Source of the DNA: a virus
Lineage: Duplodnaviria; Heunggongvirae; Uroviricota; Caudoviricetes
Reading direction: 5' to 3' (one strand)
DNA length: 15,076 nucleotides
Virus record (IMG/VR): IMGVR_UViG_2651869755_000010
Location: 1 to 15,076 of that record
The notes below the pieces were generated by a model. The model ran no database searches and was not told where the DNA came from. It saw only the letters and a program-made list of their open reading frames with translations. The first letter of the stretch is position 1, and each line of letters begins with the position of its first letter. This document shows positions 1-15,076 of this stretch, in pieces. The position numbers were made by a program, and so were the translations under genes.

Positions 1-247
1 GGCGGAGAGCATCAATGGTCTTTACAAAGCGGAGGTAATACACCGTAAGAGCTGGAAAAACCGTGCAGAAGTGGAACTGGCCACACTCACGTGGGTGGAC
101 TGGTATAACAATCGACGATTGCTGGAAAGGCTGGGCCATACTCCTCCGGCAGAAGCAGAAAAAGCTTATTATGCTTCCATCGGAAACGATGATCTGGCAG
201 CCTGAGTTCACAGATAAAATACTCTCCAGGAAACCCGGGGCGGTTCA
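1..247 (+). mobile_element. IS3-family insertion sequence, IS629-like, terminal portion containing the 3' end of the transposase gene; terminus at about 247
   Basis: Reverse complement of 206-247 reads TGAACCGCCCCGGGTTTCCTGGAGAGTATTTTATCTGTGAAC, which matches the terminal inverted repeat of IS629/IS3-group elements as I recall it (TGAACCGCCCCGGG...). It lies directly after the stop codon of an IS3-type transposase reading frame. Confidence 0.75.
2..205 (+). CDS. IS3-family transposase OrfB, C-terminal 67 codons (5'-partial, continues upstream of window)
   Basis: Frame 2 translates without a stop from the window start to TGA at 203-205: AESINGLYKAEVIHRKSWKNRAEVELATLTWVDWYNNRRLLERLGHTPPAEAEKAYYASIGNDDLAA. 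This is the characteristic C-terminal tail of IS3-family integrase-like transposases. Confidence 0.75.
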   Translation, partial: AESINGLYKAEVIHRKSWKNRAEVELATLTWVDWYNNRRLLERLGHTPPAEAEKAYYASIGNDDLAA

Positions 248-902
248 CAATAATAATTGGGCGTGTAGCACGTATCAGATCAATTGGCTTATCCAGATCG
301 TCAACGGTTGTTTTTTCACTGGACTGATAGAGCTTATTAACGTCTTTTTTGTTAATCGCACCAACTGTCATTACCATGATCTGCATAACAGAGCTGGTTG
401 CAAAATTTCGCACATCCGCAGGTTTAGACGAGTCATACAGATAGTATTCGTATGGAATTCCCGCATAGAGGCTTTTAAAATGTTCTTCAGTGATTTGTAG
501 TGTTTTATAAACGCCTTCCTTGATGGCAATGGAAGGAACCACAATGATAAATTTGCTCATGCCATAACGTTTATTCAGCTCCAGCATGGTGCGAAGATAA
601 ACATACGTTTTACCTGTCCCTGTTTCCATCTCGACAGTAAAATCATGGCTGTCGAGCACAGGTGAAGGTGGAAGCTGATTCTTCAACTGAACCTTGTTCA
701 GGTTTTTCAGCAGAACATCATCTTCGGGTATCTGTGGGTTTACAGGCATTGAACCTGTTGCGGCTTCAAATGAGAGTGCGCCCTGAGCTGGGGCCAGCAC
801 AGTCATTTCGCTCTCCCATTTCTCTTGCCCTTCAAATAAATCACAGACCGAAGTAATGGCGTTTTGCTGATAGGTAAGGTCAGATTCAAAATGTAGTTTC
901 AT
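248..902 (-). pseudogene. res: Type III restriction enzyme Res subunit, N-terminal fragment of about 218 codons, interrupted by the IS insertion
   Basis: Minus-strand ORF starts with ATG at 902, 9 nt after the mod stop, and carries helicase motif I (FTVEMETGTGKTYVY). The reading frame enters the IS terminal repeat at 247/248, around ...RATRPIIIV, where helicase motif II (DExH) would be expected. The remaining 51 codons of the track ORF 87..902 are read-through into IS sequence. Confidence 0.7.
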
Positions 903-911
903 CTCATTCCC

Positions 912-2888
912 TTACAGGCTGTGCAGGTTAGTCAGGCCGTGTTGTTCCAGAATGGCGCAAAGATTTGTTTTAGCGACGTTATTTTCAAACGCATCATCAA
1001 GGAAATAGCAGACCGTATCTTTCCCAACTTTTAAACTCTTATGCCAGTCGATGATCCCCTTGGTCAGTTCTTCTACTGAAGATGCAGGGATTTGTTTAGC
1101 AAAGCAGGTAAACAATTTGCCACCGTCAACGCAAGAAACGGTTAATCCATCAAACTGACGGGTTTCAATGTCTACACTCAGGTCAATGCCACGCTTAAGC
1201 ATCAACTCTGTGAGTAAATCTTCTTCACTACGGCCTTCGAGGATTGGACTTACATAGGCATCAATCTGTTGTGAAAGGGTATCAGCAGTCGCTTCCCACG
1301 GACGGATGTTAGATGTATCAAGTTTAAACACACGAAAGCCAACATCACCTTTCCATTCTGGATTGTCTTCACGAACTTTTTTACCTGCTCGGCGAAGGCG
1401 TTCTTTAGTTATTTCAGAAATTTTTAATGGCATTCCATTTTTATTTAAGAAGCTTGCAGCAACAATCTGCTCCTTTGTTTCTGGAACAACTGGTTCTGGT
1501 AGTTGCGTAATGATAAAATTTATCTTTCTATTCTTTGTTGCATTGGCCATGAAAACGGCATGACCAAAAGTACCTGATCCCCCAAAAAAATCAAGTGCTA
1601 TACCTTTTTCATTTGGGTGTGTAGCTATTTCTACTATACGTAAAAGAGTACCCAAAGGTTTTGGTCTTGAAAAAACTTCTTTTTCGAATCCCAGCTCAAT
1701 AAATTGTTCACTACCTCTTTCACTATTTACATCTTTATGTGTCCATGAAGAGGTAGCCTTTATTGCATCTCTTTTTGATAAATAGTCTTTCTCCATGATT
1801 CCCCACGTTTTTTTTGTGGGCATGAACTTAGCATAAACACTATCAATTTTCGATTTAGCTGTATCAAAACCCCATCGCCATCGTCCATCAGTACCATCAT
1901 CTCTAATTGGTTTAATTTCAATTAAATCATTTTTTTTCTGGTCTCTAGATATAAATAGTTCGTTTGTTTTTTGATCATAGTAAAAATAGTAAAACATATC
2001 TGGTCGATCTTCTCTACGGTCAGCATCACCAGTTTTACGTAAATCTATGTCACGGAATATTTCACCGTTTTCGTCTGTCTTATTATATCTCTTTGTTATT
2101 TTATCGTCAGGCTCAAAGCCATAGGTTTTTGCATAGTTAATGTTCTTCGCCATTACTAATATATATTCATGAGCTGTTGCTATGAATTTATCGTCAGACC
2201 GTCCTTTTGGATTGTTAGTATTAGCAATAAGGGATATGAAATTTTCTTCTCCAAAAATCTCAAAGCATATGCCACATAGGTTGTGAAGTTCATTTTCATC
2301 AATCGATATAAAAATAAAACCAGAGTTGGCAAGTAAGTTTCTTGCTAATTTTAGGCGAGGGTACATCATATTTAGCCAATCAGTGTGATAACGTCCACTG
2401 GTTTCTGTATTTGTGCTTAAGCGATTTCCATCTTCAGTTTGTCCAGTGATTTCAAGATAATTTTTCATGTTATCTTGGAAGTTATCTGGATACACAAAAT
2501 CTTTCCCGGTATTATAAGGCGGATCGATGTAAATAAGCTTAACTTTTCCAGCGTAGCTTTTTTGAAGAAGCTTCAACACTTCAAGGTTATCACCTTCGAT
2601 CATGACGTTTTTAGTGTTATCCCAATCAACGCTTTCATCTTTACATGGACGTAATGTGCCACGGGAAGGGGTAAGAGCAAGCTGACGAGCCTGACGCTTA
2701 CCATGCCAGTTCAGGCCATAGCGCTCTTCTTTGTCGTCTACATTTTCACCCAAGAGCTGTTTTAAAACGTCAAAATCAATACCGTTTTCATTAAATGCTT
2801 CAGGAAACAAAGAGTTAAGTTTGCTGATATTATCTTCAGTGATATTCATTGATTGTAGTTCTGTCATATCAGAAGTTATTTTTTTCAT
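912..2888 (-). CDS. mod: Type III restriction-modification system Mod subunit (beta-class N6-adenine DNA methyltransferase)
   Basis: 658-aa ORF with motif IV IYIDPPYNTG near residue 120 and motif I LDFFGGSGTFGHAV near residue 430 (beta-class order). The N-terminal region (LNWHGKRQARQLA, IEGDNLEVLKLL) resembles EcoP15I/StyLTI-type Mod. It lies directly upstream of a res-like helicase ORF. Confidence 0.9.
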   Translation of the reverse strand: MKKITSDMTELQSMNITEDNISKLNSLFPEAFNENGIDFDVLKQLLGENVDDKEERYGLNWHGKRQARQLALTPSRGTLRPCKDESVDWDNTKNVMIEGDNLEVLKLLQKSYAGKVKLIYIDPPYNTGKDFVYPDNFQDNMKNYLEITGQTEDGNRLSTNTETSGRYHTDWLNMMYPRLKLARNLLANSGFIFISIDENELHNLCGICFEIFGEENFISLIANTNNPKGRSDDKFIATAHEYILVMAKNINYAKTYGFEPDDKITKRYNKTDENGEIFRDIDLRKTGDADRREDRPDMFYYFYYDQKTNELFISRDQKKNDLIEIKPIRDDGTDGRWRWGFDTAKSKIDSVYAKFMPTKKTWGIMEKDYLSKRDAIKATSSWTHKDVNSERGSEQFIELGFEKEVFSRPKPLGTLLRIVEIATHPNEKGIALDFFGGSGTFGHAVFMANATKNRKINFIITQLPEPVVPETKEQIVAASFLNKNGMPLKISEITKERLRRAGKKVREDNPEWKGDVGFRVFKLDTSNIRPWEATADTLSQQIDAYVSPILEGRSEEDLLTELMLKRGIDLSVDIETRQFDGLTVSCVDGGKLFTCFAKQIPASSVEELTKGIIDWHKSLKVGKDTVCYFLDDAFENNVAKTNLCAILEQHGLTNLHSL

Positions 2889-3067
2889 AAAAAGTATCCG
2901 TCATGAGGTCACGGGAAATCAGTGTCCGAAATTGGTAAGCATTTTACGGTATGAAGTGATAGCCATCAACCAGTGATGGCTATTCAAACATATCTAAAAC
3001 AAAGGGTTACATGCTGCTATATGATGGGTTATCAAACGGTTAGCCGTAATTTTCTAACTCATAATGT

Positions 3068-4339
3068 TCACCTTTGGGCAAACTCAAACGGCCTGACCAT
3101 ATCGTTTCGATTGGCATCAAGGAAGTCAGCCCACCACTGGAGCATCAGTCGGCGCTGGTCAAGGTGTTTAGCCTTATGGGTATAAGCAGCACGGACGCTG
3201 TTGCTTTCCTTATGACTCATCTGAAGCTCTACAGCGTCTTCTGACCACAAACCTGACTCAATTAAGGCACTACAGGCCAGCGTGCGAAAACCGTGCCCAC
3301 AGATGTCCTGCTTCGTGTCATAGCCCATATTGCGAAGGGCTTTGTTGATGGTATTTTCGCTCATGGGCTTAAACGAGTCATAACAGCCAGTAAAGATTAA
3401 TCCATCATCATGGCCTTCTTCATAAGTCAGTTGTCGGATCTCTTTGAGTATCTTCATGGCCTGCTTACAAAGGGGAACGAAGTGCTTACGCTTCATTTTA
3501 GCCCCACGAGTTGAATGTTTGACGTTTTCAATCGCTTCACGCTGTTCGGGTATCACCCATAACTTACTTTTGAAATCAATTTCTGACCAGCGAGCGAAAC
3601 GCAGCTCACTGGAACGAATGAAAATCATCAGATTGAGCTGTATTGCCAGTATGGTTAACCTGCGGCCTTTGTATTCGGCAATTTTTTTCAGTAGTTGGGG
3701 TATTTCTTCCAGTTCCAGTGCAGGGCGGTGTTCAGTCTGCGGTTTCTGAATAGCACCTTCCATATCATAGGCCGGGTTATGACGTATAAGTTTCTGCTGA
3801 ACAGCATGACGCAGGATCGCAGTAATGTATTGTTGAATGCGCATGGCAACTTCAAGATAGCCAAGTGCCTCAACCTTTTTCACTGGAACCAGCAGATCAC
3901 CCGTATCCAGTTCGGCAACATCTTTATCGCCAATTGTCGGGAAGACATAGGTTTCAAGGCGCTTCCATACGGAATCACCATAATCTTTAGACCATTTTGT
4001 TTTCGTGGAGAACCAAGCTTTAGCGACTACGCTGAAAGAGCGTGTTTTATCACGTTTAGCTTTTAGCTCTTTAACTTCTGCCTGTTTCTTGGCATTAGGG
4101 TCAATGCCCTGAGCAAGAAGCCTTCTGGCTTCATCACGGCGTTGTCTTGCGTCAGAAAGAGAAACAGCAGGGTAAACACCAATAGAGAAGAGTTTTTGCT
4201 TCCCTTCAAAACGGTAGGCCATTTGCCAGTATTTGGAACCCTTCGGGGTAACGCGAAGGAACATACCAAAGCCATCAGTAAGCTTGTATTCCTTCTCAAG
4301 GGGTTTGGCATTTTTTGCTTTAATATCAGTCAGTGACAT
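3068..4339 (-). CDS. int: P4-type tyrosine integrase (site-specific recombinase) of the tRNA-Asn island
   Basis: The track ORF is 434 aa; the likely start is the internal ATG at 4339 (MSLTDIKAKNAKP...), typical of P4-family integrases. N-terminal arm-binding-like domain and C-terminal catalytic domain (GHGFRTLACSAL..., AAYTH). Adjacent to the tRNA-Asn 3' end. Confidence 0.85.
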   Translation of the reverse strand: MSLTDIKAKNAKPLEKEYKLTDGFGMFLRVTPKGSKYWQMAYRFEGKQKLFSIGVYPAVSLSDARQRRDEARRLLAQGIDPNAKKQAEVKELKAKRDKTRSFSVVAKAWFSTKTKWSKDYGDSVWKRLETYVFPTIGDKDVAELDTGDLLVPVKKVEALGYLEVAMRIQQYITAILRHAVQQKLIRHNPAYDMEGAIQKPQTEHRPALELEEIPQLLKKIAEYKGRRLTILAIQLNLMIFIRSSELRFARWSEIDFKSKLWVIPEQREAIENVKHSTRGAKMKRKHFVPLCKQAMKILKEIRQLTYEEGHDDGLIFTGCYDSFKPMSENTINKALRNMGYDTKQDICGHGFRTLACSALIESGLWSEDAVELQMSHKESNSVRAAYTHKAKHLDQRRLMLQWWADFLDANRNDMVRPFEFAQR

Positions 4340-4484
4340 GAAAAAATCCCCTCGATTGTTGGTAAAAGGCAAATCGAACCAGCATTACCAGCATTTTTAC
4401 CATCAAAATGATATGGCTTCGAGTGGTTTTTAGTGAACGAGGGTGAACGACTGAAGAGGGATAACCGATTGATAGAAATGCAGA

Positions 4485-4510
4485 AAGCAGACGTTAGTGA
4501 ACGTCTGCTT
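4485..4510 (-). terminator. Candidate intrinsic terminator downstream of tRNA-Asn
   Basis: 9-bp inverted repeat AAGCAGACG / CGTCTGCTT with an 8-nt loop, 10 nt after the tRNA 3' end on the minus strand. It is followed on the transcript by a moderately U-rich tract (UCUGCAUUUCUAU). Confidence 0.35.
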
Positions 4511-4519
4511 CCTTGAAAA

Positions 4520-4595
4520 TGGCTCCTCTGACTGGACTCGAACCAGTGACATACGGATTAACAGTCCGCCGTTCTACCGACTGAACTACAGAGGA
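4520..4595 (-). tRNA. asnT: tRNA-Asn (anticodon GUU)
   Basis: Reverse complement is TCCTCTGTAGTTCAGTCGGTAGAACGGCGGACTGTTAATCCGTATGTCACTGGTTCGAGTCCAGTCAGAGGAGCCA, 76 nt, a canonical cloverleaf with a GTT anticodon and encoded CCA. Called asnT rather than another asn copy because of the neighbouring mtfA and serU. Confidence 0.93.
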
Positions 4596-4695
4596 ATCGT
4601 GAGAACGGGGCGCATATTACTTAGCGGTACCTTGTCTGTCAACACTAAATTTCATAAGCCATTTCAATTGGTTAATTAATCTGCAAAGTTGTTAA

Positions 4696-5493
4696 TTAAT
4701 GAACATTCGTCGCCGAAAACGAGTCTGTATCATTAGCGTGATGCAGTCTCTGCAAAGGATCTTGTTGATAAAATTGACAGAAACGTTGCCACAATGAAGG
4801 GAAACGAGGAGCAAAAAGTTCTGGGGCGCTAAAGAAATATTCAGAAAGTACGGCAAAACATTCAGCAGGATCACTGGCAGCATAAGCATCAATGCTCGCC
4901 GCATTCTCACCAACTAATTCGATTTCTTCCTGAATGTTGTTCATTGCAGCATGAAGATCGTGTTCCCAGCCAGCAACCTCACGCAACGAAATAAAGGGAA
5001 CTCCGCTGGCGCGATCGCCGTTACGGGTGTCCAGCTTATGAGCGACTTCATGAATAATCAGGTTAAAACCAGAAGCATCAAAAGAATCTTGTATATCCAA
5101 CCAGTTCAAAACGATAGGCCCTTGCTGCCAGCTCTGACCTGACTGAACAATACGTTGGTTATGCACCAGACCGATATCGTCTTCCCATTCATCATCGACC
5201 ACAAATGGCGCAGGATAAATTAAGACTTCATGAAAACCATCCAGCCATTCCAGTCCTAACTCCAGAACGGGCAGGCAAAATAGAAGTGCTATCCGGCAGC
5301 TTCTTAATGAATTCAGCTCAAAGCCCTGTAAAGGAACAAGCCGTTTTTGCTGTAAAAAACGTTCGGCAAGAGCGACCAATTTGCTTTGTTCCTGTTCTGT
5401 CAGACACGTTAAAAGGGGGATCGATAGTGCTTCCTGCCAGGGAAGGGCAGTTTGATGTGCTGATTCTTGTACTTTCCAGGGCCACTTAATCAT
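4696..5493 (-). CDS. mtfA: MtfA (Mlc titration factor A), zinc-dependent peptidase family
   Basis: 265-aa product starting MIKWPWK... (ATG at 5493, internal to the track ORF 4696..5532). HExxH zinc-binding motif (IIHEVAHKL). Conserved position between asnT and serU, as in E. coli K-12. Confidence 0.9.
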
Positions 5494-5586
5494 CGTTTTG
5501 CTCGCAAACTCGTCACTTGAACAAAATTGCACGGACAGGGACTGTTAAAATGCCAAATTTCCTGGCATCATGGCAACCATCTGAAC

Positions 5587-5676
5587 GGAGAGATGCCGGA
5601 GCGGCTGAACGGACCGGTCTCGAAAACCGGAGTGGGGGCAACTCCACCGGGGGTTCAAATCCCCCTCTCTCCGCCA
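5587..5676 (+). tRNA. serU: tRNA-Ser (anticodon CGA), with long variable arm
   Basis: GGAGAGATGCCGGAGCGGCTGAACGGACCGGTCTCGAAAACCGGAGTGGGGGCAACTCCACCGGGGGTTCAAATCCCCCTCTCTCCGCCA, 90 nt: class II tRNA with CGA anticodon in the loop CTCGAAA and encoded CCA. Confidence 0.93.
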
Positions 5677-5721
5677 AAATTCAATCACTTACACATCATT
5701 AAGTCAGTGACAAAAATCACA

Positions 5722-5753
5722 CTTGGAATTACTTGGAATATTTTCTTGGAATA
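5722..5753. repeat. Three direct copies of CTTGGAAT in the tRNA-proximal att region (candidate integrase arm-type sites)
   Basis: CTTGGAAT occurs at 5722-5729, 5732-5739 and 5746-5753; the last two sit within a duplicated TTGGAATATTTTC. The repeats straddle the integrase stop codon at the prophage end. Confidence 0.3.
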
Positions 5754-6754
5754 TTTTCAGGTAACGGGACATCAAGTGTCGGTGAAACTTTAACCTTCCT
5801 GTCATAGATTAGCACTTGCCCCTCGGTTTTGTGACCAGAGAAAAGTTGCTTATCCCGACTGCTTCCTTCATAGTCTGAAATTCCTTTCGCCTTCAGATCA
5901 TGAAAGGTGAAGTCGGTTAAAATACCTGAAATTTTGCCTGCGCGATTTCTTGCTTCTACCCACATTTCGTTAAAGCCTTTGTACATATATCGGTTGCCGT
6001 ATTGATTGCTGATTACATAGGCGGATGTTGGTAACTGTTTTGCTTTTTCGATCGCCGCCTGTAATCGTGGACTCCATGCTTTTATCTGTTTTTTTCCTGT
6101 TTTCCCTTGCTGGATAAAGATCCCGTCGTTTCCAATCTGCTCCCATTTCAGCGATAACACATCGGAAACCCTCGCTGCACACAGATAGGCAATTTCCATT
6201 GCGATAAAAACAGGAAGAGGTGCAACGCTTAATACTGCCTGGTATTCTTTGTCGGTTACATATCGTTCGCGGTTTTTGGCCTTGAATTTACTTACACCTG
6301 CACATGGGTTAGCCTTCACGTACCCTCGCTCATACCCCCAACTGTAAACACGGGACATACTGCTTTTTTCATGGTTGGCTTGCGTTTTACTCTGCTCCCC
6401 TCTTTTGTCCATGTATCGACGGATGTGTTCTGGTTTTATGGAATCCGCTGGTACCTTACCGAATACGGCAAGCAACTTTTTTTGATGTTGCAGATAATCT
6501 TTTTGTGTTCTTGGACTAAGGTCACTGTAATAGGCGCTGGCGAGGAATTTTTCCCACAAGCGACCGAATGTCATTGCACGATCGCGATTATTTACAGTTT
6601 CCTCATACTTTTTCCATAAAGCAGCTAAACCATCCTTGATGGCGGTTAGTGTGACAGATTCTCTGGATGTTGGTTTCCATACATAACTATATTTATTTGG
6701 GTATACATTTGGAGGTAATTTTTCGTGTTCAGGATTTTTCCTTCGTCTTCCCAT
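5729..6754 (-). CDS. int: Prophage tyrosine integrase
   Basis: 341-aa ORF with phage-integrase-type C-terminal catalytic region (...FTFHDLKAKGISDY..., ...GHKTEGQVLIYDRK...). Convergent with and adjacent to tRNA-Ser; start codon overlaps the stop of the upstream xis-like ORF (ATGA). Confidence 0.88.
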   Translation of the reverse strand: MGRRRKNPEHEKLPPNVYPNKYSYVWKPTSRESVTLTAIKDGLAALWKKYEETVNNRDRAMTFGRLWEKFLASAYYSDLSPRTQKDYLQHQKKLLAVFGKVPADSIKPEHIRRYMDKRGEQSKTQANHEKSSMSRVYSWGYERGYVKANPCAGVSKFKAKNRERYVTDKEYQAVLSVAPLPVFIAMEIAYLCAARVSDVLSLKWEQIGNDGIFIQQGKTGKKQIKAWSPRLQAAIEKAKQLPTSAYVISNQYGNRYMYKGFNEMWVEARNRAGKISGILTDFTFHDLKAKGISDYEGSSRDKQLFSGHKTEGQVLIYDRKVKVSPTLDVPLPENIPRKYSK

Positions 6755-6957
6755 CAGATCGCACCAAAATTCGGCTCTACCTCGCGTGGTGGTAAAGTTT
6801 TATTGCAGGTAAATAGATCCCGGCTGACAATCGGTTTGCCACTACGATTGGTATAGAACGGAAGCCCGTTTTCCATTAACCATTTTCGCTGGTGGCTTGC
6901 ATATTTGCAGCCCGTTAATATTAGCAATTCATCTTCGGTTAAAAATAAGCTGCTCAT
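6754..6957 (-). CDS. Excisionase-like small protein (DUF4224-like) upstream of integrase
   Basis: 67-aa ORF MSSLFLTEDELLILTGCKYASHQRKWLMENGLPF..., overlapping the int start by 1 nt. Position and sequence pattern match the small proteins found directly upstream of prophage integrases. Confidence 0.55.
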   Translation of the reverse strand: MSSLFLTEDELLILTGCKYASHQRKWLMENGLPFYTNRSGKPIVSRDLFTCNKTLPPREVEPNFGAI

Positions 6958-7015
6958 AGCTATATCTCATAACCGCCGCTAACTATATACGGTTAGCGGC
7001 AATTAGGGTTGAACA

Positions 7016-9457
7016 TTAAAAATCAGCCTGACTCGGGATCAGTTTTTGCCAGATAGCTGAAACGTATTTTGCCTGGTAACGAGCGTCATCAAGTGCATTA
7101 TGGCGCTCACCTTCGAATGGAATAGCCGTTCTGGCATCGAAGTCTATGGCTTTCCCCAGCTCAACGATTGTGCGTACATCGCGATCGTTGTAGTAACGCC
7201 ACGGGCAGGTGATCCCCTGCCGTTCGTATGAACGGCGCAAAATCGTGTTGTCGAAGTTGGCTCCATTTCCCCAGACCTGAACAAAAAATTCACCGGAGTT
7301 TTCGTCGATAAATTCCCGCAATTGTAACAGTGCATCATCTAACGGGATTTCATCGGTCATAATGGCAGATTGCGCTTCGCGTGATTGCTTAAGCCACCAT
7401 TTAATGGTGTCCCGATCAATGACTCCGCCAGCAGTTTCCAGATCGATAGTCTTACTAAATTCCGGTCCCACATCTCCGGTTTGCGGATCGAAAAATATTG
7501 CACCTATTGAGATGATCGGGGCATCAGGATTTTTTCCCATGGTTTCAAGGTCGATCATTAGATGGTCACACGTCCTGCTGGTGGATGTGATTTCTTGATG
7601 ACCGTTCACCTTAATTGAGTGATCTGCCGTCTCGCCAGTTTCATTATCGCTATCGTGATGCTGATTGCCGCCAGTGTTCTCCTTGTGTGGATGTTCAGCG
7701 CCTTCCATTTTCTCCGGATCATTTTCCTGAACTTCAACCTGATTCTCTTCATCGAATGTTTCCTGGTATGTTGCGTCGCCCATCACCGCGCCACAATCAG
7801 GGCAGTTGCCGCCACCGCTCTGACCGCAGGCGGTGCTGACTTTTTCCGGTTCCTGTTGCGCTACTGGTTCGGATTGTTTCGTTTCTGGCTCGTTTTGTAA
7901 CGCATTTGGGCTGTTTTGTTCCGCTTTTTGGTCGTTCCGTTCCGATTCATGCTGGTTCTGGTTCACAGAATCGCGAGTCTGGATCCCCTTGACCCATTTC
8001 GGATCATTAGGGTCGCTAATCCCCTCAACAAATTCACCACGCGATACAGCAAGTAACTTATCGGCGTCAGGCTGGCTGATATTGGCTGCCTGCATAATTT
8101 TGTTTACTTCGTCAGCGGTGACTTTTACTTGGTTAGCGGAACTCACCTGCGACTGAGCATCCAGCGACTGCGCGTTCTGGCCATGTTCAGTTGTATCCGG
8201 TTCCATTGTTTCAGTTGTTGCCTGTTCACCTGCCATTGCGTCAGATGGTTGTGGTTTTTCTTCTTCTGTTTCACGCTCAGTAACCACCTCGCGGTTAATT
8301 TCTTCCAGGATATCTTTTTCCGGCGTATGCCGGGCAGCTGTGAGAGTTTCCTTGCTGGGGTTCTCGTGATCAGTTTCCGTCAAATAGGCGTTGATATACC
8401 CCTGAAGGCGTCCCGGGTAGTGATAAAATTCAGGGTGTGCGCTTCGGATAAGTGCAAAAATAGCGGCGCGGGAATAGTCCAGAATACCCGGGGTTGCACG
8501 AAGTGCTGCGGACCATTCTTTGAACGGACTTTCTTTGTTCAGGACTACTTCTTTTGCGCGACGATAAACGCTGCCCGGAATTTCATAAATATTAAAATCC
8601 ATCGGAAGTGTGGCTGCTGCAATCTCCACATCCAGTGTGTCGAGGGTGTGTACTAAATTCGGATTGCGATCGGTTTTGTTCCCACCGCCAGCATTAGCAC
8701 CGGAAGCCGTGCGGGTGATGCGTGAAACACGATTTCCTTTCATCCACTCTTTTGTCAGCAGACCCCGATCAGTGTAGTCAGCGTCCAGGTATGCTTCGAA
8801 AAAAGCAGTTATTAGTCCCAGGTCTGAATTACCAGGATTAGGGAAAACTTTGTCAGTGTCACGAACCAGTTTGTGGAGGTCGCGAATCTCCAGCGAGTCG
8901 AGCAGACTGGTTTTATGCGAAATAGCCAGGGCAGTAACAGCCGGTAGTTCTTCAGCCCGTGCAATGTGTAATGCCTGGAGTTCGTCGCGTGAAACGTGCG
9001 TTACTGGTTTTTCGCTGCCGTGTTGAGCAAGCCAACGAATGGGCAGTTCCTGACCGGAGACAGGCAGAAGCATGCTCTCCTCAATCTCAGTCATGTCTTC
9101 GCCGTTGATGTTGGTATTGTCAGTGCTGGCTGGTTTGTCCTGAACAGAGGGGGAAGGGCCGATAAATGTCATTGTGATGCCATCTTTCCCGCCTTTTTCA
9201 TAGCGGTTGCAGAATTCAGTATCAAACACGCCTTCTGGCGGAAGGTCGTCAACAACGGGCAAATTGACGCGGACGGGTTTTTTAAAGTCGTCTTCATCAT
9301 AATCGTTGTCATCCATTGCGGTAATGCAGCGGGAGATTGCAACAGATAATTTTTTTGCTGTAGTCCAGTAAAAACCACCTTTAATTCCCAGGCGTTTTCT
9401 TACTTTGTCATTTTTTGCTTCGCAATATAGTGCAAATTCTTCTTTATCAGTGCTCAT
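7016..9457 (-). CDS. Prophage exonuclease: long RecE/YdfE-like N-terminal region with acidic low-complexity centre and C-terminal DnaQ-like DEDDh 3'-5' exonuclease domain
   Basis: 813-aa ORF. The C-terminal 190 aa carry Exo I (MIDLETMG), Exo II (VWGNGANFD) and Exo III ([13 protein letters not shown]) motifs. The centre is Glu/Gln/Asp-rich and contains [13 protein letters not shown]. Position between xis and the dicB module matches ydfE (Qin) and recE (Rac). Confidence 0.8.
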
Positions 9458-9550
9458 TATTGATAAACCTCATCACAGATTTAAGGGTGAACAAATCTCT
9501 GCCATTGCTGACATATAAGAATGAAACTGGATATTTATTACGGTGCTGTT

Positions 9551-9739
9551 TTAAAATCCTGCCGGGATTTCGTTATCCTGGTGAATAACTTTATCGACCG
9601 GATAACAGTTGCCTGGAATTTTCTGTTCGGTTGCTGCGGCCATACATTCCTGCATTGTTCTGTGAACACTGACTGCAATATCAACTGGCTCTCCGGAAAC
9701 AAGAAAAACCGTCAGAATAAGTGCAAATACTGGATTCAT
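9551..9739 (-). CDS. ydfD: YdfD-like small lysis protein of the dicB operon
   Basis: 62-aa product MNPVFALILTVFLVSGEPVDIAVSVHRTMQECMAAATEQKIPGNCYPVDKVIHQDNEIPAGF, with a hydrophobic N-terminus. Start is the internal ATG at 9739 with an AAGGA Shine-Dalgarno, overlapping the dicB stop (ATGA). Matches my recollection of K-12 YdfD in size and sequence. Confidence 0.65.
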   Translation of the reverse strand: MNPVFALILTVFLVSGEPVDIAVSVHRTMQECMAAATEQKIPGNCYPVDKVIHQDNEIPAGF

Positions 9740-9924
9740 TGTGCACATCCTTTTGGCATCAGACGTAAACGGGCCAGCATTGAAACAATGCATACTTTAT
9801 TTAATAACTCCCGTTCGTGTTTTCTTTTGTTAATGGCCTCTTCAGTGAATACAGGATTACTGATAGTGACACCAATTTCAAAACAACCTTCAGACGTATT
9901 AACGTTTGGTAATAACGTTTTCAT
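9736..9924 (-). CDS. dicB: DicB cell-division inhibitor (MinC-dependent FtsZ-ring inhibitor)
   Basis: 62-aa product MKTLLPNVNTSEGCFEIGVTISNPVFTEEAINKRKHERELLNKVCIVSMLARLRLMPKGCAQ, starting at the internal ATG 9924 with a GAGGA Shine-Dalgarno 8 nt upstream. Near-identical to my recollection of E. coli DicB, and directly downstream of DicF. Confidence 0.75.
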   Translation of the reverse strand: MKTLLPNVNTSEGCFEIGVTISNPVFTEEAINKRKHERELLNKVCIVSMLARLRLMPKGCAQ

Positions 9925-10093
9925 TATCGCGTCCTCAACAATGAATTTTGTGATGCAGTGCCTGGTGCCTCCAGGTGACGTTAACCAGTTAACAATTAAC
10001 GCCGGATACAGAGAATCCACCCATAACACTGTTTTTGGTTTTAACTGTTCCGCGTGCGCTTAGCCGCATTCACCGCATCACAAAATTCACTTT

Positions 10094-10151
10094 AAAAACG
10101 GCGGCAGAGCAGTCACGGAGTAAAACTGATACCGCCAAACGTCACCAGAAA
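10094..10151 (-). ncRNA. dicF: DicF small RNA (ftsZ-targeting Hfq-dependent sRNA) with U-tail
   Basis: Minus-strand sequence TTTCTGGTGACGTTTGGCGGTATCAGTTTTACTCCGTGACTGCTCTGCCGCCG followed by TTTTT matches the 53-nt DicF sequence as I recall it. Contains a GGCGG...CCGCC terminator-like stem and lies between ydfC and dicB as in Qin. Ends are approximate. Confidence 0.7.
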
Positions 10152-10491
10152 ATTGATAACAGAGGGCGTTGCAGCGGGGTTGTCACTTAAGCGTATGGTC
10201 AACCTGACAACCCGGTGTCCTCAACGGGGAAGGAATAACCCCGCCATACTTACCGCCGCGCCATTTCGCGGATTGCCACAACCGGAAGCGCACGGTCGAC
10301 GAAAATTTAACGACAGGCTATCTATGAACCAGCTACCTCGCCGTGCGCTTTCGCGTTATGGTCTGACCTTTCAGGGAAATATCCTTTCAGTAAACTGTCT
10401 GTGCCGGATGCTCACCCGTGTCCGGCGCACGCACTCCACCTCATCCGTGGAGAACTCCTTAATTACCAACCTTAGCTTCGTTGGTTAGCTA

Positions 10492-10710
10492 TTAACGCGG
10501 GTATGTAATCATTCTGGCAATGCTTAATGCCGCTGCTTTTTCCAGATTAGTGATATCCTGCTCCAGAGCGGACAGATTTTCAGCCTGCTTAGCCCTGGCT
10601 TCATTGGCCCATTTCAGATCCTGCGCTGCATTAATTTTCTGGTGCATCCACTCATAAAGTTCATCATCGGTATAGTCTGGCGCGATGATGACGGGTTCTC
10701 GTTTCTGCAT
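10492..10710 (-). CDS. ydfC: YdfC-like small protein of the dicB operon
   Basis: 72-aa ORF MQKREPVIIAPDYTDDELYEWMHQKINAAQDLKWANEARAKQAENLSALEQDITNLEKAAALSIARMITYPR, with an AAGGAG Shine-Dalgarno 6 nt upstream of ATG 10710. Size and position match ydfC upstream of DicF. Confidence 0.65.
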   Translation of the reverse strand: MQKREPVIIAPDYTDDELYEWMHQKINAAQDLKWANEARAKQAENLSALEQDITNLEKAAALSIARMITYPR

Positions 10711-10802
10711 GTCGGCTCCTTGTGGTTAGCGTTGCCTGCTTTTAACCACGTCAGGCGAGGTGGTATCCTCTGAGGGGTCTGTTACTCGAGAGGAAATTGG
10801 TT

Positions 10803-11003
10803 ATGAGTACAATCAAGTTTTCTTGCCCAGAATGTGGTGGCGAAGTCTTTGACACATCCTTTAAGTCGCAGGGCTCTGACAGTTTCGCGGGAGCCATCTG
10901 CAAAAATTGTGGTCACCTTGTAACTGAAGATGAGTCCTCGCAGTTCGATGACGAAATCGTTGACAATATCTTCGGTGCACTTACCAGAGACTTTCTGAAG
11001 TAA
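10803..11003 (+). CDS. Small zinc-ribbon protein (CPECGG...CKNCGH), hypothetical; oriented opposite to the surrounding early-left operon
   Basis: 66-aa ORF MSTIKFSCPECGGEVFDTSFKSQGSDSFAGAICKNCGHLVTEDESSQFDDEIVDNIFGALTRDFLK, with a GAGAGGA Shine-Dalgarno 8 nt upstream of ATG 10803. Two CxxC pairs are spaced as in a zinc ribbon. The overlapping minus-strand ORF 10782..11138 uses 6 rare Arg codons (AGA/AGG/CGA) out of 9 and looks like a shadow frame. Confidence 0.4.
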   Translation: MSTIKFSCPECGGEVFDTSFKSQGSDSFAGAICKNCGHLVTEDESSQFDDEIVDNIFGALTRDFLK

Positions 11004-11049
11004 AGGCGCATACCGCTTAGTTACCGCTCTGATAATTCTTACCTGTCCG

Positions 11050-11092
11050 GCAATGGCGCTGATGTCAATATAAAGCGCCATTGCTGCTTCTT
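11050..11092 (+). terminator. Candidate intrinsic terminator downstream of the zinc-ribbon ORF
   Basis: Perfect 11-bp inverted repeat GCAATGGCGCT / AGCGCCATTGC (11050-11060 and 11074-11084) with a 13-nt loop, followed by TGCTTCTTTG. The loop is larger than usual for a terminator. Confidence 0.3.
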
Positions 11093-11348
11093 TGCCGATC
11101 CCGGGATGCCTTCCATTCTGATGTTTGACTTCGCCCACTGAGAAATCCTCTGTTTCCCCTTAACGCCGGGGTAGCGGAACAAAAACCTGCTGCATAGTTA
11201 TTAAAGTTGAACCCTGCCGTCATGTTCTTACGCCTCGGGCTGGCTACTTAACCCCTGACCACTGCCTGGTAACTCGAAGTATTGCCCTGCATTCTGTAGG
11301 ATGGGGTGAGGGAATGAATGAAGTTTAGAAAAACGAACTTTTCAGGTC

Positions 11349-11370
11349 AATGTTTTTTTATCAAAACATT
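11349..11370. promoter_or_regulatory. Candidate left operator (oL-like) palindrome AATGTTTT-N6-AAAACATT downstream of cI, probable pL region
   Basis: Palindrome TGTTTT-tttatc-AAAACA at 11351-11368, extending to 11349-11370. It has the same 6-6-6 geometry as the palindrome overlapping the cI start at 12073-12090. Confidence 0.35.
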
Positions 11371-11434
11371 TTAAGCAGGCAGCTGTTAAGCCATCACCAC
11401 GATGGCATACAGTTAATCAAATAGATGAGGTTGG

Positions 11435-12073
11435 TTAAATATCTTGTTGAATTTTAAAGCATACGCCCAATATGCAAGATAGATCATCCAGCATAATTGA
11501 AGGGTAGCGAGGATTCGTGGGGACTAAAAGAATATCCGGCCCTTCTATCTCCAGTTTACGAATGACAGGTGTTGTGGTCCCTTTGGGTAAGGCAAGGACA
11601 ATATTTCCTGGTTGTACGGTTCGATCGGGATCAACAAAAACTGTTGAACCATTTGGGATGGAAACTCCCCCACCAGATGTTGACATACTGTCACTCTCTA
11701 GAACAACTGCAAAGGTATTGACCGGGATTTCTCCGACAAGCTGCACACAAGAGGTTATTGAGGAATTTTTCATATAATCACTCCAGCTTGCTGCCTGCTG
11801 AAGTGATAGTAGCGGAACCGTTTTTATCGGCGGTAAAGATAGATCAAGCGAATCACCTGTATTTAACTCTCCTCCATTAAGAAGCCAATTTTCGTTTACT
11901 TTCAATATTTTTGCCAGGGAACTTATGTAACGCGAGGACGGCGCTCCTCCACCGTTCATCCATTGACTTACGGAGCCTTTTGATGCGCCAGTGCCATTGA
12001 CAAGGTCTTTGCCTTTCAGGTTTAGCGCATGCATACGTTGGGTTATGCGTTCAGATATAGTTTGCTTGCTCAT
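11435..12073 (-). CDS. CI-type prophage repressor (N-terminal HTH, C-terminal S24 LexA-like autopeptidase domain)
   Basis: 212-aa ORF with an N-terminal HTH region (...GKDLVNGTGASKGSVSQWMNGG...) and a C-terminal S24-like domain (candidate Ser in VLESDSMSTSGG, Lys in VIRKLE). Divergent from a cro-like gene. No Shine-Dalgarno precedes the start codon, which lies inside the operator palindrome. Confidence 0.85.
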   Translation of the reverse strand: MSKQTISERITQRMHALNLKGKDLVNGTGASKGSVSQWMNGGGAPSSRYISSLAKILKVNENWLLNGGELNTGDSLDLSLPPIKTVPLLSLQQAASWSDYMKNSSITSCVQLVGEIPVNTFAVVLESDSMSTSGGGVSIPNGSTVFVDPDRTVQPGNIVLALPKGTTTPVIRKLEIEGPDILLVPTNPRYPSIMLDDLSCILGVCFKIQQDI

Positions 12074-12136
12074 GTTTTGATTTTAAAACACAGATGGTTT
12101 TGTTTCTTGACTTTCTTTGGTTTTGATTATTAAACT
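12073..12136. promoter_or_regulatory. Immunity-region operator/promoter segment (oR-like): palindrome TGTTTT-N6-AAAACA at 12073-12090, degenerate copy at 12119-12136, candidate pR -35 TTGACT at 12107-12112
   Basis: The 91-bp divergent cI/cro intergenic region holds TGTTTTgattttAAAACA, GGTTTTgattatTAAACT and a recurring GGTTTTG motif. TTGACT lies 17 bp upstream of TTAAAC, oriented toward cro. Confidence 0.4.
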
Positions 12137-12164
12137 TTTGACGTTCAGTTTTATGGAGCGACTC

Positions 12165-12407
12165 ATGAAAAAATCAGAAGTATTAGGCTATTTTGGCGGA
12201 GTTGTTAAAACAGCCGCAGCTCTAGGAACGTCAAAAACCACAGTCAGCATGTGGGGGGAAGAGGTTCCGTGGAAATGGGCGTTGCTAATTCAGGCAGTCA
12301 CTGCCGGGGCGCTCAAATATGAGTTACACATACCGACGGTTGTCATTCCCGGTTCTGATCATAATCCGCCTTCTAACCAAGGGGGGATTCATGAAAATCA
12401 AGCATGA
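12165..12407 (+). CDS. Cro-like / YdaS-family HTH regulator
   Basis: 80-aa ORF MKKSEVLGYFGGVVKTAAALGTSKTTVSMWGEEVPWKWALLIQAVTAGALKY..., with a GGAG Shine-Dalgarno upstream of ATG 12165. It is the first gene of the rightward operon, divergent from cI. The 3' end overlaps the next gene by 17 nt, so the true C-terminus is uncertain. Confidence 0.6.
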   Translation: MKKSEVLGYFGGVVKTAAALGTSKTTVSMWGEEVPWKWALLIQAVTAGALKYELHIPTVVIPGSDHNPPSNQGGIHENQA

Positions 12408-12816
12408 ACACATCCGCATGGCGATGAATGCCTGGGCGCATCCGGACGGCGAAAAAGTACCGGCTGCGAAAATTACCAAAGCGTATTTCGAGCTGGGAAT
12501 GACGTTCCCGGAACTGTACGACGACAGCCATCCGGAAGCCCTGGCCCGTAATACCCAGAAAATTTTCCGCTGGGTGGAGAAGGACACCCCTGATGCTGTT
12601 GAAAAAATTCAGGCTCTGTTACCGGCGATCGAAAAGGCGATGCCGCCTTTGCTGGTGGCCCGTATGCGCAGCCACAGTTCTGAATATTACCGTGAGATCG
12701 TCGAACGGAGGGATCGGCTGGTGAAGGATGTCGATGATTTTGTTGCGTCAGCGGTTGTTTTGTATGACCAGATGAATCGCGGCGGCCCGGCAGGGAATGC
12801 TGTGGTGATGCACTAA
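12391..12816 (+). CDS. YdaT-like protein (second gene of rightward early operon)
   Basis: 141-aa product MKIKHEHIRMAMNAWAHPDGEKVPAAKITKAYFELGMTFPELYDD..., starting at the internal ATG 12391 preceded by a GGGGGG Shine-Dalgarno. The N-terminus (MKIKHEH) matches my recollection of YdaT-family proteins that follow cro-like genes in Rac-like prophages. Confidence 0.6.
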   Translation: MKIKHEHIRMAMNAWAHPDGEKVPAAKITKAYFELGMTFPELYDDSHPEALARNTQKIFRWVEKDTPDAVEKIQALLPAIEKAMPPLLVARMRSHSSEYYREIVERRDRLVKDVDDFVASAVVLYDQMNRGGPAGNAVVMH

Positions 12817-12838
12817 AAGCACGGTGTTCGGGGGTTTT

Positions 12839-13801
12839 ATGAGCAGCAAGCTTCATGGTCTTGTCTGGGAAGGGTGCGCCTTCACCGGCATGATCTTATC
12901 CAGGGTGGCGGTTATGGCCCGTCTTGCAGACTACAGCAATGACGAGGGTGTGTCATGGCCTGCCATTGAAACTATCCGGCGTCAGATCGGTGCAAGAAGT
13001 GAATCCACAGTGAAATCGGCTATTGCAGAACTGGCGAAAGAGGGCTGGCTGACGAAGGAAGAGCGTAAGGTCGGTGGGCGTAATGTAAGCAATATCTATC
13101 GGCTTAATGTGGAAAAACTCGAAGCAGCTGCGGCGGCGGCGCGTGAGTCATATAAACCGAAAAGAAAAATTAGCCCGGCAAAAAATGACCCGTTAACAGT
13201 TGACCCGTCAAATATTGACCCCTCAACGGTTGACCCGTCAAATTTTGATGGATCAACTGTTGATAAAAAACTGCCGATTAGGGGGGCGATGATTGACCCC
13301 GATCCGTCAGTATTAAAACCTGATCCGTCAGATAAAAGATCTTCTTGTCCGGACGCTTCGCAACCGGACCCGCAGACGGCTGAACAGGATTTTTTAACCC
13401 GACACCCTGACGCGGTTGTGTTCAGTGCGAAAAAACGCCAGTGGGGAAGTCAGGAAGATTTGGTGTGCGCACAGTGGATCTGGGGACGAATCGTGAGTCT
13501 TTACGAGCAGGCGGCCAGCTATGATGGCGAGATCACTAGACCGAAAGAACCCAACTGGACAGCATGGGCCAATGACGTTCGCACAATGCGGATGCTGGAT
13601 GGCAGAACTCACAGACAAATTTGTGAAATGTTTGGGCGTCTCCAGCGGGATTCGTTCTGGGTAAAAAACATCATGAGTCCGGCAAAACTCCGGGAAAAAT
13701 GGGATGAACTGGTTATCCGCCTGGGGCGTTCGCCTGCGCAGCGTTGCGTGAATCACATTTCTGAACCGGACACTGAAATACCGCCGGGATTCAGGGGGTG
13801 A
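12839..13801 (+). CDS. Phage replication initiator (O-like, N-terminal winged-HTH) with internal iterons
   Basis: 320-aa product from ATG 12839 (track ORF begins at GTG 12824). The N-terminal wHTH-like region (...SWPAIETIRRQIGARSESTVKSAIAELAKEGWL...) is followed by a DP-rich linker encoded by 15-bp direct repeats. Sits directly upstream of a DnaC-like gene. Confidence 0.75.
   Translation: MSSKLHGLVWEGCAFTGMILSRVAVMARLADYSNDEGVSWPAIETIRRQIGARSESTVKSAIAELAKEGWLTKEERKVGGRNVSNIYRLNVEKLEAAAAAARESYKPKRKISPAKNDPLTVDPSNIDPSTVDPSNFDGSTVDKKLPIRGAMIDPDPSVLKPDPSDKRSSCPDASQPDPQTAEQDFLTRHPDAVVFSAKKRQWGSQEDLVCAQWIWGRIVSLYEQAASYDGEITRPKEPNWTAWANDVRTMRMLDGRTHRQICEMFGRLQRDSFWVKNIMSPAKLREKWDELVIRLGRSPAQRCVNHISEPDTEIPPGFRG
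13186..13260. repeat. Five tandem 15-bp iterons (TGACCCGTnAAnnnT) inside the replication initiator gene; probable phage replication origin
   Basis: TGACCCGTTAACAGT, TGACCCGTCAAATAT, TGACCCCTCAACGGT, TGACCCGTCAAATTT and TGATGGATCAACTGT are contiguous. More degenerate copies follow (TGATAAAAAACTGCC at 13261, GACCCCGATCCGTCAG near 13295, TGATCCGTCAG at 13321). Confidence 0.6.
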
Positions 13802-13807
13802 CGTGTC

Positions 13808-14554
13808 ATGAAAAACATTGCGGCAGTTGGGGTTCTTGAACGTATTCGCAGACTTGCACCACAGGGGTCGGTTCCACCGTACCGGACGGTGGAGGAGTGG
13901 CGGGAATGGCAACTTGCTGAAGGACGAAAACGCAGCGAGGAGATTAACCGCCAGAATCGCCAGTTGCGGGTGGAAAAAATCCTGAATCGTTCGGGCATCC
14001 AGCCTCTGCACAGCAAATGCTCGTTTGCAAATTATCAGGTGCAGAACGACGGGCAAAAATACGCGCTGAGCCAGGCCAAATCCATAGCTGACGAACTGAT
14101 GACCGGGTGCACGAATTTTGTGTTCAGCGGTAAAACCGGCACCGGGAAAAATCACCTTGCAGCGGCGATGGGCAACCGGCTGATGGTGAAGGGGCGCAGC
14201 GTGATTATCGTCACCGTGTCTGACGTCATGAGCGTGTTGCATGACAGCTACGACAACGGCAAATCCGGGGAAAAATTTTTACAGGAGCTTTGCGGGGTTG
14301 ATTTGCTGGTCCTGGATGAAATAGGCGTTCAGCGGGAGACGAAAAACGAGCAGGTGGTATTGCACCAGATAATTGATCGCCGGACAGCATCACTGTGCAG
14401 TGTCGGGATGTTAACAAACCTGAATCATGTCGCAATGAGTACGCTTCTTGGTGAGAGGATTATGGACCGCATGACCATGAACGGTGGTCGATGGGTGACG
14501 TTTAACTGGGATAGCTGGCGTCCAAATGTCAGCAATATGAGGGTTGTGAAGTAA
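13808..14554 (+). CDS. DnaC-like helicase loader / IstB-like AAA+ ATPase (phage replication protein)
   Basis: 248-aa ORF with Walker A (FSGKTGTGKNHLAAA) and Walker B (DLLVLDEIG), preceded by an AGGGGG Shine-Dalgarno. Downstream of the initiator gene as in Rac ydaU-ydaV and lambda O-P. Confidence 0.85.
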   Translation: MKNIAAVGVLERIRRLAPQGSVPPYRTVEEWREWQLAEGRKRSEEINRQNRQLRVEKILNRSGIQPLHSKCSFANYQVQNDGQKYALSQAKSIADELMTGCTNFVFSGKTGTGKNHLAAAMGNRLMVKGRSVIIVTVSDVMSVLHDSYDNGKSGEKFLQELCGVDLLVLDEIGVQRETKNEQVVLHQIIDRRTASLCSVGMLTNLNHVAMSTLLGERIMDRMTMNGGRWVTFNWDSWRPNVSNMRVVK

Positions 14555-14575
14555 TTTTGTCCGGAGGATATTTTA

Positions 14576-15076
14576 ATGGAAACCGTATCTGACGCACTGA
14601 AAGCACTGAAAAAAGCCTCTTCACATGTGGTGGCAGCTCGCCTTGGAATCAGTCGTGAAGAGGCTGTCAACGAGCTGTGGGAACTCAAAAGAAATGGCGT
14701 CGTTGATAAAACTGGTCACACCTGGTTTCTGGCTGGCGAAGGTGAATCCCGGGTAACCGAAGAGCGGCCAGTAAAATCTGAAGCACAGGATATGCTGACC
14801 GGGGAGGTCGAACAAAAAGTTACCGCCGACATGATGATTGAGTTTATCGGTCAGGATGGGGCTAAAACGTGTGAGGAACTGGCGGGTAAGTTCGGTGTCA
14901 GTACTCGCAAGGTTGCTTCCACGCTGGCGGTGGTAACCGCAACGGGGCGGCTGGCACGCGTTAATCAGAACGGTAAATTTCGTTACTGCATGCCGGGCGA
15001 TAATTTACCAGCAGAGCCGAAAGCCGCGCTGGTAACGGAAAGTGATGGTAAGGCCTTTCCTCAGCCAGCAGGTGCT
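14576..15076 (+). CDS. Hypothetical prophage protein with two tandem winged-helix-like repeats (3'-partial, continues past window end)
   Basis: ATG 14576 is preceded by GGAGG with an 8-nt spacer; the frame is open for 167 codons to the window end. Two similar segments: ...AARLGISREEAVNELWELKRNGVVDKTGHTWF... and ...LAGKFGVSTRKVASTLAVVTATGRLARVNQNGKFRY... Confidence 0.55.
   Translation, partial: METVSDALKALKKASSHVVAARLGISREEAVNELWELKRNGVVDKTGHTWFLAGEGESRVTEERPVKSEAQDMLTGEVEQKVTADMMIEFIGQDGAKTCEELAGKFGVSTRKVASTLAVVTATGRLARVNQNGKFRYCMPGDNLPAEPKAALVTESDGKAFPQPAGA

Follow-up and report, generated by a model that had tools for sequence, protein, structure and literature searches.

A Type III restriction-modification operon of Escherichia coli JA37 with an intact mod gene and a res gene cut at the end of an IS629 copy

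Features of the mod-res locus

The DNA analyzed here (the window, 15,076 nt) is one whole contig from the draft genome sequence of Escherichia coli JA37, which was isolated from blood in a case of urosepsis. That draft was assembled from short reads into 193 contigs, and this contig ends in a repeat, 247 nt into a copy of IS629. From that end inwards the following features were assigned:

1-247, plus strand: right end of IS629, matching the final 247 nt of a 1310-bp copy at 100%
2-205, plus strand: last 67 codons and stop of the transposase OrfB (NCBIfam IS3 family transposase match)
about 223-247, plus strand: right terminal inverted repeat of IS629, ending ...CCCGGGGCGGTTCA
87-902, minus strand: chimeric ORF of 271 codons, 219 Res residues followed by 52 from IS629 antisense (ORF list and translation)
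248-902, minus strand: 5' fragment of res (codons 1-218 and one further nt), with 100% identity to the first part of the intact 986-aa gene of E. coli TW10828; Pfam ResIII and DEAD
903-911, minus strand: mod-res spacer of 9 nt, GGGAATGAG on the coding strand, with Shine-Dalgarno-like GAG/GGGA (read from the sequence)
912-2888, minus strand: Type III mod, intact, 658 aa, exact match to WP_000724528.1, which is on 999 contigs
1426-2331, minus strand: variable AT-rich block in mid-mod (33-35% GC), presumed target-recognition domain (megablast gap between alleles; composition)
3068-4339, minus strand: tyrosine integrase of a genomic island, 423 aa (gene call; Pfam Arm-DNA-bind_3, Phage_int_M and Phage_integrase; WP_000059629.1 in identical DNA)
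4520-4595, minus strand: tRNA-Asn (GTT), the island attachment site, with its 3' end toward the integrase (ARAGORN)

The same tRNA-Asn/integrase layout is present in E. coli TW10828, Ec-042, and MS20645. The tRNA-Asn gene and the integrase assign the mod-res operon to the cargo of a genomic island of the ROD21-like (EARL) type, which has been described before. The other conserved EARL genes, for an excision factor, a relaxase, pilus proteins, and an H-NS homologue, were found in TW10828 and MS20645.

The Type III operon and the truncation of res

[quoted passage not shown] In the window mod lies directly upstream of res on the same strand, its stop codon 9 nt away from the ATG of res, which is the gene order of a Type III operon. 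The Mod protein matched Pfam N6_N4_Mtase (E = 1e-29) and has motif IV, DPPY, at residues 122-125, ahead of motif I, FGGSG, at residues 435-439 (FxGxG), with the variable domain between them. Its best structural match was the Mod of H. pylori (6k0w), and that of EcoP15I (4zcf_A) was also close. Alleles of the operon differ at the mod block 1426-2331. Elsewhere, in other strains, the mod of this same operon is itself disrupted, either by IS1 or through a nonsense codon, and MS20645 has mod R315*. A promoter scan upstream of mod gave one consensus-like site (2969-2941), which was no better than expected by chance, and a literature search on Mod and Res by accession returned nothing.

From 247/248 through base 4607 the window matches TW10828 at 100%, and in that strain res is an uninterrupted gene of 986 codons (WP_000766113.1); the 986-aa protein sequence occurs on at least 1000 contigs. 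This intact Res allele has a complete SF2 ATPase (motifs I-VI) and a C-terminal PD-(D/E)XK nuclease, with GTGKT at residue 95, DEPQ at 220, SAT at 249, GRGLR at 551, and PD...ETK at 918-939; the DEPQ aligns with DEPH, the motif II tetrapeptide of EcoP15I Res (4zcf_C). The JA37 fragment keeps the Walker A sequence GTGKT (residues 95-99, within VEMETGTGKT), breaks off one codon ahead of DEPQ (residues 220-223), and is left without motifs II-VI and without the C-terminal PD-(D/E)XK nuclease. Since only residues 1-218 with motif I are left in the window, we classify the JA37 locus as a disrupted member of the Type III R-M systems.

These comparisons bear out the main elements of an earlier sequence-only reading of the window, which had proposed a Type III mod-res operon with a full-length mod 9 nt upstream of a res gene that is intact for about 218 codons, including METGTGKT, and meets an IS end at 247/248, where helicase motif II is expected. 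Pfam matches (N6_N4_Mtase, ResIII/DEAD) and the presence of EcoP15I Mod and Res among the closest solved structures support the operon assignment; the identity of mod, its 658 codons, and its two motifs support its completeness; and the 100% identity to intact 986-aa copies up to the break places the end of res where that reading had put it.

The IS629 end

As read from the window sequence, the IS terminus ...GGGGCGGTTCA finishes at base 247. The first 247 nt comprise the end of OrfB and the terminal inverted repeat TGAACCGCCCCGGG...; they are identical at 247 of 247 positions to complete 1310-bp elements, which in turn are 99.9% identical to elements in phage records annotated as "IS3 family IS629". 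The sequence-only reading had described the element as IS629-like; the assignment of an IS629 end stands, although "-like" is too cautious, as this is IS629 itself. IS629 (IS3 family; also annotated as IS1203) is the chief source of insertion mutations in E. coli O157 and Shigella. A reference IS629 copy has a 3-bp target duplication, and 3-bp duplications were also seen among the sampled copies. The left end of the element carries TGAACCGCCCCGGGAATCC... (TGAACCGCCCCGGGAATCCTGGAG).

The reading frame of res enters the IS and stops after 52 foreign residues. The exact chimeric 271-aa protein was found on one contig only in a collection of 15 billion proteins. Among 5426 complete E. coli genomes, searched with the 1-3200 stretch and with a 240-nt junction probe, the IS/res junction was absent, and 40 of these genomes carry the allele without the insertion in res. 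The lack of the junction in any complete genome and the confinement of the chimeric ORF to this contig indicate that the event is strain-specific.

Origin of the IS/res junction

Transposition predicts a junction lying exactly at the IS terminus, and this is what is seen, which supports an IS629 insertion. Chance can be set aside: 655 nt agree with intact res without a mismatch, and the break coincides with the last base of the IS. We regard it as probable, from the sequence, that transposition of IS629 into res made the locus res-minus and mod-plus, and that this was a recent, strain-specific loss of function and not a regulatory device. The IS would have entered res after the first base(s) of codon 219 and ahead of motif II (DEPQ), and the most likely form of the event would be a simple insertion with a 3-bp CAA duplication. 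Another contig would then carry the remaining 767 res codons, past the far end of the IS, and a simple insertion predicts that the IS629 left end is joined there to ...GCGGTTCATCTACAA (...TTTGCGGTTCATCTACAA), that is, to res from codon 219 onward with the CAA duplication.

Because the contig ends inside the IS, only one IS/res junction was observed, and with only one flank in the window the other IS end may adjoin unrelated DNA, through an IS629-mediated deletion or inversion or through recombination between copies. Under such a rearrangement the 767 distal res codons, possibly with part of the island, would have been lost or moved, and the conclusion that res is null and mod intact would be unchanged. 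When IS629 copies were sampled from the representative genomes of Shigella flexneri and E. coli, many had no matching target duplication, which shows that such rearrangements are common. Consistent with a rearrangement, the expected distal res fragment was not found: exact look-ups of the proteins predicted for duplications of 2-5 bp and eleven start codons gave matches for fragments of 729, 668, and 619 aa in ENA/Logan assemblies only, none of them from the NCBI source of JA37. However, this miss is weak evidence, because a hit required the start codon to be guessed correctly and every amino acid to agree, and the default outcome for IS629, as the observed 3-bp duplications indicate, is a simple insertion. 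On balance we consider a rearrangement rather unlikely, while taking it seriously.

Much less credible is that the join is an assembly artefact, either a chimera or a junction present only in a subpopulation, the main genome having an intact res. The short-read draft of 193 contigs and the contig end in a repeat count in its favor. However, a k-mer-driven chimera would not place the join exactly on the final base of the inverted repeat, where it lies here, and the 247 nt of IS contiguous with res in the assembly amount to about one read length. We consider this explanation very improbable.

That 248-902 is a naturally short gene with the IS lying outside it can be dismissed almost entirely: nothing was found to count in its favor, the ORF in the window closes only within IS-derived sequence, and the same DNA is a 986-codon gene in TW10828, Ec-042, MS20645, and JE86-ST02. 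The alignment to full-length res thus upholds the earlier view that this stretch is a truncation.

An octamer at the insertion site

The terminal octamer of IS629, TGAACCGC, lies inside the DEPQ codons (GAT GAA CCG CAA), at a distance of 4 nt from where the IS inserted. The octamer occurs nowhere else in some 93 kb covering the island and its flanks. Within the IS3 family, IS911 reportedly inserts beside sequences that resemble its own ends. By analogy, the insertion site in res might be non-random, with res and helicase genes coding for DEP(Q/H) holding a built-in target for IS629-type elements, although we think this improbable. Under this reading GATGAACCGC is a candidate IS629 target in res and helicase genes, and, if it were true, loss of restriction through octamer-targeted IS629 would be recurrent and not accidental. 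A general preference of IS629 for end-like targets was not significant overall among 27 distinct flanks from representative genomes; one of these was a near-match, and in another case the IS629 copy lay directly against a solo right end of 26 nt. The coincidence of the octamer with motif II offers a modest clue to the target choice of IS629. A chimera formed through the shared octamer GCGGTTCA was also considered and rejected: such a chimera would read on as ...TCTACAAT, unlike the window.

Predicted consequences for JA37

If res was inactivated by IS629 as proposed, the Res fragment could neither translocate nor cut DNA. The mod gene lies upstream, unaffected by polarity, and has the same sequence as the intact allele that is widely conserved. 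Mod acts as a methyltransferase dimer without Res (PMC3333885), and through such a dimer the Type III sites would still be methylated, while restriction of incoming DNA by this system would be lost. A restriction-minus, methylation-plus state is thus what Type III biochemistry predicts: JA37 would have lost one barrier to incoming DNA, and its own DNA would still be marked by the methylation of this system. Less probably, the orphan Mod might also reshape the methylome of JA37, a sepsis isolate; an effect of it on gene expression, as the sequence-only reading suggested, would be conjectural. The relevance of the finding is limited to the methylome, phage sensitivity, or plasmid uptake of JA37, with little beyond the strain.

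Comparison with known systems

Relative to known IS629 elements, the JA37 right end has the exact sequence and nothing unusual, the comparison covering the last 247 nt that are in the window. With EcoP15I/EcoP1I (4ZCF) the JA37 operon shares the mod-then-res order and a Mod in which DPPY precedes FxGxG with a variable middle domain. The intact Res allele further shares with these enzymes an N-terminal SF2 ATPase (GTGKT, DEPQ/DEPH, SAT, GRGLR) and a C-terminal PD...ExK nuclease. Searches with phmmer against the EcoP15I enzymes (4ZCF) gave E values of 7e-65 for Res and 2e-55 for Mod; Res is nonetheless a distant allele, its alignment to EcoP15I Res being limited to residues 54-574 and 873-963, and, unlike EcoP15I, the JA37 Res is cut after residue 218.

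The ROD21-like (EARL) family includes the islands of ETEC-2265 and SF-088 as well as ICEKp258.2 of K. pneumoniae ST258, and many of its islands contain Type III R-M systems (PMC6035254). In the ETEC-2265 and SF-088 islands the integrase, mod, and res DNA is identical to that of the JA37 locus. The JA37 island lies at the Asn-tRNA gene beside mtfA, as in MS20645, and not at the one beside yeeO. It differs from its ROD21-like relatives in that its res is interrupted.

Type III loci that are mod-plus and res-minus are documented in H. influenzae (PMC1976455), and JA37 shares with the phasevarions of H. influenzae and Neisseria (PMC1976455) an intact methyltransferase gene beside an inactivated res. 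However, phasevarion mod genes have tetranucleotide or similar switching repeats, and the JA37 mod does not: Tandem Repeats Finder returned only two trivial 2-copy repeats in 1-3200, and a phase-variable mod was rejected. In addition, res is inactivated by frameshift in the phasevarion loci and by an IS in JA37. An IS629 knockout of a Type III res is ordinary and already known in kind, and JA37 offers one more example of the known pattern of frequent knockouts among R-M operons carried by mobile islands.

Truncation of res by IS629

The window is the entire contig LJYC01000056.1 (15,076 bp) of assembly GCA_001306715.1, from E. coli JA37, one of eight urosepsis-patient blood isolates; the assembly was produced with A5 from 250-bp paired Illumina reads and comprises 193 contigs. 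Its left end is the contig end and lies within a repeat, IS629, which limits what can be concluded about the insertion described here.

Features of the window (position, strand where assigned, description, basis)
1-247, plus: IS629 right end including the terminal repeat, ...CCCGGGGCGGTTCA, finishing at base 247 (sequence)
2-205, plus: C-terminal part of IS3-family OrfB, last 67 codons and stop (sequence, transposase match)
87-902, minus: chimeric 271-codon ORF, Res start with IS-derived tail (ORF, protein look-up)
912-2888, minus: Type III mod, 658 residues, DPPY at 122, FGGSG at 435 (Pfam N6_N4_Mtase, structure matches)
3068-4339, minus: tyrosine integrase, directly upstream of mod (Pfam domains)
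4520-4595, minus: tRNA-Asn (tRNA search)
5729-6754: prophage integrase
7016-9457: prophage RecE-like exonuclease, 813 aa, Rv2179c-like domain
11435-12073: prophage S24-peptidase repressor
12824-14554: prophage replication genes

From 247/248 to 4607 the window has 100% identity with E. coli TW10828, where the counterpart of the res fragment is an uninterrupted 986-codon gene (WP_000766113.1, annotated "type III restriction-modification system endonuclease"). Annotations of Ec-042, MS20645 and JE86-ST02 list this protein too, and its exact 986-aa sequence is present on at least 1000 contigs in the protein collection. The exact match confirms the truncation proposed in the sequence-only reading; a naturally short gene is excluded because the same DNA runs on in TW10828. 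The intact Res carries GTGKT (95-99), DEPQ (motif II, 220-223), SAT (249-251), GRGLR (551-555) and a PD...ETK nuclease motif (918-939), and aligns with EcoP15I Res (4zcf_C, E = 7e-65), which has DEPH opposite the DEPQ found here. Of this gene the window retains codons 1-218 in full and a single base, the first, of codon 219; base 247 is common to the IS end and the target, and the frame continues past the break for 52 IS-derived residues to a stop at base 87. The JA37 Res is cut before motif II and lacks the nuclease; the earlier description of 218 codons, with Walker A present and the break at the expected position of the DExH box, was right to within one codon.

Bases 1-247 match numerous copies in E. 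coli and Shigella at every position (247/247). One complete copy (comparison sequence L005, 538-1847) is 1310 bp long; its left end reads TGAACCGCCCCGGGAATCC and its duplication is CTG, 3 bp. Identity between this copy and elements annotated "insertion sequence: IS3 family IS629" is 99.9%. Based on these identities, we assign the window element, previously called IS629-like, to IS629 itself. The transposase frame is on the plus strand, in antisense orientation relative to res.

The intact target on the plus strand reads ...TTT GCGGTTCA TCTA|CAATAAT..., in which GCGGTTCA is also the last eight bases of IS629. This octamer, TGAACCGC on the coding strand, falls within the DEPQ codons (GAT GAA CCG CAA), 4 nt from the insertion point (window 240-251; comparison sequence L001, 5990-6004), and is the sole copy in the 93 kb examined, the IS end itself aside. 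IS911, which like IS629 belongs to the IS3 family, is reported to insert beside sequences resembling its own ends, and the octamer's placement may, as a lead only, reflect similar targeting by IS629. Among 27 IS629 flanks in a small survey there was one near-match, and another copy lay directly against a 26-nt solo right end; overall this was not significant. The latter, in E. ruysiae NZ_CABVLQ010000001.1 (minus strand), is a full IS629 followed directly by a second copy of the right terminal repeat (…GGTTCA|CTCTCCAGGAAACCCGGGGCGGTTCA), that is, an IS beside a solo end.

Occurrence of the interruption

A related operon is present in 193 of 5426 complete E. coli genomes and the window's allele in 40, none of which has an insertion in res. 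The IS629/res junction is absent from all 5426, which counts against a strong hot spot, and the chimeric ORF occurs on a single contig, that of JA37, in the whole protein collection; the IS629 knockout of res is therefore specific to JA37. Partial Res proteins from other drafts of E. coli and K. pneumoniae (P0130, 217 aa; P0164, 224 aa) end at residues 217 and 224, near the JA37 break; they may reflect short contigs, or contigs interrupted by a repeat that inserted at a similar position. In other strains the operon is broken in mod: by a nonsense codon, R315*, in MS20645 (L004 12665-14641), and by IS1 in JE86-ST02 (L008 3317-6070) and, in a related allele, in KFu022 (hit H198). Both activities are lost in these strains, since Res cannot work without Mod.

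The intact mod gene and its island

In JA37, mod lies upstream of the insertion and is intact, as originally read: it is full length with both motifs, and its stop is 9 nt from the res ATG. Its product matches the H. pylori (6k0w) and EcoP15I (4zcf_A) Mod subunits and is identical to WP_000724528.1, named "MULTISPECIES ... [Enterobacteriaceae]" and found on 999 contigs. No simple-sequence repeat was found in mod, so nothing points to phase-variable expression. The middle block (1426-2331; 33-35% GC versus 44-49% nearby) is the only one differing among operon alleles in E. coli and is thus the presumed target-recognition domain, a sequence pattern consistent with swapping of that domain.

The integrase-mod-res block forms, in TW10828 and MS20645, the end nearest the tRNA of a ~27-kb island, which carries type IV pilus remnants with pilV, traD, a MobQ relaxase, RepL, an H-NS homologue and a "SEN1982 family" lipoprotein. 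The operon is identical in ETEC-2265 and SF-088, listed members of the Enterobacteriaceae-associated ROD21-like (EARL) island family, in which many islands, ICEKp258.2 included, have Type III R-M systems (PMC6035254); neither the system nor its carrier is thus new to the literature. The identical island end lies at the mtfA-adjacent Asn-tRNA in JA37 (window 4520-4700) and MS20645 versus the yeeO-adjacent one in TW10828 and Ec-042, showing that one island uses different Asn-tRNA copies. Beyond tRNA-Asn the window holds, in order, mtfA, tRNA-Ser and a lambdoid prophage (5587-15076, at tRNA-Ser(CGA)), which also has DicB and DUF1482 genes and has its closest relatives in NCTC11151 and E. coli 042.

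Form of the insertion and its consequence

A simple insertion of IS629 into res is the probable event. We modelled the distal res proteins as a gene caller would predict them, for duplications of 2-5 bp and for eleven start codons; exact-sequence look-ups found fragments of 729, 668 and 619 aa only in ENA/Logan assemblies, with none from JA37's NCBI source. An IS-mediated deletion or rearrangement would leave the same right-hand junction and is a less likely, though possible, origin. The join falls exactly at the IS terminus, which makes an assembly artefact unlikely. The sequence-only reading was right in substance, but overstated what is known of the insertion's other end, which lies outside the contig, and of any regulatory role.

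DNA recognition and methylation are the work of Mod, which can function as a homodimeric methyltransferase, whereas Res is responsible for ATP hydrolysis and cleavage (PMC3333885). With res truncated and mod intact, JA37 would be expected to keep methylation by this Type III system and to lose restriction through it. An IS has here knocked out, in a single strain, a Type III restriction gene of a known kind on an island from a known family, which is an ordinary event. A res-minus, mod-plus state such as the one predicted is viable and has a precedent in Type III loci of H. influenzae (PMC1976455).

Follow-up and report, generated by a model that had tools for sequence, protein, structure and literature searches.

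The presence of two tyrosine integrase genes on either side of a single gene, mtfA, raises the question of whether both flanks of this locus are acquired DNA and, if so, which kinds of element they represent. The window analyzed here, an entire draft contig of 15,076 bp, most probably (about 0.9) comes from the serU-mtfA-asnT region of a chromosome of the E. coli type, in which two unrelated mobile elements have each taken one of the tRNA genes as attachment site. As part of this explanation, the element at serU is a CP-933U-like lambdoid prophage, represented in the window by attL, int, xis, and the genes of its early, immunity and replication regions (Table 1). The two-element layout around mtfA is real, yet it is also common and has been described previously.

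Table 1. Features of the window, in order of position.
Feature	Position	Strand	Evidence and remarks
Right end of IS3-family element	1-247	+	Transposase C-terminal end and terminal inverted repeat ending ...GGGGCGGTTCA; 97-98% identity to annotated IS3 family transposase
res N-terminal fragment (type III restriction endonuclease), cut by IS	248-902	-	ResIII/DEAD domains; NF012027 positions 1-210 of 986 only
Type III R-M mod DNA methyltransferase, apparently intact	912-2888	-	658 aa; N6_N4_Mtase, E = 1e-29
P4-type tyrosine integrase of asnT island	3068-4339	-	423 aa from ATG at 4339; Arm-DNA-bind_3, Phage_int_M, Phage_integrase
Island-side arm of asnT att site, non-coding island DNA	4340-4519	.	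No K-12 homology left of 4520; hairpin at about 4486-4509 (inverted 14-mer)
asnT, tRNA-Asn (GUU; anticodon GTT in DNA)	4520-4595	-	tRNA call; identical to K-12 asnT
mtfA (Mlc titration factor/DgsA anti-repressor), intact	4696-5493	-	265 aa; NF011939 equivalog, 538.9 bits, profile 1-265 of 265; Peptidase_M90; K-12 homology
serU, tRNA-Ser(CGA)	5587-5676	+	tRNA call; K-12 homology
Prophage-side (P'-like) arm of attL	5677-5760	.	Three direct CTTGGAAT repeats at 5722-5729, 5732-5739 and 5745-5752
Lambda-family tyrosine integrase of serU prophage	5729-6754	-	341 aa; full-length alignment to lambda Int structures
Excisionase-like gene (xis), DUF4224	6754-6957	-	67 aa; DUF4224, E = 1.9e-15; phrog_1266 excisionase, E = 3e-21; overlaps int start codon
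RecE-like exonuclease	7016-9457	-	813 aa; exodeoxyribonuclease VIII N-terminal region and 3'-5' exonuclease domain; domain/profile matches
dicB-type cell-division-inhibition block	9551-10710	-	Pfam DicB, DUF1482; annotation of relatives
ydfD-like	9551-9739	-	In dicB-type block
dicB	9736-9924	-	In dicB-type block
DicF sRNA	10099-10150	-	72.5 bits
ydfC-like	10492-10710	-	In dicB-type block
Immunity region, whole	11435-12816	.	Domain and PHROG matches
cI-like repressor	11435-12073	-	S24 peptidase domain; immunity region
cro-like regulator	12117-12407	+	Immunity region
cII-like/YdaT-family gene	12319-12816	+	Immunity region
Replication module, whole	12824-14554	+	O-like initiator and DnaC-like loader
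O-like initiator	12824-13801	+	Four 15-bp iterons at 13165-13239
DnaC-like helicase loader	13808-14554	+	Replication module

Comparison with E. coli K-12 defines both junctions. Homology covers exactly 4520-5676 (1,157 bp, 98% identity), with the 3' ends of the two tRNAs as its limits, and K-12 has neither the sequence left of 4520 nor that right of 5676. The first-pass annotation had proposed two tyrosine integrases of different families within about 3.7 kb, oppositely oriented tRNAs, and only mtfA as core DNA between two mobile elements, and had suggested the K-12 comparison. Domain and alignment evidence bears out a P4-type integrase at the 3' end of asnT and a lambda-type integrase at that of serU; the span from 3068 to 6754, both integrases included, is 3.69 kb, and the two tRNA genes diverge from an intact mtfA. 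While mtfA is indeed the sole protein-coding core gene between the island and the prophage, the core block consists of mtfA plus both tRNAs.

That the integrase-proximal sequences are instead conserved core DNA can be dismissed with near certainty. No support for this was found, and besides the lack of both flanks in K-12, empty K-12-type junctions are widespread among 5,426 complete E. coli genomes. The empty asnT junction occurs in 2,672 of them (49%, with about 51% lacking it) and the empty serU junction in 3,851 (71%, with about 29% lacking it), so the claim of mobile flanks holds. Additionally, other strains carry different cargo at the same sites, the high-pathogenicity island (HPI) at asnT and the TcpC island at serU, and the G+C content of the island drops to 33-39% in the mod region. 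An integrase lies on both sides of mtfA in at least 548 of the genomes, and the arrangement is an ordinary one.

At asnT, the recombination chemistry and crossover position may be modeled on P4 Int and ROD21. The P4-type integrase would have carried out recombination between the attP of its element and the last 24 nt at the 3' end of an Asn-tRNA gene, resulting in a ROD21-like (EARL-family) integrative mobilizable island beside asnT. Only the tRNA-proximal end of this island would then fall within the window: the integrase, type III mod, and res, which was disrupted afterwards when an IS3-family element inserted into it. The integrase ORF extends over 3068-4372 on the minus strand, and the annotated start at 4339 corresponds to a 423-aa gene call in the source assembly; the distance to the 3' end of asnT is 148-181 bp. 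On inspection, its catalytic motifs, RSSELR, GHGFR and MSH...Y, are present and intact. The att core is the 3' 24 nt of asnT (4520-4543), which is duplicated at the distal end of related islands. In strain PRO_A-1401-6M-A_ESBL, for example, the 24-bp repeat TGGCTCCTCTGACTGGACTCGAAC stands at the far end of a 26-kb asnT island that encodes a MobQ relaxase, TraD, a type 4 pilin, an H-NS homologue and a type III R-M system.

The opposite end of the visible island is formed by the insertion sequence. An IS had been noted nearby; it is present, and more precisely it is the right end of an IS3-family element that sits inside the res gene of the island and forms one contig end. The intact res of relatives is 2,961 bp, and the match to the uninterrupted res of PRO_A-1401-6M-A_ESBL begins at base 247, while ORF 87-902 runs from the res fragment on into the IS. 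Sequences with 97-98% identity to this IS, annotated as IS3 family transposase, are found in 4,164 of the 5,426 genomes, and we take the element to resemble IS629/IS1203.

The island DNA is also found at a second Asn-tRNA gene. Positions 912-4519, including mod, are 100% identical to an island in TW10828, where the identity runs up to base 4519 and abuts asnW, and to about 40 other genomes. The TW10828 island includes modules that are conserved in the EARL family, namely type 4 pilin with PilV, TraD with a MobQ relaxase, and a SEN1982-family gene. Because asnW is inverted relative to asnT, an inversion by homologous recombination between these identical genes in an asnW-island strain would yield the same local structure as insertion by the integrase, and for ROD21, Asn-tRNA copies have been documented to recombine with each other (PMC3198454). 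The features of the window fit both routes alike. However, direct integration is simpler, since the integrase would find the same target in each of the four Asn-tRNA genes, and islands with about 90% identity occupy asnT, where a proper 24-bp repeat adjoins yeeJ. Arrival by inversion is therefore a very unlikely route, and integrase-mediated insertion at asnT is preferred.

On the other side of mtfA, the lambda-family integrase and its Xis would, by analogy with lambda Int, recombine in the anticodon stem-loop region of tRNA-Ser(CGA). If so, the last 62 nt of serU, which is intact at present, came from the phage, and the gene's own 3' part would now be at the far prophage end. The identity block extends over 5615-5676, from the anticodon stem to the CCA end. 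An approximately 42-kb prophage in NCTC11151 with the same int and attL has the 62-bp serU repeat at its far end, and this displaced copy retains the A..T variable-arm pair of K-12. The tRNA-proximal copy, by contrast, has a G..C pair both here and in four of five other occupied sites, and 5615-5676 is thus probably prophage-borne. The G..C pair is an imperfect marker of phage-borne sequence, as the occupied serU site in PRO_A-1401-6M-A_ESBL has an A..T variable arm.

The adjoining arm of attL is invariant in four strains. Three of the four copies of CTTGGAAT in the window are clustered in it, compared to 0.72 expected. Relatives located at serU and at tRNA-Ser(UGA) have the same array, and two further copies lie beside attR in NCTC11151. 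From their sequence and placement, these repeats are candidate arm-type Int binding sites. They overlap the 3' end and stop codon of int and encode the C-terminal tail of the protein; 53 bp separate this stop codon from the serU 3' end.

Residues 1-313 of the serU Int align to residues 1-338 of lambda Int (E = 8e-13), and R195, H285, H308 and Y317 align with lambda R212, H308, H333 and Y342. A point against the proposed explanation is that the catalytic R311 of lambda is replaced by K288; in alignments this Lys is family-wide, including in ST64B and phage mEp390. The upstream gene is also shared with mEp390, whose homologue is annotated as a putative excisionase. Beyond xis, the lambdoid early, immunity and replication gene set is present, and the immunity and replication modules are mosaic, with different relatives matching different parts.

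Direct repeats of the tRNA 3' ends had also been anticipated at the distal ends of both elements. Such repeats exist in relatives (24 bp for asnT, 62 bp for serU), but none occurs within the 15,076-bp window, which is a whole draft contig with the att repeats beyond its ends; on the asnT side, the contig ends in the IS inside the island, and the window holds no second copy of the asnT 3' repeat. Since the distal att sites and the remainder of both elements lie outside a 15-kb contig, either element could be truncated. It is possible, though rather doubtful, that both are immobile decayed remnants, a cryptic prophage and an island stump, whose integrases are relics. The IS within res and the position of the contig ends inside both elements would fit such decay, as would the frequent replacement and deletion reported for serU prophages (PMC7067040). 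Moreover, in all relatives examined, NCBI PGAP annotates this integrase gene at serU as a pseudogene with a frameshift. We think that this label is an artefact, because the 341-aa frame and the C-terminus are conserved, across genera, in homologues of 61-85% identity. Judged from the sequence, both integrase frames are intact with the catalytic Tyr, His and Arg aligned, xis is intact, and attL and its arm repeats do not vary across strains. Furthermore, relatives possess full-length elements with intact distal repeats, and excision has been shown for islands of the ROD21 family (PMC3198454, PMC6035254). By analogy with lambda Int, P4 Int and ROD21, either element may still be mobile.

The further suggestion that inverted att sites and a nearby IS make this locus prone to rearrangement finds no support in this form. 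Each att site serves a different integrase, and there is no sequence in common between the two, which leaves the idea unlikely, and no rearrangement is shown in the window. More realistic substrates for recombination are the four identical Asn-tRNA genes, as in the type 2 excision of ROD21 (PMC3198454), and other IS copies.

Among known systems, the asnT element is most readily compared with the EARL family of islands (PMC6035254). As in ROD21, a P4-like integrase with intact catalytic motifs adjoins the 3' end of an Asn-tRNA gene, and the 26-kb asnT relatives with their 24-bp repeat match the 26.5 kb and 24-bp repeat of ROD21 (PMC3198454). The type III R-M system is a further likeness, here with mod intact and res cut by the IS, and is reported for many EARL islands as accessory rather than defining cargo (PMC6035254). 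The difference is that only the integrase-proximal 4.5 kb is visible here, with res broken by the IS3-family insertion; the contig ends inside the island, and the window contains no gene for a recombination directionality factor, relaxase, TraD, pilin or H-NS and no distal repeat.

Adjacent serU and asnT islands have been tabulated for UPEC 536 and CFT073, and in 536 the interval between them runs from the end of PAI-serU at 1969721 to the start of PAI-asnT at 1971318 (PMC7545054). As in the present locus, both sites are occupied and only about 1.6 kb, containing mtfA, separates the islands. Their contents differ, however. The asnT element of those strains is the yersiniabactin HPI, whereas an EARL-type island is found here. 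In the Yersinia HPI the integrase is followed by yersiniabactin genes (ybt/irp/fyuA); an HPI was rejected for the present locus because the integrase is only 48% identical to that of the HPI and is followed by type III R-M genes, not ybtS. Similarly, serU in those strains holds PAI-serU, a 22-kb non-phage TcpC/Hfp island (tcpC, hfp) with a P4-like integrase. This was also rejected, given the lambda-type integrase and phage genes, and the 9.4 kb visible of the serU element contains no TIR-domain or H-NS genes.

The serU element instead resembles CP-933U-type prophages: nearly identical versions of its int, xis and attL arm occur at serU in O157:H7 and in many further E. coli strains. The serU prophages of STEC O145 and O121 are related known systems, being lambdoid prophages at the same gene, although the present element is visible only to the contig end at 15076, short of the late region. 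The Int of Salmonella phage ST64B is 59% identical to the serU Int, and its record notes similarity to CP-933U. Presumably ST64B itself integrates at serU; no confirmation was found in the searched literature. With lambda itself, the element shares an Int whose alignment is full-length and takes in the N-terminal arm-binding segment MGRRR...LPPN(V/L)Y, and a xis immediately upstream of int. To judge from their arrangement, the three direct repeats in the int-proximal arm may correspond to P'1-P'3, with two more in the other arm. In contrast to lambda, the target is a tRNA gene with a 62-bp identity block from the anticodon stem, rather than the intergenic lambda attB, the residue at the position of Arg311 is Lys, and the arm repeats are built into the stop codon and C-terminal coding sequence of the integrase.

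The first-pass annotation described two integrases of different families beside divergent tRNA genes, with mtfA between them, and domain searches, alignment with lambda integrase, and tRNA calls show that both this description and its coordinates are correct. The window corresponds to one entire draft contig (LJYC01000056.1, assembly GCA_001306715.1, 15,076 bp) with repeats at both ends. Both asnT and serU have their 5' end toward mtfA and their 3' end pointing outward. Comparison by BLAST with the yodB-serU-mtfA-asnT-yeeJ region of K-12 MG1655, which had been suggested as a means to set the island junctions, returned one match only, at positions 4520-5676 with 98% identity. This match is bounded by both tRNA 3' ends: its left edge falls precisely on that of asnT, and its right edge, where identity is lost, on the CCA end of serU. 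K-12 lacks any window DNA left of 4520 or right of 5676. Additionally, the empty K-12-type junction is found in 2,672 of 5,426 complete E. coli genomes at asnT and in 3,851 at serU. The possibility that the integrase-proximal sequences are conserved core DNA is excluded by their absence from K-12 and by these counts of empty junctions.

Coordinates of features in the window and of related sequences in comparison loci
Feature	Sequence	Coordinates	Strand	Basis or remark
tRNA-Asn(GTT), asnT	window	4520-4595	minus	ARAGORN and Rfam
tRNA-Ser(CGA), serU	window	5587-5676	plus	ARAGORN and Rfam
mtfA, intact, between both tRNAs	window	4696-5493	minus	NCBIfam MtfA equivalog, 265/265 positions
asnT-side integrase, 423 aa, left of asnT	window	3068-4339	minus	Arm-DNA-bind_3, Phage_int_M and Phage_integrase, the P4-type set
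Type III mod methyltransferase, downstream of P4-type integrase	window	912-2888
IS3-family element, right end, inserted in type III res	window	1-247
serU-side integrase, 341 aa, right of serU	window	5729-6754	minus
DUF4224 gene, beyond serU integrase	window	6754-6957		excisionase class in PHROGs
Integrase copy labelled frameshifted	L001	8379-9429		homologous to window 5729-6754
Integrase copy labelled frameshifted	L002	7191-8241		homologous to window 5729-6754
Integrase copy labelled frameshifted	L010	2685-3732		homologous to window 5729-6754
Integrase copy labelled frameshifted	L011	2693-3743		homologous to window 5729-6754
CTTGGAAT repeats	L006	26849-26860, 26914-26926
CTTGGAAT repeats	L013	2519-2539
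CTTGGAAT repeats	L015	2531
CTTGGAAT repeats	L017	2503-2533

The catalytic motifs of the asnT-side integrase are intact. Over the neighboring mod gene the G+C content drops to 33-39%, and of the matching res endonuclease only the first ~220 codons are present, the gene being cut at base 247/248 by the IS. This insertion probably inactivates restriction and leaves the methyltransferase intact. A search of the collection's complete E. coli genomes for an IS at this res position gave no place covering 80% or more of window 1-400. DNA 100% identical to window 912-4519 occurs in ~40 complete genomes. Specifically, positions 14001-17684 of the locus from TW10828 (L008) correspond to window 912-4595, and the int-mod segment, which is 100% identical, forms the tRNA-proximal end of an island joined to asnW, beside yeeO. 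In the window the same segment is joined to asnT, beside mtfA. One and the same island occupies different members of the identical Asn-tRNA gene set.

The relatives of the asnT element indicate the family to which it belongs. The cargo of the TW10828 island includes an intact res, PilV, a type 4 pilin, TraD, a MobQ relaxase, radical-SAM genes, and a 'SEN1982 family' gene. The strain PRO_A-1401-6M-A_ESBL carries a ~90% identical island of 26 kb at asnT, which ends beside yeeJ in a perfect 24-bp repeat (TGGCTCCTCTGACTGGACTCGAAC) of the asnT 3' end. Members of the EARL family possess a P4-like integrase at an Asn-tRNA gene, pilin genes, and a MobA/MobL relaxase with TraD, and they often encode H-NS homologues and type III R-M systems (PMC6035254). 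ROD21 itself is 26.5 kb long with a 24-bp repeat, and its excision has been documented (PMC3198454). Both the gene set and the repeat length of the asnT-element relatives agree with these published members. The appropriate name for the element is a ROD21-like (EARL) island whose type III restriction gene has been inactivated by an IS. The yersiniabactin high-pathogenicity island (HPI), a commoner occupant of asnT, is rejected as the identity of the element, the two integrases being only 48% identical and no ybt genes following.

It was also proposed that the inverted att sites, with an IS nearby, could make the region prone to rearrangement. This part of the proposal finds no support: the att sequences are unrelated and the integrases differ, so that no obvious recombination substrate exists between the two sites. 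Recombination could more plausibly use the four Asn-tRNA genes, which are identical, or further copies of the IS. For ROD21, excision between tRNA copies is documented (PMC3198454). An inversion between the Asn-tRNA genes asnW and asnT could have moved the island to asnT and given the present local structure, and the identical island is indeed located at asnW in other strains, such as TW10828. However, direct integration at asnT is simpler, and the window is compatible with both routes.

On the other side of mtfA, the serU integrase aligns end to end with structures of lambda integrase, including the N-terminal arm-binding segment. The prophage genes past int and xis comprise a RecE-like exonuclease, ydfD, dicB, the DicF sRNA, a ydfC-like gene, an S24-type cI-like repressor, cro-like and cII-like genes, an O-like initiator with four iterons, and a DnaC-like loader; this part of the element is a lambdoid early region. 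The DicF antisense sRNA lies at 10099-10150 on the minus strand (Rfam RF00039, 72.5 bits), and the Qin prophage has the same ydfC-dicF-dicB-ydfD block. The four iterons, each 15 bp with a TTGACCCGT core, occupy 13165-13239 within the O-like replication initiator gene, and this site is likely the prophage replication origin. The lambda-type integrase and phage gene content rule out PAI-serU as the identity of the element. O157:H7 and many other strains have the same int, xis, and attL arm at serU. In NCTC11151, which carries the full-length prophage of ~42 kb, the far end holds 62 bp duplicated from serU, spanning the anticodon stem through the CCA end. The distal repeats of tRNA 3' ends that the first-pass annotation suggested looking for are present in relatives (24 bp in PRO_A-1401-6M-A_ESBL, 62 bp in NCTC11151), but a search for distal direct repeats inside the window returned none.

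Two records listed as 'phage', with an integrase of 99.7% identity, might be taken as evidence for a viable phage. Both are predicted prophages that also contain host mtfA, asnT, and HPI genes, and they were rejected for this purpose. The record ON470580.1 ('Escherichia phage vB_EcoM-606R7', L004) contains host serU, mtfA, asnT, and HPI genes, and is a prophage prediction with chromosomal flanks rather than a packaged phage genome.

The serU variable arm shows a compensated base-pair difference at window positions 5634 and 5645. The functional tRNA beside int carries G..C, both in the window and at four of the five other occupied sites, while the empty K-12 site and the displaced attR copy in NCTC11151 have A..T. 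The one occupied serU site with the A..T pair is that of L001, the locus from PRO_A-1401-6M-A_ESBL. The difference between displaced and functional copies suggests that strand exchange at serU would occur inside the anticodon stem-loop region, with the phage probably supplying the 3' 62 nt of the working tRNA, compensated G-C pair included.

The serU integrase is called a 'frameshifted' pseudogene by PGAP (NCBI) in every complete-genome relative examined. Nevertheless, no indel distinguishes the window gene from these relatives, and the protein database contains thousands of 341-aa members of this integrase. Homologues from E. albertii, Salmonella, and Siccibacter, with 61-85% identity, conserve both the 341-aa frame and the ...NIP(R/G/T)KYSK tail, which argues against a pseudogene. 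Based on this conservation, the gene looks intact and the label looks like a systematic annotation artefact. A second possible lesion is K288 (codon 5891-5893), which occupies the position of the catalytic Arg311 of lambda Int, the HxxR motif reading FHDLKAKG instead of FHELRSLS. An inactivating mutation is rejected here because ST64B and the lambdoid phage mEp390 have the same Lys in their integrases, as do all close homologues retrieved; judging from these sequences, Lys288 appears to be a family trait. ST64B itself presumably integrates at serU, and no mention of this was found in the searched literature.

Three direct CTTGGAAT repeats (ATTCCAAG) are located at 5722-5752, between serU and the end of int. 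The window contains four such repeats, three of them clustered, compared with 0.72 expected. Two of the three overlap the last int codons and encode the conserved tail, and the array overlaps the int stop codon. Among E. coli strains the array does not vary, and it persists in relatives, at serU in E. albertii and at tRNA-Ser(UGA) in Salmonella and Siccibacter. Moreover, NCTC11151 has two further copies in the other arm, beside attR. By analogy with P'1-P'3 and P1-P2 of lambda, the repeats are probably arm-type Int sites. It is less likely than not that the lambda-type integrases targeting serU and serT are mechanistically unusual, with Lys in place of Arg311 and a tail (...NIPxKYSK) that arose as a by-product of the three ATTCCAAG arm sites. 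If the tail were such a by-product, the integrase would bind the DNA that encodes its own tail.

In E. coli, serU and asnT both count as textbook hotspots for integration. Co-occupancy was measured with queries built so that 80% coverage requires both integrase flanks, and only specific integrase pairs were counted. The integrase of this island type at asnT together with this integrase at serU was found in 57 complete genomes, and a further 491 pair this serU integrase with the HPI integrase at asnT. At least about 10% of the complete E. coli genomes have the double-occupied layout around mtfA. Overall, the feature is of a well-known kind in a well-known configuration with elements near-identical to many sequenced copies, and its significance beyond correct annotation is small. 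These genome counts, together with the literature, indicate that the layout is both frequent and documented: PAI-serU and PAI-asnT of UPEC 536 and CFT073 are tabulated ~1.6 kb apart in a review (PMC7545054), and serU is handled as a standard prophage site in STEC (PMC7067040).

Follow-up and report, generated by a model that had tools for sequence, protein, structure and literature searches.

A Qin-like dicBF module in the early-left arm of a lambdoid prophage with a CI-type repressor

Division inhibitors have been described in the early operons of several phages, including Kil of lambda (PMC3961180) and YmfM (SfiC) of e14 (10.1101/2020.11.19.390815). Together with Rac kilR, these genes follow the same logic as dicBF, i.e. 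a small FtsZ-ring inhibitor encoded in a repressor-controlled early operon and switched on by derepression, although they have no sequence relationship to dicBF, and Kil acts directly on FtsZ whereas DicB depends on MinC and ZipA for its action, DicF being an antisense RNA (PMC3961180; 10.1101/2020.11.19.390815). In the Qin prophage of K-12, the operon ydfA-ydfB-ydfC-dicF-dicB-ydfD is placed under DicA/DicC, and its promoter, dicBp, has been described as a PL analogue (10.1101/2023.04.14.536235). K-12 DicB binds MinC, is targeted to the septum in a ZipA-dependent manner and inhibits ManYZ (PMC6832061), K-12 YdfD is a membrane lysis protein and an inhibitor of IspG (PMC8835842), and DicF, which RNase E and RNase III process (10.1101/2023.04.14.536235), has been demonstrated experimentally to use its 3' region for pairing with ftsZ and its 5' end for pairing with xylR (PMC5069750). 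Published work has already covered the module, how widely it is distributed among E. coli prophages, the fact that pathogens have more than one copy and its occurrence in viable phages. Among the functional lambdoid phages that carry dicBF are Tritos (OV696610), mEp460 and its evolved derivatives, PPompW and several Stx2 phages.

The stretch of phage DNA analysed here (15,076 nt, hereafter the window) contains, on its minus strand, all four of the parts that the original prediction had located in 9551-10710, namely ydfC, DicF, dicB and ydfD, in the order ydfC-dicF-dicB-ydfD that it shares with Qin. Alignment with the K-12 Qin dicB operon, proposed earlier as a check, returned an intact module at approximately 96% nucleotide identity (95.8%, confined to window positions 9466-10710), a match far beyond chance. 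The module had been called complete, which holds for the four named parts but not for ydfA and ydfB, the first genes of the Qin operon, as tblastn with YdfA and YdfB gave no match in the window. DicA, searched in the same manner, matched the HTH of the window CI alone at 35% identity, with no Qin-type DicA/DicC pair present. Because Qin homology is limited to 9466-10710, with ydfA, ydfB and dicA absent and the exonuclease unrelated, the view that this locus is a mosaic and not a copy of Qin was borne out, and such mosaicism is expected for lambdoid phages. In Qin and the window alike, the module is found downstream of the repressor gene, on the same strand as that gene and on the PL-type side, and a 28-bp leader element is common to both. 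However, ydfA, ydfB and dicA of Qin give way in the window to a zinc-ribbon ORF and to an HTH+S24 repressor that has other operators. This ORF (10803..11003, plus strand, 66 aa) is a member of the ECs_2282-family of CxxC zinc-ribbon proteins (55.9 bits with NCBIfam NF047912, cutoff 37, with which the PGAP annotation of an identical region agrees), is convergent with the operon and occupies the slot held by ydfA and ydfB in Qin.

DicF, a small RNA of 53 nt with a terminator hairpin, is located at 10099..10151 on the minus strand between ydfC and dicB, both of which were confirmed as its neighbours. It matches Rfam RF00039 over model positions 1-52 of 52 (72.5 bits, gathering score 48, E=1e-14), and a terminator-type 3' hairpin is present in both the Rfam structure line and the MFE fold. 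Identity to K-12 DicF extends to 52 of the 53 nucleotides, the sole change being C to G at nt 53, which is unpaired in both the predicted fold and the predicted ftsZ duplex; the predicted duplex energy (-38.9 versus -38.5 kcal/mol) and the predicted fold are likewise unaltered by this change. The ftsZ-pairing 3' region and the xylR-pairing 5' end are thus unchanged (nt 1-52 as in K-12; regions as defined in PMC5069750), and the loss of the ftsZ-pairing part, which had been put forward as grounds for abandoning the prediction, was not observed. The original prediction had assigned ftsZ pairing to the 5' region, whereas experiments place it in the 3' region, with xylR pairing at the 5' end (PMC5069750); this error does not affect the conclusion on the module, since the only nucleotide that differs from K-12 is unpaired. 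The spacer between ydfC and dicF (10152..10491, minus strand), assigned as putative DicF precursor RNA by K-12 alignment and folding, differs from K-12 by about 12 substitutions across 340 nt while the 120 nt directly 5' of DicF are identical, and the 411-nt precursor has a folding z-score of -2.85 relative to shuffles. The dicF-dicB spacer (9925..10098, minus strand), which corresponds to the dicB 5' leader, carries 2 substitutions relative to K-12. An STnc100 match at 10101..9892 falls below the Rfam threshold (34.5 bits, gathering score 47, E=3.8e-5), and the search for other RNA families in 9400-12300 returned nothing beyond it.

The protein-coding parts are intact as well. The dicB gene (9736..9924, minus strand), preceded by a GAGGA ribosome-binding site, encodes a predicted MinC-dependent cell-division inhibitor of 62 aa that matches Pfam PF05358 over positions 1-62 of 62 (132.1 bits, cutoff 27) and NCBIfam NF049927 (130.7 bits, cutoff 100). 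Its frame, the disruption of which would have spoken against the prediction, is intact, and 59 of its 62 residues are identical to K-12 DicB, the three changes (D29E, Q36H and I44V) all being conservative; the statement that DicB has been reported to exclude phages through ManYZ was found to rest on a genuine report (PMC6832061). The ydfD-like gene (9551..9739, minus strand, 62 aa) encodes a DUF1482 protein (PF07358, 85.3 bits, cutoff 25) that agrees with the 63-aa K-12 YdfD at 54 of 62 aligned residues and differs from it by a one-codon deletion and 7 substitutions, and its ATG overlaps the stop codon of dicB (ATGA) in the manner of translationally coupled genes. PGAP labels the identical protein 'DUF1482 family protein' and not 'lysis protein YdfD'. 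The first gene of the Qin-homologous block, ydfC (10492..10710, minus strand, 72 aa), lies behind an AAGGAG ribosome-binding site and is identical to K-12 YdfC in 71 of 72 residues; PGAP names the identical sequence 'protein YdfC', and its product had no match among the Pfam or NCBIfam models. Several mechanically listed ORFs in this region were set aside as artefacts of the listing, namely two on the plus strand of 111 aa (10153-10488) and 180 aa (9521-10063), one of 118 aa antisense to the zinc-ribbon gene, and two extended minus-strand ORFs of 97 aa and 80 aa, the latter being an over-extension of the ydfD-like gene, the real ATG of which is the one at the dicB stop codon.

It may be argued that the module is an inert relic which this prophage carries along after losing its expression or function, given that dicBF products are toxic when overexpressed and that many copies reside in defective prophages (PMC5069750). 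Against this view, the ydfC, dicB and ydfD-like frames are all open and each has a ribosome-binding site, DicF is almost unchanged from K-12 and the 120-nt processing region that flanks it is identical, and thousands of genomes as well as viable phages preserve the block at 96-100% identity. The relic explanation was already disfavoured on these grounds, and we consider it highly improbable. The unusualness that the original prediction had implied is not supported: the module was matched in 4756 of 5426 complete E. coli genomes (88%) with a median of 2 copies, 248 complete E. coli genomes contain the junction between DicF and this particular repressor (window 10090-12120) at full length and 98.9% identity, an HTH+S24 repressor stands beside dicBF in at least 35 of 120 viral-contig loci, and functional phages carry the module as well (10.1101/2023.04.14.536235). 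Judged by its sequence, the module is of the well-known dicBF kind that inhibits division in E. coli, real but ordinary, being present in the majority of E. coli genomes and in living phages and frequently adjoining this same repressor. NCBI annotation of near-identical genomes already names these module genes, and the locus carries little weight as a discovery, its uses being a clean annotation of the prophage arm and a corrected ftsZ-pairing end of DicF.

The regulatory region points to a PL-type organisation. An OL-type operator, TGTTTT-N6-AAAACA, is found as a perfect 18-bp palindrome at 11351..11368, where it abuts the -35 hexamer of a putative PL-like sigma-70 promoter (11322..11350, minus strand; TTGACC, 17-nt spacer, TAAACT) that faces the module and was recognised in a consensus scan through 9 of 12 consensus positions, nothing more. 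The only other perfect match to this palindrome in the window is located at 12073-12090, at the start of cI; the pair was also recovered by a repeat finder, and approximately 0.002 perfect matches are expected in the window by chance. This second site is part of an OR region (12073..12136) that also contains two degenerate copies (12095-12108 and 12118-12134) and, on the plus strand at 12107-12136, a PR-like promoter detected by promoter scan, beyond which lies a cro-type gene of the P22_Cro family (12165..12407, plus strand; Pfam PF14549, 56.9 bits), the start codon of which was chosen by its GGAG ribosome-binding site. As in lambdoid PL-type operons, operators are shared by the PR/PRM region and the leftward promoter while the int, xis and recombination genes lie on the same strand, and the two perfect palindromes support repressor control of the PL-type operon that carries the module. 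In addition, the block shared at 99.8% identity with L001, a prophage of different immunity, ends at 11308, directly downstream of the PL-like promoter, as expected if promoter, operators and repressor move together as an immunity cassette.

Between this promoter and ydfC no N-like ORF was seen, and the leader element common to the window and Qin (11153..11180, minus strand) is found here. It has its Qin counterpart in the dicA-ydfA intergenic region, may form a CCCC-N8-GGGG hairpin, and represents the sole similarity to Qin outside the block; the exact pattern also occurs in Tritos and in loci L001, L003 and L006. Among 120 viral loci the stem reads CCCC/GGGG in 114 and CCCT/GGGG in 5, and the search for covariation in these loci revealed a single U-G-compatible variant, which provides no support for or against the structure. 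Among the points that count against the PL model are the plus-strand gene that lies between the promoter and ydfC, and the lack of a visible N-type antiterminator although transcription has to pass the DicF terminator in order to reach dicB. The DicF terminator of Qin is read through without N.

Downstream of the module, the same leftward operon continues into an exonuclease gene (7016..9457, minus strand) identified by Pfam and NCBIfam. The original description of an intact 813-aa exonuclease was correct in that the ORF is uninterrupted, but the protein is not a RecE-type nuclease, as a RecE N-terminal region is fused to a DEDDh 3'-5' domain: Pfam detects an Exonuc_VIII N-terminal region and, at aa 632-803, an Rv2179c-like 3'-5' exonuclease domain (228 bits), and the NCBIfam RecE model matches over positions 1-602 of 877 only. 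The exonuclease remnant of Qin is cut short by an adjacent IS2 and is unrelated to the window gene; as an ancestor of the 813-aa gene it was rejected for lack of similarity. Next are an excisionase-position gene with DUF4224 (6754-6957, minus strand; Pfam) and an ST64B-type tyrosine integrase (5729-6754, minus strand; Pfam and tblastn), which matches Klebsiella and Salmonella (ST64B-type) phage integrases over aa 1-328 of 341 and adjoins a tRNA-Ser(CGA) at 5587-5676, recognised by its tRNA identity. The integrase, too, had been described as intact, and its ORF is open through the catalytic Tyr, although PGAP annotates DNA of 100% identity in another genome as carrying a frameshift at the very end of the C-terminus. 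These features support a lambdoid prophage integrated at tRNA-Ser(CGA) beside mtfA, which is not the Qin site. Its minus strand carries int, the xis-position gene, exo, ydfD, dicB, DicF, ydfC and cI, and its plus strand cro, a ydaT-like gene and replication genes, an order also found in Tritos and in whole prophages whose head and tail genes are complete; because the window ends inside the replication region, the completeness of its own prophage is judged from such relatives only.

Taken together, dicBF is very probably a host-takeover module of a lambdoid prophage, carried in an early-left, PL-type operon under a CI-type repressor, where it occupies the position that kil has in lambda. The window itself shows what every part is and that it is intact, how the operon is laid out, which operators are shared and where the mosaic boundaries lie, whereas the molecular activities in this model are taken from work on K-12 Qin, and we infer the control by the window CI and the trigger of derepression. 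In the lysogen, CI would bind the TGTTTT-N6-AAAACA operators at cI-cro and beside the leftward promoter (11350 to 11322), keeping the operon off. Once the repressor is inactivated, leftward transcription would pass through the leader hairpin, the antisense strand of the zinc-ribbon gene and ydfC, and would then continue through the 340-nt structured spacer, DicF, dicB and ydfD into the exonuclease gene, the excisionase-position gene and the integrase gene. DicF would block ftsZ translation with its 3' region and would act on xylR and other mRNAs with its 5' end; a DicB-MinC complex would be carried to the septum through ZipA, leading to the dismantling of FtsZ rings, and would also shut ManYZ, by which lambda-like phages would be excluded; and YdfD would act as a membrane lysis protein that inhibits IspG.

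How this operon might be derepressed depends on the repressor, a 212-aa protein (11435..12073, minus strand) assigned by Pfam and by alignment with lambda CI (3bdn) and its own family. In agreement with the prediction that it is not of the DicA type, it combines an HTH with Peptidase_S24, the latter scoring 49.4 bits against a cutoff of 23.3 and HTH_3 20.8 bits, just below the cutoff of 23, with the HTH backed by matches to the structures of the 434, P22 C2 and lambda repressors. The further claim that it is a LexA-like cleavable CI was sustained as regards the S24 domain and the catalytic dyad, Ser129 (ESDSM) and Lys173 (IRKL) aligning with Ser149 and Lys192 of lambda CI and being invariant in the family, but not as regards the cleavage site. 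LexA and lambda CI are cleaved at an Ala-Gly bond, and Mo et al. 2014 are said to have found a preference for Gly at the LexA scissile position. Here, Ala94-Ala95 aligns with lambda Ala111-Gly112 (3bdn) in place of Ala-Gly or Cys-Gly, and the surrounding LQQAASW does not vary among those aligned homologs in which the region is retained, down to 84% identity, or among 16 viral-contig copies. Given Ala-Ala at this position, SOS cleavage is unproven, and both cleavability and the coupling to SOS on which the original prediction relied constitute an assumption.

It is nevertheless conceivable that the repressor cleaves itself in the classical RecA-stimulated manner of a CI, such that DNA damage would directly derepress the operon and DicF and DicB would be co-expressed with SOS. 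This is suggested by the HTH and Peptidase_S24 architecture, by the aligned Ser/Lys dyad, by a distance of 35 residues between the putative cleavage site and Ser, as in LexA, and by the precedent of e14, where an SOS-inducible prophage division inhibitor stands under a CI-like repressor (10.1101/2020.11.19.390815). It also agrees with the annotation of L006, a prophage carrying this CI, in which no Rem-like antirepressor appears at the position equivalent to that of rem in Qin. On the other hand, Ala replaces the scissile Gly throughout the family, a Gly-to-Asp change at the equivalent position renders LexA uncleavable (PMC11787620), this being the only substitution that papers citing Mo et al. 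2014 document as uncleavable, and two other S24-type repressor families beside dicBF have lost the nucleophile Ser, one reading GDAM, in which Ala-Gly is kept but Ala replaces Ser, and the other DDTM, with Thr in its place. Direct self-cleavage accordingly has, in our estimation, somewhat short of an even chance.

The same conserved Ala-Ala and the loss of catalytic residues in the sister families would fit a repressor that does not cleave itself and retains S24 for dimerisation only, with derepression by an antirepressor or in a bistable or stress-dependent manner as for DicA/Rem in Qin. DicA is combined with the antirepressor Rem in Qin as well as in the functional phage mEp460, and derepression of Qin is spontaneous or induced by urea or heat (10.1101/2023.04.14.536235). 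However, the Ser/Lys dyad is strictly conserved in the family, which is unexpected if catalysis is dispensable, and no antirepressor gene was found in the window, which ends at the replication genes, or at the rem position of L006; this explanation is held only tentatively. A scan for LexA boxes in the window gave 2 one-mismatch matches against 4.7 expected, neither of them near a promoter. More broadly, the HTH+S24 repressors linked to dicBF might be CI look-alikes devoid of classical RecA-stimulated Ala-Gly autocleavage and the leader hairpin, which recurs across different immunity types, an N-independent cis element for readthrough of the DicF terminator, a joint proposition that we regard as unlikely; if it were true, expression of DicF and DicB would be uncoupled from SOS or coupled to it differently, for instance via an antirepressor. 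An S24 domain beside dicBF is insufficient on its own to establish SOS inducibility, and the non-canonical scissile site and the catalytic residues of dicBF-linked CI-like repressors are the only point that is perhaps of further interest.

Comparison with relatives illustrates how the module is combined with various immunity and integration regions. The functional phages named at the outset share with the window the arrangement int, xis, exo, ydfD, dicB, DicF, ydfC and repressor, with modules that are 93-97% identical; DicF is explicitly annotated in Tritos, which differs by a short 139-aa HTH-only CI and by the possession of ydfA and ydfB, while for mEp460_evo81 DicA plus Rem have been reported instead (10.1101/2023.04.14.536235). 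Prophages in which dicBF stands next to the same CI, such as that of strain EC5 at potC and the in-silico prophage records vB_EcoS-813R8 and -640R1, in which CI is 100% identical to that of the window, differ from it in integrase and attachment site. The GenBank 'phages' of the vB_Eco...R series were rejected as isolated virions, since they were predicted as prophages from clinical isolates (10.1101/2022.06.29.498070); mtfA and host tRNAs are present in one of these records. At most 67% of the window is covered by any one complete E. coli genome, and CP170378, which matches the module at 100%, carries HPI in its flanks instead of a type III R-M island, together with other immunity and replication genes.

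The dicBF module occupies 9551-10710, all of its parts lying on the minus strand; the interval opens with the stop codon of a ydfD-like gene and closes with the ydfC start codon. DicF, a 53-nt RNA by the K-12 definition, lies at 10151..10099 and is matched over the whole Rfam model (10150..10099; 72.5 bits against a gathering score of 48, E=1e-14), while dicB (9924..9736, 62 aa) gives a full-length Pfam DicB match of 132 bits and scores 130.7 bits with the NCBIfam model (cutoff 100), its stop codon being overlapped by the ATG of the ydfD-like gene (9739..9551, 62 aa; DUF1482, 85 bits). An 80-aa ORF at the latter position in a mechanical ORF list was discarded as an over-extension of the 62-aa gene. 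The product of ydfC (10710..10492, 72 aa) has no match to any Pfam or NCBIfam family model and shares 71 of its 72 residues with K-12 YdfC. Direct alignment to the dicBF locus of the Qin prophage of K-12 MG1655 gave 95.8% nucleotide identity over 9466-10710; DicB is identical at 59 of 62 positions (D29E, Q36H and I44V being the changes), and YdfD has 62 aa instead of the 63 in K-12 through a one-codon deletion. The sole difference in DicF is its last base (nt 53, C->G), which is unpaired in both the predicted fold and the predicted duplex with the ftsZ leader, the predicted DicF-ftsZ energies of the two versions being essentially equal (-38.9 versus -38.5 kcal/mol); the 120 nt upstream of DicF, the region of precursor processing, show no differences. 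The family matches and the Qin alignment thus confirm that the module is present, intact and correctly named, and since the DicF pairing region has been kept and the dicB frame is unbroken, the original prediction stands in this respect. Its placement of ftsZ pairing in the 5' region of DicF has to be corrected, as mutational work assigns ftsZ pairing to the 3' region and xylR pairing to the 5' end (PMC5069750).

An unusual degree of structure is predicted for the ydfC-DicF precursor RNA (10090-10500, minus strand, 411 nt; MFE -151.6 kcal/mol, z=-2.85): none of 100 shuffled sequences folded equally well, and such a predicted fold would fit with long duplexes being cut by RNase III. A sub-threshold match to STnc100, a Salmonella sRNA candidate in Rfam, covers the dicF-dicB spacer and the dicB start (9892-10101, minus strand; 34.5 bits against a gathering score of 47, E=3.8e-5, full model length).

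The Qin-like block extends from 9466, barely beyond the start codon of the exonuclease gene, to precisely the ATG of ydfC; the only other similarity to Qin is a 28-bp island (11153-11180), which Qin has between dicA and ydfA, immediately 5' of the ribosome-binding site of ydfA. The Qin genes ydfA, ydfB and dicA were not found in the window, and a search for similarity between the Qin exonuclease remnant and the 813-aa protein of the window indicated that they are unrelated, all of which bears out the description of the module as a mosaic rather than a simple Qin copy. Whereas Qin has ydfA/ydfB, the window carries a plus-strand zinc-ribbon ORF of 66 aa with CxxC motifs (10803-11003; NCBIfam ECs_2282 family, 55.9 bits). 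Convergent with the leftward operon, this ORF has a promoter-like site of its own (10786-10813) and is possibly expressed in the lysogen; the roughly 430 nt of leader beyond it contain no convincing ORF.

The surrounding DNA is one arm of a lambdoid prophage that has integrated at tRNA-Ser(CGA), next to mtfA. Its minus strand carries, in order of transcription, the HTH+S24 repressor, the dicBF block, the exonuclease, a DUF4224 gene in the excisionase position and the integrase; a P22-Cro-type gene, a YdaT-like gene and replication genes are on the plus strand. Near-identical prophages at the same site in other strains possess complete HK97-type head and lambda-type tail modules. With regard to the exonuclease (7016-9457, minus strand, 813 aa), an exonuclease domain is indeed present, but it is not of the RecE type: residues 1-615 match only positions 1-602 of the 877 in the RecE (exodeoxyribonuclease VIII) model, taken to be its non-catalytic N-terminal part, and the C-terminus is a DEDDh Rv2179c-like 3'-5' exonuclease (exoribonuclease) domain (228 bits). 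Judged by these domain matches, the protein is a chimera and not a RecE-type nuclease, and no Bet/RecT-type annealase gene adjoins it. The integrase, previously called intact, is open over 341 aa and aligns with Klebsiella and Salmonella (ST64B-type) phage integrases as far as residue 328, beyond the Tyr near position 317, but PGAP labels the 100% identical DNA in genome CP170378 as frameshifted. The discrepancy concerns only the last residues past '...ENIP', beside the tRNA-Ser attachment site, where (5704-5760, minus strand) the window ORF ends '...ENIPRKYSK' and an alternative frame reads '...ENIPSNSKCDFCH' and ends at 5704. Positions 1-4595 hold a different island, at the tRNA-Asn site where related strains have the yersiniabactin HPI, with a P4-type integrase (3068-4372), an intact type III restriction-modification methyltransferase of 658 aa (912-2888), the first 271 codons of its endonuclease gene (87-902) and, next to this remnant, the C-terminal end of an IS3-family transposase reading frame (71-205, plus strand).

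The 1160-bp block has matches in 4756 of 5426 complete E. coli genomes (at least 80% coverage in 2718), with a median of 2 and a maximum of 10 copies per genome, and occurs in sequenced phages including Tritos (DicF annotated), mEp460 derivatives, PPompW and Stx2 phages. The segment reaching from DicF through the window repressor gene is found at 80% coverage or more in 248 complete genomes, with about 98.9% identity among the best matches listed; in one of them the prophage lies at potC with a different integrase. Among 120 IMG/VR loci chosen by presence of a conserved leader element, the upstream repressor is DicA-like in about 33, the window CI (full length, at 90% identity or more) in 16, a second HTH+S24 type, likewise full-length, in another 16 and a third S24 type in 3. 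It has been reported that dicF/dicBF is common among resident prophages and multicopy in O157 (PMC5069750), as also conveyed by 'Qin and its widespread relatives' (PMC3961180, citing Faubladier and Bouche 1994), and a functional phage with dicBF has been described (10.1101/2023.04.14.536235). Lambda Kil and the SOS-inducible YmfM/SfiC of e14 are established cases of division inhibitors expressed from repressor-controlled early operons (PMC3961180; 10.1101/2020.11.19.390815). By these counts and this literature, it is therefore ordinary, though implied to be unusual, for an apparently complete prophage to combine dicBF with a repressor of the S24 type; annotated genomes and publications already cover the module and its position, how widely it is spread and even its pairing with this repressor.

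The 18-bp palindrome TGTTTT-N6-AAAACA has just two perfect copies in the window, with about 0.002 expected by chance (12 specified bases, 15 kb, both strands): one (12073-12090) lies where cI begins, and the other (11351-11368) sits immediately against the -35 hexamer of a promoter-like site pointing leftward (11350->11322, minus strand; TTGACC, 17-nt spacer, TAAACT). In front of cro, degenerate copies occupy the interval between -35 and -10 of a promoter-like site pointing rightward. Strain 1428_w1, which has a different repressor, shares 4516-11308 with the window at 99.8% identity, and this block ends just downstream of the leftward promoter-like site, as would be expected if the repressor moved with its operators and promoter as one immunity cassette. 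We take the module to belong to a PL-type operon controlled by the CI-type repressor, with promoter and repressor binding both inferred, in parallel to Qin, where dicBp has been described as the PL analogue (PMC6832061; 10.1101/2023.04.14.536235). About 135-160 nt downstream of the PL-like promoter is the leader element of 25-28 nt, CCGCTACCCC[G/A]GCGTTAAGGGGAAA, which could form a CCCC-N8-GGGG hairpin; the window copy (11153-11180, minus strand) coincides with the Qin-like island, and further copies lie at 6489-6513 (L002), 7489-7513 (L004), 21603-21627 (L001), 24643-24667 (L003) and 10065-10089 (L006). Prophages that differ in repressor and in the genes downstream (ydfA/B or the zinc-ribbon ORF) have it in common, and it might be a nut- or put-like readthrough element or be tied to the ribosome-binding site of ydfA. 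Of the 120 viral-contig loci, 114 have the stem CCCC/GGGG and 5 have CCCT/GGGG, without true covariation across them.

The original prediction of a LexA-like cleavable CI holds for the S24 domain and the catalytic dyad of the repressor (11435-12073, minus strand), Ser129/Lys173 aligning with Ser149/Lys192 of lambda CI, but not for the scissile bond, since lambda Ala111-Gly112 aligns with Ala94-Ala95. The distance from the Ala-Ala site to the Ser is 35 residues, as in LexA, and LQQAASW is invariant in homologs down to 84% identity and in 16 of 16 viral-contig copies; a LexA with Gly->Asp at the scissile-Gly position is uncleavable (PMC11787620). Comparison with L001 (21870-22514) and viral loci L054, L056 and L095 showed that all three HTH+S24 families beside dicBF deviate from canonical LexA/lambda-CI motifs: the second keeps Ala-Gly and has GDAM in place of GDSM (Ala for the nucleophile Ser), and the third (L001 type) has DDTM, with Thr at that position. 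Given the Ala-Ala site and these atypical sister families, it is plausible but unproven that SOS induction switches on DicF and DicB together, and derepression through an antirepressor or another route is about equally probable. In L006, from E. coli EC5, PGAP calls the window-type repressor (10347-10985) as a 339-bp 'LexA family protein' comprising the S24 part only; the full 212-codon stretch gives the same HTH+S24 Pfam result as the window gene, and the short call may reflect start-site choice rather than a real truncation.

Follow-up and report, generated by a model that had tools for sequence, protein, structure and literature searches.

A candidate antisense overlapping gene pair in an E. 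coli prophage: a small putative zinc-binding protein and a ~99-residue protein on opposite strands

Within a 15,076-nucleotide stretch of E. coli prophage DNA (IMG/VR record IMGVR_UViG_2651869755_000010, positions 1 to 15,076; here referred to as the window), a segment of about 200 bp carries open reading frames on both strands. The plus strand contains a 66-residue ORF with a four-cysteine zinc-ribbon signature (C8-P-E-C11 and C33-K-N-C36), and this ORF is fully contained within a longer frame on the minus strand that is co-directional with the early-left operon (Table 1). An automatic ORF listing starts the plus ORF at TTG 10797 (68 aa). The Shine-Dalgarno sequence lies 8 nt before the ATG. 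The minus frame is open as far as a GTG that is preceded at 7 nt by AGAGGA, giving a 118-aa reading, and 8 of its 9 Arg codons are AGA, AGG, CGA or CGG. The first-pass annotation described these elements correctly. However, its conclusion that only one of the two ORFs is likely to be real is not supported.

Table 1. Coordinates of the features at the overlapping locus within the window.
Position	Strand	Feature
10742-10769	+	Candidate promoter of the zinc-ribbon gene: TTAACC, 16 nt, TG-n-TATCCT (extended -10)
10788-10794	+	Shine-Dalgarno sequence of the zinc-ribbon ORF (GAGAGGA)
10803-11003	+	Zinc-ribbon ORF (ATG to TAA), 66 aa, CPEC-x21-CKNC, ECs_2282 family
10782-11081	-	Long antisense ORF (ATG 11081 to TAA 10782), 99 aa
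11004-11081	-	26 N-terminal codons of the long ORF outside the zinc-ribbon ORF
11082-11138	-	Upstream extension of the open frame to GTG 11138 (19 codons), probably leader rather than coding
11048-11086	+	Conserved hairpin, likely 3' end or terminator of the zinc-ribbon mRNA; contains the ATG of the long ORF on the other strand
11322-11369	-	Candidate early-left promoter PL (11350-11322; TTGACC, 17 nt, TAAACT) abutting an operator-like palindrome ATGTTTTTTTATCAAAACAT
12072-12090		Recurrence of the palindrome, between the repressor gene and the rightward genes
12120-12138		Recurrence of the palindrome, between the repressor gene and the rightward genes

The plus ORF is already annotated in RefSeq (WP_001092153.1) as an "ECs_2282 family putative zinc-binding protein", at the homologous position between ydfC and the repressor gene. 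It scores 55.9 bits against the curated cutoff of 37 for NCBIfam NF047912.1 (E 3e-15, profile positions 1-56 of 60). It belongs to a family of 79 clusters, at 50% identity, of ~65-residue proteins, and in 38 diverse relatives the four cysteines are the only invariant columns. The minus ORF, in turn, matches PHROG 21318, a phage protein of unknown function, at E 1.6e-65, with residues 20-118 of the 118-aa reading aligned to positions 1-99 of the 99-position profile. Homologues in other genera start at the position of ATG 11081 with strong Shine-Dalgarno sequences (GGAG or GAGG), whereas in the window this ATG has only a weak one (AAGAAG) and sits in the stem of the hairpin. The extension upstream to the GTG is absent or not alignable in other genera and lies outside the PHROG profile, and by eye the E. 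coli alleles differ here mostly by amino-acid changes.

Profile and structure searches otherwise yielded little. Nothing in Pfam reached threshold for either protein, and the similarity to Lar/Ral restriction alleviation proteins (PF14354; 13.3 bits against a gathering score of 28.6, E 0.099) is only that of generic zinc ribbons. A partial match to the PADLOC defence candidate PDC-M14A (profile positions ~18-87 of 152, E 9e-4 for the window and 8.8e-6 for the related locus L011) is not full-length and, without examination of partner genes, is no more than a lead. The AlphaFold models are mediocre, with a mean pLDDT of 64.8 for the long ORF, predicted as an alpha/beta fold with pLDDT 77-81 in the helices, and 50.9 for the zinc-ribbon ORF modelled without metal. 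Foldseek against BFVD gave nothing below E = 1, and profile searches of the PDB returned only noise (FliG, T4 lysozyme and a weak small CPxCG zinc-finger hit at E 0.014). No Rfam family matched positions 10650-11450, even at E = 1. A scan of species-representative genomes produced only three unrelated zinc-finger hits in MAGs, and a single-protein scan found nothing, whereas degenerate DNA patterns were successful. The locus tag was not found in a literature search.

The module lies downstream of the candidate PL, which was identified by a promoter scan and whose adjoining palindrome is shared with the OR region. The same layout is annotated in phage HK639, where pL is followed by putL and then by HK639_45, which is the long ORF, although the PL leader of the window shows no similarity to HK639 putL. 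The zinc-ribbon ORF is indeed antisense to the early-left transcription unit, as the first-pass annotation proposed. It also behaves like a moron, being present in 937 of 5426 complete E. coli genomes and residing in several unrelated genomic contexts. On the plus RNA the downstream hairpin forms 13 pairs (-23.1 kcal/mol, z = -4.35, with 0 of 200 shuffles folding as well), compared with -19.4 kcal/mol and z = -2.4 on the minus RNA. Its 9-bp core is kept in 7 lineages, three of the 13 predicted pairs show compensatory changes, and one pair is G-U on the plus strand in 4 of 7 lineages, which would be a C-A mismatch on the minus strand. A run of T follows the hairpin in three related loci (L007, L010 and L082). 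The hairpin works on the plus RNA and probably terminates the zinc-ribbon transcript inside the long ORF. The candidate promoter is less certain, as it matches only 8 of 12 consensus positions and falls below the threshold of the scan, but by eye a TG-n-TAT-N-N-T motif recurs about 30-40 nt upstream of the zinc-ribbon ATG in most lineages. AAGGAG or AAGGAA is found at the Shine-Dalgarno spacing in the other lineages.

The two frames are codon-aligned, in that plus position 1 equals minus position 3 and position 2 equals position 2, which is the classic shadow frame. For a single sequence an open antisense frame is therefore not remarkable, with P about 0.11 for the overlapped part and an estimated (61/64)^45, or about 0.12, for the 45 extra codons. 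What exceeds chance is the comparative pattern. Both ORFs occur together in about 19 diverged lineages with as little as ~25-30% identity, including E. coli, Klebsiella, Citrobacter, Enterobacter, Brenneria and GC-rich environmental contigs, and in early-left and early-right operons, a baseplate cluster and a tail cluster, where the long ORF is usually co-directional with its neighbours. The long frame is open in all 69 unique module DNAs and in all distant relatives except L330, a relative with the zinc-ribbon gene alone; a few nonsense or frameshift alleles are the other exceptions to both frames being intact. The naive product over 10 lineages is about 1e-9 in each direction (for the long frame, a per-lineage chance of 0.05-0.35 and a product of 1e-8.8). 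The lineages share ancestry and are not fully independent, but a rough product over five deep lineages still gives about 1e-4.

Substitution patterns indicate purifying selection on each frame. Among 10 lineages all four Cys codons are kept in 10 of 10, that is, 40 of 40 codons which under long-ORF-only coding would be free third positions of Ala or Thr codons, requiring GCA or ACA throughout (P ~1e-25). Within the overlap, sites synonymous in both frames change fastest, followed by zinc-ribbon-synonymous sites, long-ORF-synonymous sites and sites non-synonymous in both. Relative to the last class the changes-per-site ratio is 4.9 for zinc-ribbon-synonymous sites and 2.4-2.9 for long-ORF-synonymous sites, whereas for the latter eight ordinary genes from the same loci give 0.96-1.55 (p = 0.02 against 1.55). 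The proportion of zinc-ribbon-synonymous sites that differ is 0.42-0.6, against 0.65-0.84 in the controls. The zinc-ribbon frame is the more constrained of the two inside the overlap. These counts rest on parsimony and Nei-Gojobori estimates rather than on a likelihood model for overlapping genes. Relative synonymous codon usage did not separate real genes from shadow frames in these loci, and the rare Arg codons noted by the first-pass annotation mirror, in the overlap, the Ser codons TCT and TCG of the plus frame and do not argue against translation.

Importantly, the 26 codons of the long ORF that lie outside the zinc-ribbon ORF provide a built-in control. Tree-based counts give 52 synonymous and 50 non-synonymous changes over 19.7 and 58.3 sites, so that omega is ~0.32 (p = 2e-8), and changes by long-ORF codon position are 29, 20 and 53; the signal appears in this frame only. 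Distant clades show the same signature, with pS of 0.56-0.93 against pN of 0.31-0.54. An N-terminal L-x-[IV]-D-[TA]-S motif persists at 25-30% identity and where the DNA is only 38-58% identical, with L3 and D6 nearly invariant in 37 sequences. The N-terminus MALYIDISAIAGQ has no arginine-rich motif, and in the absence of any Pfam or NCBIfam hit, and given that the gene also occurs in tail clusters, a lambda N-type antiterminator was rejected. A type I toxin-antitoxin system was likewise rejected, as neither protein is a small hydrophobic peptide and the antisense partner is a conserved protein rather than a non-coding RNA. Of the outcome that the first-pass annotation had set as refuting its proposal only half is seen: the minus-strand protein is conserved at the amino-acid level with synonymous variation, but the zinc-ribbon frame is conserved as well, and more strongly.

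The explanation favored here, with moderate confidence and without expression data for either strand, is that the locus is a compact cassette in which both DNA strands encode a protein, both being maintained by purifying selection and moving between phage genomes as one unit. As to how it works, it may be inferred that the long ORF has no promoter of its own and is read as part of the surrounding operon, here the PL transcript, so that it is made only after prophage induction. The zinc-ribbon gene would be a separate convergent transcription unit, with a weak extended -10 promoter and a terminator hairpin, that can be expressed while PL is repressed in the lysogen. When PL fires, RNA polymerase would read through the zinc-ribbon promoter and gene, and collision, promoter occlusion and sense-antisense RNA pairing should then shut the zinc-ribbon gene off. 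The two proteins would therefore be produced in mutually exclusive states, lysogeny versus lytic growth.

The alternative scenario, that only the zinc-ribbon gene is real and the minus frame is a shadow ORF, is unlikely but deserves consideration. Stops in the codon-aligned antisense frame need the codons TTA, CTA or TCA on the coding strand, so that the frame could stay open passively, while the extension beyond the zinc-ribbon stop might be conserved as the 3' UTR and terminator of the zinc-ribbon mRNA. Indeed, L330 keeps the antisense frame open across the zinc-ribbon ORF without having the long gene, a conserved hairpin does lie in the extension, RefSeq annotates only the zinc-ribbon gene, and codon-aligned reverse frames that are open without protein function have been argued for in narnaviruses (PMC8155312). 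Nevertheless, an RNA structure does not produce three-base periodicity, and the frame-specific omega, the persistent protein motif, the ATG and Shine-Dalgarno sequences in other genera, the orientation with the host operon and the excess over control genes all weigh against it. It is also possible, though again unlikely, that both frames were once coding but that in the E. coli lineage of the window the long ORF is a relic, no longer functional or only marginally so, kept open by constraint on the zinc-ribbon gene. Within the E. coli clade alone the overlap ratio is 1.47 (not significant), omega in the non-overlapped part rises to 0.48, the start codon has a weak Shine-Dalgarno sequence, and the frame has drifted open upstream to a GTG. 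However, this omega is still below 1 (p = 0.03), statistical power within this shallow clade is low, and none of about 40 E. coli-type alleles carries a stop specific to the long ORF, whereas two natural zinc-ribbon nonsense alleles (E14* and E44*) leave the long ORF intact.

The converse view, that the long ORF is an ordinary member of the early-left operon and the zinc-ribbon ORF a chance antisense frame carrying two CxxC pairs, is very improbable. Phage Evi, HK639_45 and PHROG 21318 are among the many cases where only the long ORF is annotated, the long ORF is co-directional with its neighbours, and zinc-ribbon nonsense alleles do circulate. This view is contradicted by the substitution pattern, as it is impossible for zinc-ribbon-synonymous sites to evolve faster than long-ORF-synonymous sites if only the long ORF were coding, and further by the retained cysteines, the curated family and the existence of L330. 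One intriguing but doubtful possibility goes further than the favored explanation, namely that the cassette is an old, horizontally mobile pair that works as a protein-level sense/antisense switch. The zinc-ribbon protein would be made from the repressed prophage, for example as an exclusion or defence factor or as a regulator, and would be replaced, and perhaps antagonised, by its mirror-encoded partner only when the surrounding lytic operon fires. Physical overlap would guarantee that the two are inherited together and never co-expressed, and this would be a rare deeply conserved antisense protein-coding pair in phages.

Whether long antisense overlapping ORFs in bacteria and phages really encode proteins is a long-standing dispute (10.1101/724807; PMC7457138). 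Both partners of the present pair are known separately. NF047912 names one gene of unknown function and says nothing of a second protein, and in the RefSeq record inspected no gene is annotated on the opposite strand. PHROG 21318 and HK639_45, the latter a distant homologue of the long ORF that carries the zinc-ribbon ORF on its opposite strand, represent only the long ORF, for which no function is known. Each resource therefore misses one of the two genes, at a locus found in about 17% of complete E. coli genomes.

Antisense ORFs embedded in other coding ORFs have been described in E. coli O157:H7, such as ano and others from RNA-seq and ribosome profiling (PMC5960689; PMC9927249; bioRxiv 10.1101/2020.11.18.388249), and in Pseudomonas aeruginosa (PMC8850804), likewise with purifying selection as evidence. 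This locus is not mentioned in the main text of the two E. coli overlapping-gene papers searched. The P. aeruginosa pair is described as evolutionarily novel, and such ORFs probably tend to be young and embedded in old housekeeping genes. In contrast, both partners here are small, co-occur at ~25-30% identity and are mobile between phage contexts, although the case rests on evolutionary evidence and, unlike those examples, not on expression data. In the ambigrammatic narnavirus genomes the frame relation is the same, with avoidance of the three codons that mirror stops, but the reverse frame is argued not to encode a functional protein (PMC8155312), whereas here it extends 24-31 codons beyond its partner and that part evolves like a protein. 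The arrangement is also reminiscent of convergent or antisense control in temperate-phage switches, such as lambda oop/cII, P22 sar/ant and coliphage 186 PR/PL, where a short transcript appears to run against an early operon close to the immunity region. Interestingly, in two related loci (L005 and L006) the module sits directly after cro, which would be the position of cII and oop. In those systems the antisense partner appears to be a non-coding RNA or a promoter, whereas here the antisense transcript would itself encode a conserved protein.

Read leftward on the minus strand, the window is a lambdoid prophage of E. coli in which a repressor with HTH and S24 peptidase domains is followed by the overlapping ORF pair, by ydfC and by the DicF RNA, and then, as annotated in the homologous RefSeq locus (L001), by dicB, ydfD, an exonuclease, excisionase and integrase. 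The DicF small RNA lies between ydfC and the region homologous to dicB, which confirms a Qin/DicB-type early-left operon. A candidate PL on the minus strand abuts an operator-like palindrome that recurs twice between the repressor gene and the rightward genes, and these are the likely OL and OR sites of this immunity type. The ORF pair therefore lies just downstream of PL, and the plus ORF is antisense to the early-left transcript. Elsewhere in the window, two tRNA genes lie next to an ORF that is taken to be the integrase, and the tRNA-Ser gene is a likely attachment site of the prophage.

Coordinates of features in the window and in two related sequences
Feature	Location	Coordinates	Strand	Details
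tRNA-Asn(GTT)	window	4520-4595	-	
tRNA-Ser(CGA)	window	5587-5676	+	likely attachment site
ORF taken to be the integrase	window	5729-6754		341 residues
DicF small RNA	window	10099-10150	-	Rfam RF00039, 72.5 bits
ydfC	window	10492-10710	-	
Non-coding element upstream of the Zn ORF	window	10735-10795		~60-70 nt
Plausible weak extended -10 promoter of the Zn gene (inferred)	window	10742-10769	+	TTAACC, 16 nt, TG-n-TATCCT
Overlapping ORF pair	window	10782-11138		
N-terminal codons of the long ORF outside the Zn ORF	window	11004-11081	-	26 codons
Hairpin	window	11048-11086		
Candidate PL	window	11350-11322	-	TTGACC, 17 nt, TAAACT
Operator-like palindrome, at the candidate PL	window	11350-11369		ATGTTTTTTTATCAAAACAT; ATGTTTT-n6-AAAACAT
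Operator-like palindrome, recurrences	window	12072-12090, 12120-12138		
Repressor (HTH and S24 peptidase domains)	window	11435-12073	-	
Zinc-ribbon gene without a long antisense gene	L330 (soil metagenome contig)	761-961		
Extended long ORF	L180 (Klebsiella phage 2b LV-2017)	2486-2962		158 residues

The details recorded in the first-pass annotation all check out, namely the ORF coordinates, the ribosome-binding site (GAGAGGA) and four Cys of the plus ORF, the Shine-Dalgarno sequence (AGAGGA) before GTG 11138, the richness of the minus ORF in rare Arg codons (eight out of nine), and the hairpin. Its reading of the plus-strand zinc-ribbon (Zn) ORF is supported, and that gene is already annotated; its assumption that only one of the two frames is likely real is not supported. 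Interestingly, each strand is already annotated, but in different resources. RefSeq carries the plus ORF as an "ECs_2282 family putative zinc-binding protein" (WP_001092153.1), and the plus ORF passes the NCBIfam model NF047912 with 55.9 bits against a cutoff of 37. Conversely, the minus ORF matches phrog_21318 at E 1.6e-65 over residues 20-118, and the phage records of Evi and HK639 annotate the minus ORF only. In a large protein collection, both translations have called homologues in Klebsiella, Citrobacter and Enterobacter. Homology searching therefore does not choose between the frames.

DNA for relatives was collected from encoding contigs, phage records, viral contigs, two DNA-pattern scans of viral sequences, and metagenomes. 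All 69 unique E. coli-like and related module sequences keep the long antisense frame open across the Zn ORF and beyond it, and so do about 19 diverged lineages, including Klebsiella phage types at ~29% Zn identity, Brenneria, and environmental contigs of 57-60% G+C. By contrast, unrelated zinc-finger ORFs caught by the same DNA pattern, mostly ~300-residue proteins, have many antisense stops and serve as a negative control. One relative, on the soil metagenome contig L330, has the Zn gene alone: its antisense frame is open for only 71 codons, with no ATG and no N-terminal domain, and here the Zn gene runs with its neighbours. The module occurs in 937 of 5426 complete E. coli genomes, at 1403 places in all.

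The genomic contexts of the module are diverse. It provides the first ORF after PL in this window, in Klebsiella phages and in HK639, where pL and putL are annotated; in two relatives (L005, L006) it lies directly after cro in the early-right operon; in myovirus-like prophages (L174, L177, L178) it lies between spike or antirepressor genes and the sheath-initiator and baseplate-J genes; and in Klebsiella phage 2b LV-2017 (L180) it lies directly after the tape-measure gene. In nearly all of these the long ORF runs with its neighbours and the Zn ORF runs against them. In the baseplate context, strong intrinsic terminators on the operon strand (for example AACCTCGC...GCGGGGTTTTTT) flank the cassette, upstream of the long ORF in L177, L178 and a further relative, L012, and downstream of it in L174; the cassette is insulated like a moron even though the long ORF is co-directional with the operon. 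The N-terminus of the long ORF also varies. In L180 it is fused to, or extended by, a ~65-residue N-terminal domain and still carries the Zn ORF on the other strand, whereas in the Enterobacter lineage (L064-L075, P0045, P0046) it has an extra N-terminal ~30 residues carrying its own CxxC pair (for example SECPHCGF) and is preceded by a strong TTGACT, 17 nt, TAATAT promoter.

Several lines of evidence show that the zinc-ribbon frame is coding. A profile search of 1.84 billion representatives found 79 clusters, nearly all 58-83 residues long, and the four Cys are the only invariant columns in 38 diverse relatives. In 10 lineages all 40 Cys codons are kept; the long frame reads them as GCA or ACA, and if only the long frame were coding these third positions would be free (P ~1e-25). 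Changes per site, counted by class on a parsimony tree of 34 unique sequences, were 0.40 for sites non-synonymous in both frames, 0.97 for sites synonymous only in the long frame, 1.93 for sites synonymous only in the Zn frame, and 3.3 for sites synonymous in both frames. Thus, sites that alter the long protein but not the Zn protein evolve faster than sites that alter the Zn protein but not the long one.

For the long frame, the key region is the 24-31 N-terminal codons that lie outside the Zn ORF (26 in this window). Here 52 synonymous and 50 non-synonymous changes were counted over 19.7 and 58.3 sites, giving omega ~0.32 with p = 2e-8, and changes by codon position are 29, 20 and 53, a pattern that the other two minus-strand frames do not show. 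Independent distant clades give pS 0.56-0.93 against pN 0.31-0.54. Moreover, the motif L-x-[IV]-D-[TA]-S, followed by an amphipathic helix, persists where the DNA is only 38-58% identical, and other genera have a strong Shine-Dalgarno sequence and an ATG at the position of ATG 11081. Inside the overlap, long-ORF-synonymous sites change 2.4 times faster than sites non-synonymous in both frames (2.9 outside the E. coli clade), whereas eight ordinary genes from the same loci, at 56-80% identity, give 0.96-1.55; the difference is significant at p = 0.02 against 1.55 and p = 2.7e-5 against 1. The proportion of Zn-synonymous sites that differ is 0.42-0.6, against 0.65-0.84 in these controls. Both results are as expected if the second frame constrains the first. 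The chance that the long frame stays open given only the Zn protein is 0.05-0.35 per lineage; the naive product over 10 lineages is 1e-8.8, and a back-of-envelope product over five deep lineages is about 1e-4. The 19 codons between ATG 11081 and GTG 11138 are not conserved in other genera and are taken as leader.

The order of the substitution rates excludes the possibility that only the long ORF is coding. In an alternative scenario, the long frame merely mirrors the Zn gene. Codon-aligned reverse frames can be maintained without a functional product, as argued for narnaviruses (PMC8155312); it is the non-overlapped codons that separate the present case from that one. It is also possible to ask whether the long ORF has decayed in E. 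coli, since within this shallow clade the long-frame signal is weak (the overlap ratio is 1.47, which is not significant, and omega in the non-overlapped part is 0.48 with p = 0.03) and the ATG at 11081 has a weak ribosome-binding site. Against decay, none of about 40 E. coli-type alleles has a stop specific to the long ORF, whereas two nonsense alleles of the Zn ORF that leave the long ORF intact circulate: E14*, in at least 12 contigs (L280 and six other viral contigs, together with L304, L305, L311, L325 and L336), and E44* (GAG>TAG, in L061), which is a synonymous Leu change in the long frame. On balance, the best explanation is a conserved, mobile antisense overlapping gene pair, and we hold dual coding to be reasonably likely, with less confidence in the model of expression discussed below.

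The AlphaFold models are moderate, the long ORF having a mean pLDDT of 64.8, with helices at 77-81 and the topology beta-alpha-alpha-alpha-beta-beta-alpha, and the Zn ORF a pLDDT of 50.9 from only seven sequences; no structural or PDB relatives were found. Weak matches of the Zn protein to the PADLOC candidate PDC-M14A (E 9e-4 to 9e-6) and to phrog_4852 (E 1e-9) are leads only.

With regard to transcription signals, the hairpin is more stable on the plus RNA (-23.1 kcal/mol, z = -4.35) than on the minus RNA (-19.4, z = -2.4). Across seven lineages its 9-bp core is kept, three of the 13 predicted pairs show compensatory changes, and one pair is G-U on the plus strand in four lineages, which would be C-A on the minus strand. 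The hairpin therefore acts on the Zn transcript, most simply as its terminator, and in several lineages a run of T follows. On the minus strand the hairpin contains the start codon of the long ORF and has no trailing U run, and PL transcription should therefore pass through it. A TG-n-TAT-N-N-T motif lies 30-40 nt upstream of the Zn ATG in most lineages, and in this window it might form part of a weak extended -10 promoter, although this is an inference. Just upstream of the Zn ORF, in this window and in relatives L007, L010, L064, L011 and L174, there is also a non-coding element (GCCTG-TTTT-ACCAC-TCAGGC-GGTGGTAT, then a stem-loop) that is almost identical between lineages whose ORFs are only ~29% identical. 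Its second stem covaries (CTTGG/CCAAG, GCTGG/CCAGC, CTCTGG/CCAGAG, CCTCT/AGAGG) around a conserved loop TTCYCACACA; the element recurs in the Brenneria baseplate context and has no Rfam match.

These observations suggest a mechanism, which is inferred, whereby the long ORF would be expressed as part of the host operon, here the PL transcript after induction, while the Zn gene would be a convergent unit that can be active in the lysogen. PL read-through should then silence the Zn gene by collision, promoter occlusion and RNA pairing. This logic would appear to resemble that of lambda oop/cII, P22 sar/ant and the convergent promoters of phage 186, with the difference that here the antisense transcript would itself encode a conserved protein.

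Follow-up and report, generated by a model that had tools for sequence, protein, structure and literature searches.

In-frame 15-bp repeats in the linker-coding part of a lambda-O-like initiator gene as candidate iterons of a prophage replication origin

The locus described here raises the question of whether an array of 15-bp repeats inside the replication initiator gene of a lambdoid prophage provides the protein-binding sites of a replication origin or only encodes a repetitive peptide. The window, i.e., the whole stretch of DNA that was analysed, comprises 15,076 nucleotides of the IMG/VR virus record IMGVR_UViG_2651869755_000010. The 15-bp repeats are probably the initiator-binding iterons of the prophage's replication origin, located inside the part of the initiator gene that encodes the linker between its domains. 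Full-text searches with motif strings and phage names found no published work on the origin or on DNA binding of this initiator family, and the genome paper of phage SfIV is silent on an origin.

The DNA of the window is that of E. coli, and its right part represents the early region of a lambdoid prophage (Table 1), which is seen up to the window end at 15076 and may be defective. An ORF with 100% identity to the 320-aa initiator ORF is present in E. coli ATCC 25922 (NZ_CP009072, 3991973-3992935), and 3265 of the 5426 complete E. coli genomes contain sequences similar to the initiator gene. Members of the module family are further known from the serotype-converting Shigella phages SfII and SfIV, from phiP27, and from prophages of Klebsiella, Salmonella, Edwardsiella, and Providencia. 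Identity with the Rac module of K-12 (oriJ/YdaU) was ruled out, as YdaU of MG1655 is a DUF1376 protein and a different initiator. The gene that follows the initiator encodes a presumed helicase loader, which scored 504 bits with NF009043 and matched the DnaC equivalog with an E value of 5e-89, under the curated cut-off of the latter.

Table 1. Features of the prophage early region, the initiator gene, and the candidate origin, in window coordinates
Feature	Position	Strand	Remarks
CI-like repressor gene, S24 type	11435-12073	-	
P22-Cro-like gene	12117-12407		
YdaT-family protein gene	12391-12816		also matches a CII-like PHROG
Replication initiator gene	12839-13801	+	320 aa; lambda-O-like architecture; phrog_391; Pfam HTH_36
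Predicted N-terminal winged-helix DNA-binding domain	12839-13153	+	aa 1-105; class A (MSSKLHGLVW...); AF2, Pfam
Predicted disordered linker DNA	13166-13381	+	aa 110-181; pLDDT <50 (AF2); coincides with the whole candidate origin
Degenerate unit 0	13169-13183	+	ATT AGC CCG GCA AAA; in the arrays of TRF and the repeat finder; the equivalent is a scored copy in relative L165
Unit 1 (codon register)	13184-13198		AAT GAC CCG TTA ACA = NDPLT
Unit 2 (codon register)	13199-13213		VDPSN
Unit 3 (codon register)	13214-13228		IDPST
Unit 4 (codon register)	13229-13243		VDPSN
Unit 5 (codon register)	13244-13258		FDGST
Putative iteron 1, core	13185-13196	+	ATGACCCGTTAA; 2 mismatches
Putative iteron 2, core	13200-13211	+	TTGACCCGTCAA
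Putative iteron 3, core	13215-13226	+	TTGACCCCTCAA
Putative iteron 4, core	13230-13241	+	TTGACCCGTCAA
Putative iteron 5, inverted copy	13245-13256	-	top strand TTGATGGATCAA, bottom strand TTGATCCATCAA; 1 mismatch on the minus strand; inverted repeat
Degenerate sixth unit	13259-13273	+	GTTGATAAAAAACTG; TTGA half-site and A-run; overlaps the 77% AT stretch 13240-13270
Iteron-like element fused to GATC box 1	13293-13310	+	TTGACCCC; box 1 (GATCCGTCAG) at 13301-13310; direct-repeat family
A/T-rich spacer between the GATC boxes	13311-13321	+	TATTAAAACCT
GATC box 2	13322-13331	+	GATCCGTCAG; 21 bp after box 1
Element after box 2	13332-13354	+	ATAAAAGATCTTCTTGTCCGGAC; with 13306-13345, candidate unwinding/loading zone
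C-terminal helical domain	13382-13738	+	aa 182-300; BLASTP, tblastn against phage records, AF2 helices at about aa 180-297
DnaC-like helicase loader gene	13808-14554	+	presumed initiator partner; Pfam IstB_IS21 and Bac_DnaA; phrog_50; NF009043

The preliminary description had taken the gene for an initiator of lambda type, with the array placed as ori-lambda is placed in gene O, and this assignment is well supported. The full-length ORF matched phrog_391 ('replication initiation O-like') with an E value of 2e-115, and its C-terminal domain aligned by BLASTP with lambda O (39% identity over 119 aa, E 5e-26) and with phi80 gp15 (36% identity). The iterons have the same relative position, and a DnaC-like loader comes next. 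The N-terminal half is of another kind. Pfam HTH_36 was found at aa 25-71 (27.9 bits) together with a weak DnaD_N match, while Phage_rep_O had no match in the 320-aa initiator. The BLASTP alignment with lambda O covers aa 182-300 only, i.e., homology with lambda O does not extend to the N-terminal domain. In an AF2 model based on 29 homologues, aa 1-105 fold into helices and a beta-hairpin wing with a pLDDT of 73-90. A sequence profile search of the PDB with the initiator gave no match, and Foldseek against the PDB returned generic winged-helix regulators and DnaD-N only (E of at least 0.009), and these matches thus support the fold class only. Based on the homologous C-terminal domain, the non-homologous N-terminal domain, and the iterons at matching amino acid positions, the predicted layout follows lambda O, except that the DNA-binding head is another one.

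Five 15-bp units follow one another in codon register at 13184-13258 and encode aa 116-140. TRF reported a 15-bp period of five copies, beginning at 13165 or 13174 and ending at 13248 (71-73% matches), as well as a 30-bp period at 13174-13263 (80-84% matches). The 12-bp core TTGACCCNTCAA is present in three exact copies at a spacing of 15 bp (starts at 13200, 13215, and 13230), where chance predicts about 0.007 exact matches for the window as a whole, counting 11 specified bases and both strands. When the sequence was compared with itself at a lag of 15, 43 of 60 positions matched at 13165-13239, and the maximum in the rest of the window was 31; neither 300 dinucleotide-shuffled versions of the window nor 2000 codon-shuffled versions of the ORF reached a value of 43. 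It had been proposed earlier that five contiguous direct repeats, accompanied by degenerate copies, encode the in-frame linker DPLTV DPSNI DPSTV DPSNF DGSTV. The five in-frame units and the translation stand, and the segment is predicted to be disordered; the fifth unit is an inverted copy, however, and the repeats are not all direct. One degenerate unit flanks the array on each side, whereas the supposed copies at 13293-13331 belong to a separate element that is common to all relatives.

Relatives of the locus were collected as 80 loci from a scan of one genome per species, to which six variants were added by exact protein look-up. It had been suggested that iteron number be compared among homologues, with absence of the repeats in relatives speaking against the proposal. 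An in-frame 15-bp array was found at the matching place in 76 of the 77 loci with a full-length ORF, from many Enterobacterales genera, and arrays are also present in phages SfIV and phiP27 and in Klebsiella phage Kp4866-6. Copy number ranges from 2 to 9 among the relatives and always changes in steps of 15 bp (5 aa), and closely related E. coli alleles (320, 315, 310, and 305 aa) differ in length by whole units exactly at the array, in agreement with the earlier suggestion that repeat copy number could change the protein along with the origin. As the unit measures 15 bp, each unit gained lengthens the linker by five residues and each unit lost shortens it by five, with the frame left unbroken. 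A scan of IMG/VR with the window protein yielded 80 near-identical alleles (22 DNA alleles) with a constant copy number, which shows that the five-unit array is stable over short time scales.

The relatives fall into two main classes according to their N-terminal domains. Class A N-domains (MSSKLHGLVW), to which the window belongs, are accompanied by units of the form nTT-GAC-CCN-TCA-AAn, and class B N-domains (MSTKLTGYVW or MSVKLSSYVW; e.g., that of SfIV gp41) by TCT-GAC-NNN-TCA-AAA units (TCTGACNNNTCAAAA arrays). N-domain, array, and the conserved core next to it are inherited as a block, and the C-terminal domain and the next gene are exchanged. The C-terminal domain is either lambda-O-like or of an unrelated '...ITDQAKQVL.HLN...' type, and the gene after the initiator is DnaC-like, lambda-P-like, or missing. 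One relative, L166, has 2 units and is without a loader gene.

The repeat might be selected only as protein, i.e., as an Asp/Pro/Ser-rich pentapeptide linker that arose by in-frame duplication and whose DNA has no site function. The segment is indeed repetitive and predicted to be disordered, its length varies by whole 5-aa steps, and similar codons would be expected from recent duplication alone. In such a linker, variation would be expected at third positions with conservation of the peptide, a pattern that the arrays do not show. Instead, conservation tracks motif position and not codon position, at synonymous as well as at amino-acid-changing sites. The mean information per codon position is flat (1.15, 1.08, and 1.02 bits), two third positions are among those conserved best, and the variable positions form a 3-nt spacer across a codon boundary. 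A tally of bases that relies on the motif is partly circular; this circularity is avoided by a motif-free tally, in which units are defined by self-similarity alone and the expectation is derived from identical amino acids elsewhere in these genes. Counted in this way, with the reservation that units and loci are not independent events owing to the shared ancestry of units within an array and of the loci themselves, all 43 class A units have T as the third base of codon 1 (15.4 expected) and A as that of codon 4 (8.1 expected), despite four different amino acids at each position (I/V/N/F and S/P/L/A, respectively). The corresponding counts in class B are T in 271 of 297 units (82 expected) and A in 276 of 297 (75 expected).

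Codon choice and unit orientation point in the same direction. In class A arrays, 42 of 45 Ser codons are TCA, compared with 78 of 349 outside the arrays in the same genes, and Asp is encoded by GAC in the arrays and mostly by GAT elsewhere. These codon choices recur across genera whose N-domains share 35-60% identity. Furthermore, within single class A arrays TTGACCCCTCAA units stand beside units that are the exact reverse complement, TTGAGGGGTCAA, whereby the peptide changes from DPS to EGS and the DNA site is retained. Fixed bases together with inverted units are what a near-palindromic binding site TTGA-N4-TCAA predicts, and not what a protein-selected peptide predicts. The tallies thus show an array that is, judging from its base usage, selected at the DNA level, and selection of the repeat as protein alone is extremely improbable. 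The earlier claim that the repeats are DNA sites is strengthened accordingly by bases that are fixed by motif position, by the reverse-complement units, and by a repeat type that differs with the class of the N-domain, all of which suggest protein-binding sites.

Conservation at the DNA level extends beyond the array. When 81 distinct loci from the two classes were aligned, the ~110 bp 3' of the array (to ~13370) proved strongly conserved; within aa 150-176, conserved residues use their commonest synonymous codon in 92% of cases, compared with 51% in the N-terminal domain, and the baseline is reached after about aa 177, near 13370. The sequence GAT CCG TCA GTA shows a fixation of at least 96% at its synonymous sites across the 81 loci of the two classes. 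This core holds the GATCCGTCAG boxes, a ATAAAAGATCTTC element, and ATAAAAGATCTTCTTGTCCGGAC, the last of which aligns with TTAAAAGATCTTCGTCCGAG of phi80 and GAAAAGATTATTCGTCAGAG of lambda, both located at the right-hand end of the AT-rich region of the respective origin. The conservation, above all that of the 110-bp core, might also stem from homologous recombination that is frequent where modules of mosaic lambdoid phages meet (a 'linker sequence') and not from selection on an origin. Consistent with this, one core is shared by both iteron classes, and in the relatives the C-terminal domain and the loader gene are exchanged right after the segment. However, recombination leaves the motif-position conservation in the array, the inverted units, and the class-specific repeats unexplained, and the core is kept at synonymous sites across Escherichia, Providencia, Yersinia, and Edwardsiella despite strongly diverged flanks, so that we consider it very unlikely as the main cause.

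An AT-rich unwinding element had been anticipated downstream of the repeats, and this expectation is borne out only in part. Moderate tracts are present, with an AT content of 77% over 13240-13270 and of 65-70% over 13306-13345, but a strongly AT-rich DUE, looked for next to the array, was not found, the values being 65-77% AT over 30-40 bp. In a helix-stability scan, the stability of the AT-rich tract beside the array was not below that of the promoter region at 12050-12190. As the AT-richness is modest, the unwinding site that we infer is uncertain. Four GATC sites lie in 13251-13341; such clustering is unremarkable, as the window has other clusters, and only the conservation of these sites across relatives therefore counts. 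Other candidate elements were considered as well. The only perfect DnaA box consensus in the window (13108-13116, minus strand), 70 bp before the array, was rejected, as about one chance match is expected and the box is kept in 4 of 14 class A loci and in none of 69 class B loci. No IHF consensus was found near the array. A role of TTGAC as a -35 promoter element was ruled out, with no promoter-like site within the array.

The best reading of the locus is a candidate lambda-type origin of ~205 bp (13165-13370) that coincides with the DNA encoding the disordered linker. Binding by the N-domain, the unwinding site, loader recruitment, and origin activity are steps that we infer as follows. Dimers of the N-terminal winged-helix domain would bind the near-palindromic TTGA-N4-TCAA cores, of which five good copies, including the inverted one, are available every 15 bp, and the bound cores and the initiator would form a nucleoprotein complex resembling the lambda O-some. 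The duplex would then open in the conserved neighbouring segment with its two GATCCGTCAG boxes, A/T-rich tracts, and ATAAAAGATCTTCTTGTCC, and the lambda-O-like C-terminal domain would recruit the DnaC-like loader together with host DnaB.

A real protein-binding array could also serve another purpose with the origin elsewhere, such as autoregulation or control of copy number (through titration or handcuffing), obstruction of transcription in the replication operon, or a role as the target when related phages are excluded. Selection at the DNA level and a repeat type that differs with the N-domain class are evidence of binding only and say nothing about a start of replication at the array; the AT-rich tract is weak, and the iterons of plasmids serve control as well as initiation. 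Against this stand the position of the array, which matches that of the iterons annotated in the homologous genes of lambda and phi80, and the core beside it with its resemblance to the right edge of their AT-rich regions. Moreover, neither a second repeat array nor a further perfect copy of the motif was found in the 15-kb window. A binding array without origin function is therefore rather unlikely.

If the repeats are origin iterons, a very common prophage replication module gains a concrete candidate origin. The locus would also represent an unusually clean case of dual coding, in which selection on DNA sites dictates the amino acids of a disordered segment, including those of in-frame reverse-complement units. 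For annotation, 15-bp arrays together with the invariant GATCCGTCAGTA box could mark the origin and the specificity class in this initiator family. A more far-reaching proposal, possible but doubtful, is that selection on the origin DNA almost entirely sets the sequence, length, and 'orientation' of the linker (70 disordered residues), that the number (2-9) and orientation (DPS versus EGS) of the iterons tune both the strength of the origin and the distance that can be spanned between the DNA-binding domain and the domain that recruits the loader, and that the invariant GATCCGTCAG boxes make firing depend on Dam methylation or SeqA. The lambda paradigm is not extended conceptually by these findings; what is particular to the locus is a unit of 15 bp (5 codons), units in mixed orientation, a copy number that varies widely, and the two invariant GATC-containing boxes.

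Among the systems that can be compared with the candidate origin, iteron plasmids possess winged-helix initiators (e.g., RepA of pPS10 and pi of R6K) that bind tandem repeats beside an unwinding region, and in some plasmid origins, such as oriR of P1, Dam GATC sites lie near that region. Plasmid iterons are located outside the rep gene, usually measure 17-22 bp, and are accompanied by DnaA boxes, whereas the array in the window lies inside the ORF and is without a conserved DnaA box.

Iterons within genes of the O type are well documented for lambda and known in variable number from Stx phages, and those of P22 and L were deduced from the sequence (PMC8022706, PMC7466680). As far as it is summarized in these sources, ori-lambda in gene O consists of four 18-bp iterons and an AT-rich region (Tsurimoto and Matsubara 1981, via PMC8022706; PMC7466680). 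The candidate origin shares with it an array in mid-gene between the N-terminal DNA-binding domain and a homologous C-terminal domain, at nearly the same codons (lambda iterons are annotated at aa 117-145, those in the window lie at aa 116-140), as well as an internal dyad symmetry in each site, a partly similar sequence at the right edge of the AT-rich region, and the operon order of cro-like gene, cII-like gene, initiator, and loader. On the other hand, the N-terminal domain in the window is HTH_36 and that of lambda is Phage_rep_O, one unit in the window is inverted, and the flanking tract reaches only 65-77% AT. The spacing of the iterons is ~20-24 bp in lambda and phi80, compared with 15 bp in the window. 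In addition, the partner in the window is a DnaC-like AAA+ loader and not lambda P, and the origin in the window is predicted from the sequence.

In phi80, four gp15 binding sites (JX871397) lie inside gene 15 at aa 122-147; the C-terminal domain is homologous, and TTAAAAGATCTTCGTCCGAG follows the iterons as ATAAAAGATCTTCTTGTCCGGAC does in the window, which it resembles. The origins differ in iteron sequence, in spacing (21 bp in phi80), in the N-terminal domain, and in the partner, phi80 gp14 being annotated as lambda-P-like. The origins of Stx phages, which are true variants of lambda O and ori-lambda, have six iterons compared with the four of lambda (PMC7466680). As in the family described here, the number of iterons varies between related phages and the length of the initiator varies with it; the range of the window's family (2-9) is wider, however, and its unit is 15 bp (5 aa). 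Putative origins have further been described in gene 18 of P22 and gene 18 of phage L, with repeats of ~20 bp and 11 bp, respectively (PMC8022706). Their repeats differ from those of the window in sequence and length, and the partner there is a DnaB-type helicase. What they have in common with the window is that the origin was read solely from sequence and that a distant O-type initiator gene carries repeats specific to its own family.

A perfect DnaA box lies within the lambda-O-like initiator gene, 70 bp upstream of the iteron array. It was rejected as a candidate, as it is probably a chance match: the box is retained in only 4 of the 14 loci whose initiator has the same N-domain type as that of the window (class A) and in none of the 69 loci of the other type (class B).

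An initiator gene identical to that of the window is found in E. coli ATCC 25922, in a prophage integrated beside potC, but the upstream immunity module (compared over window 11435-12816) differs and encodes RelE/RelB and another repressor. This difference is ordinary lambdoid mosaicism, with the junction upstream of the YdaT-family gene. The latter holds the cII position of the operon, and the "toxin" label of its product is probably misleading here. Among close relatives (L164-L169) the gene 3' of the initiator is exchanged: it is DnaC-like in the window (13808-14554) and L164, and the two Salmonella loci, L168 and L169, have a lambda-P-like gene there. L165 and L166 have no loader-type gene at this position and DUF977 follows directly; L166, with only two iteron units in addition to lacking such a gene, may represent a decaying module.

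Other repeats occur in the window. A degenerate 21-nt periodicity in the exonuclease gene (7854-7960; lag-21 matches 41/60) codes for a low-complexity linker rich in Q/E/N/P, which separates the Exonuc_VIII domain from the Rv2179c-like 3'-5' exonuclease domain. Short perfect tandem repeats (ACTTGGAATT x1.9 and CTTGGAATATTTT x2.1) are located at 5721-5758, where the 3' end of the integrase gene adjoins the chromosomal M90 peptidase gene, and this stretch may be the attachment-site region. Left of the prophage, a second mobile element was observed.

Features of the window and their positions
Feature	Position	Strand	Remarks
DnaA-box consensus TTTTCCACA	13108-13116	minus	sole perfect match in the 15-kb window
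YdaT-family protein	12391-12816		Pfam "YdaT_toxin"; E 1e-47 to PHROG 163 ("CII-like transcriptional activator")
Exonuclease gene	7016-9457	minus	
Prophage integrase gene	5729-6754	minus	
M90 peptidase gene	4696-5532		chromosomal
Second mobile element	87-4372		ResIII/DEAD helicase fragment; 658-aa N6/N4 DNA methylase
Second tyrosine integrase	3068-4372	minus	Arm-binding domain; part of second mobile element

Klebsiella phage Kp4866-6 carries a third repeat type (ORF nt 330-400; TCAAAATTTGAG-GNN, peptide SKFEG), and because this is paired with an N-domain 72% identical to that of the window, there are more than two specificity classes. The array of Edwardsiella anguillarum (nine units; ORF nt 354-488) consists of a 45-bp super-repeat, three times over, in the order forward, forward, reverse (peptides IDPPT, VEGLT, VDPPN and so on), a sequence pattern that points to putative higher-order units of three sites, whereas the super-period of the window array is 30 bp.
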